In this document: positions 1-64,000 of the stretch, one piece after another
How the letters are laid out: every line of letters begins with the position of its first letter
Numbering within the stretch: position 1 is the stretch's first letter
Source of the DNA: an uncultured Chloroherpeton sp.
Lineage (GTDB): Bacteria > Bacteroidota > Ignavibacteria > Kapaibacteriales > UBA2268
Reading direction: 5' to 3'
Length of the DNA: 64,000 nt
NCBI GenBank assembly: GCA_964500435.1
Contig: CAZCNL010000003.1
Coordinates: forward strand, 40,664 to 104,663
Program-made: the position numbers and the translations under genes
Notes under the pieces: model-generated
Seen by the model: the letters and a program-made list of their open reading frames with translations, nothing else
Told to the model about the DNA's origin: nothing
The model's database searches: none

Positions 1-1
1 C

Positions 2-1294
2 TTTTGTCATATTTTGGACCAAACAGGAAAGATTCAAATTTACTTAAAAAAAGATGATATACCTGAATTTTATGATAAATTTAAATTACTCGATATTGGA
101 GATATAATCGGAGTACAAGGTTTTGTATTTAGAACCAAAACAGGGGAAATATCAATTCATTCGAAAAACGTACAATTACTTTGCAAATCAGTAACCCCTT
201 TGCCAGTTGCCAAGGAAGAAATAGATGAAAATGGAAATAAAATAGTTTATGACGCCTTTACTGATAAAGAAACAAGATATCGTCAGAGATATATTGATTT
301 AATCGTAAATTATGACATCAGAAAAACCTTTATTAATCGCTCCAAAATAATTAGTGAAATGCGGCGATATTTTGATTCGAAAGGTTGGTTGGAAGTAGAA
401 ACTCCAATATTACAGCCAATTTATGGAGGTGCCACCGCTCGTCCATTTGTAACTCACCATAATGCACTTGATATCCCACTTTATTTAAGAATTGCTGATG
501 AATTATATTTAAAAAGATTAATCGTTGGTGGTTTTGAAGGTGTTTATGAAATAAGTAAGAATTTCCGAAACGAAGGAATGGATAAGATGCATAATCCCGA
601 ATATACTGCTATGGAAATTTATATTGCATATAAGGATTATAATTGGATGATGGAAATGACGGAAGATTTAATTCATACAATTGCAAAAAATGTTTTTGGG
701 ACTACTAATTTTATTTACGATGGCAAGGAAATCTCATTCGAAAAGCCATTTAGAAGAGCAAAAATGTTCGATTTATTCCAAGAATATACAGGAGTAAATT
801 TCAGAGGAATAAGTTATGATGAATTACAGTCCTATATTAGCAAATATGATTTGGAAATACCGCCTAATTCGTCATATACTAAAATTTTAGATGAAATTTT
901 TAGCGAAAAAGTCCAACCACACTTAATTCAGCCAACCTTCGTTACTGATTATCCAATTGAAATTTCACCACTTGCCAAGAAACATCGCACAGAACAAGGA
1001 TTAGTAGAACGTTTTGAACTTTTTGTTAATGGTGGTGAACTTGCTAATGCTTTTTCTGAACTTAATGACCCAAGAGACCAAAGACAAAGATTAGAAGAGC
1101 AAGCCAAAGAAAGAGCAAAAGGTGATGATGAAGCAATGGTATTGGACGAAGATTTTTTAAATGCACTTGAAATTGGAATGCCTCCAACCGCAGGTTTAGG
1201 AATTGGAATTGACAGATTAGTTATGATTTTGACAGGCCAAACTTCAATTCGAGATGTATTGTTGTTTCCTACAATGAGACCGGAAAAAAGTTAA
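2..1294 (+). CDS. lysS: Lysine--tRNA ligase (class II), 5'-truncated by the window edge
   Basis: The frame is open from the window start. It has class-II aaRS motif 2 ([15 protein letters not shown]) and motif 3 ([13 protein letters not shown]), and an OB-fold anticodon-binding region at the N-terminus. About 70 aa are missing upstream. Confidence 0.9.
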
Positions 1295-1327
1295 GATAAA
1301 TTAAATTATACAATGTCCCTCAATGTT

Positions 1328-1358
1328 ATGTCCGATTAAATTCAATCGGACATTTTTA
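1328..1358 (+). terminator. Rho-independent terminator downstream of lysS
   Basis: A perfect 10-bp inverted repeat ATGTCCGATT/AATCGGACAT with a 6-nt loop, followed by TTTTT. Confidence 0.7.
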
Positions 1359-1541
1359 TATGAAAATAATGGAAATCTTTTTTCATCAATTTTATTTAAT
1401 ATCAATTCTTGTCAAAATATTACTAAGTAAATTTTTTTTATTAAATTTGAATTAATATTTCTTTTAAAAACAGACCAATTAAGTTTTTAGCTCATTTTTT
1501 CTATTTAATTCAATTATATTTATAAGTTTTAAGTTTTAAGT

Positions 1542-2783
1542 ATGAAAAAAATAATTTTAATTTTTATTTTCTTCCCAATGATATTATTATCTCAAGAGGA
1601 AAAACAAATAGAGGAAATACGTAATAATAGTATAAAAATATTTATCGATTGCAACCGATGTGATAATGATTATATTCGCAGAGAAATTCAGTTTGTGAAT
1701 TATGTGCGTATTCAACAAGATGCCGACGTTTATATATTAGTTACACAGCAAAGCACTGCGTCGCATGGATTTGAATTCGTATTTTATTTTATCGGACAAA
1801 ATAAATTTGAAGGAGTAAATGATACATTGAACTTAACTTCAAATTTAAATGAAACAACTGATGATATACGGCAAAATATGGTGCAAATAATCAAATTAGG
1901 ATTGATTAAATATGTATCTAAAACAGAAGTTTCTAAATTTATTTCAATAAATATAAATTTACCTGAACGAAAAGAAGAAATTGTAGATAAGTGGAATCAA
2001 TGGTATTTTAAGATTTCATCAGATATTTATACAAGTGGAGAAAAAATGTTTAGTTCATTAAATATTTGGTCAAATATCTCTGCAAGTAAAATTAATAATG
2101 ATTGGAAATATCAATTTTCACTATCAAATAGTTATAGCAATTCTCATTATAAATTAGACGATACTACAACAATTATTTCTGAAACACAGAGTTATTCATT
2201 TTATAATCTAATTGTTAAAAGTATTGACGAGCACTGGTCTTTTGGCGAAGAAATAAATTTGAAGTCAAGTAGTTATTCCAACTATAAATTAACTGCTTCA
2301 TTTATTCCTGCAATTGAATTCAATATTTTCCCATTTAGTGAATCTTCAAGAAGGGAATTTCGTTTCTTTTACGGAATTGGAATAAAACAAAACTATTATA
2401 TTGACACAACCATTTATCTTAAAACCCAAGAGTTGCTTTTCTTACAATCACTAAAAATGGGATTTCAAAAAATTGAACAATGGGGCTCTGCTTCATTTTA
2501 TGTTTATTGGTCTAATTATTTGAGTAATTTCAAATTAAACAATTTATCTTTAAATAGCTATATAAGTTGGAGGATATTTGGCGGTCTTTCCTTCAATATG
2601 AACGGTGGAATATCATTTATTCATGACCAAATAAATCTTCGAAAATCTACTGCTTCAAGTGAAGAAATTCTTACAAGGCAAAGACAATTGGAATCTCAAT
2701 ATAGTTATTGGCTTTCTGGTGGCATTTCTTATTCATTTGGTTCCATTTATAATAACATTGTAAACCCTCGATTTGATTTATAG
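1542..2783 (+). CDS. Hypothetical secreted protein, probable outer-membrane beta-barrel
   Basis: Signal peptide MKKIILIFIFFPMILLS with Q at +1. The C-terminal ~280 aa are Asn/Ser/Tyr-rich with alternating hydrophobic strands. No recognisable catalytic motif. Confidence 0.5.
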   Translation: MKKIILIFIFFPMILLSQEEKQIEEIRNNSIKIFIDCNRCDNDYIRREIQFVNYVRIQQDADVYILVTQQSTASHGFEFVFYFIGQNKFEGVNDTLNLTSNLNETTDDIRQNMVQIIKLGLIKYVSKTEVSKFISININLPERKEEIVDKWNQWYFKISSDIYTSGEKMFSSLNIWSNISASKINNDWKYQFSLSNSYSNSHYKLDDTTTIISETQSYSFYNLIVKSIDEHWSFGEEINLKSSSYSNYKLTASFIPAIEFNIFPFSESSRREFRFFYGIGIKQNYYIDTTIYLKTQELLFLQSLKMGFQKIEQWGSASFYVYWSNYLSNFKLNNLSLNSYISWRIFGGLSFNMNGGISFIHDQINLRKSTASSEEILTRQRQLESQYSYWLSGGISYSFGSIYNNIVNPRFDL

Positions 2784-3064
2784 TTTTCAAAGGTTGCTTT
2801 TGAAAATTTTCATATAAAATGATAAAGACATCTATTGAAATTCCTTTTTAACTCTCTATAAATTAATACTGTGTAATTTTAATTTTTTTATTAAGTGGAA
2901 AACTTGTTTATTTATTTAACTATCTGCAATATATATATTTATAACATTGTTAATATACATTAACTTAACTTTAACATATTTTAACTTGAACCAAACATAA
3001 ACTAAATACTAAAAGAGGAATTTTGTATTATGATTATTTGGTTGATTAATTATTAGGTTAAGTT

Positions 3065-5968
3065 ATGAAAAATTCCAACAAAATTTACTATCTATTACTT
3101 CTACTTTTTTCAGTTCACATCGCATTTGCGGAAAACGGTACTATTACTGGTAAAATATACGATGAATCAGCAGGTACCACACTTCCTAAGGCAACAATTG
3201 TTGTTAAAGGAACCAAACTTGGAACGTATTCCGATATTAAAGGTGAATTCAAAATTAAAAATGTGCCTTTCGGAACATATACTCTTGAAGCAAGATATAT
3301 TGGATATCAAACGAAGGAAATTAAAAATGTAGTTGTTAATGGAAATATCGATGACATTCAAATTGTTCTGAGTCCACAAGTTTCACAAGGAAAAGAAATA
3401 GTCGTTGAGGAAAAAAGAGTCAATGACAACGAAGCGGCAATATTAGCACAAAGGAAAAATGCGAATCAAGTTAGTGATGGGATATCCATTCAAGAAATTA
3501 AGAGAACTGACGATGGCGACGCTGGACAATCTTTAAAGAGAGTTGCGGGAATAACGCTTGTAAATGATAAGTTCGTTTATATTCGAGGAACAAGTGAGAG
3601 ATACAGCAACACCACATTAAATGGCGCATCATTAGCATCAACAGAGCCTGACAAAAAAGCATTTGCTTTTGATATGTTCCCGAGTGATTTTTTACAAAGT
3701 GCACAAGTTATTAAATCATTTACTCCTGATTTACCCGCAAATTTTGCAGGTGGATTAGTGGAATTAAATACAATTGATTTTCCTCAAAAAAAGAATATTG
3801 GCTTTAATATTTCTTCTGGTCTTAATTCGCAAACAACTTTTCAAGATAATAAATTTATTTCGTTCCCAGGAAGCAATGCAAGCTGGTTAGGCTTTGACAA
3901 AAACTATTTTTCTTACCCAACAAATACTCCTAATAGCCCAGAAGCAATGAGGAATTTGTTGTTTAATGATTTGAAATCAACTGACCCAACTATTCAGAAA
4001 GCGGCAGAACAGCAATGGTTCCAAATGGGTAAGTCATTTAAAGATGATGTGTGGGACCCAAAAAAATACACAGCAAATCCAAATATGGGATTAAGTTTGT
4101 CATATGCTGATATTTTTTCAGTTGCTGAAAATGATTTAGGTCTTGTTGCAACTGTTAACTATGGTAACTCCCGTACGTTTTTGCCAATTTATAGAAGTGT
4201 ACTTTATTCAAATGGCAACGACCTTTATTATTATAGTGATGGCGTACAATCAACTTATTCTACGAATTTAGGAAGTTTAGTTAATATTTCATATAAAATT
4301 GGCAAAGCAAGTTCAATTAGTTTTAAAAATACATTCAATAATACAAGTGATTGGGAAGTAATCCAAATTAAAGGTAAAAAAGAAGTTAATTACATAATGC
4401 AAATGAGTATGGAATATCTTCAAAAAACGATATTTTCATCTCAACTTACAGGAGAGCATTTATTAGATTTTCAAAATTCACAAATTAATTGGCGATTAGG
4501 TTATTCATTTTCCAATAGAGAACAACCTGATTTAAGACGGGTTCGTTATTCAACAAATGATACAACACAACCATATCGTTTAGACCTTTACAGTTTACCC
4601 CAAGGAAATAGTAGTCAAGCAGGGCGATTTTATTCATCATTAAATGAAAATGCATACTCTGGAGGTCTGGACTATAAAATTCCATTTGGTAATTTAAATT
4701 TGAAAATTGGAACTTTAATTGAAAATAAGCATCGTGATTTTAAAGTTAGGTCATTTACAATTGTAGAAACTAAAAGCATAATCCGTTCATATTACGACGA
4801 AAGTGCAGGATATTATGTTAAAAATTATACAGACCCTCAAGTAACTGATTTATATTATATCAATGATTTAAACGAAATGAACCCAGCAATTATCTTTAAT
4901 CCAAATAATTTTTATTTGCATGGATTAGGGTTAAGCGAAGATACTAAAAATACAGATTCATATAAGGCAAACGAAAGCATTTATGCAGGTTATTTTATGG
5001 TTGATTTTCCAGTCGATTTGTTTTCAAGAAAGTTAAAAGTAATTGCTGGAGCAAGATACGAAGTCAGCCAGCAATTACTCAATAATTATTATCCATTTTA
5101 CAATCAAGAAACAAAGACTTATTATGATTCAAATTTCGTAAATAAACAATTTAATGATATTTTACCTTCATTGAACCTTGTTTACGAACTTAATAATAAA
5201 ATGAATTTAAGGGCTTCGGCAACACAAACCTTAGCAAGACCATCACTTAGAGAATATGCACCATTTACATTTTATGATTTTCTTTTCCAAAGTAATGTGA
5301 AGGGAAATCCAAATTTGAAAAGAGCATTGATTCAAAATTATGATTTACGCTATGAATGGTTCACAAATCCTGGTGAAATATTCTCAGTGAGCGCTTTTTA
5401 CAAAATTTTCGACAATGCAATAGAAGAAACAATTTTGCCAACATCAAGCGAATATGACCGGACATTCACAAATGCTCAAGGTAAAGCATATAATTATGGG
5501 ATAGAATTAGAAGCAAGAAAGAACTTAGGATTCCTTGCCGATTTCTTAAGTTATTTAAGCGTTAATGCGAATTTATCATTAATTAAATCTGAAATTACTG
5601 TCCAACAAGTTGCTAAAAAAGATACAAGACCAATGTGGGGACAATCTCCATACTCAATTAACCTTGGACTATATTATTTCAATCCTGAAATTGGCACATC
5701 ATTCAATTTAGCATACAATACTTACGGAAAAAGAATAATTCAAGTAGCAGACGTTGCAGCATATTCATTTGCAAACCCACATATTTACGAGATGCCAAGA
5801 AATATGGTTGATATATCTTTATCGCAAAAGTTATTTGAGTTTGTTAATCTTAAATTATCTGTTAAGAATTTGTTAAATGATGAGCTTGTTTGGGAACAAA
5901 ATGGCAAACAAGTAGCAACAAATCTTTACGGAACAAACTATAATTTGAGCTTTGATATTAAATTTTAA
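3065..5968 (+). CDS. TonB-dependent receptor, SusC/RagA-like, with N-terminal carboxypeptidase-regulatory-like domain
   Basis: Signal peptide, then a CarbopepD_reg-like segment (GTITGKIYDE...KGTKLGTYSDIKGEFKIKNVPFGTYTLEARYIGY). A plug domain follows (DGISIQEIKRTDDGDAGQSLKRVAGITL...YIRGTSERYSNTTLNGASL). A long beta-barrel ends in a terminal Phe. Length 967 aa. Confidence 0.85.
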   Translation: MKNSNKIYYLLLLLFSVHIAFAENGTITGKIYDESAGTTLPKATIVVKGTKLGTYSDIKGEFKIKNVPFGTYTLEARYIGYQTKEIKNVVVNGNIDDIQIVLSPQVSQGKEIVVEEKRVNDNEAAILAQRKNANQVSDGISIQEIKRTDDGDAGQSLKRVAGITLVNDKFVYIRGTSERYSNTTLNGASLASTEPDKKAFAFDMFPSDFLQSAQVIKSFTPDLPANFAGGLVELNTIDFPQKKNIGFNISSGLNSQTTFQDNKFISFPGSNASWLGFDKNYFSYPTNTPNSPEAMRNLLFNDLKSTDPTIQKAAEQQWFQMGKSFKDDVWDPKKYTANPNMGLSLSYADIFSVAENDLGLVATVNYGNSRTFLPIYRSVLYSNGNDLYYYSDGVQSTYSTNLGSLVNISYKIGKASSISFKNTFNNTSDWEVIQIKGKKEVNYIMQMSMEYLQKTIFSSQLTGEHLLDFQNSQINWRLGYSFSNREQPDLRRVRYSTNDTTQPYRLDLYSLPQGNSSQAGRFYSSLNENAYSGGLDYKIPFGNLNLKIGTLIENKHRDFKVRSFTIVETKSIIRSYYDESAGYYVKNYTDPQVTDLYYINDLNEMNPAIIFNPNNFYLHGLGLSEDTKNTDSYKANESIYAGYFMVDFPVDLFSRKLKVIAGARYEVSQQLLNNYYPFYNQETKTYYDSNFVNKQFNDILPSLNLVYELNNKMNLRASATQTLARPSLREYAPFTFYDFLFQSNVKGNPNLKRALIQNYDLRYEWFTNPGEIFSVSAFYKIFDNAIEETILPTSSEYDRTFTNAQGKAYNYGIELEARKNLGFLADFLSYLSVNANLSLIKSEITVQQVAKKDTRPMWGQSPYSINLGLYYFNPEIGTSFNLAYNTYGKRIIQVADVAAYSFANPHIYEMPRNMVDISLSQKLFEFVNLKLSVKNLLNDELVWEQNGKQVATNLYGTNYNLSFDIKF

Positions 5969-5992
5969 TTTCTTATAAATAAAGGATTTTTT

Positions 5993-8023
5993 ATGTATCG
6001 TATTTTCCTAATATTAATAGCAGTTACTATGATTACATATAGTAACTTCGCAGCTCCAGTAATTCAAATAACTTCACCTCAAGCAGGTGAAAGTTATAAA
6101 ATTGGCCGAACAGTAACAATCAAATGGAACACTCAAGGAACTAACACATTGAAAGAGACTTTCAAGTTTTATGCCAGTACAGAAGGACCTAACGGACCTT
6201 GGACATTACTAACTCTTCCAAAAGGGGTGACAGAACTAAAAGATGTTAGCTCCGATACAACAAAACCCCTCGGTTCAGTAAACACAGTATTCCCAAGAAA
6301 AGCAACAAAGAATTTATATTTAAAAATGGCTTGGAAAAATGACGAGAATGTTAACAACGTTGTAGGACCAATTGAAATTACAGCACCTTTACCAACAAAA
6401 GTAGATTCTGTTCTTACAGGAGATATTACAAATACGATAACTTTATCATCAAATAAAATCTACGGATTAAAAGGAATAGTCTTTGTTCAAAGGGGTGGAG
6501 TTTTGAGAATAGAGCCTGGTACAATTATAATGGGTGAAATTGGTAATACAAGTGCAATTTGTGTCAACCGTGGCGGTATAATTTATGCAAATGGAACACC
6601 ACAAAAACCAATAGTTATGACAAGTGCTGCACCTCCAGGACAAAGAGATAGAGGCGATTGGGGCGGATTGTTATTAATGGGAAAAGCAAAAACGAACTTA
6701 GTCGAAGCTCCTATTGAAGGTGGAATTGCAGACGGACAAGACGTTAAAAAGAATGGCTGGTATGGTGGCGACGATGACGCTGATAGTAGTGGAATTTTGC
6801 GATTTGTTCGTGTTGAATTCGCTGGTATTGCTGAATCTCCAGATAATGAATTAAATGGTCTAACATTTGGAGCCGTTGGAAATCGAACTGTAATTGAAAA
6901 TGTACAAGTGTCATACTCAGGAGATGATTCATTTGAATGGTTTGGTGGTTCTGTTAATTGCAAGAGAATTATTGCATACAATGGAATAGATGATGATTTT
7001 GATACAGACAATGGTTTCAGAGGTAAAGTGCAATTTGGACTTTCCAAGCGTTTTGCAGATATTGCAGACCAATCAAATAGTGAAGCTTACGAAAGTGATA
7101 ATGATTCAAAATCAAGTGAAAGGCAGCCTTTCACTGGTGCAATTTTTTCGAATATGACCAACATTGGACCAATTAGCGATTTAACAATGGAACCTGGAAC
7201 AGGTCCGAATAAGTATAATCCCAAATTTTTAACTGCTGTCCAAATACGTAGAAATTCACGAATGAATTTATATAATTCATTAATCGTTGGTTGGCCTCGT
7301 GGTGTTGAATTAACAAATCAAAATACAGTTCGTGCTGCTAATAATGATTCTATCCATGTACGTTATTGCAATTTCTATGGAATAAAAGATGAAACAAAGT
7401 TCTTTTATTTCCCAAGTGGTACAAATCCTGATGGAAAAGTTACAAACGATTGGTTAAGTTCAGTTGAAAAAGGAAATATCTTTTTAAATGCAAGTGGTGA
7501 TTTAGATGATGTAGCTCATCTAAAAAATGCTTTTAGTGATGAATTATCATTATTCGACCCAAGTCCAACAGCTGATGCTCCATACTTAAATAATGCTAAT
7601 TATGATAGTGACCCAATTGTAGATATTGCAAATCCATATTTTGATAAAGTTCCATATCGTGGTGCATTTGCATTTGGAGAAAGATGGGATTTGCCTTGGG
7701 CTGAATATGACCCAGTGAATGTGGAATATAAAGCCACAAGTGTAGAAGATAATAATTCAGAACCTGCATTTAATTTATCATTATATCCACAACCAGCAAC
7801 TGATCTGCTTGCTGTTAATTATTATTTACTAAATAATACGAATGTAACTTTAAAAATTATTGATACTTATGGGAATGTTCTGACAACATTCGAACAAGGT
7901 CAACAACCAATTGGGTACTATAATTTAAATATAAATTTATCAACTTTATCAAACGGACTATACTTTGTTCAAATGATAACTAACAATGGCTTTACATCAC
8001 AAAAATTTGTTGTTGTCAAGTAA
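5993..8023 (+). CDS. Secreted cell-surface protein with C-terminal T9SS (Por) type-A sorting domain
   Basis: N-terminal signal peptide. The C-terminal ~80 aa (LYPQPATDLLAVNYYLLNNTNVTLKIIDTYGNVLTT...GLYFVQMITNNGFTSQKFVVVK) match the T9SS CTD pattern. Lies 25 nt downstream of the TonB receptor on the same strand. Confidence 0.7.
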   Translation: MYRIFLILIAVTMITYSNFAAPVIQITSPQAGESYKIGRTVTIKWNTQGTNTLKETFKFYASTEGPNGPWTLLTLPKGVTELKDVSSDTTKPLGSVNTVFPRKATKNLYLKMAWKNDENVNNVVGPIEITAPLPTKVDSVLTGDITNTITLSSNKIYGLKGIVFVQRGGVLRIEPGTIIMGEIGNTSAICVNRGGIIYANGTPQKPIVMTSAAPPGQRDRGDWGGLLLMGKAKTNLVEAPIEGGIADGQDVKKNGWYGGDDDADSSGILRFVRVEFAGIAESPDNELNGLTFGAVGNRTVIENVQVSYSGDDSFEWFGGSVNCKRIIAYNGIDDDFDTDNGFRGKVQFGLSKRFADIADQSNSEAYESDNDSKSSERQPFTGAIFSNMTNIGPISDLTMEPGTGPNKYNPKFLTAVQIRRNSRMNLYNSLIVGWPRGVELTNQNTVRAANNDSIHVRYCNFYGIKDETKFFYFPSGTNPDGKVTNDWLSSVEKGNIFLNASGDLDDVAHLKNAFSDELSLFDPSPTADAPYLNNANYDSDPIVDIANPYFDKVPYRGAFAFGERWDLPWAEYDPVNVEYKATSVEDNNSEPAFNLSLYPQPATDLLAVNYYLLNNTNVTLKIIDTYGNVLTTFEQGQQPIGYYNLNINLSTLSNGLYFVQMITNNGFTSQKFVVVK

Positions 8024-8053
8024 AATTAATTAATCATACCTAATAATCAACAA

Positions 8054-8095
8054 AGCAGGGTATTCTAATTGGGTGCCCTGCTGCGTTATTTTATT
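8054..8095 (+). terminator. Putative intrinsic terminator after the 5993..8023 gene
   Basis: GC-rich stem AGCAGGG/CCCTGCT with a long loop, followed by GCGTTATTTTATT. Confidence 0.45.
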
Positions 8096-8153
8096 ATACT
8101 CTTGTTATAATAAAATTATCTATTGAATTGAAATTATAAAGAAGTAACAAATG

Positions 8154-8861
8154 TTATTTTTCTTTATGAAGCTTTTTAATTTTTAGAATTTCGATTAGCA
8201 TATTAATTGAGTCAAAGAATGGATTTACTTTACTTTGCTCGTCATTATACCACTCAACAGGGACTTCTTTTATTTTTAAATGAAGTTTATTCGCCAAATA
8301 TAGCATCTCGACATCGAAGCTAAAGCCGTTCACAAGTGCTTTAGAAAAAATTGTTTGTGCAGCGTTTTTAGTTAAAAGTTTAAACCCACATTGAGTATCT
8401 CTTATACCTTTTATAACGAGAAACTGGACAATTTTATTAAATGTTTTGCCCATAATTTCCCGGTAAAATGGTTGATGGATTTTGATTTGTGAGTAATCAA
8501 TAGCACGACTTCCGATTACAACGTCGAAGCCTTCTTCAATAAAAGGAAGCAATTTTTCGATTTCATAAATTGGAGTGGATGAATCAGCATCAGTAAATAA
8601 GACTATATCCCCACTTGCGGCAAGCATACCAGTTCTAACTGCTGCACCTTTTCCCATATTTTGTCCCAATTTGATAACGTTTACTGTTGGGGCAAAATTT
8701 TGGGAAATAGATGCAGTGTTATCTTTAGAACCATCATCAACAATGATTATCTCGTAAGCATTATTTTTACTGTTAAAATATGCAATAATTTTTTTCAATG
8801 TATCGGGCAATCGCTTTTCTTCGTTATATGCTGGAATTACAATAGAAATCATACTAATCAA
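8154..8861 (-). CDS. GT2 glycosyltransferase, polyprenyl-phosphate sugar transferase type (GtrB/ArnC/Dpm1-like)
   Basis: N-terminal IVIPAYNEE...VDDGSKDNT...TDAD motifs of the GT-A DxD fold. Its ~235 aa length is typical of polyisoprenyl-phosphate glycosyltransferases. Starts 7 nt after the upstream DUF2723 gene. Confidence 0.75.
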   Translation of the reverse strand: MISMISIVIPAYNEEKRLPDTLKKIIAYFNSKNNAYEIIIVDDGSKDNTASISQNFAPTVNVIKLGQNMGKGAAVRTGMLAASGDIVLFTDADSSTPIYEIEKLLPFIEEGFDVVIGSRAIDYSQIKIHQPFYREIMGKTFNKIVQFLVIKGIRDTQCGFKLLTKNAAQTIFSKALVNGFSFDVEMLYLANKLHLKIKEVPVEWYNDEQSKVNPFFDSINMLIEILKIKKLHKEK

Positions 8862-8868
8862 TTAATGC

Positions 8869-11800
8869 TTATTTTGTTGAATCATTATTTGTAATATTAT
8901 TCACGAATGCTTCAAGTTGCCGTGCTAACATAATGGAATCTGGATTATTTGTGTTTTGCAATCTTTCAATTGTTTTATTTATAAAATCAATTCGACCTTT
9001 TTTACCACCTGCAGCTTCTGCTTGTTCCATTTGAATCATCAACACTTTCTTTTTGATATTATTCATATTTTCAACAAGGTATTGTTGATAACCAGCATAT
9101 TGTGGGTCGGATTTAATATCTTGAAGCATTTGTGAAGCCATAGCATATTCCATATTCAATTTTTCGATGGTTAATTTATAATCTTTTATTAAATATGCCA
9201 TATCGGCCATAGTTGTGTAAGGACCTCGATAGCGTCCCAAAAGCTCATAAAATTGCATTTCCTTCATTATTTGGTTATTTGCTAAAGCAGTTTCAACTAA
9301 GTTGATAGACATTTCAGCAAATTTCTTTGCCATTTGTTTATTATTCATTTTATCATATAAATCAGCTACTTGGGCAGTCATTTCCCAATCCATAGGGAAT
9401 AAGTCAACAGAAATAAGCTTATTCATTAATTCCAATGCTTTATTTGCTTTTACTGTATCTTTTTGTATTGTTAAAACATTTTGAGCATAATCAAGGAAAA
9501 TTAATCTGTAACCCAAAATTGAGCGTCTGTGGACTTCATCATAGTAAACTGATGGGTCATTTAAATTTCTGAATTTAAATCCGTAATGTGGTTCTTTATG
9601 GAAATTATTTGAGTTGTCATAATTAAATAAACATTTTTCGGTAATGTTAATATCTAAGTCAGATGCTTTGCCACGTGGTTGTTTTACTGGTGTTATCCTT
9701 AAAGCAAGACCGCCACGGACTAAGAAATCTTCTAATCCAATATATACATCGGAACCAACTGTTGCAGAGAAGTAAATTGGTCTTTTGAACATATTTGTTT
9801 TCAAAATGTCAAAGATTAATTTATCTTGAACACGGAATAAATAAATCATTTTACCTTCATTTTCACGGTATTGCTCGCCTTTATATGTAAAGGTCATTTT
9901 GCTATTTTCAATTAATTGTGGGTCGTTAGTATATTGCTTCATAATTTCTTTAGGAATATTCAAAGTAACTTCACGAGCTTCTCCGAACTCATAACTATAG
10001 GCTCTTGGGTCAGTTTCATCATATACTTTCAAACTATCATCAGGGATTGAAATTGGCACTTTCTTGGCGCCCCAAGGTTCTCGATTTTTAAGTTGGTCAA
10101 TGTACCATAAAGTATTTCCTAATGATAAATTAACAATTCTAACATCACGACGTACACCTTCTACATCTTGCAAAAACCAGACGGGAAATGTGTCGTTATC
10201 TCCATTTGTAAACAAGATGGCATCTTTTTCTACACTTTGCAAGATATTATATGAGTAATCAAATGGGAAATAATTTCCAGCACGACTGTGTATTTTCCAA
10301 CCTTGAGCTCCCATATTTATTGGTACAAGTAACATTGAAATGGCAACTATTGTGGCTGGAACAAAATTTTTATTATAGTTTTTCTTTAATGAATCAATTA
10401 TTGAATAAACACCGAGTCCAATCCACATCGTCCATACCATAAATGCACCAGCATAGAAATAATCACGTTCACGAGGTTGAGGTTCTTGTTGATTTTGTTG
10501 GATAGCAGCAAGGACACCCATCATAAGAAACATAACTAAATAAATAAAAGCCATTTTGGGGTCTTTGTTGAAATGGAAAAACAAACCAAGAAGACCAAAA
10601 AGTAATGGAATTGCAAAAAATCTTACAGGGAATAAATTTTTGTAACCATTATTAATATTCAAAACATCAGCTTCTCGGGTATCGAACCAAGATGCGCCAG
10701 CATCTTGTATGTCAGAAGAACGACCAACAAAGTTCCAAAAGAAATAACGCAAAAACATATGGTCAATTTGGTATTTCCATAGATAATTCAGTTCTCCACT
10801 TGTATTTACGTTAGTGAAATCATTGGCTAAATATCCTGTTCCATCTGACTTATATACTTCTTTTTTAGTAGGAGGATTCCAAGGACCATAAACATAATTA
10901 CCCTTATCGTCTTGCTTATTATAATTGCGGACATAGTAACTATCTGTTTGGTAACGACGTGGCCACATTGGTGCTTCGCCATATTGCTCCCGACCGAGAT
11001 AGGAAACTAATCTTTCAATGTTTTTGGGTTCGTTTTCGTTCATCGGAGGATTGGAATTTGATCTAATTAAAATCTGTGTGTAAGTTGTATAGCCTATTAT
11101 CATTAATAAAAATGATGAGGCGACCAAACCAATTATATATCTTGATTTCTTTTGACTATACCACAGATAATATCCTGCAAGAATTACTAATATTATTGGG
11201 ATCAATCTTAAAAACAAACTGTCTGTAATTATGTATTCATGTGCATCATTTTTTGTGGGAGAATGCCCTGCAAGTAAAGCTGGAATCCATTTGACTATAC
11301 CAGGATAAATTATTGAAAAAATGATTATGGAAATAATACTAACAACTATAAATGATACTGGTTTGATTTGATATTTTCTAAAGTAAACTAAATAAACAAG
11401 TGAAAATATGGTTAATATTGATAGTAAATGGACGCCCGTTGATAATCCAATAAGATAAGCTATTAATAATAAATACTTTTCGTGTCCTGGATTATCGGCT
11501 TCTTCGTTCCATCTCATCATCAAATAAATGATTAAAGCAACAAATAAATTTGAAGAGGCATAAACTTCGGATTCAACTCCATTAAACCAAAATGTATCAC
11601 TAAAATTAAAAGCCAAAGCCGCTACTAACGATGAACCATAAACAGATATTGCTTCATAGGTTGTTTCGACTTTTTTCCCCATTAAATTTTCGATAATTCT
11701 ATAAGTAATCAAATAAACAAGCAAGATAATGAATGCATCGGCGAAAACCGAGGTCATATTAATTTTCCAACCTGGGTCGCCAAATGGTAAAAATAAATGG

Positions 11801-11988
11801 AATAATTTCGCAACCATCAAAAATAATGGAGCGCCAGGTGGGTGAGGAACTTGTTGCCAAACAGTTGCACCAGAAAATTCACCGCAATCCCAAAATGGGA
11901 CGCTTGGTTGCACAGTTAATGCATAAGTTATAAAGGATACAACGAATGCAAGTATTGCAAAAATTCGATTGATTAATTTTTTATCCAT
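8869..11988 (-). CDS. Large polytopic membrane protein of the DUF2723 family (putative GT-C-like glycosyltransferase)
   Basis: 1039 aa. N-terminal FWDCGEF...HPPGAPLF motif and ~11 hydrophobic helices, typical of DUF2723. A large C-terminal soluble region follows. Co-oriented and nearly abutting the GT2 gene. Confidence 0.6.
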   Translation of the reverse strand: MDKKLINRIFAILAFVVSFITYALTVQPSVPFWDCGEFSGATVWQQVPHPPGAPLFLMVAKLFHLFLPFGDPGWKINMTSVFADAFIILLVYLITYRIIENLMGKKVETTYEAISVYGSSLVAALAFNFSDTFWFNGVESEVYASSNLFVALIIYLMMRWNEEADNPGHEKYLLLIAYLIGLSTGVHLLSILTIFSLVYLVYFRKYQIKPVSFIVVSIISIIIFSIIYPGIVKWIPALLAGHSPTKNDAHEYIITDSLFLRLIPIILVILAGYYLWYSQKKSRYIIGLVASSFLLMIIGYTTYTQILIRSNSNPPMNENEPKNIERLVSYLGREQYGEAPMWPRRYQTDSYYVRNYNKQDDKGNYVYGPWNPPTKKEVYKSDGTGYLANDFTNVNTSGELNYLWKYQIDHMFLRYFFWNFVGRSSDIQDAGASWFDTREADVLNINNGYKNLFPVRFFAIPLLFGLLGLFFHFNKDPKMAFIYLVMFLMMGVLAAIQQNQQEPQPRERDYFYAGAFMVWTMWIGLGVYSIIDSLKKNYNKNFVPATIVAISMLLVPINMGAQGWKIHSRAGNYFPFDYSYNILQSVEKDAILFTNGDNDTFPVWFLQDVEGVRRDVRIVNLSLGNTLWYIDQLKNREPWGAKKVPISIPDDSLKVYDETDPRAYSYEFGEAREVTLNIPKEIMKQYTNDPQLIENSKMTFTYKGEQYRENEGKMIYLFRVQDKLIFDILKTNMFKRPIYFSATVGSDVYIGLEDFLVRGGLALRITPVKQPRGKASDLDINITEKCLFNYDNSNNFHKEPHYGFKFRNLNDPSVYYDEVHRRSILGYRLIFLDYAQNVLTIQKDTVKANKALELMNKLISVDLFPMDWEMTAQVADLYDKMNNKQMAKKFAEMSINLVETALANNQIMKEMQFYELLGRYRGPYTTMADMAYLIKDYKLTIEKLNMEYAMASQMLQDIKSDPQYAGYQQYLVENMNNIKKKVLMIQMEQAEAAGGKKGRIDFINKTIERLQNTNNPDSIMLARQLEAFVNNITNNDSTK

Positions 11989-12127
11989 TACTAACCATTA
12001 ATTTTGTTTTTTATATTTTTTAAGATTACTAAATTACGATTATATAATTAAATAATTATGCAATTTCTTACTATTTATATCGATTTAACAAATTTTTCTT
12101 AATTTTTTTTGTTGCAAATTTTAAAAT

Positions 12128-13753
12128 ATGCTAAATCATCTTTACACATTAGAAAAAATAACAATAGAATTTCAAGAAATTATAGGTTTTAAATTAATTG
12201 AAGTTATTTCTCAGGAAAAAGATTCTGCTGTTTTGACTTTTTTTGATAATGAAAATTTTCGTTATATTAAATATTACGGTATTCCTCATTTCGAAGCAAT
12301 TTATATGACGGAAAAGTTTAGTAAAAAACGTTCAAATTTTTCGGTACTTTTTCCTCAAATCACTAATGAATTTCTTCAAGATGTTTCTTTAATTTCTGAT
12401 ACACGAGTAATTTGCTTAACATTTATGAAGTATAAATTATATTTTTTGTTATTTGGAAATGGACAAAATAATTTAATTTTAACAAATTTTGAAGACGTAG
12501 TAATCGATTCATTAGAAAATTCGAAAGAACTTATTGGTATTCAGTTTAAAATACCACTTTCAAATTTGTTTGATTTAAAGAATCTTCCATCCGATTTAAC
12601 AATTAAAAAAGCTTTATCTTATTCAAATTTACTTTTAAATCAATTTTATAGTGACGACTTTTTCAATTTATTAAAAATTGATTCTAATAAAAAAGTGGCT
12701 GATTTTAGTAGTCAAGAGATTTCAGATATCATTGACAAAGCTAAGGAATACGTTGGTTCAATCAGAAAATCACAAAAATTTTACTTAATTTCTAATTCAA
12801 AAGGTGATAAGTTCTTATCATTAATACCTCTCGAAAGTATTGGAGTAATTGAGTTTGTCTCAGATAAAGCATCAAATTTGGTTTCAAAAGTATTATTTTT
12901 CAGATTTCAGCAAAATAAATATAATGACTTATTCAAAAGAATTAAAAAATTAGCTGAACAAGATTTCAAAAGTATTAAGAAAAAATATGATGCTTATGCT
13001 AATGAAAAAATGAAAGTACAATTAGCTGAAAAATACCGTGAATATGGTGATTTAATTTACTCATCTCCTCAAAATTTGAAAGCAAAAGGTAAAGCAGAAA
13101 TTATCCTGTCTGATTTTCAAGGTACACAAAAGAAAATTGAGCTAAATCCGAAGTTGACCTTAATTGAAAATGCCGAAAAATTCTATGAAAAATCGAAAAA
13201 TTTAATTAAAAGCGTCAATATTATGAGAATGCAAAAACAAAGGATAGAAGAGCAATATCTTTTTGCTGAAAAACGTTTAACAGAACTTAAACAATGCGAA
13301 AGTCTTTCTCAGTTAGAAGAACACATAAAAAAATATTCTAATTTTTATAAGGTTAAAATGGCAAAAGAGGATAAAGAAATTAGCGAAAAGTTTAAAAAAT
13401 TCCAACTTTCGGACGATGCAATATTATATGTAGGAAAAGATGCAAAAAATAACGATGAACTTACTTTTGGGTTTGGAAAAGCAAATGATTATTGGTTCCA
13501 TATTCGTGGTGCAAGTGGTTCACATTGTATTTTAAAATATGCAGCATCAGGTAAGCCACCAAAAGAAATTATAGAAAAAGCGGCTTCAATTGCTGCGTAT
13601 TATTCATCTCAACGAAATGGCAAATATGTTCCTGTAGTTTATACTCAAAAGAAATATGTACGGAAGCCAAAGGGTGCAAATGCTGGTGCAGTCGTCATTT
13701 CAAAAGAAGAAGTTATTATGGTTGAACCTAAGTTATTTGAAACTAATAATTAA
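12128..13753 (+). CDS. NFACT-family protein (RqcH/Rqc2-like ribosome quality control factor; FbpA/DUF814 type)
   Basis: 541 aa with a central coiled-coil-rich region. The C-terminal segment YWFHIRGASGSHCIL...AASIAAYYS is characteristic of the NFACT-R/DUF814 domain. Confidence 0.55.
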   Translation: MLNHLYTLEKITIEFQEIIGFKLIEVISQEKDSAVLTFFDNENFRYIKYYGIPHFEAIYMTEKFSKKRSNFSVLFPQITNEFLQDVSLISDTRVICLTFMKYKLYFLLFGNGQNNLILTNFEDVVIDSLENSKELIGIQFKIPLSNLFDLKNLPSDLTIKKALSYSNLLLNQFYSDDFFNLLKIDSNKKVADFSSQEISDIIDKAKEYVGSIRKSQKFYLISNSKGDKFLSLIPLESIGVIEFVSDKASNLVSKVLFFRFQQNKYNDLFKRIKKLAEQDFKSIKKKYDAYANEKMKVQLAEKYREYGDLIYSSPQNLKAKGKAEIILSDFQGTQKKIELNPKLTLIENAEKFYEKSKNLIKSVNIMRMQKQRIEEQYLFAEKRLTELKQCESLSQLEEHIKKYSNFYKVKMAKEDKEISEKFKKFQLSDDAILYVGKDAKNNDELTFGFGKANDYWFHIRGASGSHCILKYAASGKPPKEIIEKAASIAAYYSSQRNGKYVPVVYTQKKYVRKPKGANAGAVVISKEEVIMVEPKLFETNN

Positions 13754-13766
13754 ATTTTAGCAGGAT

Positions 13767-14057
13767 TTATATTTTTTGAACTTTTTTAACCCAAGATAGA
13801 TTTTCTTTTAGGATACGTTCAACAAATCCTTTGAGAGTTAATTCTATTGCCGGACAATGTGAACAACTACCTTTTAACTGAATATATACTATGTCATCCT
13901 CAACTTTTTCAAGTTTGATTTTACCATTGTGAGATTTAATAAAATGCTTAATTTCTGAATTTATCAGTTTCTCTACAAGTTGGTATTTTTCTAAATCTTC
14001 AAGATTAGAAATATTTTGCTTTGAGTCGTTTTTTCCAAAGAATTTATCTAAAAACAT
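13767..14057 (-). CDS. NifU-like Fe-S cluster scaffold/carrier (Nfu-type C-terminal domain)
   Basis: 96 aa with the GSCSHCP CxxC motif in the position typical of the NifU C-terminal domain. Confidence 0.65.
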   Translation of the reverse strand: MFLDKFFGKNDSKQNISNLEDLEKYQLVEKLINSEIKHFIKSHNGKIKLEKVEDDIVYIQLKGSCSHCPAIELTLKGFVERILKENLSWVKKVQKI

Positions 14058-14104
14058 TTTTTTATTAAAAGAGACGAAATTATCTAATTTTATTTAGTTT
14101 GAAA

Positions 14105-17100
14105 TTAGTTTTGGTAAAGCATTTTTTCAATTTTTGGATTAGTAGAACTTAATTTTATAAAATAAATTCCTTGTGAAAGATTCGACAAATCTATTGTTTT
14201 TACGTAAGAACCCTTCGATAAATCAATTGTTAAAACAATTGCACCTAAATAGTTATAAAAGTCTAACTTGTCACCTTCATAAATATTTTTGAAAGAAATA
14301 TCAACTGATTTTTGACCGATTGGTTGAGCAAGTAGTTGAAATGTTGATTCTGGATAAATGATAATATGATTTCCACTTTCCAATGTGCAAATTGGTATTA
14401 TGGTTAATGAACCATCTTTTTTAATGATATTCAAATTTTTTGAAGTAAAAACATCAAATTTATTAATTATTAATGGCGTGTAATTTGGGTCTGAAGCCAA
14501 AACCAAGCCTTTGATTTGCAAAATAGTGTCTGCTATGGATAATAATTTTGAGGACTCTGATGCATTAAATGAAGCGTTGATTACACCGCTTAAGTAATCA
14601 AAATTATGTTTTAAGAATAAATTTGGTGATGATATAGCTTTTAACTCAAGTGGGAAAAATAGATATTTATCAAAATTCAGTCGGAATTGAATTGAATCTG
14701 TTAAAACTTTGGGGAGCTTGGTATCCAAATAAAAAGATAAAGTTAGTGTATCACCAGCTTTTGAATTATAATCTCGAGTACTTATTATTGCAAAATAACT
14801 CTCTTCGGGAGTTTGTGCTATTAAGTTGAAGATAATTGTATCTTTGCATATCGAAGATTCTTCGATTATAAAATTATCGACATAATTACCTTCTTTCTGT
14901 GATAGAAATGAGATAATTATATTTTCAGTTTCATTTGGCGCAACGATTAATGGAAGTTGCGTGTGTATTTCGAAGTTTTGTGGTAAAGATATTCCTTTAA
15001 TAATTCTTGGTGTATTATAAGGATTTTGAACTTGAATAGTATCAAATACTTCATCACCGACCCAAACACTCCCGAAATTCAAAGATTTTTTTGAATAAAC
15101 TAAATGTGGTTCTATTATTTCAGCTTTGAATGTTAATTTGTTTGTATCGCCACAAATATTGCTTATCCAAATTATATAACCAGAATATATTCCCGCTTTA
15201 TCAGCAATTTCAGGGTTGAATTCAACACTTATTGTCTGGGATGAATTTGAATTTAAAGAAAAATTAGAAATTGGTGAAATTGTGAAACAATTAGGGAAAG
15301 ATTGGTCTAAAATCGAAATGCTATCATTTAATTTCCCAATATTTTTTAATTCTCGTGTTTTTATTAAAGAGTTATCACATCGCTCAAATGTTCCGAAATC
15401 TATATAATTTGAATCGAGTTGAAGTACGGATTTAATAAAATTAACATTTAAAGGGAATGATAATATTTGTCCATCAGGGTCTATTGTTTTCAATATTAAA
15501 TCAGAAGAGTAATCTCCTTCAATTTGGGTTTCAAATTTGACGATAATTCCAAGCGAATCTTGGCTTTTTAAATAATATGGAAACGTATTTGGGTAAAGTA
15601 AAGTAAATTCTGGAGCACCTGAGATATCAATAGCGGTTATAGTATCTTGAACTGAACCTAAATTTTTAACCCAAATAGTATCAATTTTAGTGCCATCGCA
15701 TATAATATTTCCAAAGGCAGAATTAGTTCCCCAAACAATAAATCTATCTATACTTGATAAATCCAATGGAATACAGAAATCAGCAGGGCATTGACTTGAT
15801 GTATTGAAACATATTGTACCTTTATAAAAAGCATTTTTAGAAGAATTAATTGTTAAATTTAACTCAATATTTTGATTGATATCCAAGACTTGAGAAAGTT
15901 GAGGATTTAAATCAAATGTGAAATCGCTCGTTGGTGGATTTAAAGTATAATTAACGATAGTAATAATTTCATTTCCTGTATTTTTCAAAATAATTTTTTT
16001 GGTTTTTGGTTCATTGCTTTTTAAAACTTCAGAAATTGAATTCGGTGAAGCATCAATACTCGCTTCAATGCCAAAACCTGTAACAATTATCTGCAAACTA
16101 TTACATTTTCCGGTTGAAAAGAGCAAAGTATCAGAAAACTTACCCATTTTAGTAGGCATAAAGGAAAAAACTACATCCAAAAGTTGTTTAGGTTCTATTG
16201 TTGTATTACTTGGTAATTGGACTGCAAAGGGTAATTGAGTTTGTTTTAATTGAGTAATGTAACCTCGTAAATTGCCAGTGTTTTCTAATTGTAAAAGTGT
16301 GTCTTTTTTTGTATTTATACAAACCTTTCCAAAATCTATTATCGGATTTTTTAATAAAATTTCCTCTGATTGCTTCTTCCCAACTAAAAGAATATTTACA
16401 GGGTTTTTATTTCCTCTGACTGTAGTTTTGTCATTATTATCTAAACGCAGTAGATAGCTGACTGGTGTAAGGGAGTTAGGAGTAAATTGAACGATAATCG
16501 AATCTGACTTCCCGATAGGAATCGACACCGGTTCGCTTTTACCACTAGTCCAACCCAAAATTGAGACTTCAGTTGGGTTAGAAACGATAACTGATTTTGA
16601 AACAATTAATGTTGCATTACCGGTATTTTTTATAGGTATAGTGTCAATAATTTTTTGGTTACAAAAGCTATCGAAATGGATGCTGTCAGGAACTGTGATT
16701 ATTGGTGAAATTCCGTAAGCACGAACAGTTATTACAGTATCTAAATTACAGGGTAATAAATAGAAACGATATTTTTGGGTGACCCAACCAGTATCAGAGA
16801 GCATAAACTTAAATTCCGTAGATGTCCCAGTTTTAAAGACATAAAATGGGGTTTTTGTTTCGAAGCTAATTTGTCCTTTATCGTCAAGTAATTCAGAATA
16901 ATTTTTTACTTGGCTATTGTTATCATCTGCAATCCATTTAAGAAGTGAACTTGTAACGACTCCACATTGAATGCTATCAAGAACAAGTAAATTAGTTTCA
17001 GGGCGAGCAGTTGATTTATTTCCCTGTCCCAGCAAGTCGATATCTTTTGTGAATGTAGTTTTACCATCTTTGGAGGAAAGAACAATTGATAATTTTGCGG

Positions 17101-18304
17101 AATATGGACCATTTCCTGGAGGTGCGAATTTAATTACGATTGCATTTGAGTCACATTGAGAAATTGAAGAAATGCTCGAGGGAGATACAATAGAAAAAGC
17201 ATTATCAAAATTAGCAGAGAGTAAAATGCTCATATCAGCATCATAAAATGAATGGTTTGAAACAATTAATGAATCTTTTCGAGAGTCTGGATAACATATT
17301 TCACCAAAGTCAATTTTATCTTTCGAAGCAAGGAATTTAGTTTGTTTCAAGTGGTAAACCCCTTGTCCGACCACCCAGCCGTCATCTGGCGTGAGAAATG
17401 TGATATCGTCGAGATCGACATTTTCAATTCCACAATTTCGTAGTGTCCAAGTTGCCCCGGCATCGGAAGTGTAATAAAGAGACCTATTATAACCGCAAGC
17501 CCAACCTGTTGTGGGGCTTGTTAAATATGCACCAAACATAGGGTAACCGGAATTGAAGCTGCGCCATGTGTTCCCGTTATCTGTTGAAAATCTCATCCCG
17601 CCTGAATTACCACCTCCAAAACACGTTGTTCCCGCAGTAGGAAGCAAGATAGAATTTCCGGATATAGTAATTTCTTCTTGCCATACTTGTGTTCCCGTAG
17701 ATTTGCTAATTGACCAAGAAGAACCATAATCAGTAGTAATCCATAAATAACCGCTACTTACAGCAATTCCAGTTCCATTTTGATAAAGTATCACATCTGT
17801 TAGACCCGTTCCAACAACATTTGTTTTGAATAAAGTCCAAGAAGCACCGCCATTCGTAGTTTTATAGAAACGCTGCATATTATCGCAACCACCACCAATG
17901 ATAACCCCAAGATTTTCATTTAAAAAATAACTTCCCCAAAAGCCATAAATTGCGGAATCTTTAGGAGTAACATTGACAAAAGAGGCGCCTCCATCCGTGC
18001 TTTTCCAAATACCTTCGACACCAGACACATATCCAACTAATTCGTTTACAAAAAAAACATTTTCCATATGGTCTGCAGGTTGAGGGAGTGTAGAGCCTTG
18101 CCATGTTGCTCCATAATTTGTAGAGCGAATCACAAAACCACCAAAACCGCAAGCCCAAATATAATTTGTATTTGATGGAAGTATATATAAATCTAAATAA
18201 TAGCCATTATTGTATGGTGTAGGAATGTTAGTTACTTTTTCCCAATATTGAGAAAATGTAGTTTGAGTTAGTAGAAATAATAAAATGTAAAATAATATTT
18301 TCAT
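14105..18304 (-). CDS. Giant secreted surface protein with N-terminal BNR/Ycf48-like beta-propeller repeats and C-terminal T9SS sorting domain
   Basis: 1399 aa. Signal peptide with Q at +1. Repeated G(A/S)(T/S)W motifs (YGATWQG, TDGGASF, TNGGASWT, TDYGSSWS, TDNGNTWRS, SDAGATWT). A long Ig-like beta-rich middle. C-terminal KGSYVKTIDLSNLSQGIYFIKL... T9SS CTD. Confidence 0.65.
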   Translation of the reverse strand: MKILFYILLFLLTQTTFSQYWEKVTNIPTPYNNGYYLDLYILPSNTNYIWACGFGGFVIRSTNYGATWQGSTLPQPADHMENVFFVNELVGYVSGVEGIWKSTDGGASFVNVTPKDSAIYGFWGSYFLNENLGVIIGGGCDNMQRFYKTTNGGASWTLFKTNVVGTGLTDVILYQNGTGIAVSSGYLWITTDYGSSWSISKSTGTQVWQEEITISGNSILLPTAGTTCFGGGNSGGMRFSTDNGNTWRSFNSGYPMFGAYLTSPTTGWACGYNRSLYYTSDAGATWTLRNCGIENVDLDDITFLTPDDGWVVGQGVYHLKQTKFLASKDKIDFGEICYPDSRKDSLIVSNHSFYDADMSILLSANFDNAFSIVSPSSISSISQCDSNAIVIKFAPPGNGPYSAKLSIVLSSKDGKTTFTKDIDLLGQGNKSTARPETNLLVLDSIQCGVVTSSLLKWIADDNNSQVKNYSELLDDKGQISFETKTPFYVFKTGTSTEFKFMLSDTGWVTQKYRFYLLPCNLDTVITVRAYGISPIITVPDSIHFDSFCNQKIIDTIPIKNTGNATLIVSKSVIVSNPTEVSILGWTSGKSEPVSIPIGKSDSIIVQFTPNSLTPVSYLLRLDNNDKTTVRGNKNPVNILLVGKKQSEEILLKNPIIDFGKVCINTKKDTLLQLENTGNLRGYITQLKQTQLPFAVQLPSNTTIEPKQLLDVVFSFMPTKMGKFSDTLLFSTGKCNSLQIIVTGFGIEASIDASPNSISEVLKSNEPKTKKIILKNTGNEIITIVNYTLNPPTSDFTFDLNPQLSQVLDINQNIELNLTINSSKNAFYKGTICFNTSSQCPADFCIPLDLSSIDRFIVWGTNSAFGNIICDGTKIDTIWVKNLGSVQDTITAIDISGAPEFTLLYPNTFPYYLKSQDSLGIIVKFETQIEGDYSSDLILKTIDPDGQILSFPLNVNFIKSVLQLDSNYIDFGTFERCDNSLIKTRELKNIGKLNDSISILDQSFPNCFTISPISNFSLNSNSSQTISVEFNPEIADKAGIYSGYIIWISNICGDTNKLTFKAEIIEPHLVYSKKSLNFGSVWVGDEVFDTIQVQNPYNTPRIIKGISLPQNFEIHTQLPLIVAPNETENIIISFLSQKEGNYVDNFIIEESSICKDTIIFNLIAQTPEESYFAIISTRDYNSKAGDTLTLSFYLDTKLPKVLTDSIQFRLNFDKYLFFPLELKAISSPNLFLKHNFDYLSGVINASFNASESSKLLSIADTILQIKGLVLASDPNYTPLIINKFDVFTSKNLNIIKKDGSLTIIPICTLESGNHIIIYPESTFQLLAQPIGQKSVDISFKNIYEGDKLDFYNYLGAIVLTIDLSKGSYVKTIDLSNLSQGIYFIKLSSTNPKIEKMLYQN

Positions 18305-18437
18305 TTTTCTTTTTGTATTTTTATAATACTTAAGTTAACAAATTAAAGACAAAAATATTGAATAAAAGTTACATTAATTTATAAAATATTATAATAAAAT
18401 AAAAAAATGCTAATTTACAATTTTAAAAAAGAGAATT

Positions 18438-20123
18438 ATGTTTGTACCAACAACTAAAGAAGAATTGATACATTTAGGATGGAAGGATAACTTGGATGTC
18501 ATTATAGTTTCAGGTGATACTTACATTGATTCTCCAAACGATGGTGCGGCAGTAATTGCAAAAGTATTGATTAGAGCTGGTTGGAAAGTAGGAATAATAG
18601 CACAACCTGATGTAAATTCATCTGATGATATTACAAGATTAGGCGAACCAAGACTTTTTTGGGGTGTTACCGCTGGCTGTGTTGATTCTATGGTTGCTAA
18701 TTATACTGCTTTGATGAAGAAAAAACATCAAGATGATTTAACGCCAGGTGGCGAAAATAATAAAAGACCTGACAGAGCTACAATCGTTTATACTAATTTA
18801 ATTCGTAAATATTTTAAGAATACGGCACCTATTATTTTAGGTGGAATAGAAGCAAGTTTGCGTAGAATTGCGCATTATGATTATTGGACTGATTCGATTC
18901 GGCGTGCAGTTATTTTTGATGCAAAGGCTGATGCGATTTTATACGGAATGGGGGAGAAATCTATTATTGAAATTGCTAATAAAATTGATTTAAATCAAGA
19001 TTGGAAAAATACACGTGGTGTTACTTATATTTCCAAAAATGCTCCAACTTCTGATTTTATTGAATTACCATCTTTTGATGAAGTAAAAAAAGATAAAGAT
19101 AAATTTATTCAAATGTTCGATTTTTTTTATAAAAATAATGACCCATATTCCGCTCGAACATTAATTCAAAAATATAATGACCGTTATTTAATTCAAAATC
19201 CACCACAATTTTTACCAACAACTGAAGAATTAGATTCTTATTTTCTCGACTTCGAAAGAGATGCGCATCCATATTATGCAAAAATGGGGAAAATTAAAGC
19301 ATTGGAAACAATTAGATTCTCTGTTACTTCACATCGTGGTTGTTATGGAGAATGTAATTTTTGCAGTATAACGGTTCATCAAGGACGACGAATTGTCAGT
19401 AGAAGTCAAGAATCGATAATTAATGAAGTAATTGAAATAACCAAGTTGCCAGGATTCAAAGGATATATTTCAGATATTGGCGGTCCAACAGCAAATATGT
19501 ATCAAAATTATTGCAAAGTACGTGAAAATAAAGCATTGTGCGAGAAAAAGAGATGCGCCTTTCCGACAGTATGTAGTGCTTTGGAGTTATCTCATAAAAG
19601 CCAAATAGAATTACTGGACAAAATTCGTAAAATCAAAGGAGTAAAAAAAGTATTTATTGGTTCTGGCATCAGATATGATTTAATTCTTGAAGATAAAAAA
19701 GATGGTTCGAGGTATTTACGAGATATTGTCGAGCATCATATATCAGGTCAAATGAAAATTGCTCCCGAGCATACCGAAGAAAATGTGTTAAATGCAATGG
19801 GAAAAAGCCACAAATATTTAACTGAATTTAAACGTGAATTTGATAAACTGAATAAAGAAACAAACAAAAAGCAATTTCTAACTTATTATTTTATTGCCGC
19901 TCATCCTGGTTGCGATGAAATTCATATGAAGAAACTAAAACAATTTCTCAAAAAAGAATTGAGATTGAATCCAGAACAAATCCAAATCTTTACACCCACT
20001 CCATCAACTTATTCCACTTTAATGTATTATACTGAAAAAGAACCTTTTTCAAAAAAGACAATATTTGTTGAAAAAAGATTGAAAAATAAAAGAAATCAAA
20101 AAGAAATTATAACAAATAATTAG
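18438..20123 (+). CDS. ygiQ: YgiQ-family radical SAM protein (UPF0313)
   Basis: N-terminal YgiQ-type domain, then the CYGECNFCS CxxxCxxC radical-SAM motif. The ~560 aa length is typical of the family. Confidence 0.75.
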   Translation: MFVPTTKEELIHLGWKDNLDVIIVSGDTYIDSPNDGAAVIAKVLIRAGWKVGIIAQPDVNSSDDITRLGEPRLFWGVTAGCVDSMVANYTALMKKKHQDDLTPGGENNKRPDRATIVYTNLIRKYFKNTAPIILGGIEASLRRIAHYDYWTDSIRRAVIFDAKADAILYGMGEKSIIEIANKIDLNQDWKNTRGVTYISKNAPTSDFIELPSFDEVKKDKDKFIQMFDFFYKNNDPYSARTLIQKYNDRYLIQNPPQFLPTTEELDSYFLDFERDAHPYYAKMGKIKALETIRFSVTSHRGCYGECNFCSITVHQGRRIVSRSQESIINEVIEITKLPGFKGYISDIGGPTANMYQNYCKVRENKALCEKKRCAFPTVCSALELSHKSQIELLDKIRKIKGVKKVFIGSGIRYDLILEDKKDGSRYLRDIVEHHISGQMKIAPEHTEENVLNAMGKSHKYLTEFKREFDKLNKETNKKQFLTYYFIAAHPGCDEIHMKKLKQFLKKELRLNPEQIQIFTPTPSTYSTLMYYTEKEPFSKKTIFVEKRLKNKRNQKEIITNN

Positions 20124-20159
20124 TTCCAATAAGATACAGCTGAATATTTCATATATTTA

Positions 20160-21854
20160 TTATTTTGTTAAAATTAAATTGAATTCAGTTCCTATATCTG
20201 GAGTGCTTGTGAATTCAATGCTTGCACCAATTGCATCTGCGTTGCTTTTAGCGATAGCAAGCCCGACACCAGTACCTTCAAAAAGTCCAATAGTATCTTT
20301 CGAGCGATAAAATAAATCAAAAATTAAATCCTGGTCTTCTTTTTTTATACCAATTCCATTGTCAATTACGGAAACTATAATTTTGTCTTCATCTTCAGTA
20401 ACTTTTATTGAAATTATGCCATCATCTTTTGTGTATTTAAATGCATTGCTTAAGAATTGATGAATAATTTGCTTAAAAAGATTAAAGTCAGTTTCGTAAA
20501 GAATTATATTGCTTTGATAAAACCTGTTGAGAATTTTATTAGATTTCAATATCGACTCAAAACTTGATAAGACTTCCTCGATATTGGAAATAATATTTTG
20601 AATTGATAATGAAACGGGGTTTAATCCGAATCTTGCTCTATAAATATCTTGTGTGGCTTTTGTAAAATCAGACATATTTAAAGCAGACTTTTCTATTTGA
20701 TCCAAATGCTTGATTATTTCGTTTGTGTTGCCATTTTTTAGGTACATTTTGATTAAGTAAATAGAACTTGTAATGATTGTAAGCGGCGTGTTAATTTCAT
20801 GCGATAGATTATCTAAAATATGACTTTTAAGCTTGGAAAGTTCTCTTTCTCTTTTCAGGTTAAGTGTTAATTGTTCTTTGGCTAAACGGAGCTCTATCTC
20901 AGCATCTTCTCGGGCTTTTTTCTCTAATTTAAAATCTTCTTTTAGTTTCTGATAAGTTTTCGTTTGAGTATCGAGAAGGTTTTTCAGCTCTTCCAACAAT
21001 CGTGAAGAGTTTTCACTTTGTTCTTGATATTTATTAATATCAAAAAGTAATATATTAACTGCCAAATTACCATCCAACCAACGAAATGGTTTATAAATTG
21101 CTTGAAACCATCGATTATATTTTGTTATAAATAATTCTTTAGAATAAAATTTATTTGAATCTACATCGAAAGACATATAAGGTATATCTTCTTCTTCATA
21201 TTTTAAAAGATTTAAATCATCATTTTCGAATATTTCGTTATAATATTTATTTTCGACATCACCATTTACAAAATTGAAATATTCATTACTATATAAAAAT
21301 TTCTTTGTATCCCAATCAATTGTAAAAATCATACAATTCAAGGAATTGAGTAATTTTTCTGTAATATTAATTTTTTCTAAAGAAAGTTGATTAATAGTTT
21401 CATTTTCTGTGATATCAATTATTGTTACTAGAATACCAGAAATAGTGCCGTGATTGTTAATATGAGGAATGAAAATTTTTTGGAAATAATACTTTTTATT
21501 ATTGATTACGTTTGTTTCGAAAACATTCACAACTTCACCAAGAAGAGCTTTATTAATATTTTCTTTTTTGTATTCGATCTTCTCGTTTTCAAATAAATTT
21601 TTAAGATTTTCCCCCCTTTTTGGGAAAACTTTATAAATCAAAGTAGAAAAATCGTTAAATAAAGCATTGTAATAGATTATATTAAAATCTGTATCTAAAT
21701 AAATTACGGGATATGGAAAATAATCAAAAATTAGTGAAAACGAAGAAATATAAGTCTCTTCGTCTCTTTGGGACTCATTGTTTAGTTTTTCTTCTAAATA
21801 AATTAATTTATTTATTAATTCTTCTTTAGTTAAATTTGAATATTTCTTTTCCAT
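20160..21854 (-). CDS. Sensor histidine kinase with PAS-like domains
   Basis: H-box SHEINTPL, a HATPase_c region (G-rich GTGVGLAIAK) and an upstream coiled coil with PAS-like repeats. No transmembrane segments are obvious, so it is probably cytoplasmic. Confidence 0.75.
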   Translation of the reverse strand: MEKKYSNLTKEELINKLIYLEEKLNNESQRDEETYISSFSLIFDYFPYPVIYLDTDFNIIYYNALFNDFSTLIYKVFPKRGENLKNLFENEKIEYKKENINKALLGEVVNVFETNVINNKKYYFQKIFIPHINNHGTISGILVTIIDITENETINQLSLEKINITEKLLNSLNCMIFTIDWDTKKFLYSNEYFNFVNGDVENKYYNEIFENDDLNLLKYEEEDIPYMSFDVDSNKFYSKELFITKYNRWFQAIYKPFRWLDGNLAVNILLFDINKYQEQSENSSRLLEELKNLLDTQTKTYQKLKEDFKLEKKAREDAEIELRLAKEQLTLNLKRERELSKLKSHILDNLSHEINTPLTIITSSIYLIKMYLKNGNTNEIIKHLDQIEKSALNMSDFTKATQDIYRARFGLNPVSLSIQNIISNIEEVLSSFESILKSNKILNRFYQSNIILYETDFNLFKQIIHQFLSNAFKYTKDDGIISIKVTEDEDKIIVSVIDNGIGIKKEDQDLIFDLFYRSKDTIGLFEGTGVGLAIAKSNADAIGASIEFTSTPDIGTEFNLILTK

Positions 21855-21935
21855 ACTAAGATAATTTGACGAAAATTACAAAAAAAAAATAAATTATACA
21901 TTAAAATTTTTAATTGATAAATAAAAAATTGGAAT

Positions 21936-22466
21936 ATGAGATTATTTATAGGCACTTTTTTGAATTCGAGTTATATTATCGGCAATTACACAAATTTATT
22001 TAACAAATTGACGAAATATATTGATGGGAAATGGGTAGAACCACATAATTTACATTTTACCTACAATTTCCTTGGCGAAGTAGAAGACGAAATGGCAGAA
22101 GAATTAATTGCTGAACTTAATCCATTATTAAAAGAATATAAAGATAAACTCGAAATTAAAGGAATTACTGGTTTCCCAAATGTATGGAAACCCAAGCAAT
22201 TAGTATGTAAAATTTTAAACGAATCACACCAAATATTTGAATTGCAAAAAGAGCTAACTCAAATATTGAAAAAATTGCATTTCAAGACAGACGAGAGACC
22301 ATATACTCCACATTTGACTCTTGTTCGTGTGAAAAACCTCCACCCTGAATACTCACAGTTTATCAAACAATATTTTAATTTTTCAATCGGTGAGGTTGAA
22401 AGCTATAAAATCGAGCTAATTAAAAGCGAGCTTACAAGAAGCGGTCCTGTTTATTCAAAAATGTAA
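21936..22466 (+). CDS. thpR: RNA 2',3'-cyclic phosphodiesterase (2H phosphoesterase, LigT/ThpR family)
   Basis: Two H-x-T/S-x motifs (HFTYNF and HLTLVR) and ~175 aa length. Begins MRLFIG, as is typical. Confidence 0.75.
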   Translation: MRLFIGTFLNSSYIIGNYTNLFNKLTKYIDGKWVEPHNLHFTYNFLGEVEDEMAEELIAELNPLLKEYKDKLEIKGITGFPNVWKPKQLVCKILNESHQIFELQKELTQILKKLHFKTDERPYTPHLTLVRVKNLHPEYSQFIKQYFNFSIGEVESYKIELIKSELTRSGPVYSKM

Positions 22467-22540
22467 AAATTATTATTAATTTTGTATTCTTTAATTTATT
22501 AGGGTAACCTAAAATGTTTATATAAGGATTTTAATATCTT

Positions 22541-23869
22541 ATGGAAAATAATAAAAAAGTATATATAGAAACCTATGGCTGCCAAATGAATTTTTATGAT
22601 ACTGAAATACTCAGTGGAATTCTAAAAAATACTGGCAGATATGAAATAATCACAGAACCAGAAGGAGCAGATTTTATTTTGCTTAATACTTGTAGCGTAA
22701 GAGATAATGCTGAAAAGACTATTTATAACCGATTAATGCATTTAAAAGCAAATAAAAAAGCAAATAAAAATTTAATTGTTGGTCTCGCAGGTTGTATGGC
22801 TGAAAGATTAAGAAAAGATATTTTTAATAAATCTGATTTAGTCAAGGTTGTTATTGGACCTGATGAATACCGACGTGCACCTGAAATATTAGACAATTCA
22901 CTTGCTGGAGAAATTGGGGTAGCCGTACGTTTAAGTCGAGTGGAGACTTATGAAGATATCGAACCACTTCGCACAAAAGGATTGAGTGCTTGGTTGGCAA
23001 TTATGCGGGGTTGTAACCATTTCTGTACTTATTGTGTTGTCCCTTATACAAGAGGTCGAGAAAGGTCAAGGACAGTTTCTACAATTATTGAAGAAATGAA
23101 AAGTTTAACTGATGGTGGATTTATGGAAGTAACCTTGTTAGGTCAAAATGTGAATAGTTATTTTGATTCAAGTTCGAATAAAAATTTCCCAAACTTACTT
23201 CGAACACTTGCCAAGGAATTTCCGAAAATGCGGATTAGATTTGTTACTTCGCATCCATTAGATATGAGCGATGACTTGATTTATGCTTTAAGTGAATTTG
23301 ATAATTTATGCAATTATATTCATCTACCATTCCAATCTGGTTCGAATCAAATACTTGAAAAGATGCAAAGAGGTTATACGGTTGAGCATTATTTAAATAG
23401 AATTGAAAAAATAAAAGCAAATTTAACAGATTATGCACTTTCAACTGATATTATTGCAGGTTTCCCAACTGAAACTTTAGAAGACCACCAATCAACTTTG
23501 GAGTTAATGAATGAAGTAAAATTCGATGGTGCTTTTATGTTTAAGTATTCGCCACGAGAAGGCACAAAAGCATTTAAGATGGAAGATGACATTCCCGAAG
23601 AAGAGAAACTTAGACGATTAAATGAAATTATTGAATTGCAAAATAAACACTCGAAAGAATTAAATGAAAAAGAAATTGGTAAAACCTTTGAAGTTCTTGC
23701 CGAAGGTCCATCCAAAAAGAGAAAAAGTGAATGGATGGGAAGAACTAAGCACAATAAAGTTGTAATTTTTGATAATACTGACGAGAATATTCTTTACGGT
23801 GATTTAATACAAGTTAAAATCAAAAAAGCAAATTCCGCAACTTTGTTTGGAGAAGTTGAAAGAATATAG
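22541..23869 (+). CDS. miaB: tRNA-2-methylthio-N6-dimethylallyladenosine synthase
   Basis: N-terminal MTTase domain with CQMN, the radical-SAM CNHFCTYCVVP motif, and a C-terminal TRAM domain. Confidence 0.9.
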   Translation: MENNKKVYIETYGCQMNFYDTEILSGILKNTGRYEIITEPEGADFILLNTCSVRDNAEKTIYNRLMHLKANKKANKNLIVGLAGCMAERLRKDIFNKSDLVKVVIGPDEYRRAPEILDNSLAGEIGVAVRLSRVETYEDIEPLRTKGLSAWLAIMRGCNHFCTYCVVPYTRGRERSRTVSTIIEEMKSLTDGGFMEVTLLGQNVNSYFDSSSNKNFPNLLRTLAKEFPKMRIRFVTSHPLDMSDDLIYALSEFDNLCNYIHLPFQSGSNQILEKMQRGYTVEHYLNRIEKIKANLTDYALSTDIIAGFPTETLEDHQSTLELMNEVKFDGAFMFKYSPREGTKAFKMEDDIPEEEKLRRLNEIIELQNKHSKELNEKEIGKTFEVLAEGPSKKRKSEWMGRTKHNKVVIFDNTDENILYGDLIQVKIKKANSATLFGEVERI

Positions 23870-23895
23870 TTCAAATTTAAATTATTTTTCCAAAA

Positions 23896-24246
23896 TTATT
23901 CATTATACTCAGGATGATTTTTTCTATTAGCTCGATTTGCAGAATCAAATTTGTGCTTGTATTCTATTGTAATGGAATTTCTCATTGAATCGATAATTTT
24001 TAAAAATCCATTTTCATTTTTTGCGAGATAATAAAATTCTCTTTTAAAACTTTCTTCATCATAATTATTTTGTTTTAAGATTTCAAGAACTCTCTTGTTT
24101 GCTTCTAAACTATCAATTGTTTTGGTGCGGGTTATTAAAATTTGCCGATAAATTTGTAGGAATTTATCTTTATTAACTTCATCACTACAAGCAACAAAAA
24201 ATACAACTAATGTTGAAACAATAATCAAAATTAAATTCTTAAACAT
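23896..24246 (-). CDS. Small probable lipoprotein (hypothetical)
   Basis: The listed ORF begins at 24369, but the plausible start is the internal Met MFKNLILIIVSTLVVFFVAC, which gives a signal peptide plus a lipobox-like Cys. The upstream extension is low-complexity and overlaps the glgP start region. Confidence 0.5.
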   Translation of the reverse strand: MFKNLILIIVSTLVVFFVACSDEVNKDKFLQIYRQILITRTKTIDSLEANKRVLEILKQNNYDEESFKREFYYLAKNENGFLKIIDSMRNSITIEYKHKFDSANRANRKNHPEYNE

Positions 24247-24354
24247 AATGGTAAATCGTTTTCTCGATAAATAAATATTAATCAAAATTAAGTAAAATAA
24301 AGAGAATATTTTTATAAATTTTATTAATTTACAAAAAAATGAGATTGAAAAAAT

Positions 24355-26910
24355 ATGAAACCAATGCATAGTTTTGTAGTAAAAGCAAAATTACCTGAAA
24401 GTATAGAAAAAATTAAAGATATTGCCTATAATTATTGGTGGTGTTGGGACAGCGAAGCAAAAGAATTATTCAATAGGATGAGTCGTAAAATATGGAATGA
24501 AGTGCACCATAATCCAATTGCATTAATTAACAGATTGCCGCAGCAAGAGTTGGAGGATTTATCGAATCAATATGATTTTACTAATTTTTTGAATAAAGTT
24601 CATAGTAAATTCGAAAAATATATCAAAGCGAAAACTTGGTTTCAAGAACAGCAAATTACTTCAAAAGGCGTTATTGCTTACTTTAGTCCTGAATATGGAA
24701 TCAATGAAAGTTTTCCTGTATATTCTGGTGGTTTAGGAGTACTTTCTGGGGACCATTTGAAGTCTTCAAGTGACTTGGGCTTACCTTTAATTGGTGTTGG
24801 ACTTTTATATCAACAAGGTTATTTTCGTCAAAGATTAAGTCAAAATGGTTGGCAAAATGAACTTTACCCAATCAACGATTTTTATTCAATGCCGATGTTT
24901 ATAGTAAGAGATGAAAGCGGCAATCGCAAGATAATAGATGTTGATTTGCCCAATGGTAAAGTATATGCACAAATTTGGAAAATATTAGTTGGGCGTACTT
25001 TTTTATATCTTTTAGATACAAATATTGATGAAAATACAAATTTAGAATATAAAAATATAACCGACCAACTCTATGGAGGCGATAGAGATACAAGAATCCA
25101 GCAAGAAATATTACTTGGTATTGGTGGTATTCGTGCATTAAATGTTATGGGTATTGAACCTTCGGTCATACATATTAATGAAGGACACGCCGCTTTTGCA
25201 TTACTCGAGCAAACTCGCAACTATATGCTTCGTTATAATATTGATTTCCATTCTGCAATGCATATTACTCGAAGTAGCTCGATTTTTACTACACATACAC
25301 CTGTGCCTGCTGGTAATGAAGCATTTTCATTGGATAGAATGGAAACCTATTTCCGTAATTATGTTCCAAGTTTGGGCTTGGAATACGAAGAATTTATAGC
25401 TATGGGACAAACTTCTGGTATAAATTATAACGAAGCATTTTCTATGACAATATTAGGACTGAGGCTGACAGGTTATCATAATGGGGTTAGCAAATTGCAC
25501 GGCAAAGTTTCCCAGAAAATGTGGAATAATATTTGGAAATGCTTGCCGTGGGAGGAAGTGCCAATTGATGGTTTAACGAATGGGATTCATACACATACTT
25601 GGCTTGCTCGTGAATTTGCAGAATTATATGAAAGATATTTACAACCAAGTTGGGAAATAGATATTGACAATAAAGAAATATGGAAAGATATTGACGATAT
25701 TCCAAGTGAAGAACTTTGGCGTGAAAAACAGCGTCGAAGAATTCGATTAGTTCTTTTCGCAAGAGATTATTTGAAAAGCAAACAGAAAGATTTTCTCAGA
25801 CCAGACCAATTAAATAAAATTAACGAATATTTAGACCCAGATGCATTGACAATAGGATTTGCTCGCCGTTTTGCAACTTATAAACGACCTTATTTGATTT
25901 TCAGCGATATGAAGCGTTTGAAAAACTTACTGACAAATAAAGAAAGACCTGTTCAAATTATTATGGCAGGTAAGGCTCATCCACACGATACTGAAGGCAA
26001 ACAAATGATTCAAATGATAATACAAAAAGTCCGTGATTTCGGATTAGAAAAGCACGTTGTATTTTTGGAAGATTACGATATGGTTATTGCACGGTTAATG
26101 GTAAAAGGTTGTGATGTATGGTTGAATAATCCTATTCGTCCGCTTGAAGCAAGTGGAACGAGTGGTATGAAGGCGGCGATAAATGGTACATTAAATTGCA
26201 GCATCTTAGATGGTTGGTGGGACGAAGCCTACGATGGAACTAATGGTTTTGCAATTGGTCAAGGTGAAGAACGGGAAAATAACGCCGAAATTAATCAACT
26301 CGAATCTGAAATGCTTTTAGATTTATTGGAAAACGAAGTAGTACCAACATTTTACGACCGTGGACAATCACGAACTCCACATCGTTGGGTCGAAATGATG
26401 AAAAATTCCATTAAAACTATTACTCCTAACTTTTCAACAAATAGAATGGTAAAAGAATATGCAATTAATTATTACTTTAAAGCTCTGGAAAAAAATCAAT
26501 TGTTGTTAAAGAATAATGCTCAACTTGTTGTTGAATTTGAAAATTGGCGAAAGAAAATTTACAGCAACTGGGACAAAATACAAATACAAGATATCGAAAT
26601 GAAAAATGACCACGTCGCTTGGTTGGGCAAACCAATAGAAGTGTCAGTAAAAGTTAATTTAGCCCAGCTTTCACCCGAAGATATCGTTGTTCAAGTCTAT
26701 TATGGAACTGTAGATGCTCATTCTGGTGAAATAGTAGATACAAATTATGCAAATCTTAAATTAATTCGAAAAGAAGGTGATAGTTATATTTATGATGGGA
26801 CTTACATTTGTAATGCAACGGGAAAACAAGGATTTACAATTCGAGTTTTACCATCTCATCCATTAATGATTAAGCATTCTGATTTATATGTTTGCAAGTG
26901 GCCTCAATAG
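24355..26910 (+). CDS. glgP: Alpha-glucan phosphorylase (GT35), glgP-type with N-terminal DUF3417-like domain
   Basis: 851 aa. GT35 motifs include EASGTSGMKAAINGTLN (pyridoxal-phosphate Lys region) and LDGWWDE. Confidence 0.85.
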   Translation: MKPMHSFVVKAKLPESIEKIKDIAYNYWWCWDSEAKELFNRMSRKIWNEVHHNPIALINRLPQQELEDLSNQYDFTNFLNKVHSKFEKYIKAKTWFQEQQITSKGVIAYFSPEYGINESFPVYSGGLGVLSGDHLKSSSDLGLPLIGVGLLYQQGYFRQRLSQNGWQNELYPINDFYSMPMFIVRDESGNRKIIDVDLPNGKVYAQIWKILVGRTFLYLLDTNIDENTNLEYKNITDQLYGGDRDTRIQQEILLGIGGIRALNVMGIEPSVIHINEGHAAFALLEQTRNYMLRYNIDFHSAMHITRSSSIFTTHTPVPAGNEAFSLDRMETYFRNYVPSLGLEYEEFIAMGQTSGINYNEAFSMTILGLRLTGYHNGVSKLHGKVSQKMWNNIWKCLPWEEVPIDGLTNGIHTHTWLAREFAELYERYLQPSWEIDIDNKEIWKDIDDIPSEELWREKQRRRIRLVLFARDYLKSKQKDFLRPDQLNKINEYLDPDALTIGFARRFATYKRPYLIFSDMKRLKNLLTNKERPVQIIMAGKAHPHDTEGKQMIQMIIQKVRDFGLEKHVVFLEDYDMVIARLMVKGCDVWLNNPIRPLEASGTSGMKAAINGTLNCSILDGWWDEAYDGTNGFAIGQGEERENNAEINQLESEMLLDLLENEVVPTFYDRGQSRTPHRWVEMMKNSIKTITPNFSTNRMVKEYAINYYFKALEKNQLLLKNNAQLVVEFENWRKKIYSNWDKIQIQDIEMKNDHVAWLGKPIEVSVKVNLAQLSPEDIVVQVYYGTVDAHSGEIVDTNYANLKLIRKEGDSYIYDGTYICNATGKQGFTIRVLPSHPLMIKHSDLYVCKWPQ

Positions 26911-26955
26911 TTTAACGAAAATTTATTAAATTTCAATAGCTTTGCAAATTTAAAA

Positions 26956-26994
26956 AAGGTTCTGAAAAATTAATTTTCTCAGAACCTTTTGTTT
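26956..26994. terminator. Bidirectional intrinsic terminator between convergent glgP and lpxD
   Basis: Perfect 10-bp stem AAGGTTCTGA/TCAGAACCTT, flanked by A-run and T-run. Confidence 0.7.
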
Positions 26995-27015
26995 AATTAA
27001 TTTATCAAAATGTTG

Positions 27016-28056
27016 CTATTGATTTTTAGCGTCATCAATCGTTTTCATGATTTTATTTATTTTTTTATAAAGCTCAGGCAAGGAATTTAAAACAGCTTCA
27101 ATTTTGAAAGCAAGTGACTTTTCACGAACAGGTGAACCATAGTAGATGCCGCTTTGGGGAATAGATTTTGGAACACCGGATTGAGCATAAATGATTACAT
27201 CATCGGCAATGTTAAGATGACCTGCGACGCCTACTTGTCCTCCAAGTTTATTACGTTTGCCAATTTTAGCACTGCCCGAAATTCCTGTTTGAGCAGCCAT
27301 TCCAGTATTTTCACCAACTTCTACGTTATGACCAATTTGGATTAAATTATCTAATTTGACACCATCGTTAATATATGTGGAACCAACAAAAGCTCGGTCT
27401 ATTGTTGTGTTTGCACCAATTTCGACATTATTTCCAATTACTACATTACCAATTTGAGGAATTTTTGTGTAGGAACCATCAGGATTATCGATATATCCAA
27501 AGCCATCGGACCCGATTACTGCACCAGAATGAATGATGCAATTATTTCCAATTACACAATCTTTGTAGATAGTTACATTAGAGTGAAGAATAGTATTTTT
27601 GCCGATTTGTACGTTCTTATGGATTGAACAATTTGATTTAATAATTACATTGTCTTCGACGGTAACACCATTTGCAATAAAACAATTCGGACCAATGTAA
27701 GAATTTTGAGAAATTTTTGCACCATTTTCAATTACCGCAGTTGGATGAATTCCATATGAATACTCTTCTTTTTCCGCAAAATGAAAAACTAATTTTAAGA
27801 ATGCCACATAAGGATTTTCTACAAGAATAAAGACTTGGTTTGCCTTTGGTTGATAACTTGATTTTTCGGGAATTAAAACACAAGTTGCTTCAGTGGATTG
27901 AAGATATTTTTCATATTTTTCATTTGCTAAAAAAGTAACATCGCCTTGCTTGGAATGTTCTATACGATTTAATCTTTTAAGTTTTGCATTTGTTGTTCCA
28001 ACAATATTATTAGATTCTAAAAAATCTGACAATTCCTTAATATCCAATTCAAACAT
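27016..28056 (-). CDS. lpxD: UDP-3-O-acylglucosamine N-acyltransferase
   Basis: N-terminal LpxD domain followed by extensive left-handed beta-helix hexapeptide repeats. Its position downstream of skp is conserved synteny. Confidence 0.85.
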   Translation of the reverse strand: MFELDIKELSDFLESNNIVGTTNAKLKRLNRIEHSKQGDVTFLANEKYEKYLQSTEATCVLIPEKSSYQPKANQVFILVENPYVAFLKLVFHFAEKEEYSYGIHPTAVIENGAKISQNSYIGPNCFIANGVTVEDNVIIKSNCSIHKNVQIGKNTILHSNVTIYKDCVIGNNCIIHSGAVIGSDGFGYIDNPDGSYTKIPQIGNVVIGNNVEIGANTTIDRAFVGSTYINDGVKLDNLIQIGHNVEVGENTGMAAQTGISGSAKIGKRNKLGGQVGVAGHLNIADDVIIYAQSGVPKSIPQSGIYYGSPVREKSLAFKIEAVLNSLPELYKKINKIMKTIDDAKNQ

Positions 28057-28059
28057 ATA

Positions 28060-28782
28060 TTACCTTTTAATAGGGTTAAGCTCATTATTTGGTGGTGTTG
28101 ATTTCAAAGAATCTGGGTTATTTGGATTCTGTTGTTCTGGGTTCTCGAACTGCCTATCGTCGGGTGTGTCAGTTTTTGTTCGAGATACTCTTTTGGGCTT
28201 AACAGATTGTTTTTGTTGATTAGCTGGGTCTTTTTGAATTTTTTCTTGTAATTCTTTTTCTAATTGCTCAACATCGACACCCAATTCTTTCAGCACTTCT
28301 ATTGTTAAATCATATTTGAAATTGACATAAGCAAGAGGTTGAACACTTTGGTCAAATACAATATCGAAATTTCGTGAATTTGCTACCTTTTGTACGGCTG
28401 CAGAAATTTTTTGGTCAATTGGTGTCATAATTTGTTTAACAACTTGGTCATATTCACCATTTGGTGAAAATTTCGAACGTGCATAGCCTTCGCTTTGTTC
28501 TTTTAATTCACGTAATTCTTTTTCTTTTTGAGATTTTTCTTCGTCTGTCCAAATTAGCCGATTTTTATTAATTTCAAATTCAAGATTATCAATATTTTTT
28601 TGAATTACAGACAACTCTCTTTTCCATTCTTCAACGAATGAACGAATTCGTTGTTCAGCTTGTTGAGCATCAGGTAATTTTGTGCGAATCATTTGCGAGT
28701 TGATAAAAGCAACTCTTTGTGCAAATGTTGTAAAAGGGACAATTCCTATACTTAATAGTACTAATAAAAGTAGTTTTTTCAT
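28060..28782 (-). CDS. skp: OmpH/Skp-family periplasmic chaperone (first copy)
   Basis: Signal peptide with Q at +1 and a coiled-coil-rich ~200 aa body with a Pro/Asn-rich tail. Located between bamA and lpxD. Confidence 0.7.
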   Translation of the reverse strand: MKKLLLLVLLSIGIVPFTTFAQRVAFINSQMIRTKLPDAQQAEQRIRSFVEEWKRELSVIQKNIDNLEFEINKNRLIWTDEEKSQKEKELRELKEQSEGYARSKFSPNGEYDQVVKQIMTPIDQKISAAVQKVANSRNFDIVFDQSVQPLAYVNFKYDLTIEVLKELGVDVEQLEKELQEKIQKDPANQQKQSVKPKRVSRTKTDTPDDRQFENPEQQNPNNPDSLKSTPPNNELNPIKR

Positions 28783-28824
28783 AAATTTTAATATAAATTA
28801 ATAAAATCGACTAATTTCTAAAAA

Positions 28825-29382
28825 TCAATTATTACCTCTTTTTATAACATCTAATACTTTATATGTTAAATCAAATTTATCATCAAAATATAAAAGTGCA
28901 TTACTTGTTTTGTCTAAGACTAATGAAATAGATTCTTCTTTTGCAACTTTTTGGATGGCAGTTCTAACTTTCTCTCTAATTGGGTCTAAAAATTTTTCTC
29001 TTGTTTGATTGAGTTCACCATTTTGTCCGAATTTTTGGTCTTGGTATTGGATTAATTGGTTTTGCATCATTTGTAAGGATTCTTCTTCTTTTGATTGTTG
29101 GTCAGCGGACATTAAAGATTTTTGTTTTTGATATTTTTGAATTTTGTCATCAAATTCTTTTTTCATTGCAATAAGTGAGTCCTGCCATTTTGTTCCTATT
29201 TCTTTTAATTTTTTATCAGCTGCAACAGCTTCAGGCATTTCTTTTAAAATAATTTCAATATCGACAATTCCAAATTTCAAAGTTGGAGTGTTAGAAGATT
29301 TACCTTGTGCTAAAGCAGCATTGAAAGAAAAGCTGAAAGCAAGTACAAAAATTGTTATTAATGAGATGATTGTGTATTTCAT
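28825..29382 (-). CDS. skp: OmpH/Skp-family periplasmic chaperone (second copy)
   Basis: Signal peptide with Q at +1 and a coiled-coil body. Tandem with the first skp-like gene. Confidence 0.7.
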   Translation of the reverse strand: MKYTIISLITIFVLAFSFSFNAALAQGKSSNTPTLKFGIVDIEIILKEMPEAVAADKKLKEIGTKWQDSLIAMKKEFDDKIQKYQKQKSLMSADQQSKEEESLQMMQNQLIQYQDQKFGQNGELNQTREKFLDPIREKVRTAIQKVAKEESISLVLDKTSNALLYFDDKFDLTYKVLDVIKRGNN

Positions 29383-29439
29383 AGTTTTTCCTTATTTATT
29401 AATAATAATTCTTTTTTTTCTTAATTTTTTATTATATTC

Positions 29440-31794
29440 TTATTGCTGACCAAGATGGAAAAGGAATTGCCAACCTGAAGGTGCTTTCGAGGTATTAGTT
29501 GGGTCAAATCCGTAACCATAACTAAATCCAATCATACCAATTGGATTAATCAATAAATGTACACCAAGTCCAGCAGAGCGTTTCAAATCAAATGGATCTG
29601 TTTTTGCAAACGATTGCCAAACATTTCCTGCTTCGCCAAAAGCATAAACATAAATTGGCATTGGGTCTAAAGAAATTGCAAATCGCAGTTCTGCCGTATA
29701 TTTTGCCAATACGTAACTTCCATTATCACTACCAATTGATCTATCTTGATAACCACGTAAAGGAGTTACACCCCATCCACTCAAACCATTTCCGCCTAAA
29801 TAATATCGTTCGATTGGTGGGATTGTAGAAAGTGATTTAAAACTTGTTAAATAGCCCCATTTCGAACTCAACATAAATACTAATCTATCTTGCCCTTCGA
29901 TGGATAAAATAGGATTGAAAGAATCATAATTAAGTTCGGTTTTAAGATAATCTGTTGTTCCAATTCCTAAAGAACCTAATGCAAAATCGTTGCTTAATGA
30001 AAATCTTGAACCTACGGAAGGGAAAAATTGATTGTTAATACTAATTCTGGAATATTTTTGACTTAAAGTGATTTCAGTGCCAGGAACAAATAATGAAGAA
30101 GAGCCTTGACCAACATCATTGTACATCCATCGGAAACTCCAATCTCCACGCCAGTAATCATCAGGCCATTTAAATCTGCGACCCAAATTTACTGTAATAC
30201 CAGTTCTCCGCATACTGAAATAATAATTGTAGCGTGTGTCAAATAAATTGAAACCAATAGTTGTTGGCTCATCATTTAACCAAGGTTCTGTGAATCCTAA
30301 TGAAAATGTTTGGTATTGTGAAAATTGACCAAATTCCCAGTTAAATGAAAATATTTGACCAGCACCACCTTTAAGTGGTTCGGATAATGAAAAGTTATTA
30401 AATGAAAAGCCTATTGAGCCGGTTAAGCCAAATGTACCCGCAAAACCAATTGAGGCATTAAATGTATCAGTTGACCTTTCTTCGACATTGTAAATTATAT
30501 CGACGCTGGTATTATCAATTGCCGACGGTTGAACATCCGGTTTTAATTTTTCGGGGTTAAAGTAGTTCATTACACCTAATGCACGAATACTTCGAATTAT
30601 AGCAGAACGGTCGAAATAATCACCTGGACGTGTGTATAATTCTCTTCTAATTACTTTATCTTTTGTTTTTGTATTTCCAACTATGTCTACTTTGCCTATT
30701 TTATACCTTGTGCCTTCAAAAATCATAATTGTTAAATCTAATGAATCATCTGCAACTTTTTTCTCATTAGCAATTAAGCGGGCTTGTAAATAACCATTAT
30801 CTAAATATAAAGAAGCAGCATCAGTTTGGTCTTGATTTGCTTCAAGGTTTTGCTTTAATTTTCCATAATTGTATACATCACCTGGTTTGATATCAATTCT
30901 GCGTAGCAAAACTTCGTTAGAATACACACTATTACCGTCAAAATTGATTTTCCTAATAAAATATTGATTGCCTTCATTGACATTTATTGTAATGTCAACT
31001 TTACCCTCATTTTGGTCGTAAATAATCGTATCTTTAATTATTTCGGCATCAATAAAACCATGATTTTTGTAATAATCAATTAGCAATTTCTTATCATCTT
31101 GATATTTTTTATCGTCAAATTTACCAGATTTCCAAAATTGCCACCATTTTTTGATTTTAGTTTCTTCGAAAGAGCTTATTAAATCACTTGCATCGACTTT
31201 TTTATTTCCGATTATAGTGATTGAGCGTGTTTTGAAATGAGTGCCTTCATCAATAAAAAAGTGCAAATCGACGTAGTTTTTTAATTCAGTATACCGAATA
31301 TCCGGAGAAATTTTAGCAAAGAGTAATCCTTCATCGCTATATTTTTTTCTAAGAGCATTTTTAATTAATAGAGTATCATAATTAGAAATAATGTCGCCTT
31401 TAGTTTTATTGACTTCTTTTAATAAGTCCTTTGTGCTTATTGCATCATTTCCTTCGAAGAAAATTTCGTTTAATCTTGGGAATTCTTCAACTTTAATTAA
31501 CAGAAAAATGCCTGCATCTGTGATTTTGTCGATTAAAATTTCAATTTTATGGAATTGTTTTCTTTTCCATAGATTCAAAATGGCATTTTGAATTTTTGTT
31601 TCATTTGTTTGAGCAATCACATCTCCAACACGAAGTCCAGAGAGAGAAATAATTGTTTCAGCTGAAACAAAATTGTTGCCTTCAACACTTATACCAGCAA
31701 TAATAATAGGTTTAGCTTGCTCGGTTGGTAATTGAGCATAAGAAAAAAATGAATAAAAAATTAATAAAAAAACTAAAAATAATTTAACTTTCAT
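29440..31794 (-). CDS. bamA: Outer membrane protein assembly factor BamA
   Basis: POTRA repeats followed by an Omp85 beta-barrel. The listed ORF begins at 31875, but the likely start is the internal Met MKVKLFLVFLLIFYSFFSYA (signal peptide, Q at +1). That start overlaps the uppS stop by 11 nt. Confidence 0.85.
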   Translation of the reverse strand: MKVKLFLVFLLIFYSFFSYAQLPTEQAKPIIIAGISVEGNNFVSAETIISLSGLRVGDVIAQTNETKIQNAILNLWKRKQFHKIEILIDKITDAGIFLLIKVEEFPRLNEIFFEGNDAISTKDLLKEVNKTKGDIISNYDTLLIKNALRKKYSDEGLLFAKISPDIRYTELKNYVDLHFFIDEGTHFKTRSITIIGNKKVDASDLISSFEETKIKKWWQFWKSGKFDDKKYQDDKKLLIDYYKNHGFIDAEIIKDTIIYDQNEGKVDITINVNEGNQYFIRKINFDGNSVYSNEVLLRRIDIKPGDVYNYGKLKQNLEANQDQTDAASLYLDNGYLQARLIANEKKVADDSLDLTIMIFEGTRYKIGKVDIVGNTKTKDKVIRRELYTRPGDYFDRSAIIRSIRALGVMNYFNPEKLKPDVQPSAIDNTSVDIIYNVEERSTDTFNASIGFAGTFGLTGSIGFSFNNFSLSEPLKGGAGQIFSFNWEFGQFSQYQTFSLGFTEPWLNDEPTTIGFNLFDTRYNYYFSMRRTGITVNLGRRFKWPDDYWRGDWSFRWMYNDVGQGSSSLFVPGTEITLSQKYSRISINNQFFPSVGSRFSLSNDFALGSLGIGTTDYLKTELNYDSFNPILSIEGQDRLVFMLSSKWGYLTSFKSLSTIPPIERYYLGGNGLSGWGVTPLRGYQDRSIGSDNGSYVLAKYTAELRFAISLDPMPIYVYAFGEAGNVWQSFAKTDPFDLKRSAGLGVHLLINPIGMIGFSYGYGFDPTNTSKAPSGWQFLFHLGQQ

Positions 31795-32608
31795 TATTTT
31801 TACCGGTATTTGAATAGTTGGGTGCAAAATTTTGCGTTCTAATTTGTTTAGATGTTTTTCCAAATCTTCTTTCACGAAGCATAAAGCTATTTATTGCATC
31901 ATACAAATCATTTCGTCGAAAATCAGGCCAGTACTTTTCTGTGATAAAAAATTCACCATAAGCCATTTCCCATAACATAAAATTGCTTAACCTTAGTTCA
32001 CCCGAAGTTCTAATTAATAAGTCAACATCTGGTAAATCTTTTGTTGTTAAATATGAAGAGAATAATTTTTCATTTATATCTTCGGGAGAAAGTTTACCAC
32101 TTCTTGCATCAAGAGCTAATAATTGAACGGCACGAACAATATCCCAACGCCCGCTATAACTTAAAGCTAAAGTCATAGTTAATCCGGTATTTTTACTTGT
32201 TTTTTCAATTGCTTCGTATAGTAATGTTTGTACGCTCATTGGCAAAGAGTTTGTTTTCCCGATTGTTTTAATACGTACTTTATTTTTATGTAATTCATCA
32301 ACTTCCTTGCGAAGATAATATTCAAGAAGTAACATCAAACCATTTACTTCTTCGACAGGTCGATTCCAATTTTCAATAGAAAAAGAGTATAGAGTTAAAT
32401 ATTCAATGCCAATTTGCGAACATGCTTTTACAATATCACGAACGCTTTCAATACCCATACGATGACCTTCGAGCCTATTCAAATTTTTTGATTCAGCCCA
32501 TCGACCATTTCCATCCATTATAATGCCAATATGTTGAGGTAATTTGCCTTTTGTTTTTAAAGTATCTTGAATATTACTATCTTCGGGGGTTAATTCGTTA
32601 ATCCACAT
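31784..32608 (-). CDS. uppS: Isoprenyl transferase (undecaprenyl-diphosphate synthase)
   Basis: HIGIIMDGNGRWA motif and ...RTSGELRLSNFMLWE motif of cis-prenyltransferases. Synteny upstream of bamA. Confidence 0.9.
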   Translation of the reverse strand: MWINELTPEDSNIQDTLKTKGKLPQHIGIIMDGNGRWAESKNLNRLEGHRMGIESVRDIVKACSQIGIEYLTLYSFSIENWNRPVEEVNGLMLLLEYYLRKEVDELHKNKVRIKTIGKTNSLPMSVQTLLYEAIEKTSKNTGLTMTLALSYSGRWDIVRAVQLLALDARSGKLSPEDINEKLFSSYLTTKDLPDVDLLIRTSGELRLSNFMLWEMAYGEFFITEKYWPDFRRNDLYDAINSFMLRERRFGKTSKQIRTQNFAPNYSNTGKNNES

Positions 32609-32890
32609 TTTTTACCTAAAAAATATTAAAGTAGAAAATTGTTTTATCTACCTCCAATATAAATAAAATGCTAAATTAAATAAATTTTTTTTATTTATAA
32701 TTATTTTTTTTCAAAATTTTATAATGTGATTAAATCAATGTAGTAATATTGTTACATAAATATGTAGAATATAATATTGCGAGAATATAAATATTATGAA
32801 AATATCTTAATTAAAATTATTGTTTATAGAAAATAATATCGTAAATTTGTATTTATAACTTAAATATATTTAATTATTTATAGGTTTTAT

Positions 32891-33594
32891 ATGTTCAAAA
32901 ATACTTCTATTTTTGTAAGAATAATAGCAATCATTGTACTTAGCAATGCATTATTCATTTTGTTTGTATTTATATTTACGCTACCAAATATCAAAACAGG
33001 AATTTTTGATGAACGAAAACAATCTTTGAAAAATCCTGTCGAAATGGTTTATTCTCTACTTGACAGTTTAAATAATAAAGTAGTCTTAGGCCAGTTAACT
33101 TTAGAGGAAGCAAAAATAAAGGCTATCGAAACAGTTCCGAAATTAAAATACGATGATGGTAAAAACTACGTTTGGCTTCATAATTCACAAAATATTTTTA
33201 TTGTCCATCCTAATAAAAAACTAATAAATAAAGATATGTCTGATGCTTCAGATAATAACGGAGTTAAATATATTGCTGAGATGACAAAAGTAGCATTAGC
33301 AAATGGTGATGGTTATGTATCTTACAGTTTTCCAAAACCAACAGATTTGGAACATCCGCTACCCAAAATTTCATAAGTTAAATATTTCAAACAATGGGAT
33401 TTAGTCATAGGAACAGGGACTTGGGTTGATGACGTAGAAAATCACATTTCTTCAATTACTAACTCAATTATTTTCGGAAGTGTAATAATAGTAATTTTGT
33501 CAATATTGTTAGGCATTTTTATTAGTTTATCAATAATTAGACCTTTAAAACGTGCTGTTACATCAATTCATAACATTGCAGAAGGCAATTTTTA
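32891..33594 (+). pseudogene. Methyl-accepting chemotaxis protein remnant: N-terminal TM + sCache-like sensor + TM + start of HAMP, interrupted by an in-frame TAA and truncated
   Basis: ORF 32891..33376 encodes a TM helix and a Cache-like sensor (YVWLHNSQNIFIVHPN...GDGYVSYSFPKP). An in-frame TAA at 33374..33376 is followed, in the same frame, by VKYFKQWDLVIGTGTWVDDVE (the canonical Cache C-terminus), a second TM helix and the start of a HAMP (IAEGNF). Translation then stops at 33594. No MA signalling domain follows before the next gene at 33660. Confidence 0.7.
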
Positions 33595-33659
33595 AATTAT
33601 ACTAATTAATAAAGTAAATTAATTATAAATATTTTAAACCAACTAAAAAAGGAATTTTT

Positions 33660-34940
33660 ATGAAAAAATCATCTTCTTTGTTCTTTTTGCTTTTTGCAAC
33701 GATTTACATTTCGTTTGCTCAGACCAATGACACGAAATTTGGAATTAATTTAGGCGGATATCTAAAAACTGATATGTTTTACGATACAAGACAAAGTTTA
33801 GTTTTAAGAGAAGGGCACGTGTTGTTTTATCCATTACCAGTTTCTTTAGATGCAAATGGAAAAGATTTAAATGCGAATGGAAGTTTTAATATTTTATCAA
33901 TCCAATCAAGAGTATGGGGTAAAATTACAGCACCTGATGCATTTGGTGCTCAGAGTAGTGGTTATTTAGAAGGTGAGTTTTATGGTACATCTGATGGAGA
34001 TGTTAATGGTTTTAGGTTACGTCATGCATTTTTGACATTAAAATGGGAAACAACTGAATTATTAGTTGGACAAACTTGGAATCCTATGTTTCAAACTGAC
34101 TGCTTTGCGGGAGTAATTTCCTTTAATACAGGTTTTCCTTTTCAACCATTTGGTCGAAATCCGCAAGTCAGATTAAAACAATCATTTGGTGCTCTGAATT
34201 TATATTTAACCGCTTTAACTCAAAGGGACTTCAACAGTCCTGGACCAAATGGATTTTCGTCAAGTTATTTGAGAAATGCAATTGTTCCGGAATTAAATGC
34301 TAAAATTGAATATTCAACGAAAAGTCAAAACGAAGATTTATTATTTGGTGCAGCAAGCAGCTACAAGTCACTGGTTCCGAGACAAAAAAATTCCAAAAAT
34401 GTTGAAGTAACCGACGAAAAAGTCAATAGTTTCGAAGCAACTGGATATTTCAAATATAGAACAGACCCAATTGAATTTAGATTACAGGGCTTTTACGGAC
34501 AAAACGCCGCTGATTTGATGCAAATAGGAGGATATGCCGTAAAAAAGACTACAGATCAAGCTAAAATAACAAATGATTTATGGGAATATACTCCTTTTAA
34601 TGTAGTTAGTGGTTGGACAGAGATAATATCATTATTTCCAACAAGTTATGGTAAATTTGAACTTGCTGTTTTTGGAGGATATTCAAAAAATTTGGGTACA
34701 TCTGATGAAATTATGGGTGATGGTTTACAAAGTTCTTATATTTTTGCAAGGAATTCTAATATTGACGATTTAATTCGTGTATCACCGAGAATTGCTTTTT
34801 CATCAGGTAAAACAAAATTTGCGTTCGAAACTGAATATACAGCAGCCAAATATGGGATTAATGACAAAGATGGAAAAGTAAACAATGGGGAAAGTGTTTC
34901 CAATATTAGATTTCTTTTGGCAGCATTTATTTTCTTTTAA
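33660..34940 (+). CDS. Outer-membrane beta-barrel protein, porin-like (hypothetical)
   Basis: Signal peptide with Q at +1, alternating beta-strand amphipathic pattern, and an aromatic C-terminus (FIFF) typical of OMP beta-barrels. Confidence 0.55.
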   Translation: MKKSSSLFFLLFATIYISFAQTNDTKFGINLGGYLKTDMFYDTRQSLVLREGHVLFYPLPVSLDANGKDLNANGSFNILSIQSRVWGKITAPDAFGAQSSGYLEGEFYGTSDGDVNGFRLRHAFLTLKWETTELLVGQTWNPMFQTDCFAGVISFNTGFPFQPFGRNPQVRLKQSFGALNLYLTALTQRDFNSPGPNGFSSSYLRNAIVPELNAKIEYSTKSQNEDLLFGAASSYKSLVPRQKNSKNVEVTDEKVNSFEATGYFKYRTDPIEFRLQGFYGQNAADLMQIGGYAVKKTTDQAKITNDLWEYTPFNVVSGWTEIISLFPTSYGKFELAVFGGYSKNLGTSDEIMGDGLQSSYIFARNSNIDDLIRVSPRIAFSSGKTKFAFETEYTAAKYGINDKDGKVNNGESVSNIRFLLAAFIFF

Positions 34941-34963
34941 AAATCCATAAGTATTTTTTTAAG

Positions 34964-34996
34964 CAAGAGGTAGTGTATTCTACCTCTTTTTTTATT
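34964..34996. terminator. Intrinsic terminator between convergent genes
   Basis: Stem CAAGAGGTAG/CTACCTCTT with a 6-nt loop, followed by TTTTTTTATTTT. Confidence 0.65.
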
Positions 34997-35090
34997 TTGC
35001 AATTGAAAAAAAGCTAATTCATTTGAGATTTTGGATAAAATATTGAAAAAAAAATGTTTTCTCAAAATATTATTTTGAGAAAAATAAGAA

Positions 35091-35142
35091 ATTTATTGAG
35101 TAAATTTATTGAGTAAATTTATTGAGTAAATTTATTGATAAA
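35091..35142. repeat. 13-bp direct tandem repeat (ATTTATTGAGTAA) x3 perfect + 1 degenerate copy
   Basis: Read directly in the sequence. The last copies overlap the final 7 codons and stop of the minus-strand DUF2461 gene. Confidence 0.8.
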
Positions 35143-35787
35143 ATTGATTAAAGGTTGAATTGCTTCAAAAATTATCAGTGTTTTATCAATAATGTCATCA
35201 GACAAAAGCTCTTTATCAGAAATTGAAGCCATAGCAACGAAACTTTTATATTTCAAGAAATCGGCAGCTGGACTTTCCTGTGAAAATCCCTTTGGAACTC
35301 GAATTAATTTCATCCCGTCATCTGAACTTAGTTCGCCAAAAATATTTTGAAAATTATCATTAAAAATGATATCTTCAAATTCTTCAAAATTACCTTCTAT
35401 GGCATAGCGCAATTTGGCAAGGATTTTTGGTTCGGGCATATAAATTCCACCACCGGCAAAAGTACTACCCGGTTGTAGGTGAAAATAATATCCGGCTGTA
35501 TTCCAAGCTTTTCGTCCAGATTTATTGATACTTGCCCCAAAATTGATTTTATATGGAGTTTTATCTTTAGAAAATCGAACATCTTTATTAATCCGAAAAA
35601 TGCAATCTTTTGCTGTCAAATGCATAATTGAGTTATCATTTCCGGAGTGGATATTAATTACTTGTTGTATAAATGTATGAAAATTGTTCTTCGCATTTTC
35701 GTAGTCATCTTTATGCTGTGAAAACCAATCTTTGTTATTATTTTGATTTAGCTCTTCTAAGAAGCTGATTGTAGAACTTTTAATCAT
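35119..35787 (-). CDS. DUF2461 (TIGR02453) family protein
   Basis: N-terminal LEELNQNNNKDWFSQHKDDYE region and ~220 aa length, characteristic of the TIGR02453 family. Confidence 0.6.
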   Translation of the reverse strand: MIKSSTISFLEELNQNNNKDWFSQHKDDYENAKNNFHTFIQQVINIHSGNDNSIMHLTAKDCIFRINKDVRFSKDKTPYKINFGASINKSGRKAWNTAGYYFHLQPGSTFAGGGIYMPEPKILAKLRYAIEGNFEEFEDIIFNDNFQNIFGELSSDDGMKLIRVPKGFSQESPAADFLKYKSFVAMASISDKELLSDDIIDKTLIIFEAIQPLINFINKFTQ

Positions 35788-36011
35788 TAATTTCTATTTT
35801 TTTCAAATAAGCACGACGATAAATTTTTATATTTTGTGTAATTCTTATAAAACAAGTGCGAGGAAAAATGCTAAGATTATAAATAAAAAAGTAAAAATCA
35901 TTAAAAAGGTATTATCCTTTTTAGTATTTTTAGCCCCCCGTAGTTATTTAATTTTGTTTGTGATTGTGGGAATCACTTACCTATATAGTTAGGTAACTTT
36001 TTGCTGCAGAG

Positions 36012-36698
36012 TTAATTTTTTGTTATGTCGTTTTCTGCAAGTTGTTTGTTTAATACCATTTTTACAAGTCCAATAGTTGTTTTAGCCCCATATTTAGCCA
36101 TAATATTGCGTTTATGAGTTTCAACTGTACGAGGGCTAAGATTCAACTTGTCGGCAATTTCTGGAATATTTTTTTCTTCTACCAGCATTTTTAAGATTTC
36201 TTTTTCTCTATCAGTTAAATCTGTTGAATTTTGGATATAAGTTGTGTATTCTTCAGTTTGAGCCTCTTCTTGAATAAGCATATTCAAGCATTCACGTGAA
36301 TAATATTTATCTCCAAAGCTTACGGTTTCTATTGCTTGCATCGTTTCTTCTATGTTTGCTGACTTGAAAAGAAATCTTTTTGCTCCTATTTGAAAACATT
36401 CCACTATAACCTTCCTGCTATTAATTGCAGTGAGAAAAATAAGTTGTGTGTTTGGATATTTTTCTAAAATTTCTTTACCAACTTCGAGACCATTGGAATC
36501 AGGCAAAAGTATATCGAGGAGAATAATGTCAATTTTTTGCTTTTTAATTACTTCCATTATTCCTTTTTTTGAGTATGCAGTATAAATTTTACCAAATTTC
36601 ATAGAATCATCTAAGTAAGCTTTTAGCAAATTAGCCACAACTTTATGATCATCTGCAATTAAAATCCCAAGTTCTTTAAATTGCTCGTTACTGACCAT
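36012..36698 (-). CDS. Two-component response regulator, NarL/LuxR family (REC + HTH_LuxR)
   Basis: Receiver domain with acidic pocket (ADDH), phospho-acceptor Asp (LLDI) and conserved Lys. C-terminal LuxR-type HTH (LTDREKEILKML...IADKLNLSPRTVETH). Confidence 0.8.
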   Translation of the reverse strand: MVSNEQFKELGILIADDHKVVANLLKAYLDDSMKFGKIYTAYSKKGIMEVIKKQKIDIILLDILLPDSNGLEVGKEILEKYPNTQLIFLTAINSRKVIVECFQIGAKRFLFKSANIEETMQAIETVSFGDKYYSRECLNMLIQEEAQTEEYTTYIQNSTDLTDREKEILKMLVEEKNIPEIADKLNLSPRTVETHKRNIMAKYGAKTTIGLVKMVLNKQLAENDITKN

Positions 36699-37229
36699 AT
36701 TTAGCTCCTATGATTGATTTAATTTATTTTAATTAAAAAAGATTAATAATTGATTTTAGAATAGATAGTATAAAATTAAATCAAGTCAATTAAAAAATTT
36801 TTTAATAAATATAATATTTTAGTTTTCAATTATTATGTAATTCAAATCTACGAAATAAATTTGAAATAAAAAGGGGTAATAATATATTTTTTATCAATTT
36901 TTTATTTAAACCTATATTATTTTTATTCAATCGAGTAAATTTGTTATCGTAGCGAATTATATATAAAATTCAAGTAGTGAAAAATTAACTGACTATTTTA
37001 ATAAAATAAACATTTGAATTTTATAAGTTTTATTAAATAAGACAAAAATATTAATTATAATCAACTAAATATTTAGATAAAATTAATTTGATAATTTTTT
37101 TGAAATAATGAACTCAAATTTGTGGATAACTTTTCTTCATAACCAAAAGCATCAATAATACTTCTGGCATATTAGTTGTGAAATACTACTTTTATTAAAA
37201 TTTGGAGAATATTATCAAGGATTTTACTA
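36699..37229 (+). promoter_or_regulatory. Long AT-rich intergenic leader between divergent response-regulator gene and fliP (promoter region, unresolved)
   Basis: About 530 bp with no ORF and many stops in all frames. It must hold the promoters for both divergent units. No specific -10/-35 or sigma-28 site is assigned. Confidence 0.3.
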
Positions 37230-38024
37230 ATGCTTCTTGAGAAATATCGATATTTCACCAAGTTATTGGCTATTATTAGTCTTTGCTTTTTTTTAGCAAC
37301 GCCATTTGGATTTGCTGAGCAATTGCCGAAAAATAGTATGCCAATCCCAAAGCTTTCGATTAACGTTGATATGGCAGATAAATCTAATGATTTGGTGTTA
37401 ACTCTTCAAATTCTTGCAATAATGACTGTTTTAACGCTTGCACCATCAATATTAGTTATGATGACAAGCTTCACAAGAATTATTGTAGTATTTCATTTTT
37501 TGAAACAAGCCCTTGGCACTGCTACTCAACCACCATCTCAGGTTTTGACCGGACTTGCTTTGTTTTTGACTTTTTTCGTTATGCAGCCAGTTTTAAATGA
37601 AGCGAATCAAAAGGGAATACAACCATATTTAAGAGAAGAAATAACCCAACAACAAGCAGTGGATAATATTATCCAACCTTTCAGAAAATTTATGCTTAAA
37701 CACACTCGTGAAGAAGATTTAGGACTTTTCATCAAATTAAGTGGTGCAAATAAACCAAGAACAATTGATGATGTTTCTACTATGACAATTATACCAGCAT
37801 ATACTATTTCGGAATTGAAAATTGCTTTTCAAATTGGATTTTTATTATTTATTCCTTTTTTAGTTTTAGATATGATTATCGCAAGTACATTAATGTCTTT
37901 AGGTATGTTTTTGTTGCCACCGCAACTAATTTCATTACCGATAAAAATCCTATTGTTTATTTTAGTTGATGGATGGAATTTATTAATAACTTCATTAATG
38001 AATAGTATAATGAAAACAGGATAA
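37230..38024 (+). CDS. fliP: Flagellar biosynthetic protein FliP
   Basis: Cleavable signal region plus four TM helices, with conserved ...GTATQPPSQVLTGLALFLTFFVMQPV... and ...IPFLVLDMIIASTLMSLGM... blocks. Confidence 0.9.
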   Translation: MLLEKYRYFTKLLAIISLCFFLATPFGFAEQLPKNSMPIPKLSINVDMADKSNDLVLTLQILAIMTVLTLAPSILVMMTSFTRIIVVFHFLKQALGTATQPPSQVLTGLALFLTFFVMQPVLNEANQKGIQPYLREEITQQQAVDNIIQPFRKFMLKHTREEDLGLFIKLSGANKPRTIDDVSTMTIIPAYTISELKIAFQIGFLLFIPFLVLDMIIASTLMSLGMFLLPPQLISLPIKILLFILVDGWNLLITSLMNSIMKTG

Positions 38025-38028
38025 AATT

Positions 38029-38292
38029 ATGACAGAGACAATGGTAATTAATTTAGTAAAGGAAGCATTTTATTATACTTTAATTATTGCTGGACCAATT
38101 TTATTGATTTCTCTTATTGTTGGTTTGGTGATTTCTATTTTTCAAGCAGCAACTTCAATTTCTGAACAAACATTGACATTTGTGCCGAAATTAGTAGCTG
38201 TGTTCCTTATTATTTTAATTATTCTGCCTTTTATTATAACTCAATTAAAAGACTTTACAATACGAATTTTTACAATGATTCAAAATATGTGA
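38029..38292 (+). CDS. fliQ: Flagellar biosynthetic protein FliQ
   Basis: 87 aa, two TM helices, in the conserved position after fliP. Confidence 0.85.
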   Translation: MTETMVINLVKEAFYYTLIIAGPILLISLIVGLVISIFQAATSISEQTLTFVPKLVAVFLIILIILPFIITQLKDFTIRIFTMIQNM

Positions 38293-38296
38293 AATT

Positions 38297-39094
38297 ATGT
38301 TAGATTCCACAACTATAAGCATTTTATTGAATAAATTCTTGGTAGGATTAATGATATTTCTTAGAGTTAGTGGATTTTTGTTTGCTTCGCCAATGTTCCA
38401 ACAATCGGCAATAATTTCGCAAGTAAAAGTAATGTTCGGAATTCTATTAACGTTGATTTTAACTACTGCTTTTTGGCAAGAGCAACCAAGTTTAGAGCTT
38501 CACCCTTGGGTTTTAGCAATTTTAGCATTCAAAGAAATAATGATTGGTGTAGCAATTGGTTTTTCTGCGCAACTTGTATTTTTTGCCGCACGATTTGCTG
38601 GTGGTTTGATAGATTTTGATATGGGTTATCATACTTCAATATTATTTGACCCTGTTTCTACAACTCCGACCTTGATTGGCGAACTCAAAGAATTAATAGT
38701 ATTAATGGTATTTTTATTAATAAATGGACATCATTATTTATTGGAAGCATTACTTGTAAGTATGAAAGCAGTTCCTATTGGTACTTTTGCCGTAACAGAA
38801 AGCACTGTTAAACTTTTAGGTGAATTTGCTACTTCAATCTTTATTGTGGCAATAAAAATATCAGCACCTGTGCTATTATCATTATTTATAACAAATTTGG
38901 CACTTGCATTACTTGCGAGAATCGCTCCTCAAACGAATATTTTTGTTTTAAGTTTTCAGTTAAAAGTTGCAGTTGGATTAATATTACTTTTTGTTACTGT
39001 TCCTTTTTTCATTTATGCTGCGAAATATTCTCTTGAAAGTTTCCAAGATTTGACTATGAAGATTTTATTATCACTAAATCCAGGGAGAGTGTAA
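38297..39094 (+). CDS. fliR: Flagellar biosynthetic protein FliR
   Basis: 265 aa polytopic membrane protein between fliQ and flhB. Confidence 0.85.
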   Translation: MLDSTTISILLNKFLVGLMIFLRVSGFLFASPMFQQSAIISQVKVMFGILLTLILTTAFWQEQPSLELHPWVLAILAFKEIMIGVAIGFSAQLVFFAARFAGGLIDFDMGYHTSILFDPVSTTPTLIGELKELIVLMVFLLINGHHYLLEALLVSMKAVPIGTFAVTESTVKLLGEFATSIFIVAIKISAPVLLSLFITNLALALLARIAPQTNIFVLSFQLKVAVGLILLFVTVPFFIYAAKYSLESFQDLTMKILLSLNPGRV

Positions 39095-40174
39095 ATGGCT
39101 GAAAATCCAGATGGAATGGAGAAAACCGAGCAAGCGACGCCGAAAAGATTAAGCGAAGCAAGAGAACGTGGTCAAGTTGCGAAAAGTGTTGATGTTACTA
39201 CATCAGCTATGTTGCTTTTAGGTGGAATGTCCGTTTTCATTTTTGGTACTACAATTTCAACTAATTTGCTTGGTTTTACTAAATCTTTATTAATTAATAT
39301 TACCAAAATTGAAATTACAGATTCTTCAATTCAAGATTTTTCTTTCAAATTATTTGGATTCGTTGCGGGAATAATTGCTCCAGTTCTTTTAACAATTTTT
39401 GGAATTGCTATTGCAGGAGAAGTTGCTCAAGTTGGGTTTAAATTCGCTAATAAAAAATTTACGGAAGGTCTTAGATTTAAAGAAGTTTTTAATCCATTTA
39501 AAGGCATAAAAAAAGTAATATTTTCGAAAAATTCAATTTTCGAACTTGCCAAAGGTATTGCAAAATTAATTGTTCTCGGGTTAATAGCGTATTCTGTTTT
39601 GGAAAATAAAAGTGAAAGAATTGTAATTTTAATGAATCAGCCATTTATTGAAGTTGCAAATTTTATATTTTCAACTTCTTTCGAATTAATTTGGAAAATT
39701 GGACTTGCATATATCGTTATAGCATTGACTGATTATTTTTATCAAAGATGGCGCTTTAACGAAGATATGAAAATGACCAAGCAAGAAACTAAAGATGAAT
39801 TCAAACAAATGGAAGGTGACCCATTAATAAAATCAAGAATTCGCTCAATTATGCGAAGTCGACTGAGACAATTGATGATAAAGAATATACCAAGCGCCGA
39901 TGTGATTTTAACTAATCCTACTCATTTTGCAGTTGCAATCAAATACACTAAGGGCGAAATGTCAGCACCAAAAGTAATTGCCAAAGGTGTAGATTTTTTG
40001 GCAATGAAAATTCGAGATATAGCAATGGATAACAACGTTCCAATTGTTGAAAACCCACCGCTTGCAAGGCAGCTTTATTACAATGTTGACGTTGATGAAG
40101 AAATACCAGAAGAATTATATAAAGCTGTCGCCCAAGTTCTTGCATATGTTTATTCTCTTAAACAGCCCGCATAA
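39095..40174 (+). CDS. flhB: Flagellar biosynthetic protein FlhB
   Basis: Four TM helices, then a cytoplasmic domain with the NPTH autocleavage motif (LTNPTHFAVAIKY). Confidence 0.9.
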   Translation: MAENPDGMEKTEQATPKRLSEARERGQVAKSVDVTTSAMLLLGGMSVFIFGTTISTNLLGFTKSLLINITKIEITDSSIQDFSFKLFGFVAGIIAPVLLTIFGIAIAGEVAQVGFKFANKKFTEGLRFKEVFNPFKGIKKVIFSKNSIFELAKGIAKLIVLGLIAYSVLENKSERIVILMNQPFIEVANFIFSTSFELIWKIGLAYIVIALTDYFYQRWRFNEDMKMTKQETKDEFKQMEGDPLIKSRIRSIMRSRLRQLMIKNIPSADVILTNPTHFAVAIKYTKGEMSAPKVIAKGVDFLAMKIRDIAMDNNVPIVENPPLARQLYYNVDVDEEIPEELYKAVAQVLAYVYSLKQPA

Positions 40175-40233
40175 TTTGTTTTAAATAGATGCAAATATCT
40201 TTTTAATTGCAATATTTTTATTAGTTTTGTTGA

Positions 40234-41445
40234 ATGAATTTAAGCAAATTTATTTCTTCTCGATTTTGGGATACTGAAAATAGACGATTTGTTAACTTTG
40301 CTCGATATTTTGCGATTGCAAGTATTGTAATTGGTTCCTTAGCTTTGGTTTTATCTTTATCAGTCCTTGAAGGATATGATAAAGAACTAAGAAAAAATGC
40401 AGTTAAATTCACAGCCCATATTAACTTGCAAACTTTTAACCGCCAAATTATTCAAGATTACCAAAAATATATTCCGAAAATGTTACATTTTTTTAAAGAA
40501 ATCAAAAGTGTCGAACCTGTTATTAAAAGTGAAGCATTAATAAAGAACCAAAATAACGTTGAAGGAATATTTTTAAGAGGTGTGCCTCCAACTTATAATT
40601 TTTCTTCCTTCACAAATGACTTGACTTCAGGAAAATTTGATATTAAGGAAAAAAACTCGATAGTTTTAGGGAAAAGATTAGCAGAAAAATTGCATTTAAA
40701 AATCGGGGACGAAGTAATTTTATTCGGCATAAAATCCATTGAATCCTTGTCAAACGTAAATTATACAATTGCAAAGTACAAAGTAGTTGGAATTTTTCAA
40801 TCAAATATGGCTCAATATGATGATATTGTGGCATATATTAATTTTCAAAATGCACAAAATTTAATGGGTTTGCAAAATAATGAAATAACAAATTTTGAAA
40901 TTATGTTGGATGATGTAACAAAAAGTCCAACCACTGCTGAAAAATTAGAAAAGTATTTGGGATATCCATTTTATGCATTGACAGTATATGATTTGCACCG
41001 TTCAGTTTTTTCTTGGATTGAATTACAAAAAGAACCAATTCCGATTGTTTTAGGATTAATTACAATTATTGCAGCCTTTAATATTGTTACAACTCTTTTT
41101 ATTATAGTAGTAGAAAAAATTAAATCTATAGCCACATTAAGGGCAATAGGGCTTCCAAGAAAGATTGTCGTATCAATTTTTGTTAATTTAGGGCTAAGTT
41201 TAGGGTTAATTGGTTCGTTTGTTGGTTCGACAATTTGTTTAATTTTTAGTTATTTGCAACAAAATTATCATTTAATTAAATTGAATGGCGACATATATTT
41301 TCTCGATGTTTTACCAGTTGAAATTGTTCCTATACATTACATTATTGTAATTATATTAACCACACTCTTATCTTTTTTGGCTACTTTAATTCCAGCAATT
41401 GTAGCATCGAAAATAAATCCAATTCAAGCATTTAGATTTAAATAG
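40234..41445 (+). CDS. ABC-transporter permease of the FtsX/LolC/LolE (MacB-like) family
   Basis: N-terminal TM helix, a MacB-like periplasmic domain, and a C-terminal FtsX 3-TM bundle. No ATPase gene is adjacent. Confidence 0.7.
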   Translation: MNLSKFISSRFWDTENRRFVNFARYFAIASIVIGSLALVLSLSVLEGYDKELRKNAVKFTAHINLQTFNRQIIQDYQKYIPKMLHFFKEIKSVEPVIKSEALIKNQNNVEGIFLRGVPPTYNFSSFTNDLTSGKFDIKEKNSIVLGKRLAEKLHLKIGDEVILFGIKSIESLSNVNYTIAKYKVVGIFQSNMAQYDDIVAYINFQNAQNLMGLQNNEITNFEIMLDDVTKSPTTAEKLEKYLGYPFYALTVYDLHRSVFSWIELQKEPIPIVLGLITIIAAFNIVTTLFIIVVEKIKSIATLRAIGLPRKIVVSIFVNLGLSLGLIGSFVGSTICLIFSYLQQNYHLIKLNGDIYFLDVLPVEIVPIHYIIVIILTTLLSFLATLIPAIVASKINPIQAFRFK

Positions 41446-41460
41446 AAATGGATTATCAAT

Positions 41461-43371
41461 ATGCAGAAAATTGTTATTAATATAATTCTGATATTGATTT
41501 TAAACATATTAAGTATTTCGAATCTCATTGCCGTTGATTTCAATTTTAGACCAAGCGACTCAGTAGCACTTGATATATATAATATGAATAACATTGATAA
41601 TTTCACAAGTACTGAATTGATTAAATATGGCAATATTTTTGTTTTTAATAATCTTGGACATTTTAAATTGTCAACAAATTATGGAAATTTTGAACTGACG
41701 CAAAATTATCAAGGGAATTATTTACAAATTCAAGATAATCCATATAGAGATGATGAATTTTGGTTATTTAATTATAATAATTTTTTTGCAAATGAACATT
41801 TTGGCATTTTATTTAGACAAAATTTACAATTTACATCTGATTCGAGGAATATTGGAATTAATAAGATGATGAGGTTGAATGGGCAACTTGGACTAAATTA
41901 TTTGGATGATAATTTCCAAGTTGAAGCACTTTATGGTAAGGAAAATAATAATTTGTTGGAATTAAAATCAACAGGAAATTTATATTCATTCAATTTTAAT
42001 TTGAATAAAATTGATTTCGAGTCCTTTTTCTTAAAAGCAAGATTATTAAGTAATTTCTTAAATTTAAATTATGACCGCTCAAATCGTGATATATACGGAT
42101 TAGTGGAATTGCAAAGTAATCAAATCGATTCAACAAATTATTATGCGAGATTAAAATATAAAAATATGCAAAACAACTTATTATCTTATTCCACTAACAC
42201 AAATTTATTGCCATTGGAACAAAGGCAGGAAAGCGATTATGAGTTTTTATTTGGAATTAATTACGCTTTGTTGAAAAATTTTATTTTAAATTTCAACATT
42301 AGTTTAAATGATATGGAAGTAGAAAGATTTTACAAATGGTATATCTCTGATGTTCCTTATTCACCATATAATAGAAATGTAAATCAATTTGATTTAATGT
42401 TCAATTCAGGGTTTGAGTTCACATATAAAAATTTTATGCAATCATTCCGAGTTGGTGTTTCAAATCACACAGAAAAGAACTTGCTTTCGTTAAAATATTT
42501 GGTAGGCGAAAGTAATTATACTCAATATAATCAAATTGAGACGCAAAGAGATAATAGTTCATCCCGAATAAGTATTATTTCTAATACTGGTTTGAAAGTG
42601 AATGAAAATACAATAATTTCAGCAATCTATAATGTTCAACTTTTTACTTATGATACTCCGAGTCCAATTAATTATGATGACCGTGATGAATTTAATAGTA
42701 TAATCAATTTACAAGCATACCATAGATTTTCGAATTTTCTCAATTTAACTTTGGAATTTGAAAATAGGAGAAATCACTTAGTGTATATTGAAAGTCAGCG
42801 GAGTTCATTAAACAACTGGAATATTGTATACAGGTATTCAACACAAGTCAATTTTTCACAACCAAGCTTTTCGATGCATCCAAAAGCAGAAGTGCTTGCA
42901 AATTATACAGTTTATGATTACGAGCAAACATATTCAAGTTTACGCAGTATAAGCTTTAGACAAATGTCATATTTCGATTCTATCGTTGTGAAATTATCTG
43001 ATATTATTATTAGTGAAAGTAATTTGAGTGTTAAATATAGTGAAAGAGGAATATTATTTTGGAATGATTTTAGTGAATCACCTCAAAATGGAATCTATGA
43101 TGTTTTTTTCCTGACAATGCTCAAAAGAGAATATGCAACGGGAAGTTATTTAGGAGCTGGTATTAAATTTTACAACTTCTCGCAATCTCGCATTAGCAAT
43201 ATAAGTCAATTGGAATACGAATTGAAATCAATTTCACCTGAAATTTCAATCAATTACGTCTTAGGTAATTGGAGTTTAAAAATAAATGGTTGGTATGAAT
43301 TTCAAACTATCAACAAAACAATTAAAAAACAAGTACCAAATTTGTCAATTTTTGTAAATATGATTTTTTAA
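41461..43371 (+). CDS. Hypothetical Asn-rich secreted protein, probable outer-membrane beta-barrel
   Basis: N-terminal signal-like segment, 636 aa, Asn/Tyr/Ser-rich beta pattern, terminal Phe (NMIF). Confidence 0.45.
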   Translation: MQKIVINIILILILNILSISNLIAVDFNFRPSDSVALDIYNMNNIDNFTSTELIKYGNIFVFNNLGHFKLSTNYGNFELTQNYQGNYLQIQDNPYRDDEFWLFNYNNFFANEHFGILFRQNLQFTSDSRNIGINKMMRLNGQLGLNYLDDNFQVEALYGKENNNLLELKSTGNLYSFNFNLNKIDFESFFLKARLLSNFLNLNYDRSNRDIYGLVELQSNQIDSTNYYARLKYKNMQNNLLSYSTNTNLLPLEQRQESDYEFLFGINYALLKNFILNFNISLNDMEVERFYKWYISDVPYSPYNRNVNQFDLMFNSGFEFTYKNFMQSFRVGVSNHTEKNLLSLKYLVGESNYTQYNQIETQRDNSSSRISIISNTGLKVNENTIISAIYNVQLFTYDTPSPINYDDRDEFNSIINLQAYHRFSNFLNLTLEFENRRNHLVYIESQRSSLNNWNIVYRYSTQVNFSQPSFSMHPKAEVLANYTVYDYEQTYSSLRSISFRQMSYFDSIVVKLSDIIISESNLSVKYSERGILFWNDFSESPQNGIYDVFFLTMLKREYATGSYLGAGIKFYNFSQSRISNISQLEYELKSISPEISINYVLGNWSLKINGWYEFQTINKTIKKQVPNLSIFVNMIF

Positions 43372-43374
43372 AAT

Positions 43375-43797
43375 ATGGAAAATTTTGAATTTCACGAAAA
43401 TTTAGTTTTAGAAAGCAATCACAAATCTTTGGATATAGTCGAAAATTTAATAGAAAAGGTAAAAGACCGATATTCAATTTCAAAGGATTGTTATTTTAAC
43501 ATTTTAGTTGCAATTACTGAAGCAGTCAATAATGCAATATCTCATGGCAATCATTTCGATGAAAATAAATTTGTAAAATTTGAAATTTTTTCAAATTATA
43601 AAGAACTTGAAGTAATGATAACAGATGAAGGAACGGGATTTGACCCAAATGTATTAGAAGATTGCACAAAAGAGGAAAACTTAATGAAAGATAGTGGTCG
43701 TGGAATTTTTATAATACGAGCTTTGACAAAGGAATTCGAAATTAAATCTACAGAAAAAGGTACTTTTTACAGATTATTATTTAACTTATCTCATTAA
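43375..43797 (+). CDS. Anti-sigma-factor-like serine kinase (RsbW/SpoIIAB-type GHKL ATPase)
   Basis: 140 aa with N-box ITEAVNNAISHGN, G-boxes DEGTGFD and GRGIFIIRAL, and the typical single-domain size. Confidence 0.7.
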   Translation: MENFEFHENLVLESNHKSLDIVENLIEKVKDRYSISKDCYFNILVAITEAVNNAISHGNHFDENKFVKFEIFSNYKELEVMITDEGTGFDPNVLEDCTKEENLMKDSGRGIFIIRALTKEFEIKSTEKGTFYRLLFNLSH

Positions 43798-43798
43798 T

Positions 43799-44197
43799 AT
43801 GAATTTTGAATTTTACGATTTTCCAAAAATCACAATAAATGGCAAAATTTATTGGGAAGTTCTTTCCAAAAAAGATTTAAAAGAAAAAAAAGGTGTTAAG
43901 GTTCAATTAGGTGACGATTACGATTTGCAAGTCGCTATTTTCTTAGTGGATGAGCAATTGTATTGCGTTTCTAATGTTTGCCCTCATAAACATCAAGATA
44001 AAATTTACGAAGGATTTATTAAAGATACCCAAATAATGTGTCCTTTACATGGTTGGACATATAATTTAAAAACAGGTGAGAATGTAAATAATAGACAAGG
44101 AGTTAAAAGACTTAATACTTATCAAGTAATTGAATTAGACGGGAAAATTTATATCGAAGAACCAGAAATAAGTTTGCCGAAATGGCGAACAACTTAA
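43799..44197 (+). CDS. Small Rieske [2Fe-2S] domain protein (NirD-like)
   Basis: CPHKH...(17 aa)...CPLHGW Rieske ligand boxes in 132 aa. Starts 2 nt after the kinase gene. Confidence 0.75.
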   Translation: MNFEFYDFPKITINGKIYWEVLSKKDLKEKKGVKVQLGDDYDLQVAIFLVDEQLYCVSNVCPHKHQDKIYEGFIKDTQIMCPLHGWTYNLKTGENVNNRQGVKRLNTYQVIELDGKIYIEEPEISLPKWRTT

Positions 44198-44213
44198 TTC
44201 TTATAATTGAAGT

Positions 44214-46103
44214 ATGGAAATTCCAGTAAATATTAAAAATATTCTTTTGGAAGAAAAGCTCGATTTTATCGAAGGATTAAGCGATATTTTACTTGAAAAA
44301 ATTACTAATTTAACCACAAAACCTGGAGTTTATTTACATAAGAATAAAGAAGGTAAAGTAATTTATGTTGGCAAAGCAAAAAATTTAAAAAATCGAATTA
44401 AATCTTATTTCCAGCAAGGGCGTATCGTTGATGCAAAAACTAAAGCAATGGTCAGCCATATTGCGGATTTCGATTATATAGTTGTCGATACTGAAGAAGA
44501 AGCTTTCATTTTGGAAGACAACTTAATTAAAAAGTATAAACCAAAATATAATATACTTTTGAAAGATGATAAAACTTATCCATATATTAAAGTTACAAAT
44601 GAAGAATTCCCAAAAGTATTTTCGACTCGTAAATTAATTAAAGATGGTTCCAAATATTTTGGACCTTTTGCTGATGTTCGTTCGATGAATCATATGATAA
44701 GATTAATCCGAAGTTTATTTTATGTTAGGTCTTGTAAGTTGAAATTAACCGAGGAAACTATAAAACAAGGGAAGTTTAAAGTTTGTTTGGATTATCATAT
44801 ACATAAATGCGAAGCTCCTTGTGTCGGTTTTGTTTCGAAAGAGCATTACAATGATAATATTAAAAAAGGTATTCAAATTTTGCAAGGTAGAACGAAGGAA
44901 GTCGAAAAACTCCTTGAAGAAAAAATGCTAAATTTAGCTGAGGAATTGAAATTTGAAGAGGCAAATGATATAAAAAATAAAATTTTAAAATTAAAAGACT
45001 TTTCCTCTCATCAAAAAATTGTTTCAACCGATTTAAAAGACCGAGATATTTTCGGCATTGCAAGACAAAAGGAATATGTTTGCTCGGTAGTTTTTACTGT
45101 AAGAGAAGGCAAGTTGATAGGACGCAAGCATTTTATTGTTAAAGATAATTTACAATCAGAAGAAGCAGAAATTACCAAAACAACAATTGAAAAATGGTAT
45201 TTGGAAAGTGATTTTTTGCCACAAGAGATTTATTTACCTACAGAGCCGGATGATTTGGAACTTATAACCGATTGGTTAAAGCATAAATATAAAAAATCAG
45301 TTATTATATCTATTCCACAGTCTGGTGAAAAGCGAAAGCTCGTAGAAATGGCAAATTCCAATGCTGAATTGATTTTAGAAGATTACATTGCTGCAAGCGA
45401 AAGCAGAGAAAAAATTATTTCCAAATCTGTGCTTGCTTTGCAAAGAGATTTAAAATTATCAAGACCGCCATTAAGAATTGAATGTTTTGATAATTCGCAC
45501 ATTCAAGGAACGGATTTAGTATCTTCAATGGTTGTGTTCGAAAATGGAAAATCCAAGAAAGCAGATTATCGAAAATTTAAAAATGAAACTGTGTTGAAAA
45601 ATGATGACTTTGCAACAATGAAAGAAGTTATTAATAGACGATACAGCAGATTGATTAATGAAAAAGCGCATTTGCCGGATTTAATTGTAATAGATGGGGG
45701 AAAGGGTCAACTTTCTGCTGCTTGGGAAGTTTTAAATGAATTACAAATTGCAAACAAAGTATACGTAATTGGGTTAGCAAAAAGATTAGAAGAAATATTT
45801 TTTCCTGAAAATCCTGAATCTTTAATATTACCGAGAAGTTCGAGCAGTTTGAGATTATTGCAACAAATTCGAGATGAAGCTCATAGGTTTGCAATAACGT
45901 TCCATCGTAAGCTTCGTGACAAGCGTACATTGCAAACAGAATTAAGTCAAATTGAAGGAATTGGCAAAATTAAAGCCGAAAAGCTATTAAAGCAATTCGG
46001 CTCTGTTAAACAAATCCAGCAGGCATCTTTTGAAGATTTAGTTAAAGTTGTTAATCAAAAAGATGCTAATAAAATAATTGAATTCTTTAAGAACAAAAGT
46101 TAA
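44214..46103 (+). CDS. uvrC: Excinuclease ABC subunit C
   Basis: N-terminal GIY-YIG (GVYLHKNKEGKVIYVGKAKNLKNRIKSYF), UvrBC-interaction region, RNase H-like endonuclease domain, and C-terminal (HhH)2. Confidence 0.9.
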   Translation: MEIPVNIKNILLEEKLDFIEGLSDILLEKITNLTTKPGVYLHKNKEGKVIYVGKAKNLKNRIKSYFQQGRIVDAKTKAMVSHIADFDYIVVDTEEEAFILEDNLIKKYKPKYNILLKDDKTYPYIKVTNEEFPKVFSTRKLIKDGSKYFGPFADVRSMNHMIRLIRSLFYVRSCKLKLTEETIKQGKFKVCLDYHIHKCEAPCVGFVSKEHYNDNIKKGIQILQGRTKEVEKLLEEKMLNLAEELKFEEANDIKNKILKLKDFSSHQKIVSTDLKDRDIFGIARQKEYVCSVVFTVREGKLIGRKHFIVKDNLQSEEAEITKTTIEKWYLESDFLPQEIYLPTEPDDLELITDWLKHKYKKSVIISIPQSGEKRKLVEMANSNAELILEDYIAASESREKIISKSVLALQRDLKLSRPPLRIECFDNSHIQGTDLVSSMVVFENGKSKKADYRKFKNETVLKNDDFATMKEVINRRYSRLINEKAHLPDLIVIDGGKGQLSAAWEVLNELQIANKVYVIGLAKRLEEIFFPENPESLILPRSSSSLRLLQQIRDEAHRFAITFHRKLRDKRTLQTELSQIEGIGKIKAEKLLKQFGSVKQIQQASFEDLVKVVNQKDANKIIEFFKNKS

Positions 46104-46106
46104 ATT

Positions 46107-48191
46107 TTAATTTAATCCACGTTTGTTTAATAACGGTTCAATGCTTGGTTCTTTACCACGGAATTTAATGTAAAGTTGCATGGGGTCTTCGGTATTTCCA
46201 CGTTCGAGAATATTTTTTCTGAAAGCATCTGCAGTTTTTTTGTCGAAAAGACCATTTTCTTTGAATGCTTGGAAAGCGTCGCTATCGAGAACGCCAGCCC
46301 AAATGTAGCTATAATAACCTGAATCGTAACCTCCACCAAAGCTATGACGGAAATAAGTTGATTTATATCTGGAAATAATTTCTGGTATTAAACCTAACGC
46401 ATTCATTTTTTCTGTTTCAAATTTATTTACATCTTCTGTTAAAGGGCTTTCAATTGTGTGGTAATACATATCTAAATATGATGCAGCAAGGTATTCAACA
46501 GTAGCAAAACCTTGGTCGAACTTCGAACTGTTAACAATTTTATTTACTAATTCTTGTGGAATGACTTCGCCTGTTTTATAATGTTTTGCATAAAGTGCTA
46601 AAACTTCAGGTTCGAATGCCCAATTTTCCATAATCTGTGAAGGTAATTCAACAAAATCACGAGCAACATTGGTCCCACTTACACCGAGATAATTACAATT
46701 TGAGAAAAGACCATGCAAGCCATGCCCAAATTCGTGGAAAAATGTTTCCACTTCATCAATGTTCAAAAGTGAAGGTTGATTTTTTGTTGGTTTAGCAAAG
46801 TTAAATACAAGAGAAACAATGGGCGATATTTTTTTTCCGTTTTTATAATATTGTTCTTGGTAATTTGTCATCCAAGCGCCACCTCTTTTGCTATCCCTTG
46901 GGAAAAAATCCATATATAAGATTCCAAGATGAGAACCATCAGAGTTTAATACTTCATAGCCAACTACATCTTTATGGTAAACAGGTAAATTTTTCAATTC
47001 CTTAAAGGTAATTCCATATAATTTATTTGCAACGGCAAATATGCCGGCCCGCACATTTTCTAATTTAAAATATGGACGGAGTTGCTCTTCATTTAAATCA
47101 TATTTTTTCAATCGAACTTTTTCTGCATAATATCGCCAATCCCAAGGTTCAAGTTTGAATTTTCCTCCTTCTTCGTTTATCATTTCTTGATATTCATCTG
47201 CTTCTTTTTTTGCCATTTTAATTGCAGGTGTCCAAAGTTTATCGAGCAATTCAAAAACTTTTTCGGGTGTTTTTGCCATATTTTCAGCAAGGACGTATGC
47301 AGAATGCGATTTATAACCTAAAAGTTTTGCTCTTTCTAATCTTAAATTAGCAATTTCTTCTATAACTTTTTTATTATCGAATTCATTATTATTATTCCCT
47401 CGCATTGAGTAGGCACGCCAAATCTTCTCTCGTAAATCCCGTTTTGCAGAATATTGCAAGAAAGGCATAACTGATGGATTTTGTAATGTGAAAATCCATT
47501 TATTTGGCATATTTGAAGCTTTAGCATCCTCGGCAGCAGCATCTATTAATGATTGAGGCAATCCTGCTAAATCTTCTTTATTATCTATAACTAATTTAAA
47601 ATCATTTGTTTCTTTTAACACATTTTGATTGAATTTCAAAGTGAGTAAGGAAAGTTTAGAGTTAATTTCCCGCAATTTTGTTTGAGATGCATCATCTAAA
47701 TTTGCTCCATTGCGAGCAAAATCGTTATAATCTTTTTCAAGTAATCTCATTTGTTCTGCGGTCAACTTCAATGAATTTCGCTTTTCGTAAACAGCTTTGA
47801 TGCGTTCGAAAAGTTTTTTGTTCAGCAAAATGTTATCTGAATGTTCTGAAAGGATTGGTGAAATCTCATTAGCAACCTTTTGCATTTCATCATTAGTGAT
47901 AACACCGTCTAAATTAAAGAAAATCGTAGTAATTCGGTTTAAAAGCAAACCACTTTTGTCGAGAGCATCGATAGTATTTTCAAAATCTGGAACTGCTTTA
48001 TTGTTAACGATTTCGTCAATTTCTTTTTCGTGAATCTTTATTGCTTCTTTTATGGCAGGAAGAAAATCCGATGTTTTGATTTTATCAAAAGGAGGAACTT
48101 GATATAGTGTTTTAAATTCTTCAAGTAAAGGATTAGACAACAAAATACTGCTCATAGCAAAACTCATTATAAAAAATTGTAAGATTTTCAT
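46107..48191 (-). CDS. dcp: M3-family zinc metallopeptidase (peptidyl-dipeptidase Dcp / oligopeptidase A-like), secreted
   Basis: HEFGHGLH zinc-binding motif with a downstream E in the characteristic M3 arrangement. N-terminal signal peptide. 694 aa. Confidence 0.8.
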   Translation of the reverse strand: MKILQFFIMSFAMSSILLSNPLLEEFKTLYQVPPFDKIKTSDFLPAIKEAIKIHEKEIDEIVNNKAVPDFENTIDALDKSGLLLNRITTIFFNLDGVITNDEMQKVANEISPILSEHSDNILLNKKLFERIKAVYEKRNSLKLTAEQMRLLEKDYNDFARNGANLDDASQTKLREINSKLSLLTLKFNQNVLKETNDFKLVIDNKEDLAGLPQSLIDAAAEDAKASNMPNKWIFTLQNPSVMPFLQYSAKRDLREKIWRAYSMRGNNNNEFDNKKVIEEIANLRLERAKLLGYKSHSAYVLAENMAKTPEKVFELLDKLWTPAIKMAKKEADEYQEMINEEGGKFKLEPWDWRYYAEKVRLKKYDLNEEQLRPYFKLENVRAGIFAVANKLYGITFKELKNLPVYHKDVVGYEVLNSDGSHLGILYMDFFPRDSKRGGAWMTNYQEQYYKNGKKISPIVSLVFNFAKPTKNQPSLLNIDEVETFFHEFGHGLHGLFSNCNYLGVSGTNVARDFVELPSQIMENWAFEPEVLALYAKHYKTGEVIPQELVNKIVNSSKFDQGFATVEYLAASYLDMYYHTIESPLTEDVNKFETEKMNALGLIPEIISRYKSTYFRHSFGGGYDSGYYSYIWAGVLDSDAFQAFKENGLFDKKTADAFRKNILERGNTEDPMQLYIKFRGKEPSIEPLLNKRGLN

Positions 48192-48283
48192 AAAAATAAA
48201 ATGTTTAATTAATAAAATGCAAATTAAGAATAAATAGAAAAATAAATATTATCAGTAGGTATTAAATTGAATTTTTGTTCATC

Positions 48284-50623
48284 TTATTCTTCAGCTAAAA
48301 CAATTACTTGCAAATGCTCATTGATTTGTATAACTGTTTTTTTATTTGGGTTTATAACATATTCATTATCAGCATTATCATAAATATATCCTATTGCAGT
48401 TTCATTGTAAACTGAAAAAATATCAATAATTTCGGCAAAAGTTAATTGATTTTGTTGTATATCAGCATAATCTTTTAATCTTCGGAAATATAACTCAGAA
48501 CCCTCTGATGTAAAGAGAATATTAAATGCTTTTTCTAATTCTCTTTCTTCGGATAATTGAGCTAAAATTGAACTTACCATTGTTGAACCAATGATATAAT
48601 CGCTGACTTGCTCATTTTTTGCTAACTCCTCATTAAATTTATTTAAAAGCTCAACAACAACTGAGTATTTGCGATTGTATTCTTTTGCGATATCTCGTAA
48701 ATGAATCAATGAAACTAATGTTATAGAATCTGCTGCTTCCATCTCTAATTCTTCATTGTTACTTAAAATTATTATATCGTCTTTGTCTTTTGTAATCTCA
48801 ACTAAAAAATCTTTATCTGTAATATCCCCAATACTAAAAGTAACATTTAATTCTCCAATTTTATAAGAATTATCATTAATTAATACGAAACTGTTTCTTA
48901 CTTTTTCATCATTGCAATTTTTAATATAATCTATTGTTTTTTTGAATTCTTCAGAATTAAAGGGTACAACAGTTAAATTGCATTCTAACTTTATATAAGA
49001 AGATAATTCACAAATAATCAATTCAAGTTTGTTATTTGAACCTAAGATTAAGAAATTTTTTGATTGCATATTCGAAACGACATCTTTTTTGGTATTATAA
49101 TTATGGATAGTCGGAATCTTAACAGGTGAATATTTAATTGTGCTATCATCTTCAGCAAGAATTACTAACTTATCCTCAGGTTTAAAAACGTAGTCCATAG
49201 GTGGATTTAATACGCAACCATTAAATTCATTTAAAATACCAAAAGGACAAGATTCTTGAAAATCAAATAATAACTCATAAAAAGTCTTTCCGATTAAATT
49301 GCGACCAACTTTTTTATTTGTTTCATCAACAATATATAATTCGCTCCCTTGAAAACCTATAATTTCACTAATAACTTTGGTCAACTTATGGTTAATAGTT
49401 GATTGGGTAATAATTCTCGACAAGAAGTTTGTTGAATTGAACACAATCAATTGGTCAGATGCGATACTTTTAGCAATCTTGATTGTTTTTTGGTCTGAAA
49501 TTTCGGCAGTAATATGAAATTTATTAATGGAATTTTTAGGTTTATGGTTAATTAATGCAATTATTGATTTAAGAATTGGCATATCATCAATATAATTGTC
49601 ATCTTTTAAAATAATAATTGAATTAGATTCCCAAGCATTTGCAATAATTAAATCAGAAAGAGACTGTGGCGAACCATTTCTGAAACTAATTTTGGTAGTT
49701 TGTGTATTTTCAAAATAATCCCGCAATGTTAAATCAATTTCATTTTTGTCACGTTCAGCTAAAATCACAATATGTGCTTTTTCTTTACTATAATTTGCTT
49801 CTATTAATTCCTCAATAATTTTGAAAATGTTTTGGGACCAACCTAAAATTAGAGTATGATTAGTATAAAGTATTGGCGATTTGCCACGTTTTTCATTTTC
49901 TTTTGTAGATTCCATATCAGATGTAATGATGCCAATAAATAAATTTAAAAATATCATTGCTGCGATGAATTGGAAACTTATGAAAAATAATGAAAATATC
50001 CAATCTGGAAATCCCGAATTTAAAAGCTTTTGTATTCCTTCGCTTTCGTAGAGACTTGACCAACCTTCGAATGTAATAAATAATAATCGCTTCATTGAAA
50101 TCCAAATGCTGCCGAAATTTTCAGCGTCAACTTTTCCAAACAAATCTGTTGCAATTATTCCATAAACATAAAAAAGAAGCATCAACAGCAAAACAACATA
50201 AGTCATTGAAGGAATACTTCGTAATAATGATGTAAGTAATATTTTTAAATTTTTGTTTTTTTCAAAAATTTTTGCAAATCTTAAAATTCTTGCTAATCGG
50301 ATTACGACTAAATATTGAGTGTCAATAACTGGAAAGAAAAAAGGTACGAAACAAACTGCTACAACCAAAAAATCAAAAATATGCCAAGAATCATAAAAAA
50401 ATCGCCAAGGGTATTTGCCTTCTGCTAAAATATTTATTATTATTTCAATAGCGAAAATAAGCAAGATTAAGTTATCAAAAAAATCTAAGATACTTCCATA
50501 TTTTGATGTTATTGATGGAGAAGTCTGCAACCCAACAACAACTCCTGTTAATAATATTACAATGTTTATGAAATTTTCAAATTTTTTTGAATGTGCAATC
50601 TTTTTAAATTTTGCTTGCCACAT
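48284..50623 (-). CDS. Voltage-gated cation channel-like protein (6TM, NaChBac-like pore) fused to large cytoplasmic tandem RCK/TrkA-like domains
   Basis: S4 helix with Arg/Lys every third position (VVIRLARILRFAKIF). Pore loop LLFITFEGWSSLYE resembles the TLESW filter of bacterial NaV/CaV channels. About 500 aa of cytoplasmic sequence follow, with two Rossmann-like ILGxS... segments. Confidence 0.55.
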   Translation of the reverse strand: MWQAKFKKIAHSKKFENFINIVILLTGVVVGLQTSPSITSKYGSILDFFDNLILLIFAIEIIINILAEGKYPWRFFYDSWHIFDFLVVAVCFVPFFFPVIDTQYLVVIRLARILRFAKIFEKNKNLKILLTSLLRSIPSMTYVVLLLMLLFYVYGIIATDLFGKVDAENFGSIWISMKRLLFITFEGWSSLYESEGIQKLLNSGFPDWIFSLFFISFQFIAAMIFLNLFIGIITSDMESTKENEKRGKSPILYTNHTLILGWSQNIFKIIEELIEANYSKEKAHIVILAERDKNEIDLTLRDYFENTQTTKISFRNGSPQSLSDLIIANAWESNSIIILKDDNYIDDMPILKSIIALINHKPKNSINKFHITAEISDQKTIKIAKSIASDQLIVFNSTNFLSRIITQSTINHKLTKVISEIIGFQGSELYIVDETNKKVGRNLIGKTFYELLFDFQESCPFGILNEFNGCVLNPPMDYVFKPEDKLVILAEDDSTIKYSPVKIPTIHNYNTKKDVVSNMQSKNFLILGSNNKLELIICELSSYIKLECNLTVVPFNSEEFKKTIDYIKNCNDEKVRNSFVLINDNSYKIGELNVTFSIGDITDKDFLVEITKDKDDIIILSNNEELEMEAADSITLVSLIHLRDIAKEYNRKYSVVVELLNKFNEELAKNEQVSDYIIGSTMVSSILAQLSEERELEKAFNILFTSEGSELYFRRLKDYADIQQNQLTFAEIIDIFSVYNETAIGYIYDNADNEYVINPNKKTVIQINEHLQVIVLAEE

Positions 50624-50753
50624 AATTGTAGTTTTTTTTTTTGAATAATAAATAAAGAAAAAAATAAATTAGCAAAATTTTTTTAAATATAATAACATTT
50701 TTACATTATTTCGTCAATAATTTCAATGATTTTATAAACAAAATTTTTACAAA

Positions 50754-51602
50754 ATGAATAATAATTATCATACATTCCTTTTTTTATTCTTCATAATATT
50801 TTTTTCATTTTCTTGCGGTAATTCACAAGATAGAACAAATAATAAAAAAGTTGAGAATGGCTTGACTGAACAAAAACAATCACAAAATTCCAATTCTGAT
50901 GTTAAATATAAAGTTTTATATCCAGTTATCAAAAAAATATATCCACACGATGAAAAAGCTTACACTCAAGGTTTGTATTACAAAAATGGTTATTTATATG
51001 AAAGTTCTGGGCTTTACGGTGAGAGCACTTTACGAAAAAATGATATTCTTACGGGCAATTCATTAAAAAAGATAAGTTTGCTCCCAATTTATTTTGGTGA
51101 AGGTATTACAATTTATAATGATAAAATTTATCAATTAACATGGACTAATAAAAAAGGTTTTGTATATGATATGAATTCATTCCAAAAAATTGGTGAATTC
51201 GTTTATCCGACTGAAGGGTGGGGAATAACAAGCGACGGCAAATCTTTAATTGTCAGCGATGGCACTAATTTTCTTACATTTTACGATCCAGTAACTTTCG
51301 AAATCACAAAAACCATTTCTGTACAATTTCAGAACCAATCTGTAATGAACTTGAATGAATTAGAATTCGTAGATGGGAAAATTTATGCAAATGTTTATAT
51401 GACTGATAAAATTGCAATAATAAATTCTGAAAATGGAAATGTAGAACAATGGATAGATATCAGCAGTCTTCGTATGCAACTTGATGACCCTTCTGCTGCC
51501 GAAGTTTCAAACGGAATTGCATTTAATCCCGAAACGAAAACTTTTTATTTGACTGGAAAATATTGGTCAAATTTATTTGAAGTTCTCTTTGAAGAAAAAT
51601 AA
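50754..51602 (+). CDS. Glutaminyl-peptide cyclotransferase, plant/bacterial type (beta-propeller QC), probable lipoprotein
   Basis: Conserved blocks shared with papaya and bacterial type-I QCs: AYTQGL, ESSGLYG, YFGEGIT, KIYQLTW, EGWGITSDG, SDGTN, LNELEFVDGKIYAN, NGIAFN, YLTGKYWSNLFE. N-terminus has a signal peptide with Cys (FFSFSC). Confidence 0.85.
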   Translation: MNNNYHTFLFLFFIIFFSFSCGNSQDRTNNKKVENGLTEQKQSQNSNSDVKYKVLYPVIKKIYPHDEKAYTQGLYYKNGYLYESSGLYGESTLRKNDILTGNSLKKISLLPIYFGEGITIYNDKIYQLTWTNKKGFVYDMNSFQKIGEFVYPTEGWGITSDGKSLIVSDGTNFLTFYDPVTFEITKTISVQFQNQSVMNLNELEFVDGKIYANVYMTDKIAIINSENGNVEQWIDISSLRMQLDDPSAAEVSNGIAFNPETKTFYLTGKYWSNLFEVLFEEK

Positions 51603-51623
51603 AGAATACTTATAATAAATTAA

Positions 51624-52340
51624 TTAATTGCCAATAAATAATGGTGATGGTTTTACATCACCAAATAAAAAAATAGGTACATCAGGATAATCAGGATTAT
51701 TAGTTAACAGCAAAATCTTTCCTTTTAATACGCCAACTTCATTAGGAGAAAAAGTTATAGTCAATGGGTATGAATCATTTTTCTTGATTATTTGTCCATC
51801 TTTTAAATTAACTCGAACATCCGATGGGGAAATTGAACCAATATTAACTATTACGTCCATATCTGATTTATTATTTAATGTTATTGTTTGGCTACTTGTT
51901 TCGCCTACACGAATATCAGTAAATGAAATAAATGAACTTGGTGAAACAAAGATATCACGTCTTATATCTGCTTTTAATGTTAATTCTAAAACACTATTTT
52001 TCGGATCGTTTGAAAACACTCTAATAGATTTTTGGATTGGTCCTTGGTATGATGATATTGATAAAGTTATTATCATACTTGTTTTCTCACCAGGTGCTAA
52101 AACATTTTTTGTGAGAGGTGCATTTGTGCAACCACAAGTAGGTTGAACATGTGTTATAACTAATGTATCAGTTCCAGTATTTCTCAATTCAATTTCGGCA
52201 TTTAATGGGTGGTCTTTTGGTTTTACTATTCCCCAATCAATGGTTGTGCCTTTTGGAAAGAATAATGTAGGTTCAGAAAATAGACAAATATTAGAAAATA
52301 GAAATATTAAAATCACACTATATTTAAGGCGGTTTATCAT
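51624..52340 (-). CDS. DUF1573 domain-containing secreted protein
   Basis: Signal peptide. NTGTDTLVITHVQPTCGCT matches the DUF1573 signature (F.N.G..PL.I..V..SCGCT). Confidence 0.65.
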   Translation of the reverse strand: MINRLKYSVILIFLFSNICLFSEPTLFFPKGTTIDWGIVKPKDHPLNAEIELRNTGTDTLVITHVQPTCGCTNAPLTKNVLAPGEKTSMIITLSISSYQGPIQKSIRVFSNDPKNSVLELTLKADIRRDIFVSPSSFISFTDIRVGETSSQTITLNNKSDMDVIVNIGSISPSDVRVNLKDGQIIKKNDSYPLTITFSPNEVGVLKGKILLLTNNPDYPDVPIFLFGDVKPSPLFIGN

Positions 52341-52420
52341 AATTATTACTCTTAGAAAAATATAAAATATTGTTCTTGGTAATTAAAACGTTTATATTCT
52401 GTTTTTGTTTATTTTAACTT

Positions 52421-53638
52421 TTATTTGAATAAAGAAAATTTTATAAGCTGACAATAATTCTTAGTTTGGATTTTGATGAAATAAATTCCACTTGAATAAG
52501 GGTAAGTTTCAAGAAAAATCTTATTTAAACCAATTTGTAATTTATGGTCATTAATTGATTGTAGCATATTCCCGAATATATCAATGATTTCTATATTCAC
52601 ATAGTAATCTGAATTAGTTTGAATTTGCAAGAAAGAATCATCATTATTTGTAAAAAAATCGCATTTAAACAAATTATTATCTTCTAAATTTACGGAAGTG
52701 TTCGATTTTGCTTCTCCTGAATTTGCATTTACCATAAGGCTTGATATATCAACAGCTTCGAAATCACTTCCTTTGATTTGTTTAAGCTCATTTATTGCAT
52801 CATTATTCCATCTTTCGTCGGGAACGCCTGAAATGAACCATGCAGAACCATTATCAGCAAGAATCATCCCATATTTTTTTAATGCTGTTAAAATAACTTG
52901 AGCTTCTTTGGAAAATGTTGAAATATTCACGCTATTTTTTAATCGGAAAACCTGTCCCATAGGTGGATATTTCTCATCAGTAATTGAAGAAGCATAATGT
53001 CTTGCGGGCCATTTATATTTTCGTTGAGTTTTTGGTACCGTAAATCTAATCATATGTTTAATTTCTCCAGCAGCGACTTCATCATATCTTACCAAACCTG
53101 GTAATATAGGTAATCCAGCAGCATCTGCTGAAGTCCACGAATCAGGACGTAGAGAATTTGAATTCAAATCAAAAATTGCTCCTGAACCTGCTCTCCAACT
53201 ACCATCCGGATTTTTATATGCAGAATAAAGTTCATATAATATGCAGTTGTCCTTATCAACTATTAAAATATGTCTATCACCGTTACTATCTTCGCCCCCT
53301 TCAATCAGTGGATTGTCTGGTATTGGATAAGGTCCTTTGTCAGATTCATCTGCATATTCGAATTGCACGAATACTTTTTTTTGATCGCCATCAACAATTG
53401 TATATGGAATCCCAATAGGCGCATTATTCCATAAACCAGAACCAAAATCAGGATGCAAATTTTTTGTTAGACCTATTGTTTGTATGTAAATATCTGAATT
53501 TTTATCTACTGGTAATTTATCAATTGGTGTGTTCCAAATATTGTTTGATGGTAATATTGAACAGGGCATTTCAACTTGTGCTAATGTAACAAAAGTTGAT
53601 ATTAATATAGTTGTGAAAATGAATAATATGTTCTTCAT
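52421..53638 (-). CDS. Secreted protein of unknown function with C-terminal T9SS sorting domain
   Basis: Signal peptide with Q at +1. A ~300 aa conserved-looking domain (HILIVDKDNCILYELY, MIRFTVP...WPARH, GMILADNGSAWFISG) with no family I can name. C-terminal ...GIYFIKIQTKNYCQLIKFSLFK CTD. Confidence 0.55.
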   Translation of the reverse strand: MKNILFIFTTILISTFVTLAQVEMPCSILPSNNIWNTPIDKLPVDKNSDIYIQTIGLTKNLHPDFGSGLWNNAPIGIPYTIVDGDQKKVFVQFEYADESDKGPYPIPDNPLIEGGEDSNGDRHILIVDKDNCILYELYSAYKNPDGSWRAGSGAIFDLNSNSLRPDSWTSADAAGLPILPGLVRYDEVAAGEIKHMIRFTVPKTQRKYKWPARHYASSITDEKYPPMGQVFRLKNSVNISTFSKEAQVILTALKKYGMILADNGSAWFISGVPDERWNNDAINELKQIKGSDFEAVDISSLMVNANSGEAKSNTSVNLEDNNLFKCDFFTNNDDSFLQIQTNSDYYVNIEIIDIFGNMLQSINDHKLQIGLNKIFLETYPYSSGIYFIKIQTKNYCQLIKFSLFK

Positions 53639-53700
53639 TGACTTCCATTATTTTTTTTCAAAATTATGAAATAAAGAGTTATTTCATATTATACACCAAG

Positions 53701-54696
53701 TTATACGAGATTCATTTCAATCATCTTTTCGGCAATTTGGATTGCATTTGTCGCCGCTCCTTTTCGAATATTATTTGCAACAACCCAGAGCCATAGTGAA
53801 TTTGGAATGGTTAAATCAGTTCTTATTCTGCCGATGAAAACTTCATCTTTTTCTTTTGTAAAAAGTGGTGTTGGGTAAATTTGCTCTTTTAAATTATCTA
53901 AAATTATTAAATTTTGTTGGGATTTAAATAATTCATTTAAATCTTTGACATCAAAAGATTTTTCGGTTTCAATAAAAACAGTTTCAGCATGTCCAACTTC
54001 AAATGGCAAACGGACGCAAGTCACTGTAATCGGGATATTAGGATTGTGAAGCATTTTCCTTGTTTCATTAATCATTTTTATTTCTTCTTCAGTCCAATTT
54101 TGAATTTTATCTGATTCAGTATGGAAGATTGCATTAGAAAATATAGGGTGCTCATTTGTATTGTTTTTATGTTCCATTTCAGAATATAATTTATCTAATC
54201 CTTTTTGCCCAGCACCAGAAATAGATTGATATGTAGAAACAATTGCTTTTTTTAATCCCAAATTGTCATAAATTGGTTTAATTGCAACTAATAGTTGTAT
54301 TGTAGAGCAATTAGGATTTGCGATAATATTATGATGCCAAAGTAAATCCTCGGGGTTAACTTCGGGGACTACTAAAGGAACATTTTCATCCATTCGCCAA
54401 GCTGAGGAATTGTCAATGACAATGGTTCCATTTTTTGCAAATAGTGGTGCAAATTCCTTGCTTATTTTTCCACCCGCCGAAAATAGTGCAAAATCGAATT
54501 TTTCGACCGTGGCTTCCTTTAAAGCACGAATTTTATAAACTTGTCCATTAAATGAAATTGTTTTGTCTTCTGACCTTTCGGATGCATAAAAAGTTATCGA
54601 AGAAATAGGGAAATTTCTTTCTTCTAATACTTTAATAAAAGTACGACCGACAAGACCAGTTGCCCCAACTATTGCAATATTAAATTTCTTGTTCAT
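53701..54696 (-). CDS. asd: Aspartate-semialdehyde dehydrogenase
   Basis: N-terminal NAD(P) fold IAIVGATGLVGR, active-site NPNCSTI, 331 aa. Confidence 0.9.
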   Translation of the reverse strand: MNKKFNIAIVGATGLVGRTFIKVLEERNFPISSITFYASERSEDKTISFNGQVYKIRALKEATVEKFDFALFSAGGKISKEFAPLFAKNGTIVIDNSSAWRMDENVPLVVPEVNPEDLLWHHNIIANPNCSTIQLLVAIKPIYDNLGLKKAIVSTYQSISGAGQKGLDKLYSEMEHKNNTNEHPIFSNAIFHTESDKIQNWTEEEIKMINETRKMLHNPNIPITVTCVRLPFEVGHAETVFIETEKSFDVKDLNELFKSQQNLIILDNLKEQIYPTPLFTKEKDEVFIGRIRTDLTIPNSLWLWVVANNIRKGAATNAIQIAEKMIEMNLV

Positions 54697-54724
54697 AATT
54701 TAATAACTTGTAATATAAATTTAA

Positions 54725-54800
54725 GTCGGAGTGACTGGACTCGAACCAGCGACCCCTGCGTCCCGAACGCAGTACTCTAGCCAACTGAGCTACACTCCGA
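54725..54800 (-). tRNA. tRNA-Pro (anticodon CGG)
   Basis: The reverse complement folds as a cloverleaf. Acceptor stem TCGGAGT/ACTCCGA, anticodon stem CTGCG/CGCAG with loop TTCGGGA, T-arm GGTTCGAGTCC. 76 nt, no encoded CCA. Confidence 0.85.
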
Positions 54801-55251
54801 AGTTTATTTCTCGAGGAAGTTCAAATTGAAAATGTCTTACATTATCATTTTCTTCATCAGTGGAAATTTTAATTTTAATACTTTTAGAAAAATCAAATGT
54901 TGTTTTTTCAGCCCATTCAATTATGGTAATAGCATTAGCATCATTTAAGTATTCTGAAAAACCTATTTCAACAAGTTCTGTTTCTTTTTCAATTCTATAC
55001 AAATCAATATGGTAAATGTAGAAAGGTGAGTCATCAAGAGTTGATGTATATTTATTTACAATTGTAAATGTGGGACTTGTAACTATTTCTTCGACTTGGA
55101 AATAATCACAAATCCCTTTAACAAATTCTGTTTTGCCGGAGCCCAAATCGCCATATAGTGCAATTATATCGCCTGCGACTAAACTCTTTGCAAATTCAAA
55201 GCCTAATTGCTCTGTTTCTATTTCACTTTTTGTTGTCGTTTTTACAATCAT
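54790..55251 (-). CDS. tsaE: tRNA threonylcarbamoyladenosine biosynthesis ATPase TsaE (YjeE)
   Basis: Walker A GDLGSGKTEFVKGI and ~150 aa size. The 3' end, including the stop codon, overlaps the 5' end of tRNA-Pro by 11 nt. Confidence 0.75.
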   Translation of the reverse strand: MIVKTTTKSEIETEQLGFEFAKSLVAGDIIALYGDLGSGKTEFVKGICDYFQVEEIVTSPTFTIVNKYTSTLDDSPFYIYHIDLYRIEKETELVEIGFSEYLNDANAITIIEWAEKTTFDFSKSIKIKISTDEENDNVRHFQFELPREINFGV

Positions 55252-55318
55252 TATTTTTTAAAATTACAAAATTAATCAAAATAAGTATTAATAAAATATT
55301 ATGTTGATTAATTTGTAA

Positions 55319-56887
55319 TTATCTTGGTTCCAATATACTGATTGGTATTATCATCTCTTCGAGTGATATTCCACCGTGTTGGAAGCTATCCCTATATTTT
55401 GATAAATAAAAATGGTAATCTGTAGGATACACAAAATATGTGTCCTCTTTTGCTATATAGTTACTAACTGAAATACCTTGTTTTGGCAGTTTTATTTCTT
55501 CCAAATTTTTAACTAACATTGCATTTTTAGTGTCTGCTTTTACATTTTTGCCGAATTTATATCTCAAATTCGTCGATGTATCTTTATCACCTAAAACTTG
55601 AATTCCTCGCATACAACGAACTGAACCGTGGTCAGTCGTAATAATTACGGTTGCATCTTTTTTCTCTGAAATCATTTTCAAAATTGAGAGTAAACTTGAA
55701 TGAGAAAACCAAGAACGAGTTAGTGAACGGTATGCAGATTCATTTGGGGCAATTTCTTTCAGAATTGCATAATCTGAACGTGAATGTGCAATCATATCTA
55801 CCGCATTAATTACAATGGCGGTCAAATGATTATTTAGGTATTCATTAAATTCACGCTCTACTTTTCGACCAAAATCAGTATCGAAAATTTTAATAAAATT
55901 ATATTTACTTTTTAATTTTATTCTTTTACGTTCAACCCAAGCTTCGAGTAAATCCTTTTCAAATGCGTTTTGTTTATGGTCTTCTGAGTTTGAATCAACA
56001 TTCCACCACTGAGGATAATGTTGCTTAATTTGAATCGGATAAAGTCCGGAAAATATTGCATTTCTTGCATATGGTGTTGCTGTTGGTAAAATTGAAGAGT
56101 AAAAATCTGTTTTTATTGAAAAGTACGGATTGAGCAAATCTTTCATTGTTAGCCATTGGTCGTATCGCATACAATCTACAACTATTAAAAATACTGGGTT
56201 TCCTTTTTTCAAAGCAGATTCCAAGTATAAATTCAATAAATGTGGCGAAAGTGGTGGATTACCATATTCAGGTTTATCTGTTAACCAAGAACGGTAATTT
56301 TCCTCTACATATTTGGCAAATTCTGTGTTTGCATTTTTCCATAAATCTTGTAAAGTTTGCTCTAAACCAGTATCGTTGATTCTATCCAATTCTAAAGTCC
56401 AATCAACAAGTTGGCGATATATTTCGACCCAGTCTTCCCAATTTTGATAAAATGTAATTTTTTGTGAAAGTTGGTTGAATCCTGATAAAAATGATTGAAT
56501 GAATGATGCTTGTTTGATTTTATCTTCTTCTATGAATTTTTTACAAGTCAATAAAATTTGAGCTGGATTAACCGGTTTTGTTAAATAATCATTTATTGAT
56601 TTGCCTATTGCTTCATCCATTAAACTTTCTGCTTCGTTTTTTGTAACCATCACAACATTAGTTGTTGGGTCAATTTTTTTGATTAAAGGTAATGTTTCGA
56701 GTCCAGTTAGCCCGACCATAGTTTCGTCCAGGAATACAATATTGTAGTGCTTATTCTTTACTAATTCGATTCCGTCTTCACCATTTGATGCAGTATCGAC
56801 ATCATAACCTTTTTCCTTTAATAAAATTATATGAGGACGAAGTAATTCAATTTCGTCATCAATCCAAAGGAGCGTTCCTTTATTCAT
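55319..56887 (-). CDS. porX: PorX-like response regulator: CheY-type receiver fused to PglZ (alkaline-phosphatase superfamily) domain
   Basis: N-terminal receiver (LLWIDDEIELLRPHIILLKEKGY...VFLDETMVGLTGLE...VVMVTK...KPV). A ~380 aa C-terminal PglZ-type domain follows. The 522 aa size matches PorX-family T9SS regulators. Confidence 0.7.
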   Translation of the reverse strand: MNKGTLLWIDDEIELLRPHIILLKEKGYDVDTASNGEDGIELVKNKHYNIVFLDETMVGLTGLETLPLIKKIDPTTNVVMVTKNEAESLMDEAIGKSINDYLTKPVNPAQILLTCKKFIEEDKIKQASFIQSFLSGFNQLSQKITFYQNWEDWVEIYRQLVDWTLELDRINDTGLEQTLQDLWKNANTEFAKYVEENYRSWLTDKPEYGNPPLSPHLLNLYLESALKKGNPVFLIVVDCMRYDQWLTMKDLLNPYFSIKTDFYSSILPTATPYARNAIFSGLYPIQIKQHYPQWWNVDSNSEDHKQNAFEKDLLEAWVERKRIKLKSKYNFIKIFDTDFGRKVEREFNEYLNNHLTAIVINAVDMIAHSRSDYAILKEIAPNESAYRSLTRSWFSHSSLLSILKMISEKKDATVIITTDHGSVRCMRGIQVLGDKDTSTNLRYKFGKNVKADTKNAMLVKNLEEIKLPKQGISVSNYIAKEDTYFVYPTDYHFYLSKYRDSFQHGGISLEEMIIPISILEPR

Positions 56888-56929
56888 CTTAATCCTCTGT
56901 TAATTAAAAATGTAGATACTTACCATTAA

Positions 56930-58243
56930 CTAAATAACTTTTTTTAGTTTAAATGAGCTGATTGCTTTTTGAAATATTAAGTTATAATATTTATATAAAG
57001 GTAATGGCATCAAAAACCGCATTTCTACAAGGTTCTCGCCGTAAGCAATACCAAAATTCCAAACAATTGAAGCTACTGATTGTTTATCTTTTTGCATTAG
57101 TATTTTGTCTAAAATTGAAGGATAATTATTATATGTTTTACTTACTCTTTCAGCGAGTTGATATCTCCAAAATTGTGGTAAAGTTGAAAGAGAATCTTGT
57201 ATTTTCCTCCAATATTCAATTATATCAGCGGGTTCATTCGAACCTACCGTTTTTGAGATAAATGGAGTAATTTTAACTTTTATTCCTAATCTATTATCAT
57301 AAGTAAATAATGAATCGGGATAAAAATAGACAACAATACTATCTTGGAATTTTTCCTCATGAATTTTAAAATCACTTGGTAACAAAATTGTAAATGATGA
57401 ATCTTTATTTGTGAAAGTGCTCATTTCTGTTTTATTTGGGTCGAGTATTTCACCCAGCCTAATATCTTCTACTGTCCTTCTGTCTTGTCGAGCATGCAAA
57501 GAATCTCCAATCATATCAAAAGCGAAAGCTCGGTTATTATATGCAAAAGGGTTTAGCGGTTCCCAATAAATTACTTGAGTATAATCATCAATTGCTTTTT
57601 GATAATCTTTGTTCTTAAAATACGAGTTTGCTCTTCTTAAAAAGATATCAGAATTTATATAATTATTTTCCATTGCATTAGTAAAATGTTGAATTGCATC
57701 TTGATATTTACCGAGTGAATGCTCGGCTCGTGCTCTTTGGAAGTAAATTTCGGGATTTAAAGTATCTAAGGAATTTGATTTTAATAAATCATTATAAGCA
57801 TCATCAATTTTTCCTCTGTCGAGATAAATCTTTGCTCGATTTAGATATGCTTCGGCAAATTTTTTGTCTAATTCAATTGCTTTATTGAAGTCATTTAAGG
57901 CTGAATTTGTATCATTTTTCTTAATTTCGACTAATCCTTTTAAATTGTATACATCCGAAATTTTGGGTGCGAATTTAACAAGTAAATTTAAACTTGCTAA
58001 TGATGAATCGTATTCTTCGAGACGGAAATAACATAAACTTTTATTGAAAAGTGCATCCGGATTTGTTTTGTCAACTTTTAAAACAGAATCAAATACAGCA
58101 ATTGCTTCGTTAAATTTACGAAGTGTAATCAGATTTTTTCCAAATTCAACTTTGCTTGTAATTGTTTCTGTAGAATATAAATTGCTTAAAGAAATTATAA
58201 TAAAATATAGTGCAACAATGATACTAAACTTATTTATTTTCAT
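56930..58243 (-). CDS. Secreted tetratricopeptide-repeat protein
   Basis: Signal peptide, then at least 6 TPR units (AIAVFDSVLKVD, ALNDFNKAIELD, AIQHFTNAMENN, AIDDYTQVIYWE...). Confidence 0.7.
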   Translation of the reverse strand: MKINKFSIIVALYFIIISLSNLYSTETITSKVEFGKNLITLRKFNEAIAVFDSVLKVDKTNPDALFNKSLCYFRLEEYDSSLASLNLLVKFAPKISDVYNLKGLVEIKKNDTNSALNDFNKAIELDKKFAEAYLNRAKIYLDRGKIDDAYNDLLKSNSLDTLNPEIYFQRARAEHSLGKYQDAIQHFTNAMENNYINSDIFLRRANSYFKNKDYQKAIDDYTQVIYWEPLNPFAYNNRAFAFDMIGDSLHARQDRRTVEDIRLGEILDPNKTEMSTFTNKDSSFTILLPSDFKIHEEKFQDSIVVYFYPDSLFTYDNRLGIKVKITPFISKTVGSNEPADIIEYWRKIQDSLSTLPQFWRYQLAERVSKTYNNYPSILDKILMQKDKQSVASIVWNFGIAYGENLVEMRFLMPLPLYKYYNLIFQKAISSFKLKKVI

Positions 58244-58354
58244 ATAATTAAAAATTAAATTAAAGTTAAATTATACAACGAATGAAATGGAAAAAGATTG
58301 ATTGTTATATTAAAACAGTAATAATTATATAGAAATAAGACATAAAAAAACATA

Positions 58355-58395
58355 AAAAAGGTTGCCTATAAAAGACAACCTCCAAAAAAAAGGTA
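58355..58395 (-). terminator. Probable intrinsic terminator downstream of ftsZ
   Basis: On the minus strand: stem AGGTTGTC/GGCAACCT (one G-U pair), followed by a TTTTTTATGTTTTTTT run. Confidence 0.5.
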
Positions 58396-58406
58396 ATATG
58401 AATAAA

Positions 58407-59831
58407 TTAAAGCATAAATCTTTGAATATAATTATCCCCGGTGCTTCCCATACTCATAAAATCGATACCTCGGGGATAATTTTCCATAGAGTTTTTCTCG
58501 GTATTCAACGTAGTAGTTGTTTGTATTTTTTCTTCTTTACTGGGAAATAAAGTAGATACTTGCTGAGAATTAGCAATGCGTTCTTTAAATGTTTCATCTC
58601 TGGAAATTGTTGGTTGGTCGTAATATTTTATTTTATCACCACGAGGAATTTCAATAGTTGTATTTTGTTCCTCAGTTGTGCTAATTGTTTCAACTGTTTG
58701 AGGTTTTGGTGTATTTTTTTTATTTATTTCCTCAAGCCTTCTTTTGACATCAATGGGAGTATTTCTTTTTAGACCATTATTTGCCGACAAAAAAGGATTT
58801 GGGTCAAAAATTGTATTTTTATCTGATGAATTATTAGAAAACTTTACATCATTTTTACTTTCAAAACCAGCAGCAACAACAGTTACACTTAAAATATCGG
58901 TTTCTTCATTAGTTTTGACCATACCATAAATTAAATTTACATCTTCGCCAGTAAATTCTTGAATAGTTTTGATAACCGTTTGCATTTCTTTGATACCCAC
59001 ACTTTTACCGGAAGTAATATTTACGAGTAAGCCCTTTGCTCCGGCAATTGAAATACCGTCAAGTAATGGGGAAGTTACAGCTTTGATTGCGGCTTCTTTC
59101 GCACGATTTTCACCATTGGCGTATCCTATACCCATCAAAGCATCGCCTTTATCTTTCATTATTGATTTTACATCAGCGAAATCAACGTTGATATGTCCTG
59201 GATTATTTATTATATCTGAAATCCCCCTTGTTGAATTCAAAAGAATTTCGTCAATTTTCTTTAATGCTTCGTCAGCATCTAAATCTTCTTCGATTATATC
59301 GTAAATCTTCTGATTTGGAATTACTATTATTGCATCGACATTTTTTCGAAGTTCATCGATACCTTTTTTTGCATTTTCAATTCTATGCTTTCCTTCGAAT
59401 TCGAAAGGACGAGTAACGATAGCGACAACTAATGCCCCAGATTCTTTCGCAACTCTTGCAACGACAGGAGTTGCACCGGTTCCAGTTCCACCGCCCATAC
59501 CGCACGTTACAAATACCATTTCACTACCAGAAACGATTTCTCTGATTTCTTGTTCGCTTTCCTCAGCAGCTTTACGACCAACTTCAGGGTCACCCCCAGC
59601 GCCAAGACCTTTTGTTAAACGTTTTCCTAATTGAATTTTGATTTTTGCTTTGTTGTCGGCTAAAGCTTGAGCGTCTGTATTAGCTGCAATTAATTCGACG
59701 CCTTTGATATTACCATCAATCATATTTTTGATAGCGTTGCAACCACCACCACCAACACCAATTACTTTGATTATTGCTCTCAAGTATTCTGGTTCCGCTA
59801 AATCAATAGAAATGTTGTTGCCATTTGACAT
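58407..59831 (-). CDS. ftsZ: Cell division protein FtsZ
   Basis: GVGGGGCNA tubulin signature, T7 loop region, and a variable C-terminal linker. Confidence 0.95.
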   Translation of the reverse strand: MSNGNNISIDLAEPEYLRAIIKVIGVGGGGCNAIKNMIDGNIKGVELIAANTDAQALADNKAKIKIQLGKRLTKGLGAGGDPEVGRKAAEESEQEIREIVSGSEMVFVTCGMGGGTGTGATPVVARVAKESGALVVAIVTRPFEFEGKHRIENAKKGIDELRKNVDAIIVIPNQKIYDIIEEDLDADEALKKIDEILLNSTRGISDIINNPGHINVDFADVKSIMKDKGDALMGIGYANGENRAKEAAIKAVTSPLLDGISIAGAKGLLVNITSGKSVGIKEMQTVIKTIQEFTGEDVNLIYGMVKTNEETDILSVTVVAAGFESKNDVKFSNNSSDKNTIFDPNPFLSANNGLKRNTPIDVKRRLEEINKKNTPKPQTVETISTTEEQNTTIEIPRGDKIKYYDQPTISRDETFKERIANSQQVSTLFPSKEEKIQTTTTLNTEKNSMENYPRGIDFMSMGSTGDNYIQRFML

Positions 59832-59896
59832 ATTACCCCCGTTTTTATATTATTATTTTATTACCTTCTTTTTGCTTTTAACTTAATATAAAAATA

Positions 59897-61330
59897 TTAA
59901 AATTGTTCGAAAATTTCTTTAACTTTATCTAAAATATTTGTTTTTTGAGATTTTTCTTTCTTTTTCTTTTTGCTTTTTTCTTCTTTTACAGTTTTATTTT
60001 CATCAATTTCTTCAACTGATTCCTTTTCTTCAATTTTATTTTCGAGATCTTGCTCTGGATTAATTTTCGTTTCAACATTTTGTTCATTTTCGTTCTTATT
60101 TTCTTCGAAAGGTTCTTCTGTTTGAAAATAATTTCGGAAACTGTAAAGTGCAAGACCAACACCAGTTGCGAAAATCGGATTTTCAACTTCTGGTGCTAAA
60201 CCTTTTGAAGAAATTCCCGTTGGAATACCAATTTTAACAGGTAAAGATAATACTTCTTCGGCTAATTCATCAATGCCTGTAAGTAATGTTGTTCCGCCAG
60301 TTATTACAACACCCGCACCAAGTTGATCTTTGAATCCTGAATTTATCAATGCTGTATTGACAAATTTGAGTATTTCTGTCATTCTTGATTGTAAAATTAA
60401 AACTAAATCGCTTTTTTTAATTTCTTTGGGAGTTCTACCTCCGACAGGTGGAATTTGCAAAATATCATCTTTATGCAAACTATTAAGATAGCAATGACCG
60501 TATTCTCTTTTAATTCTTTCTGCTTCGTTTTTAACAATATTTAAAACTCGCCTTACATCATCAGTTAACAAGCTGCCACCAAGAGCAATAACATCAGTAT
60601 ATTTTATGACATTATCAACAAATATTGCAATATCTGTTGTTCCGCCTCCAATATCAATCAAAGCAACGCCAACTTCTTTTTCGTCTTCGCTTAAAACAGC
60701 ATAAGAACTTGCAAGAGGCTCTAAAATTAATTCTTCGACTTCCAAGCCCGCACGATTAATACATTTATATATGTTATCAATTGCAGTTGCCATTCCGGTT
60801 ACAATGTGGATTTTTGCTTCCATCCGCACACCACTCATACCGATTGGCTCGATAACTCCATCTTGACCATCGATTATATATTCTTGTGGAAATAAGTGAA
60901 TGATTTTTCTTTCAAGGGAAAGTGGAATTTTTGATGCTTCTTTAATTAATCTATCTACTTCTTCTTTTGTAATTTCTTTTTGAGGATTTGAGACACTAAT
61001 AATATGATGGCTTAAAGTAGATTGGATGTGGTCGCCAGCAATTCCTACAGTTACTTTATTAGATTTCAATCCGCTTTGTTGTTCAGCTTGTTCAACTGCT
61101 TTACGGATTGCTTTAACAGTTTTATCGATATTGACAACCACGCCACGATTTAACCCTTCGCTCTCGGCAACACCAACACCAAGTATTTCGATTGCTTGTT
61201 TGGTCTTATCGGGAACTGATAAAATTGCACAAATCTTTGTTGTACCAATATCAATAGCTAATTTAACGGGCAAGTTTGTTTCTTTGTCCAATTTTCCCCC
61301 ACTTAATTTGTTACTACTTGATTTGACCAT
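59897..61330 (-). CDS. ftsA: Cell division protein FtsA
   Basis: Actin-like ATPase motifs (LAIDIGTTKICAIL; DIGGGTTDIAIF). Sits between ftsQ and ftsZ, with a Lys/Glu-rich C-terminal tail. Confidence 0.9.
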   Translation of the reverse strand: MVKSSSNKLSGGKLDKETNLPVKLAIDIGTTKICAILSVPDKTKQAIEILGVGVAESEGLNRGVVVNIDKTVKAIRKAVEQAEQQSGLKSNKVTVGIAGDHIQSTLSHHIISVSNPQKEITKEEVDRLIKEASKIPLSLERKIIHLFPQEYIIDGQDGVIEPIGMSGVRMEAKIHIVTGMATAIDNIYKCINRAGLEVEELILEPLASSYAVLSEDEKEVGVALIDIGGGTTDIAIFVDNVIKYTDVIALGGSLLTDDVRRVLNIVKNEAERIKREYGHCYLNSLHKDDILQIPPVGGRTPKEIKKSDLVLILQSRMTEILKFVNTALINSGFKDQLGAGVVITGGTTLLTGIDELAEEVLSLPVKIGIPTGISSKGLAPEVENPIFATGVGLALYSFRNYFQTEEPFEENKNENEQNVETKINPEQDLENKIEEKESVEEIDENKTVKEEKSKKKKKEKSQKTNILDKVKEIFEQF

Positions 61331-62094
61331 CGCAAATCAATATAATCAGGTTGTTGATTACTTTTACTTAAATAGTCATTTAAATAATTTTCAAATTTAA
61401 GAAATTTTTCTTCTATATCATTCAAATTTCCTACTCTAACTGAAATTTTTCCTAAAATTTGAAAACAAATCCCTTTATCGCTAATCCAAATTTTATCTGC
61501 TTTGATACCTTTTTTTGAAAAGTTTTGGTAATATTCTAAAAATTTAGCGATTAAACTTAATTCATTTTGATTGTTATGTGAATTTAATTGTTGAATATCA
61601 ACAGTTGGTAAATTTGTATTAACTGTGAACCCATTTTGGGGAATTAATTCTCCTTCATCAGTGAGATAATAATTAATTCCATCCTTATTTGTTCCTTTTC
61701 CAACTATATTTTTGGTTTTAATTACAACGACGAATTTTTCTGGAAAAGTAGTAATAAAATCAACTTTTTTAATGTACGGATTAGATAAAATTAATGATTT
61801 TATATATTCTTCATTTATTTGAGACAGTTTTTGTTTTAAGATATAAGGATAAATTTTATCTTGAATTGATTTGATGGGGATGTATTTGTTTTCAATAATG
61901 CTTATTTCTTTGATTTCACGATGTTTTAACCAATATGAAGACGTAAATAACAATAAAAGAATTAATGCTAAGATAATTGATAGTAAATACTTTTGGGCTT
62001 TATTCAGTCCAGCACTTGATATTGAGGTGTTATCTTTTTCTTTATTATTAATAAAATTCATTAGCAAATAATTTTTAAAATAAATAAATAACAA
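61303..62094 (-). CDS. ftsQ: Cell division protein FtsQ/DivIB
   Basis: N-terminal TM helix, a POTRA-like domain, and a position immediately upstream of ftsA (28-nt overlap). Confidence 0.7.
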   Translation of the reverse strand: MLFIYFKNYLLMNFINNKEKDNTSISSAGLNKAQKYLLSIILALILLLLFTSSYWLKHREIKEISIIENKYIPIKSIQDKIYPYILKQKLSQINEEYIKSLILSNPYIKKVDFITTFPEKFVVVIKTKNIVGKGTNKDGINYYLTDEGELIPQNGFTVNTNLPTVDIQQLNSHNNQNELSLIAKFLEYYQNFSKKGIKADKIWISDKGICFQILGKISVRVGNLNDIEEKFLKFENYLNDYLSKSNQQPDYIDLRWSNQVVTN

Positions 62095-62317
62095 ACTCGC
62101 TCTCAGTCTTCATTGTAAGGAATTAGCTGTTTAATTTATTTGCAAATTAAAATTGAAAATTTGCCCCCCTGCACTTTACAATTTAATATAAAATAATGAA
62201 TTTACCAAATATTTTTTAATTATTTTTTGTTTTTTTGGAAAAATTTTCATTTATTTTGACTTTTAAGTTAATTTTGAAACTTTTATTCTTAATATTTTGA
62301 CTTTAAATTATTGAAAA

Positions 62318-63733
62318 GTGAAACATAAAAAACAACAATATAAAGAGTTAGAAATAACATCATTAGCATTTGAAGGATTCGGAATTGCAAGATTAGATGG
62401 TATGGTGTACTTTGTAAAAAATGCAATTCCAGGTGATATAGTAAAAGCATTGATTACCAAGAAACGAAAATCATACATTGAAGCCACTGTCGAAGAAATA
62501 ATTCAACCATCGAAATTTCGAAGTGAACCACGTTGCGAATATTTTAATGATTGTGGCGGTTGTGCTTTGCAAAATTTGCCCTATGAACAACAATTATATT
62601 GGAAAAAACAATTCGTTTACGATGCACTCACAAGAATTGGAAAAATTAATGAACCAAATGTGCAAAATACATTGAGTGCACCAAGCGAGTATTTTTATAG
62701 AAATAAAATGGAATTTTCATTTTCAGCAAATAGGTGGTTGTCAAAATTGGAAATCGAAAGTGGGGAATTAAATATCAAAAAGGACTTCGCTCTTGGTCTT
62801 CATACTCCGAAGAATTTTTTGAAAGTAATTGATATCGAAAAATGTTATATTCAAAATAATTATGCAAATGAAATATTGAATTTATTCCGAAAATTAGCTA
62901 TAGAAAAGAAAATTAATGCATACGACTCTAGAACACATAATGGTTTTTTGAAAAATTTAGTAATTCGATATAGCAATTTCGAAGATAAATTTATGGTTAT
63001 TTTAATTACAAATCAACCAAAAAGTGAAAACGAGGATGAATTTTTCGAAAATGTCTCTAATTCTTTAGATTTTGATGAAATGAAAATCTCATCGCTGATT
63101 TGGGGAATCAATTCAAGTGTATCACCTGTTGCAAATGGTGAAATTATTGTTCATAAAGGTGCAAAGTATTTAACAGAAGTTATTTTAGGAATAAAATTCA
63201 GAATTTCTCCATTTTCTTTTTTTCAAACTAATTCATTACAATTAAATAATTTTATCAGTAAAATAATCGAAATTGCGGATTTAAAAAGCACTGATGTTGC
63301 AGTTGATTTATATTGTGGTGCTGGTTCAATTACATTACCCGCCGCAAAAAAAGTAAAAAAAATAACAGGTTTCGAAATAGTAAATTCCGCTGTAGAAGAT
63401 GCAAGGGAAAATGCAAAAAATAATAATATTGAAAATGCTGATTTTATAGCCGTGGACTTGCACAGCAAAGAAATTCCAGAAACATTGAAAAATTATTCCG
63501 AAATTGACGTTCTTTTTATCGACCCTCCTAGAGCAGGAATGCATCAAAATTTAATGAATCATATTCTTGAAATAAAACCTCCAAAAATCATTTATGTAAG
63601 CTGTAATCCAACAACTCAAGCACGAGATTTAGAAAAATTAAAAGAATATTATGATTTAAATATATGTGTTCCAGTCGATATGTTTCCGCAAACATATCAT
63701 ATTGAATCAATAATTAAGTTAATTAAGAAATAA
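62318..63733 (+). CDS. rlmD: 23S rRNA (uracil-C5)-methyltransferase, RlmD/RumA family (TRAM + 4Fe-4S + SAM MTase)
   Basis: N-terminal TRAM domain, Cys cluster CEYFNDCGGCALQ, SAM-binding VDLYCGAGSITLP, and catalytic region with DPPRAG and VSCNP. Confidence 0.85.
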   Translation: MKHKKQQYKELEITSLAFEGFGIARLDGMVYFVKNAIPGDIVKALITKKRKSYIEATVEEIIQPSKFRSEPRCEYFNDCGGCALQNLPYEQQLYWKKQFVYDALTRIGKINEPNVQNTLSAPSEYFYRNKMEFSFSANRWLSKLEIESGELNIKKDFALGLHTPKNFLKVIDIEKCYIQNNYANEILNLFRKLAIEKKINAYDSRTHNGFLKNLVIRYSNFEDKFMVILITNQPKSENEDEFFENVSNSLDFDEMKISSLIWGINSSVSPVANGEIIVHKGAKYLTEVILGIKFRISPFSFFQTNSLQLNNFISKIIEIADLKSTDVAVDLYCGAGSITLPAAKKVKKITGFEIVNSAVEDARENAKNNNIENADFIAVDLHSKEIPETLKNYSEIDVLFIDPPRAGMHQNLMNHILEIKPPKIIYVSCNPTTQARDLEKLKEYYDLNICVPVDMFPQTYHIESIIKLIKK

Positions 63734-63766
63734 TTTTGTAATTTTATAATTTTAAATATTTTAGAG

Positions 63767-64000
63767 ATGGACAAACTTATAATAGAAGGTGGAAAAAAAC
63801 TTAAAGGAAAAATCAAAATATCTGGGTCAAAAAATGGGGCTTTAGCAATAATTCCCGCAGCAATTTTAGCACCTGGAATTTACCATTTGTCAAATACACC
63901 GAACTTACGAGATATTTGGACAATGTCTCAATTGATGAATTCTTTGGGTTCATTTTGTGAATTAAATGATAATGAATTATTTATCGATTCAAGAAATATC
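63767..64000 (+). CDS. murA: UDP-N-acetylglucosamine 1-carboxyvinyltransferase, 3'-truncated by window edge
   Basis: MDKLIIEGGKKLKGKIKISGSKNGALAIIPAAILA is the canonical MurA N-terminus. The ORF runs off the window. Confidence 0.85.
   Translation, partial: MDKLIIEGGKKLKGKIKISGSKNGALAIIPAAILAPGIYHLSNTPNLRDIWTMSQLMNSLGSFCELNDNELFIDSRNI

Follow-up and report, generated by a model that had tools for sequence, protein, structure and literature searches.

What is the joint function of two adjacent reverse-strand genes, one for a very large membrane protein and the other for a small family 2 glycosyltransferase (GT2), in the 64,000-nucleotide stretch of DNA analysed here (the window), which comes from a member of the Kapaibacteriota (uncultured Chloroherpeton sp.)? 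A preliminary description of the locus had read them as the synthase of a lipid-linked sugar donor and the transferase using that donor on a periplasmic target. Human TMEM260 has been known since 2023 to represent a third class of protein O-mannosyltransferases (PMC10214176), and a structure followed in a 2026 preprint. As late as 2022, no transferase had been assigned to the general O-glycosylation system of Bacteroidota-related lineages (PMC8729774). The literature searched, in which a single paper mentions DUF2723 (the former name of PF11028, the family of the large protein), yielded neither biochemical nor genetic data on bacterial members. From the evidence given below we consider it rather probable that the gene pair is an operon whose products carry out a periplasmic glycosylation step dependent on a lipid carrier.

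Gene layout and presumed operon

The large gene (8869..11988, minus strand) starts with ATG, ends with a stop codon at 8869-8871 and encodes 1039 amino acids. The GT2 gene (8154..8861, minus strand), recognised from the ORF list and its PF00535 domain, encodes 235 residues from a TTG start or 232 residues from an ATG at 8852. Both open reading frames were thus present in the ORF list with the lengths (1039 and 235 aa) and common strand described previously. The spacer of 7 nt described at the same time (8862..8868, minus strand) applies to the TTG start, but not to the likelier ATG start; the database gene call for an identical GT2 (P0121, 232 aa) begins at ATG 8852, and the gap is therefore probably 16 nt (8853-8868), which is still operon-like. 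A scan of positions 7900-12300 revealed no terminator-like site between the two genes, and since the spacer lacks such a site the large gene and the GT2 gene are presumed to form an operon. The sole terminator-like site in the scanned region was a GC-rich hairpin of 12 bp (8054..8082, no strand assigned), located where the GT2 gene and the T9SS-cargo gene converge and probably acting as a bidirectional terminator at the end of the operon.

A TMEM260-related membrane protein

Judged from its sequence, the large protein is a membrane enzyme and a relative of TMEM260, which in humans acts as a protein O-mannosyltransferase. It matched Pfam family PF11028 with an E-value of 1.6e-57 (194.6 bits versus a cutoff of 24.2) over profile positions 1-176 of 179. 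The N-terminal signatures FWDCGEF (residues 32-38) and VPHPPGAPLF (residues 47-56), on which the earlier family assignment had been based, were both recovered, whereas the designation as an uncharacterised DUF2723 family is outdated, PF11028 now being named 'Protein O-mannosyl-transferase TMEM260-like' in Pfam. Human TMEM260 (an IPT-domain protein O-mannosyltransferase; 9RQL/9RQM/9RQN) shares PF11028 and PF28495 (TMEM260_2) with the large protein, the latter assignment deriving from precomputed Pfam annotation of P0001, a 100% identical database protein with both domains, while a local Pfam search of the large protein gave no PF28495. In the same precomputed annotation PF28495 was also present in all 120 homologs listed for the large protein. 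Direct comparison with human 9rql gave E-values of 1.8e-19 (single sequence) and 4e-23 (profile), and the HMMER alignment consisted of two colinear stretches, to which the generally low identity was confined.

Both proteins have the same domain order, i.e. a GT-C core followed by a luminal or periplasmic alpha/beta domain and a helical-repeat domain. The GT-C transmembrane domain of the large protein comprises residues 1-570 (10279..11988, minus strand), with the N-terminus predicted to be cytoplasmic and all conserved motifs on periplasmic loops. From an AF2 model and the hydropathy profile the number of transmembrane (TM) helices is estimated at approximately 13 instead of the approximately 11 counted earlier, compared to 11 in human TMEM260. 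The TM core has a GT-C fold, and the structural model is compatible with the resemblance to GT-C transferases that had been pointed out. Next follows a periplasmic alpha/beta domain ('palm', Rossmann-like; residues 571-810; 9559..10278, minus strand), delimited from the AF2 secondary structure; in HMMER its residues 572-636 align with residues 416-480 of TMEM260, the opening part of the human Rossmann-like domain. The C-terminal domain (residues 811-1039; 8872..9558, minus strand) is all-helical and TPR-like, and presumably involved in acceptor recognition. Like the motifs, the C-terminal domains are placed in the periplasm by the predicted topology (AF2 model and hydropathy scan).

The large protein is considerably longer than its human relative (1039 aa versus 707 aa for native TMEM260, and 729 aa for the solved chain). 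The differences include an extra conserved insertion of approximately 110 residues after the donor-loading loop (roughly residues 340-450); in addition, the palm domain carries an inserted beta sheet, and the helical C-terminus is much extended. This last domain is poorly conserved (12%), has no Pfam TPR match, and shows no recognisable or visibly conserved counterpart of the asparagine ladder by which the human TPR domain grips an extended peptide, and recognition of a protein acceptor in the human manner is therefore hypothetical here.

Residues D52, H67 and D441 of human TMEM260 have conserved counterparts in the large protein, and R264, Y267 and R355 have probable ones, recognised by likeness of motif. 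Conservation was measured in 133 divergent relatives of the large protein with a mean identity of 29%. A catalytic aspartate had been anticipated in the first periplasmic loop, and D34 of the FWDCGEF motif (11875..11895, minus strand) is located there and aligns with human D52 in the HMMER alignment to 9rql; D34 is conserved in 98% and E37 in 100% of the relatives. H49 (codon at 11842..11844, minus strand; 99% conserved) is aligned by HMMER with H67, which contacts the donor sugar, and the D34-H49 spacing of 15 residues equals that of D52-H67. In the alpha/beta domain, the G596-D597-N-D599 motif (10192..10203, minus strand) contains the counterpart of D441, the proposed catalytic base: HMMER aligned 'ftnGDndtf' with human 'LLRGDLPGN', the GD context is conserved, and D597 is present in 100% of the relatives. 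The human D52A and D441A mutants are inactive, and mutation of H67 likewise abolishes activity.

The two remaining motifs, REQY and ER, are colinear with human R264/Y267 and the TMH10 arginine R355. P505-R-E-R-D-Y510 (10459..10476, minus strand), on a periplasmic loop, falls within the second HMMER stretch, and local alignment sets ER on ER, so that E507-R508 probably corresponds to human E354-R355; R506 and R508 are conserved in 100% and 98% of the relatives, respectively. R333-E-Q-Y336 (10981..10992, minus strand), situated in a low-pLDDT loop after a helix in the AF2 model, probably represents the motif of the donor-loading loop, with R264-E-E-Y267 as its human counterpart. It is invariant in the alignments of both families and 96-97% conserved in the 133 relatives. 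The best local alignment pairs human LREEYG with GREQYG, albeit not significantly (273 of 500 shuffles scored as high), and neither HMMER nor hhalign aligned the donor-loading loop to the human protein, leaving the R333/Y336 equivalence without pairwise statistical support.

The GT2 enzyme and its linkage to the large gene

The 235-aa protein matched PF00535 (GT2) with an E-value of 4.8e-35 and contains D91-A-D93 (8583..8591, minus strand), the DXD metal/nucleotide-sugar motif of the GT-A fold, which was invariant in 39 orthologs. Its top four NCBIfam matches were ArnC, PgfS, AglJ and PpgS, and its top PDB sequence matches DPMS (5mlz), ArnC and GtrB. In a Foldseek search with the structure model (pLDDT 84.5), the best 25 hits were all ArnC, DPMS or GtrB (TM 0.74-0.79, E-values from 5e-18 to 4e-12), followed by GpgS/MpgS at approximately 1e-11. 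The closest matches by both sequence and fold are thus polyprenyl-phosphate glycosyltransferases, in agreement with the sugar-loading type proposed earlier. Orthology to ArnC, PpgS, AglJ or PgfS was rejected, since none of the curated equivalog cutoffs was reached (89 versus 529 bits for ArnC, the best; 74 versus 370 bits for PpgS).

The label GtrB-like describes the catalytic domain, which superimposes on GtrB and ArnC with TM-scores of 0.74-0.77, but not the whole protein. The GT2 stops where the TM helices of GtrB and ArnC start (the Foldseek targets have 307-355 aa), and no TM segment was found in its sequence (maximum 19-residue Kyte-Doolittle mean 1.1). Lacking the C-terminal TM hairpin, it is not strictly of the GtrB type and rather resembles the TM-less DPM1/PpgS class. 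By sequence and model it is probably a soluble or peripheral polyprenyl-phosphate hexose synthase. Close homologs are named 'dolichyl-phosphate beta-glucosyltransferase' (ALG5-like) by JGI and NCBI, and as these source databases annotate them as glucose-type the sugar need not be mannose. ALG5 shares the catalytic domain of GT2 polyprenyl-phosphate glycosyltransferases, though neither an ALG5 structure nor an ALG5 model of NCBIfam was among the matches of the window GT2, which is approximately 100 residues shorter, has no TM anchor, and would use undecaprenyl phosphate in place of dolichyl phosphate.

Conservation of the gene pair was surveyed in 80 loci, including 68 informative species-representative loci. 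An ortholog of the GT2 gene was directly adjacent to the large gene on the same strand in 25 of the 68 (22 immediately downstream, 3 immediately upstream), across 42-82% identity of the large protein and in both gene orders. In 42 of the 68 no GT2 gene was found within 6 kb of the large gene, and the adjacency was nearly absent from the Ignavibacteria-type subgroup. Other neighbours from the window were retained in at most 2 of the 80 loci, the NFACT neighbour in 2. When the search was started from the GT2 side, four of six sampled orthologs on long contigs adjoined the large gene, with different flanks each time. Linkage of the two genes, which the preliminary description had made a test of its reading, is thus real but facultative. 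Two loci (L082 and L089) had a GT2 gene next to an MFS gene with no large gene nearby, so that the GT2 may have a role in other pathways.

A DHA1-type MFS exporter was a third recurrent partner in other genomes, associating with either gene separately, and the related genomes add a candidate flippase. A small flippase of the GtrA family was not detected by Pfam among the scanned ORFs of the window, the gaps flanking the gene pair (130 and 139 nt) are too small for a GtrA-type gene, and the sole small multi-TM ORF in the window (87 aa) lies between fliP and fliR. No small membrane ORF recurred in the 80 loci.

Proposed pathway and its acceptor

In the proposed mechanism, the GT2 would work on the cytoplasmic side of the inner membrane, loading undecaprenyl (polyprenyl) phosphate with a hexose taken from a nucleotide sugar. 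The lipid-linked sugar would then be flipped to the periplasmic face, a step for which no gene was found in the window, and be bound by the 1039-aa GT-C enzyme via its TM 'wrist' (D34, H49, R333, Y336 and R508). The periplasmic domains would hold an acceptor, a hydroxyl of which would receive the single sugar in an inverting transfer, with D597 of the periplasmic alpha/beta domain as putative general base. A polyprenyl-monophosphate hexose donor and an inverting mechanism are what the likeness to human TMEM260 would lead one to expect; the hexose may here be glucose in place of mannose.

Comparable pairs are known. Actinobacterial Ppm1 plus Pmt and eukaryotic DPM1 plus PMT/POMT also combine a polyprenyl-phosphate-mannose synthase with a GT-C protein O-mannosyltransferase, but the large protein belongs to PF11028 and not to PMT/GT39, has alpha/beta and helical domains and no MIR domain, and is accompanied by a GT2 that source pipelines name ALG5-like, not DPM1-like. 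In the GtrA/GtrB/GtrC, ArnC/ArnE-F/ArnT and CsbB/GtcA/YfhO systems a polyprenyl-phosphate GT2 gene likewise stands beside a gene for a GT-C transferase. The large protein is from a different family than GtrC, ArnT and YfhO and far larger, no GtrA-type flippase is found in the operon or the window, and the recurrent third gene of related genomes encodes the DHA1-type MFS exporter, not a GtrA homolog. The locus is a plausible candidate for a module of surface glycosylation in bacteria, of a general type already known.

If the enzyme behaves like TMEM260, PMT and TMTC, Ser/Thr of an envelope or secreted protein in an extended state (unfolded, Sec-translocated) would be the most likely acceptor. 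The T9SS, mentioned previously as a possible source of targets, is indeed abundant in the window (Por_Secre_tail domains in ORFs 5993-8023, 14105-18304 and 52421-53638), but no evidence connecting a T9SS cargo to the module was found in this analysis. The sequon of the human enzyme offered no lead either, IPT-like sequons being absent from all window proteins. ArnT, GtrC, YfhO and the Emb/Aft enzymes decorate periplasmic glycolipids or polysaccharides, and by this analogy the same enzymology might act on a non-protein acceptor such as lipid A/LPS core, O-antigen, exopolysaccharide or a peptidoglycan-linked polymer, a possibility to which we give appreciable, though minor, weight beside the more likely protein acceptor.

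The adjacency itself might also be non-functional, with the GT2 feeding an unrelated pathway, the TMEM260-like enzyme using the donor of another synthase, and the two genes merely co-located in some lineages. The many loci with no GT2 gene within 6 kb (42 of 68) and the GT2 orthologs found beside MFS genes away from the large gene would fit this; so would the higher identity among GT2 orthologs (60-66%, versus 40-55% for the large protein), as expected of a general housekeeping enzyme, and the different GT2 subtype beside the large gene in Marinimicrobia. Yet the pairing was kept in 25 of the 68 loci while all other synteny had decayed, it occurs in both gene orders with varied flanks, and the MFS gene links separately to either gene, a pairwise pattern typical of one functional module. 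A donor synthase beside a GT-C enzyme also fits the biochemical logic of known systems, and we regard non-functional adjacency as improbable. Far less probable still is that the large protein is a transporter, scaffold or pseudoenzyme and not an active glycosyltransferase. Its activity is so far predicted from sequence and model, and pLDDT falls below 50 around residues 46-52 and 334-338 of the AF2 model. We retain as supported the reading of a donor synthase and a transferase, in which the GT2 product would be the donor of the GT-C enzyme.

The locus represents a compact and genetically tractable version of such a pathway, containing a transferase with counterparts of known catalytic residues and a probable donor synthase. 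If the acceptors are proteins, it would constitute a new O-glycosylation route in Bacteroidota-related lineages. The bacterial enzyme could also serve as a simpler model for human TMEM260, the loss of which leads to a severe syndrome of congenital heart and kidney defects. A broader and distinctly more speculative proposal is that the TMEM260-family enzymes of the FCB group form a widespread, hitherto unrecognised bacterial pathway for protein O-hexosylation, fed by an ALG5/DPM1-like undecaprenyl-phosphate hexose synthase and with a DHA1-type MFS exporter replacing GtrA as flippase, and that metazoan O-mannosylation by TMEM260 has in this pathway its prokaryotic equivalent and perhaps its evolutionary origin.

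Bacterial relatives of TMEM260 are very numerous, and characterisation would reveal their targets and sugar. In FCB-group bacteria, enzymes of the family make up more than 13,000 clusters at 50% identity; the groups named for them are Kapaibacteria, Ignavibacteria, Chlorobiota, Bacteroidia and Marinimicrobia.

A TMEM260-like membrane protein and its predicted catalytic residues

ORF calling recovered the two minus-strand genes of the preliminary description as they had been described. The larger gene (8869..11988, minus strand) starts with ATG and encodes a protein of 1039 aa carrying the motifs FWDCGEF (residues 32-38) and VPHPPGAPLF. Residues 34-207 match PF11028 in Pfam (E 1.6e-57), the former DUF2723, whose current name is 'Protein O-mannosyl-transferase TMEM260-like', and PF28495 (TMEM260_2) is also found on the 100% identical database protein P0001 and on all 120 homologs listed. 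The family can therefore no longer be regarded as uncharacterised, since a 2023 study (PMC10214176) established that its human member, TMEM260, O-mannosylates proteins, the substrates being the IPT domains of plexins, cMET and RON. When the large protein was searched against the PDB, TMEM260 (9rql) was the sole match (E 1.8e-19 alone, 4e-23 with a 53-sequence profile), and the HMMER match falls into two blocks that are colinear in the two proteins, residues 12-219 aligning with human 30-222 and residues 473-636 with human 315-480.

The predicted model has ~13 TM helices in residues 1-570, followed by an alpha/beta domain into which a beta-sheet is inserted (residues ~571-810) and an all-helical, TPR-like domain (residues 818-1033). 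The GT-C fold proposed earlier is supported for the TM core; the number of helices had been put at ~11. As modeled, the protein has the wrist/palm/fingers arrangement of TMEM260 in enlarged form. Helix parity and short K/R-rich loops place the N-terminus in the cytoplasm, and in the predicted topology every conserved motif, like the C-terminal domains, is on the periplasmic side. Five of eight defining features of the TMEM260 family are present in the large protein, which is a member of that family. The family comprises 13,287 clusters (50% identity) at E<=1e-3 and 1,214 at E<=1e-30, and is also found in Ignavibacteria, Chlorobiota, Kryptonia, Bacteroidia and Marinimicrobia. In the literature searched, DUF2723 turned up only where TMEM260 is said to have 'distant homologs in bacteria', and a search for TMEM260 homologs in bacteria or Bacteroidota returned nothing relevant. 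The reports found on the Bacteroidota O-oligosaccharyltransferase contained only statements that the enzyme is unknown, with no link to the TMEM260-like family.

According to mutagenesis, six residues matter in human TMEM260: D52 and H67 in the sugar-recognition motif, R264 and Y267 in the donor-loading loop, R355 on TMH10, and the general base D441 in the Rossmann-like domain. HMMER pairs D34, H49 and D597 of the large protein with D52, H67 and D441, respectively, and the GT-C aspartate that was to be sought in the first periplasmic loop is accordingly D34. The context of D597 is 'NGDNDT', compared with 'RGDLPG' in the human protein. The donor-loading loop, left unaligned by both HMMER and hhalign, reads ...THFL-R264-EE-Y267-GTF in the human protein (sequence taken from P0395, a 99%-identical fragment) and ...SYLG-R333-EQ-Y336-GEA in the large protein. 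The best local alignment pairs R333/Y336 with R264/Y267 and E507-R508 with E354-R355, at a score that 273 of 500 shuffles also reach; R333/Y336 are the probable equivalents because the motif is invariant in both families, colinear, and situated in a low-confidence loop. A homolog search with the human N-terminal segment gave only fragments of <=333 aa and hence no full-length eukaryotic profile, and hhalign of these fragments against the bacterial alignment recovered the N-terminal block alone.

Conservation was assessed in an alignment of the large protein with 132 divergent representatives, with a mean identity of 29%. Within the TM domain D34 is conserved in 98%, E37 in 100%, H49 in 99%, R333 in 97%, Y336 in 96%, R506 in 100% and R508 in 98%, and within the alpha/beta domain D597 in 100% and D599 in 98%, while the C-terminal helical domain is conserved at 12% only. 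Given this retention of catalytic residues, the large protein is very probably active as an enzyme, with a polyprenyl-monophosphate sugar as its donor.

The downstream GT2 and the gene boundaries

The GT2 gene (8154..8861, minus strand) encodes 235 aa when read from a TTG start 7 nt 3' of the large gene. The junction reads TAA-gcattaa-TTG ATT AGT ATG, and although the reported 7-nt spacer is correct for the TTG, a spacer of 16 nt is more likely, because the identical database protein P0121 (232 aa) starts at the ATG.

The GT2 belongs to PF00535 (E 4.8e-35), and its best NCBIfam matches are ArnC, PgfS, AglJ, PpgS and a haloarchaeal Dol-P-hexose transferase, all of them polyprenyl-phosphate sugar synthases; since its scores are far under the equivalog cutoffs, it is not an ortholog of any of the five. 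Pyrococcus Dol-P-Man synthase (E 1.8e-20), ArnC and GtrB were the best PDB sequence matches. The AF2 model (pLDDT 84.5) gave the same picture, the top 25 Foldseek matches all being ArnC, DPMS or GtrB (TM 0.74-0.79, 22-28% identity), and the next ones, soluble GpgS/MpgS, being weaker by about six orders of magnitude (~1e-11 against a best of 5e-18). The D91-A-D93 motif is invariant among the aligned orthologs. The preliminary description had called the enzyme GtrB-like, which is borne out by these nearest matches but not by the architecture, since hydropathy revealed no TM segment in the GT2; it resembles instead the TM-less DPM1/PpgS class, with an amphipathic C-terminal helix. The GT2 is thus of the polyprenyl-phosphate glycosyltransferase class, outside the GtrB/ArnC subtype and the named equivalogs. 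Several close homologs are labeled 'dolichyl-phosphate beta-glucosyltransferase' (ALG5-like) by JGI and NCBI, and the sugar could therefore be glucose instead of mannose.

A scan of 7900-12300 found no terminator-like element between the two genes. The sole such site in this region is a GC-rich hairpin of 12 bp with 6 G-C pairs (8054-8082), probably a bidirectional terminator, between the GT2 gene and a convergent T9SS-cargo gene (5993-8023). Upstream of the large gene, and divergent from it, lies an NFACT/RqcH-like gene (12128-13753). In the promoter scan sigma-70-like sites near the operon were at or below the number expected by chance, and the motif scan found no minus-strand TAnnTTTG, the Bacteroidota-type -7 promoter motif, upstream of the operon. 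Across the whole window, of ~30% GC content, this motif occurs slightly more often than expected (145 times, against 119.8 +/- 10.6; 1 of 100 shuffles reaches 145).

Linkage of the two genes and a recurrent MFS exporter

The closest database homologs come from Candidatus Kapaibacteriota MAGs (P0005, 99% identity). Species-representative genomes were scanned, giving 80 loci with relatives of the large gene at 37-82% identity, 68 of which had enough downstream sequence to be informative for the GT2. Counting strong matches only (E 1e-65 to 1e-104), a GT2 ortholog directly followed the large gene on the same strand in 22 of the 68, directly preceded it on the same strand in three, and lay on the other strand at a distance of 3.4 kb in one; none was found within 6 kb in the remaining 42. 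Adjacency was seen in 21/46 Kapaibacteria-like bins and in 1/22 loci of an Ignavibacteria-type subgroup, plus two upstream. As a synteny control, the NFACT neighbor was kept in 2/80 loci and every other window neighbor in none or one, so that gene order around the pair has largely decayed. When GT2 orthologs on long contigs were taken as the starting point, four out of six lay directly 3' of a TMEM260-like gene (loci L081, L087, L088 and L090, whose flanking genes differ), and two were located elsewhere (L082, L089). Linkage of the two genes is therefore well above background and found in both gene orders, yet it is not obligatory.

A Marinimicrobia locus (L083:6001-10831, 'Pelagibacteraceae TMED237' MAG), in which a 1274-aa TMEM260-like gene overlaps a 345-aa GT2 by 32 nt, was rejected as a further, independent instance of the pair, because its GT2 belongs to another subtype (33% identity across 92 residues), with MftF/EpsD-like enzymes and no polyprenyl-phosphate synthase as best NCBIfam matches. 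In the ~40%-identity Ignavibacteria-type subgroup (L057-L080 and similar; e.g. L068:1943-4885, L070:39-1856) the large gene is 3' of a conserved block with lepA (17 loci), lepB, encoding signal peptidase I (20), and a hemW-like radical SAM gene (22), and in 15 Ignavibacteria-type loci a BshA-like GT4 is downstream. The proximity of signal peptidase is in keeping with secreted proteins being modified, but may be mere housekeeping synteny.

A DHA1-type MFS exporter orthogroup (MdtG-like, E 1.6e-58; NorA-like) recurs in different genomes beside the GT2, beside the TMEM260-like gene or beside both, being 3' of the GT2 in L036, L088 (5702-6940), L082 and L089, and adjoining the large gene in the GT2-less loci L021, L028, L033, L040 and L053. 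Every pairing of the three genes is thus seen, which suggests a single module. The exporter could, as a hypothesis, be the missing flippase of this module in place of GtrA. Its resemblance to the glycolipid flippase LtaA, which is absent among its PDB matches, is no more than an analogy; a role as sugar importer was rejected because of its exporter type. The window contains no DHA1 MFS ortholog, no GtrA-like small membrane protein and, by Pfam scan of its ORFs, no further GT-C enzyme. A minus-strand envelope-biogenesis cluster (27016-32608) holds uppS (undecaprenyl diphosphate synthase, 31784-32608, minus strand), bamA (29440-31875, minus strand), two skp/ompH genes and lpxD; UppS produces the carrier lipid on which the proposed pathway would draw.

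The acceptor and other genes of the window

A protein acceptor is favored because the sole characterized family member modifies proteins, because the general-base aspartate is invariant, and because the best structural neighbors (Pmt4, Pmt2, PglB and STT3B) all act on proteins. It is made less certain by the lack of a Pfam TPR match and of a conserved asparagine ladder in the C-terminal domain, by a sequon scan that found no IPT-type acceptor sequon in any window ORF, and by the fact that most bacterial GT2/GT-C pairs act on glycans or lipids. T9SS-tail (Por_Secre_tail) genes flank the pair in the window, L081 and L087, but such genes are frequent throughout these genomes and give no support for a link specific to the pair. 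On balance, a polyprenyl-P-sugar-dependent GT-C glycosylation pair, irrespective of its acceptor, is highly probable, and the full model, a donor synthase with a GT-C transferase acting on protein, is somewhat favored. The proposed module would be comparable in operation to Ppm1+Pmt and DPM1+POMT as well as to three-component systems of the GtrB/GtrC type. The pair is an uncharacterized bacterial case of known enzyme kinds and a reasonable experimental target.

Several T9SS-cargo genes are present in the window, as are flagellar type III export genes (37230-40174; fliP, fliR, flhB and an 87-aa 2-TM ORF at 38029-38292, probably fliQ). ORFs of 413 aa (1542-2783), 426 aa (33660-34940) and 636 aa (41461-43371) had no Pfam match at E<=1e-3. 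In one T9SS cargo protein of 1399 aa (14105-18304), BNR/Sortilin-type beta-propeller repeats occur together with several Ig-like domains of the HYDIN/ASH/Cep192 type, and the latter are also present in a 238-aa protein (51624-52340). A glutaminyl cyclase gene (Glu_cyclase_2, E 2.9e-89; 50754-51602) is near T9SS-tail proteins and may belong to cargo maturation, since T9SS cargo of Porphyromonas is N-terminally pyroglutamylated.

Follow-up and report, generated by a model that had tools for sequence, protein, structure and literature searches.

A voltage-gated channel of the bacterial NaV/CaV superfamily joined to a CASTOR-type tandem-RCK region in an uncultured Chloroherpeton sp.

Known carriers of RCK gating rings are K+ channels and transporters (MthK, BK/Slo, GsuK, Trk/Ktr), together with the plant channels CASTOR and DMI1, and BacNaV and CavMr channels are, to our knowledge, known with a coiled-coil tail only. 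One gene in a 64,000-nucleotide stretch of DNA from an uncultured Chloroherpeton sp. (the window) raises the question of whether a NaV/CaV-type voltage-gated pore can be built on such a ring and, if so, which ions it would pass and to which signals it would respond. A sequence-only reading had placed at positions 48284-50623 a 779-aa protein with a voltage-gated channel at its N-terminus and two RCK-like modules behind it. The open reading frame was found exactly there, intact, on the minus strand, from an ATG start to a TAA stop (Table 1). Pfam matches on the protein were Ion_trans at residues 14-244 (E 8.6e-34), Slo-like_RCK at 255-346 (E 3.3e-08) and Castor_Poll_mid at 399-500 (E 5.9e-16), and a search of NCBIfam returned nothing useful. 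Pfam and the helices of the AlphaFold model show that residues 1-246 make up an entire 6TM voltage-gated channel belonging to the BacNaV/CaV superfamily, as had been proposed, and phmmer, the model and Foldseek identify residues 257-779 as a homologue of the CASTOR/DMI1 gating-ring protomer with its two RCK domains in tandem. The identical protein was called on four contigs, two different sequencing runs among them, with the same neighbouring genes, and the whole architecture was present in 27 further 90%-identity clusters with 32-50% identity and a strongly non-random pattern of conservation. These findings show that the ORF is no chance reading frame.

Table 1. Features of the channel gene, with positions in the window.
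Feature	Residues	Position	Strand	Basis
Whole gene, 779-aa channel subunit		48284..50623	-	TAA stop at 48284-48286
Voltage-sensor domain S1-S4	13-121	50261..50587	-	Model helices
S4 helix, gating charges R109/R112/R115/K118	102-121	50261..50320	-	Conservation
S4-S5 linker helix	124-135	50219..50254	-	Model
Pore domain S5-P1-filter-P2-S6	137-246	49886..50215	-	Pore search, model, alignment
Selectivity filter TFEGWSS	184-190	50054..50074	-	Aligned on TLESW/TLEGW
S6-to-RCK1 linker GKSPILYTNH	247-256	49856..49885	-	Alignment
RCK1 (N-lobe, Castor_Poll_mid region, peripheral subdomain)	257-520	49064..49855	-	Pfam, phmmer, model, Foldseek
Counterparts of CASTOR A342 and S345, Ca(III) ligands on the RCK1 N-lobe	A276...S279	49787..49798	-	Mapping
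Counterpart of CASTOR E493, bidentate Ca(II) ligand	E428	49340..49342	-	Mapping; conserved in 80/80
Counterparts of CASTOR E552-D553-D554, Ca(II) backbone ligand and Ca(III) carboxylates	E491-D492-D493	49145..49153	-	Mapping
RCK2	521-779	48287..49063	-	Second phmmer stretch to CASTOR, query 648-763

The S4 helix (VVIRLARILRFAKIFEK) carries R109, R112, R115 and K118 at every third position, the four charges already noted in the sequence-only reading. Among the 24 clade members with a voltage sensor, the three arginines were present in all and position 118 was always K or R. The charge-transfer centre, formed by D50, F57 and E60 in S2 and D84 in S3, was conserved to the same degree, with F57, E60 and D84 found in 24/24 sequences and D50 in 23/24, the remaining one having E. 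Such constancy of the gating charges and of the charge-transfer centre, in a clade with an overall identity of only 32-50%, speaks for a voltage sensor under selection. From S4 to S5 there was no indel relative to NavAb, NaChBac or CavMr, and the linker helix had the length of those in NavAb and CavMr; a linker of BacNaV length suggests that the voltage sensor would be domain-swapped in the tetramer.

When the pore alone (110 aa) was searched against PDB, the 60 matches listed were all BacNaV pores apart from a few CaV chains. The segment FITFEGWSS occupies residues 182-190, and TFEGW fell on TLESW column for column both in the phmmer alignments to the NavCt, NavAe and NaChBac pores and in a MAFFT alignment with the published set; overall, the filter was aligned on TLESW/TLEGW. 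The T-x-E-x-W signature recognised earlier is thus in register with the filters of this superfamily. A K+-channel lineage for the pore was rejected, as no K+ channel was among the 60 PDB matches listed and the filter aligns on TLESW. Within the clade, E186, which supplies the ring of charge, was found in 27/28 sequences, and both G187, the CavMr-type glycine at filter position 4, and the S6 asparagine N227 were found in 28/28. In the model, S6 is a single helix extending into the cytosol.

The pore had been described as NaChBac-like, and on this point the sequence-only reading was not borne out. The nearest standalone relatives of the channel module (40-47% identity, approximately 300 aa, several labelled Ignavibacteria) carried the filters TLEGWID, TLEGWVD (that of CavMr) or TLEDWTD (that of NavPp), and TLESW occurred in 0/120 of them. 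The query had a mean identity of 31% to canonical BacNaVs; against the published AnclNavs the mean was 36%, with a maximum of 44%, and against the standalone matches it was 44%. The S2-S3 loop motif EGKxPWR[YF]F is common to the query and the AnclNavs. In a distance-based NJ tree with the published BacNaV set (Shimomura et al. 2020), whose deep support was moderate (58-81%), the core fusion clade had a bootstrap of 98 and the query lay on the AnclNav side, the split from the Bacillus and NavAb-like groups being supported by 81% and the deeper nodes by 58-64%. Filter motifs, identities and tree together rule out a NaChBac-like or NavAb-like affinity, and on these sequence comparisons the channel module is assigned to the CavMr/NavPp 'ancestor-like' BacNaV lineage. 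One further protein, P0274, is a different fusion, in which a NavAb-like channel with a genuine Na+-type filter (TMESWSM) is joined to RCK domains. A tree of the C-terminal, RCK side was uninformative on independent origins of the fusions because bootstrap values at the relevant nodes were below 20.

The filter claimed earlier as Na+/Ca2+-type stands as one of NaV/CaV type, with the position-4 glycine of CavMr. In CavMr this glycine is the key determinant of Ca2+ selectivity, PCa/PNa being 11.9 in G4S and 7.7 in G4D; the ratio is still 144 in D7M, in which Asp7 is lost, and 215 in NavPp carrying the CavMr filter (PMC7041947). The TFEGW core is also identical to that of CaV1.2 repeat III (STFEGWPE). 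A channel module of CavMr/NavPp type would therefore carry a filter that favours permeation of Ca2+ or divalents over Na+. Other features of the filter differ from this pattern. Position 6 is a serine (S189), as in NavAb (TLESWSM); position 7, polar or acidic (D/E) in AnclNavs, is S190 in the query and W, G, S or D across the clade; 6/28 relatives have another residue in place of the filter tryptophan (W188); and ahead of the filter, in P1, the core fusion clade is one residue shorter. With the serine at position 6, the non-acidic position 7, the loss of the tryptophan and the P1 deletion, the selectivity rules of CavMr may not transfer. Backbone context matters, since CavMr and NavAb channels that had exchanged filters were dead (PMC7041947).

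An alternative, in line with the NaChBac-like reading, is a pore that is Na+-selective or non-selective among monovalent cations, in which case dual control would be kept and the channel would depolarise the cell rather than admit Ca2+. Canonical Na+-selective BacNaVs likewise have a single glutamate ring and no other acidic residue in the filter, the NavAb-like serine and the loosely conserved W188 and position 7 fit it, and the CavMr mutants V6T, with lowered Ca2+ selectivity, and G4S let K+ and Cs+ through (PMC7041947); the other fusion, P0274, has a Na+-type filter. Against it, G187 is invariant where canonical Na+ filters have serine, the module belongs to the CavMr/NavPp lineage, CavMr D7M shows that one acidic residue can suffice for strong Ca2+ selectivity, and the core matches that of CaV1.2 repeat III. 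We regard this alternative as unlikely, though it is the most serious of those considered. On the filter sequence, the pore most likely passes Ca2+, possibly with monovalent cations as well.

The region behind the pore was confirmed as RCK by both sequence and model, so that the unrelated fold (CBS or other) named as a risk in the sequence-only reading was not encountered. In phmmer searches of PDB, the best matches to the cytoplasmic region were the gating rings of LjCASTOR (4e-43) and MtDMI1 (2.6e-36). The AlphaFold model (pLDDT 91.9) superposed by Foldseek on the LjCASTOR and MtDMI1 rings with a TM-score of 0.89-0.92 and an rmsd of 2.5-3.1 A over approximately 535 columns, that is, over the whole ring protomer, and full-length Slo1 and Slo2.2 came next. 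When the ion sites of CASTOR were mapped onto the query, every side-chain ligand at the Ca(II) and Ca(III) sites proved identical, with retention in 58-80 of 80 sequences: A276 and D492 in 79 each, D493 in 74, and S279 in 58, with N in 17 others. Mutation of the CASTOR counterpart of E428 (E493A/Q) abolishes or cripples activity. These cluster-II sites are therefore candidate Ca2+ sites, with Ca2+ as the predicted ligand. In contrast, cluster I of CASTOR (Ca(I)/Mg2+) and the H463-R589/R590 lock between the lobes were not conserved: D377 (CASTOR D442) is retained alone, and D444, H463 and R589/R590 are replaced by K379, T398 and N530/N531.

A ligand other than Ca2+ (Mg2+, Na+/K+, pH, a nucleotide or a metabolite) would leave the acidic cluster to a structural role or to a different ion. 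RCK domains bind diverse ligands, CASTOR itself has in cluster II a site for Na+/K+ by which open probability is modulated, cluster I is not conserved here, some prokaryotic CASTOR-like relatives match TrkA_N (PF02254), and RCK2 has two invariant acidic residues, E658 and D675, with no assigned role. Reports of Ca2+ selectivity and Ca2+ activation in CASTOR also rest mainly on one study. On the other side stand the complete set of Ca(II) and Ca(III) side-chain ligands, several of them in 74-80 of 80 sequences. Where the sequence-only reading had called for a search for nucleotide and Ca2+ sites, the Ca2+-ligand residues were thus found and the nucleotide motif was not: GxGxxG is absent from both RCK domains (the query reads GWSQNI and GSNNKL), and Pfam gave no TrkA_N match in the query, and a nucleotide-binding RCK was rejected on these grounds. 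We consider a different ligand rather improbable and retain Ca2+ as the favoured one.

Pore and ring are joined by a linker of fixed length, with no gaps in 28 sequences. As the earlier reading had it, the RCK region takes the place of the short BacNaV coiled coil, and it could be asked whether it does more than hold the tetramer together and stabilise it under plain voltage gating or, conversely, whether the voltage sensor is vestigial and the channel purely ligand-gated. The BacNaV C-terminal bundle, an element of assembly and of inactivation tuning, is exactly the part replaced, and CASTOR-2TM functions without its first two transmembrane helices. Nevertheless, a region of approximately 530 residues that conserves its ion ligands and is tied to S6 by a linker of fixed length far exceeds the needs of assembly, and both the gating charges and the charge-transfer centre stay constant throughout this divergent clade; either simplification seems very unlikely.

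We therefore propose, as the reading that is probably correct, a homotetrameric, voltage- and Ca2+-regulated cation channel that is probably Ca2+-permeable. The gene product would be one subunit, and four tandem-RCK domains would assemble into a cytoplasmic gating ring beneath a filter presenting four glutamates followed by the position-4 glycine. Depolarisation would move S4, and the S4-S5 linker would transmit this movement to the S6 gate. [quoted passage not shown] As both movements act on S6, opening would depend on voltage and internal Ca2+, the sign of the latter presumably being activation; if the pore passes Ca2+, as is most likely, the Ca2+ that enters could in turn act on the channel that admitted it. 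The stronger statement, that no natural NaV/CaV-superfamily member under the control of an RCK ring precedes this one and that it is a Ca2+ channel activated by voltage and by Ca2+, or 'BK-style CaV', is put forward tentatively, as a possibility that we hold with some doubt.

The combination of voltage sensor, NaV/CaV pore and RCK ring is very rare, which bears out the 'uncommon' architecture proposed earlier. A search of 1.84 billion cluster representatives gave about 12-14 with this architecture, and one of 185,579 species genomes gave 8 loci, the majority in MAGs of Kapaibacterium, Ignavibacteria and Chloroherpeton. Literature searches, in a collection with few subscription-journal papers, returned no description of a BacNaV/CaV-RCK fusion, an absence that is not proof. 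Within ±4 kb, no neighbouring gene was common to the window and seven full-length loci; there is hence no conserved context, and operon partners were rejected. An adjacent M3 peptidase gene, 92 bp downstream of the channel gene and in the same orientation, and uvrC recur solely on contigs with the identical channel protein. Rfam found a single tRNA in the window, and a promoter scan at 26-30% GC was uninformative.

The gene could serve as a simple model of a channel under the control of voltage and internal Ca2+ and, in the form of a small prokaryotic homotetramer, as a model of how Ca2+ regulates a CaV-like pore. A NaV/CaV sensor and pore, probably domain-swapped, on an RCK ring would allow the joint action of ring and swapped sensor on one gate to be tested, a question for which BK is unsuited because it is not domain-swapped. 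Whether the CASTOR-type ring senses Ca2+, which is disputed, could be tested directly in a pore family that is electrophysiologically tractable, since Sf9 and HEK cells give good expression of BacNaVs, and a candidate effector is added to bacterial Ca2+ signalling. If the 'BK-style CaV' is real, Ca2+ influx acting on the channel's own ring could give regenerative Ca2+ transients in some Ignavibacteriota, Kapabacteria and Chlorobi-related bacteria, and the RCK ring would be an exchangeable gating module attached at least twice to different BacNaV lineages, once in the AnclNav-derived clade of the query and once in the NavAb-like P0274.

Compared with known systems, the N-terminal part most resembles CavMr and NavPp (AnclNav; Shimomura et al. 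2020, PMC7041947), which likewise are single-repeat 6TM voltage-gated channels with the S2-S3 loop motif; with CavMr it shares a T-x-E-G-W filter, position 4 being glycine in the query and glycine or aspartate, rather than serine, in AnclNavs. The query differs from them at filter positions 6-7 (S-S against V/I/T-D/E), in a P2-S6 turret shorter than that of CavMr and a P1 shorter by one residue, and at its C-terminus, where the neck and four-helix coiled coil that follow S6 in BacNaVs are absent and a 10-residue linker leads into RCK1 and approximately 530 residues of tandem RCK. The ring is closest to those of LjCASTOR, LjPOLLUX and MtDMI1 (PDB 6o6j, 6o7a, 6o7c, 7vm8; Kim et al. 2019, PMC6697748), with 23-26% identity, the same tandem-RCK protomer with a Castor_Poll_mid region and, in CASTOR/DMI1, the common S6-end and linker motif GIITS...KGKS...HTLILGW. 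Unlike the 6TM Ion_trans module of this bacterial protein, CASTOR, which resides in plant nuclear envelopes, has four transmembrane helices, a 2TM pore with a non-NaV filter and no voltage sensor. The closest relatives of the C-terminal two thirds are prokaryotic proteins of approximately 630 aa, named 'CASTOR/POLLUX-related putative ion channel' at NCBI and widespread in Bacteroidota, Chloroflexota, Pseudomonadota and other phyla. They have 27-33% identity from S6 onward, most aligning from query residues ~200-220 (S6) and a few from ~145, and, unlike the query, are without Ion_trans or a voltage sensor; the literature search found no paper characterising them. Slo channels carry a Ca2+ bowl and Slo1 an extra S0; the poly-Asp bowl is absent from the query sequence. 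The module order of the Slo family (BK/Slo1, Slo2.2, Slo3), with voltage sensor, pore and tandem-RCK ring in one chain, is that of the query, and by Foldseek the whole model matched Slo1 and Slo2.2 chains with E about 1e-21 over approximately 950 columns at 12-14% identity. A review describes the S4-S5 linker of Slo channels as short and the channels as not domain-swapped, whereas the linker here has BacNaV length, and against the K+-selective TVGYG of Slo the query places TFEGWSS, a filter of the NaV/CaV type.

The sequence-only reading had proposed a gene for a six-transmembrane (6TM) voltage-gated channel with a tandem RCK-like C-terminus. The ORF was found to be intact (see the table of features), and an identical protein was present on four contigs, two different sequencing runs among them, with the same neighbours. 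The whole architecture was also found in 27 other 90%-identity clusters at 32-50% identity to the window protein, and the ORF is a real, conserved gene. Pfam matches were Ion_trans at residues 14-244 (E 8.6e-34), Slo-like_RCK at 255-346 (E 3.3e-08) and Castor_Poll_mid at 399-500 (E 5.9e-16), with approximately 530 residues lying beyond S6. It is essentially certain that the architecture consists of a BacNaV/CaV-type channel module and a CASTOR-type tandem RCK. The low GC content of the window (26-36%), together with T9SS-type neighbours of the channel gene (the DUF1573 protein and the protein with a weak Por_Secre_tail match), points to a host in the FCB group (Ignavibacteriota, Kapabacteria or Chlorobi).

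Features of the window and their positions
Feature	Window position	Strand	Remarks
779-aa ORF, channel subunit	48284-50623	minus	uninterrupted; ATG start, TAA stop
Filter TFEGWSS within P-loop FITFEGWSS	50054-50074	minus	residues 184-190; sequence
W188 (filter)	50060-50062
D632 (RCK2)	48728-48730
E658 (RCK2)	48650-48652
D675 (RCK2)	48599-48601
132-aa ORF, Rieske-type motif (CPHKH ... CPLHGW)	43799-44197	plus	immediately upstream of uvrC
uvrC	44214-46103
DUF1573 protein	51624-52340	minus
Protein with weak Por_Secre_tail match	52421-53638	minus	T9SS sorting domain
tRNA-Pro (CGG)	54725-54799	minus	no other RNA gene found by Rfam or ARAGORN within the 64 kb

As had been noted, S4 (VVIRLARILRFAKIFEK) carries four charges at every third position (R109, R112, R115 and K118). 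Among the 24 aligned members of the fusion clade with a voltage sensor domain, R109, R112, R115, F57 and E60 in S2, and D84 in S3 were conserved in all, position 118 was K or R in all, and D50 in S2 was conserved in 23. Judging by these residues, the voltage sensor is complete. An AlphaFold2 model was built from an 80-sequence alignment (mean pLDDT 91.9, pTM 0.86, every segment at least 50). Aligned with NavAb, NaChBac and CavMr, the protein showed no indel from S4 to S5, and its S4-S5 helix has 12 residues in the monomer model; by analogy with BacNaVs, this suggests a domain-swapped voltage sensor. When the 110-aa pore region alone was compared with the PDB, the 60 matches listed were BacNaV pores (NavCt, NavAe1p, NaChBac, NavMs and NavAb) and a few CaV chains, and the full-length protein matched CaV3 and NaV repeats in addition. 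TFEGW stood in column-for-column register with TLESW, confirming the T-x-E-x-W pattern seen earlier after the pore helix. No K+ channel was found among the listed pore-region matches; on this evidence and the TLESW register, a K+-channel lineage for the pore is rejected.

The pore had been called NaChBac-like. A search with residues 1-245 alone found standalone relatives of approximately 300 aa at 40-47% identity, several labelled Ignavibacteria. The filters of 120 of these were TLEGWID (52), TLEDWTD (28, identical to the NavPp filter), TLEGWAD (8), TLEGWVD (3, identical to the CavMr filter) and others, and TLESW occurred in none of the 120. Neighbour-joining trees (200-300 bootstraps) were calculated from the BacNaV set of Shimomura et al. 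2020 (Figure 1 source data) with 23 fusion channel modules and 13 standalone relatives. The Bacillus and NavAb-like groups were recovered at 98% and 89%, respectively, the canonical groups jointly were separated from all else at 81%, and the core fusion clade including the window protein (98%) fell on the side of the 'ancestor-like' BacNaVs (AnclNavs) CavMr and NavPp. The window protein averaged 31% identity with each of the canonical groups, 36% with the published AnclNavs (44% at most) and 44% with the standalone relatives, and the AnclNav S2-S3 loop is present (EGKYPWRFF compared to EGKKPWRYF in NavPp). The tree, identities, loop and filters show that 'NaChBac-like' has to be replaced by CavMr/NavPp-like.

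Ca2+ selectivity in CavMr (TLEGWVD) depends chiefly on the glycine at position 4; PCa/PNa decreased to 11.9 in G4S and 7.7 in G4D and was still 144 in D7M, while NavPp with the CavMr filter reached 215 and NavPp-D4G gained divalent selectivity (PMC7041947). The corresponding G187 was found in 28/28 fusion clade members and E186 in 27/28. This glycine is also conserved in animal CaV repeats I and III, and repeat III of CaV1.2 reads STFEGWPE, so that its TFEGW core is identical to that of the window protein. Position 7 of the window protein is non-acidic, W188 is I, V, M or A in 6/28 clade members (alignment A1), the filter tryptophan being normally near-invariant in NaV/CaV channels, and most clade members, the core clade among them, lack one P1-helix residue directly ahead of the filter that every BacNaV/AnclNav sequence in the comparison has. 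Position 6 is Ser in 27/28 members; in CavMr, V6T lost selectivity, and CavMr/NavAb filter swaps gave no current (PMC7041947). All of this weighs against carrying the CavMr rules over unchanged; set against the CavMr-type glycine, it leaves a pore that by analogy is likely Ca2+-permeable and may or may not be highly Ca2+-selective.

In the PDB sequence search, the top match was the LjCASTOR soluble gating ring (6o6j and 6o7c, E 4e-43 and 6e-43), in two stretches (residues 246-552 and 648-763), and the MtDMI1 gating ring (7vm8, E 2.6e-36) was also among the best. In a Foldseek comparison of the model with the PDB, the highest-ranked structures were the ring protomers of DMI1 and CASTOR (TM 0.89-0.92 normalised by target length, rmsd 2.5-3.1 A, approximately 535 columns, 23-26% identity), followed by full-length Slo1 and Slo2.2 chains (E approximately 1e-21, about 950 columns). 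Because of these sequence and model matches, the C-terminal region is assigned to a tandem-RCK protomer of CASTOR/DMI1 type, in line with the two RCK-like modules that the earlier reading had proposed. In the model, S6 is one helix through residue 246, joined to RCK1 beta1 by the 10-residue linker GKSPILYTNH, a stretch with no gaps in 28 sequences. RCK domains do replace the BacNaV neck and coiled coil, which were absent in the alignment comparison. The junction motif GIITS...KRGKS...HTLILGW also occurs in CASTOR and in the CASTOR-like proteins of prokaryotes; the majority of the latter align with the window protein only from approximately residue 200-220 (S6) onward, and a few from approximately 145. 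The most economical scenario has a 6TM AnclNav module taking the place of the membrane part of a CASTOR-like protein, or vice versa, the two being joined within S6 or at its end.

CASTOR has three Ca2+ sites: Ca(I) between the two N-lobes (D442, D444), Ca(II) with E493 bidentate and the backbone of F489, N491 and E552, and Ca(III) with the A342 backbone, S345, D553 and D554; with E493A/Q, channel function is crippled and nodulation is lost (Kim et al. 2019, PMC6697748). Residues were mapped by pairwise alignment, and their conservation was scored in an alignment of 80 sequences, of which 24 were fusion-type and 56 were prokaryotic CASTOR-like proteins. E493 corresponds to E428 (80/80), F489 to F424 (75/80), E552 to E491 (70/80), D553 to D492 (79/80), D554 to D493 (74/80), A342 to A276 (79/80) and S345 to S279 (58/80, N in 17), and therefore cluster II, the predicted Ca2+ sites, is conserved family-wide. 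D442 corresponds to D377 (D in 18/28 clade members); cluster I is not conserved in the window protein, D444 mapping to K379, nor are H463 (T398) and R589/R590 (N530/N531). Of the nucleotide or Ca2+ sites suggested earlier, residues equivalent to the CASTOR Ca2+ ligands were found, while the glycine-rich nucleotide loop is absent from both RCKs (beta1-alphaA turns GWSQNI and GSNNKL) and Pfam gave no TrkA_N match. The RCK2 acidic residues E658, D675 and D632 are invariant or near-invariant across fusion and prokaryotic CASTOR-like proteins and match no described CASTOR ion site; an additional ligand site may be formed by them.

The architecture is uncommon, as had been supposed. Exhaustive HMMER scanning of 1.84 billion 50%-identity representatives gave about 12-14 end-to-end matches, two N-truncated entries counted in (database proteins P0001, P0006, P0011, P0021, P0022, P0024, P0028, P0241-P0243, P0245 and P0274), and Pfam confirmed the architecture for three of them. 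In 185,579 species genomes, at least eight loci matched the window protein along its whole length or the greater part of it, two of them being truncated at contig ends (four Candidatus Kapaibacterium MAGs and one each from Ignavibacteria, Chloroherpeton, an unclassified genome and one labelled Hyphomicrobiales); the remaining loci among the matches listed were ordinary CASTOR-like genes of approximately 630 aa. No conserved neighbouring gene was found across the loci compared. P0274 (745 aa; locus L083 6001-8238, Logan SRR21150963 contig) has the same C-terminal type, and its channel module groups with NavAb-like BacNaVs (bootstrap 89%, 41% identity); its filter, TMESWSM, is of the Na+ type, and its S4 is lengthened to approximately nine R/K charges. 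Other outlier fusions have the filters TFDDWSQ, TGEAWPD and TGEGWPD. Since the P0274 module is NavAb-like and the window clade is on the AnclNav side, RCK rings have become attached to two or more BacNaV lineages; this may reflect independent fusion or module exchange, between which the RCK tree gave no resolution. The P0274 gene lies directly downstream of radical-SAM/SPASM genes. In a Chloroherpeton MAG (CAYOPF010000002.1; locus L008 1726-4069), the ortholog appears as an overlapping pair of ORFs, one for the channel part (1726-2694, 56% identity) and one for the RCK part (2627-4069); a frameshift, an assembly error or a true gene split could each account for this. The better-scoring relatives of the N-terminal module include long proteins (P0330, P0340, P0353, P0357 and P0378) in which EF-hands follow two Ion_trans repeats, an alternative means of linking this kind of pore to a Ca2+ sensor.

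Overall, the earlier interpretation is supported, with its lineage and likely selectivity corrected. The window protein would be a voltage- and Ca2+-regulated, Ca2+-permeable channel, a mechanism that we favour with moderate confidence. No description of a BacNaV/CaV channel with RCK domains was found in the literature searched, of incomplete coverage, and the protein is two known modules in a combination not found described there. A voltage sensor and a ring acting on one gate follow a BK-like logic; the sensor of BK is not domain-swapped, whereas analogy with BacNaVs suggests a swapped one for the window protein, which lacks the Slo K+ filter. The ring resembles those of CASTOR/DMI1, but cluster I and the 4-TM membrane part of CASTOR are missing, and the pore resembles that of CavMr, without the BacNaV coiled coil. 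The window protein is a strict member of none of BK/Slo, CASTOR/DMI1 or CavMr/BacNaV.

Follow-up and report, generated by a model that had tools for sequence, protein, structure and literature searches.

The 64-kb window (the whole stretch of DNA analysed here) contains an intact gene for a type I (plant-type) glutaminyl cyclase (QC), a five-bladed propeller enzyme, and Gln is enriched at the +1 position of the SPase-I-type substrates encoded around it. Given the published work on the Q-rule of Bacteroidetes, it is probable that a lipid-anchored type I QC cyclises the N-terminal Gln that SPase I exposes on about half of the Sec substrates. The features on which this reading rests are listed in Table 1.

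Table 1. Features of the QC gene and signal-peptide proteins of the window, the latter grouped by the residue called at +1 (arrows mark predicted cleavage sites)
Feature	Position	Strand	Details and evidence
Glutaminyl cyclase (QC) gene, type I / plant-type	50754..51602	+	282 aa plus stop; PF05096, PDB matches, AlphaFold, Foldseek
Signal peptide, residues 1-20, lipobox-like at its end (...FFSFS), and putative lipidated Cys21	50754..50816	+	Regex; conserved Cys; helix 5-17
Polar low-complexity tether, residues 22-53 (GNSQDRTNNKK...)	50817..50912	+	Low pLDDT; variable among homologues
Five-bladed beta-propeller catalytic domain, residues 54-281	50913..51596	+	Q72, E116, N201, K269; pLDDT above 90
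Gln+1: exported protein, family not recognised (no Pfam match)	1542..2783	+	LLS↓QEEK, Gln18 at +1; blind heuristic
Gln+1: T9SS cargo, 1399 aa, BNR/ASH/Ig domains and Por_Secre_tail	14105..18304	-	TFS↓QYWE; blind heuristic
Gln+1: OmpH/Skp chaperone copy 2	28060..28782	-	TFA↓QRVA; PF03938 E = 7e-21
Gln+1: OmpH/Skp chaperone copy 1	28825..29382	-	ALA↓QGKS; PF03938 E = 1.8e-31
Gln+1: BamA, start taken at internal ATG 31794	29440..31794	-	SYA↓QLPT; POTRA and Omp85 domains
Gln+1: exported protein, family not recognised	33660..34940	+	SFA↓QTND; blind heuristic
Gln+1: T9SS cargo (Por_Secre_tail), two genes downstream of QC	52421..53638	-	TLA↓QVEM; TIGR04183 24.2 bits, cutoff 23
Non-Gln+1: TonB-dependent receptor	3065		FA↓E
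Non-Gln+1: T9SS cargo	5993		FA↓A or AA↓P
Non-Gln+1: FliP	37230		FA↓E
Non-Gln+1: signal-peptide protein	41461		IA↓V
Non-Gln+1: M3 peptidase	46107..48191	-	LS↓N or MS↓S
Non-Gln+1: DUF1573 protein	51624..52340	-	FS↓E
Non-Gln+1: TPR protein	56930..58243	-	YS↓T

The gene encodes a type I glutaminyl cyclase

The open reading frame fills exactly the interval given in Table 1 (282 codons), and its ATG is the only plausible start. The translated protein matched the Pfam family Glu_cyclase_2 (PF05096) with E = 2.9e-89 and 299.2 bits against a gathering cutoff of 22.3, and the match spans residues 42-277, which correspond to profile positions 12-247 of 249. The sequence search of the PDB returned glutaminyl cyclases only, namely those of Zymomonas mobilis (3NOL, 2.7e-59), Xanthomonas campestris (3MBR, 4e-56), Carica papaya (2FAW/2IWA, 1.7e-53) and Myxococcus xanthus (3NOK, 6e-33). 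Over about 220 aligned residues, the identity was 44.5% to 3NOL, 44.1% to 3MBR and 41.4% to 2FAW, so the block-wise identity to papaya- or Xanthomonas-type enzymes claimed in the initial annotation is correct. The M. xanthus enzyme shares about 32% identity (Foldseek). No NCBIfam model matched the protein. The profile search of contigs, started from the QC alignment, gave as its best match among those listed a 2.2-kb Kapaibacterium contig with 61% identity.

A Glu/His metal site is a feature of animal-type QC and not of type I QC. The initial annotation had named the lack of catalytic Glu/His residues as the finding that would speak against a cyclase, and this needs correcting because it mixes the two enzyme types. 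We used the type I residues instead, and all four were present. Bochtler et al. 2018 (PMC5837995) name E69, N155, K225 and Q24 as the catalytic and oxyanion residues of papaya QC. The HMMER alignment to 2FAW places papaya Q24, E69, N155 and K225 at Q72, E116, N201 and K269 of the window QC, all identical, and E116, N201 and K269 are invariant across an alignment of 24 diverse homologues. The same paper gives Glu at the Q24 position in Xanthomonas and in 19% of Bacteroidetes enzymes. At this position the window QC has Gln like the papaya enzyme and differs from that of Xanthomonas.

The AlphaFold2 model, which was built on the 24-homologue alignment, had a mean pLDDT of 88.6 and exceeded 90 at residues 54-281. 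The best five matches of this model in the Foldseek search of the PDB were 3NOL, 2IWA, 3MBR, 2FAW and 3NOK (E = 1e-23 to 1e-28), with target-normalised TM-scores of 0.88-0.95 and rmsd values of 1.3-1.9 Å. Superposed on 3NOL, the model reached a TM-score of 0.95 and an rmsd of 1.3 Å. Generic WD40 propellers ranked far lower in the list (E ≈ 1e-10), and in this search the model had no likeness to the animal-type, zinc-aminopeptidase-like QC. We rejected the animal-type (type II) identity, given that the protein has no Pfam match to that family and that its Foldseek neighbours are all propellers. No second QC type was seen within the 64-kb window. The window QC thus has the PF05096 domain, the propeller and the active site in common with the solved type I enzymes (3NOL, 3MBR and 2FAW/2IWA), at 41-44% identity, and the conversion of Gln to pyroglutamate (pGlu) is its predicted activity. 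What may set it apart from these enzymes is a lipoprotein-type signal followed by a polar tether of about 30 residues.

Gln is enriched at +1 of the exported proteins

Cleavage sites were called with a heuristic that combines the hydropathy of the h-region, the -3/-1 small-residue rule and distance terms, and in which the +1 residue is never used. All seven Gln+1 sites listed in the initial annotation were returned by this blind procedure. Seven further signal-peptide proteins have other residues at +1, so the earlier statement that most signal peptides expose Gln becomes half. The enrichment itself is real: Gln+1 occurs in 7 of the 14 SPase-I-type substrates of the window (50%, 95% CI 23-77%), against a background of 3.6% Gln in the window ORFs and of 3.9% after A/S/G in mature regions (binomial tail, p ≈ 2e-7). 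The Gln+1 proteins have different destinations and include BamA in the outer membrane, two Skp copies in the periplasm, two T9SS cargo proteins and two proteins that were not recognised. The internal start assumed for BamA is supported by a database sequence (P0121, 784 aa, 100% identical to the query), which begins at the same Met. The orthologue of the T9SS cargo encoded two genes downstream of the QC gene, found in locus L084, also has Gln at +1 (AYS↓QNELP).

We considered whether the pattern could come from chance or composition when sites are picked by eye. The sample is small, and our home-made heuristic miscalls some E. coli sites. In a 100-kb control from E. coli K-12, Gln+1 was called in 2 of 12 non-lipoprotein proteins, and one of these, FhuA, is a known miscall. 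E. coli BamA was called three residues late, with F at +1, and its known mature N-terminus starts with Ala. The heuristic recovered the established sites of DegP, Skp, BtuF and Ivy, with Ala at +1 in the case of Skp.

To set against these miscalls, there are the blind recovery of all seven sites, the binomial value and the orthologues of the window BamA. Among the best 120 database matches of this protein (54-100% identical), 119 gave a call, and 88 of the 119 (74%) had Gln+1 by the blind call; by inspection, nearly all do. Most of the 31 non-Gln calls have a junction of the form [A/S/G]↓Q within a few residues of the call (e.g. GYS↓QLF, LFA↓QGQ and AYS↓QFE), and a few of these sequences are truncated at the N-terminus and have no such junction. 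Positions -3, -2, +2 and +3 around the cleavage site are variable. The retention of Gln at the junction amid variable flanks indicates that this residue is under selection across the clade. An origin of the pattern in chance or composition is thus hardly credible.

The cyclase is probably a lipoprotein

The N-terminus of the window QC reads MNNNYHTFLFLFFIIFFSFS↓C21GNSQDRTNNKK..., and the initial annotation had noted a Cys-containing signal peptide. This feature was borne out. The segment LFFIIFFSFSC matches a PROSITE-style lipobox expression, run as a regex, in which the Cys is residue 21. In the AlphaFold model, residues 5-17 form a predicted helix and residues 21-48 are disordered (pLDDT below 50). 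Tether length and sequence differ between homologues. We then compared the signal across homologues. The close set comprised the 38 full-length sequences among the 40 closest database matches (at least 49% identity), and in 36 of these 38 the hydrophobic stretch is closed by a lipobox-like Cys. The residues that flank this conserved Cys vary (SCG, SCN, ACN, SCD, SCS and SCE). Among the more distant full-length homologues, the Cys was present in 23 of 61.

A rival reading is a soluble periplasmic enzyme with the same role but with no lipid anchor, which would arise if SPase I cut the precursor, for example at SCG↓NSQ. The blind heuristic gives this SPase-I-type site an acceptable score of 8.57. 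In addition, the n-region (MNNNYHT) has no K/R in the first 7 residues, residues -2 and -3 of the lipobox (F and S) are atypical, and the strict PROSITE-like regex is fitted by only 25 of the 38 close homologues. The 2018 survey also reports predicted SPI cleavage for about 5% of the Bacteroidetes plant-type QCs (PMC5837995). However, the close homologues keep the Cys that ends the h-region although they differ in the residues next to it, the distant ones have it much less often, and behind it comes a disordered polar tether of the kind typical of lipoproteins. The same survey describes almost all Bacteroidetes QCs as predicted lipoproteins and gives 87% for the Bacteroidetes plant-type QCs versus 48% for those of bacteria overall (PMC5837995). 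As a comparison of sequence-level predictions, the contrast between 36/38 and 23/61 reproduces this published contrast. A soluble periplasmic form is therefore considered unlikely, and we favour a lipoprotein, probably lipid-anchored in the periplasm.

The window QC has Gly at +2 after Cys21, which fits an inner-membrane retention signal that was proposed for P. gingivalis (PMC10653852). We gave this little weight because in relatives the +2 residue is Asn, Asp, Ser or Glu, in some cases with Gly at +3. The plant-type enzyme of Nonlabens sediminis (NsQC), which has Cys-Lys-Thr and reached the outer membrane in P. gingivalis, differs from the window QC at this position.

The cyclase probably acts on the exposed Gln residues

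Judged from the sequence features of its N-terminus, the QC precursor would be exported by Sec and would undergo Lgt/LspA processing, with lipidation on Cys21 and cleavage by signal peptidase II. A flexible tether of about 30 residues would then hold the propeller at the periplasm-facing surface of the membrane. Based on homology and on the published Bacteroidetes experiments, the enzyme would turn the N-terminal Gln exposed by SPase I into pyroglutamate on about half of the Sec substrates; in the window, the candidate substrates are BamA, both Skp copies, the two T9SS cargo proteins and the two unrecognised proteins. The same sources suggest that pGlu-blocked N-termini would resist aminopeptidases and exopeptidases. 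We infer lipidation, membrane localisation, substrate cyclisation and the stabilising role from the published Bacteroidetes work.

In two main papers, Bochtler et al. 2018 (PMC5837995) and Szczesniak et al. 2023 (PMC10653852), the presence of pGlu on SPI substrates of Bacteroidetes is experimentally established. In P. gingivalis, QC activity is essential, and the plant-type Nonlabens QC rescues the lethal deletion of PgQC (PMC10653852). Gln-to-Asn substitutions reduce protein abundance, and the role proposed for pGlu is that of a shield against periplasmic amino- and dipeptidyl-peptidases (PMC10653852). The 2018 survey puts 332 of the 334 Bacteroidetes species above a Q-value of 48%, and the mean at 71% (PMC5837995). 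The 50% found here, which is based on 14 signal peptides in one 64-kb window, lies at the low edge of this range. With its predicted lipoprotein QC, its T9SS cargo and Gln+1 in 7 of 14 substrates irrespective of destination, the window agrees with the published Bacteroidetes Q-rule, as the initial annotation had proposed.

The presence of a QC alone is no proof of such coupling because plant-type QCs also occur in phyla that have no Q-rule. The Gln+1 bias could come from the preference of SPase I or from lineage history, and the QC could have different targets, for example small peptides, presumably as it does in the Proteobacteria, Chloroflexi and archaea that carry a QC and no Q-rule. N-terminal Gln also cyclises spontaneously, although slowly, which counts for this reading. 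Homologues of the plant-type QC with 40-50% identity were found in many phyla among the matches listed.

We examined Gln+1 at QC-bearing loci from 80 genomes, taken among the matches listed in the profile search of contigs. Among these, Gln+1 was called in 2 of 24 cases at Proteobacteria-named loci, in 0 of 6 in Chloroflexota and in 0 of 8 in Archaea; the proteobacterial count in particular fits a QC that is uncoupled from the bias. As controls for the window, the E. coli and Proteobacteria counts are both low, in line with a real enrichment. Bacteroidota-named loci gave 7/14, again among the matches listed, and Acidobacteriota loci gave 14/48 with the crude blind call. The neighbourhoods of four QC homologues yielded 3 Gln+1 among 14 calls, a set in which lipoproteins, one membrane anchor and one probable false positive are also counted, and clean signal peptides were too few there for a Q-value of the clade. 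The short contigs that carry the outermost complete genes of the window (12.4 and 8.7 kb) added almost nothing to it.

Against uncoupling stands the fact that the coupling in Bacteroidetes is experimental, with pGlu on SPI substrates, an essential QC and complementation by a plant-type enzyme (PMC5837995, PMC10653852). Moreover, the window QC bears a signal of the Bacteroidetes lipoprotein style, and it is the one QC type seen in the window. Independence of the bias and the enzyme is accordingly judged quite improbable, even less likely than the soluble form, and we retain the coupled reading.

The host lies outside the classical Bacteroidetes classes

The nearest named relative of the QC is a protein of 'Candidatus Kapaibacteriota bacterium' (MGB9701812.1, 97% identity), and the other named QC matches come from Kapabacteria, Chloroherpetonaceae and 'Ignavibacteria bacterium GWF2_33_9'. 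The named BamA matches are from Kapaibacterium sp., Kapabacteria and Ignavibacteria. In the NCBI taxonomy, 'Candidatus Kapaibacteriota' is placed within Bacteroidota (taxid 976), and the FCB-group affiliation suggested earlier holds. The window, which has a G+C content of about 30%, also encodes the flagellar export proteins FliP, FliQ, FliR and FlhB (fliPQR-flhB). Classical Bacteroidetes are not known to have any of these four. As judged from these relatives and genes, the host is a flagellated member of the Kapabacteria/Kapaibacteriota, inside the broad Bacteroidota and outside the classical classes.

Several known systems can be compared with this case. The Q-rule with a plant-type QC is typical of Flavobacteriia (e.g. 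N. sediminis NsQC), in which plant-type QCs predominate according to the 2018 survey (PMC5837995), whereas the host of the window is a flagellated Kapabacteria member adjoining the Ignavibacteria. The type II enzyme of P. gingivalis, PgQC (PG2157), shares with the window QC the inferred reaction, the lipoprotein anchoring and the physiological role, but its zinc-dependent, aminopeptidase-like fold is unrelated to the propeller. Outside the Bacteroidetes, the survey gives Q-values below 9% for most Chlorobi, with Chloroherpeton thalassium (55%) and Ignavibacterium album (77%) as outliers that adjoin the Bacteroidetes (PMC5837995). Our search found no paper that links Kapabacteria with QC or the Q-rule.

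We count the case as one of a known kind because the Q-rule, lipoprotein QCs and the 77% Q-value of Ignavibacterium were published in 2018. It raises no new question, given that the literature already covers how the system works, which types of enzyme serve it and that it spills over phylogenetically to Ignavibacterium, and with Ignavibacterium flagged in 2018 the surprise for specialists is low. The Kapabacteria host is the only mildly new aspect: the window shows the Q-rule cleanly, together with a plant-type lipoprotein QC, in an uncultured lineage that is flagellated and basal within the broad Bacteroidota. This supports the view that the Q-rule trait predates the classical Bacteroidetes classes. 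We put forward tentatively, as a possibility that falls somewhat short of an even chance, that the lipid-anchored QC and its coupling to Gln+1 were already present in the ancestor of a broader clade, one that takes in the flagellated Kapabacteria and the Ignavibacteria, and are not 'exclusive to Bacteroidetes' as the 2023 literature has it. At the same tentative level, a weaker form may exist in the Acidobacteriota with plant-type QC (14/48 versus 2/24 in Proteobacteria, among the matches listed).

The neighbours of the QC gene are those for the M3 peptidase and the DUF1573 protein. This gene order is kept in the loci L084 and L085 and lost in L086 and L087, and we dropped a functional link between the QC and these neighbours on that ground.

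Under the coupled reading, BamA, Skp and the T9SS cargo of Kapabacteria are predicted to carry pGlu-blocked N-termini. Such N-termini would bear on proteomics and on the choice of start and cleavage sites in MAG annotation.

Residues exposed by signal-peptide cleavage

Cleavage sites were predicted with a heuristic that never inspects the +1 residue. Among the matches listed in a profile search with the alignment of the plant-type glutaminyl cyclase (QC), Acidobacteriota-named loci (within L003-L076) had Gln at +1 in 14 of 48 cases (29%), counted from crude gene calls in high-GC DNA. Proteobacteria-named QC loci, again among the matches listed, had it in 2 of 24. Among these matches, the comparison between the two phyla gave a Fisher p of 0.07, and the Acidobacteriota count against a 4% background gave a binomial probability of 4e-9. 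In addition, a Hydrogenedentota locus (L077) showed Gln in 2/4. A literature search found no paper linking Acidobacteria with the Q-rule, the Bacteroidetes enrichment of Gln at this position.

By the same heuristic, three of the seven window signal peptides without Gln at +1 carried Glu there (3/14 overall, not significant). N-terminal Glu is a known slow substrate of QC (PMC11312887). The residue was kept among orthologues of the DUF1573 protein: FS/EPTLF, IA/EPTLF and MA/EPTLY (slash, predicted cleavage). In the window, an M3 peptidase gene, a variable slot, the QC gene and the gene of the DUF1573 protein follow one another. Two relatives (L084 and L085) keep this order, which is lost in the more distant L086 and L087. 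In the window the slot is occupied by a Castor/Pollux-type ion channel of 779 aa and in L084 by a 265-aa gene without assigned function; in L085 it is empty.

Start sites and export signals

Start-site miscalls conceal export signals in these AT-rich MAGs. The JGI call for one T9SS cargo protein begins 12 codons downstream (664 aa), so that little remains of its signal peptide, MYRIFLILIAVTMITYSNFA/A. P0006, the NCBI record of a 97%-identical QC, has 246 aa, begins MTEQKQ and lacks both signal peptide and lipobox.

The BamA ORF, in the order bamA-skp-skp-lpxD, opens with a GTG at 31875, 27 codons upstream of the likely start. This is the ATG at 31794, where the 100% identical database BamA P0121 (784 aa) and the other orthologues begin. 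The two Skp paralogues lie in tandem, the second (240 aa) with a C-terminal extension. A longest ORF of 157 aa elsewhere had no match in a Pfam search; begun at an internal Met, it has a textbook lipoprotein signal, MFKNLILIIVSTLVVFFVAC/SDEV, and it probably encodes a small lipoprotein with a length near 116 aa.

Flagellar export and other genes

Four genes of the flagellar export apparatus (fliP, fliQ, fliR and flhB) share the window with T9SS cargo proteins, so the organism pairs flagella with type IX secretion. FliP has a predicted cleavable signal peptide of its own, ending FGFA/EQLP. Finally, a GT2 glycosyltransferase gene adjoins that of a 1039-aa multi-pass membrane protein that matches PF11028 (E = 1.6e-57), a TMEM260-like domain of protein O-mannosyltransferases.

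Coordinates of the features discussed
Feature	Locus	Position	Strand
Acidobacteriota examples (+1-blind heuristic)	L044	5059-9198	
	L034	1023-3359	
	L061	11545-17421	
	L065	1179-2528	
Glu at +1	window	3065-5968	+
	window	37230-38024	+
Glu at +1, DUF1573 protein	window	51624-52340	-
DUF1573 orthologues	L084	10944-11660	
	L085	10843-11583	
Gene-order block	window	46107-51602	
	L084	7001-10852	
	L085	7703-10837	
Ion channel	window	48284..50623	-
BamA ORF	window	29440-31875	-
157-aa ORF	window	23896-24369	-
T9SS cargo, miscalled start	window	5993-8023	+
JGI call of same	L082	6350-8344	
Other T9SS cargo	window	14105; 52421	
fliP-fliQ-fliR-flhB	window	37230-40174	+
TMEM260-like protein	window	8869-11988	-
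GT2 glycosyltransferase	window	8154..8861
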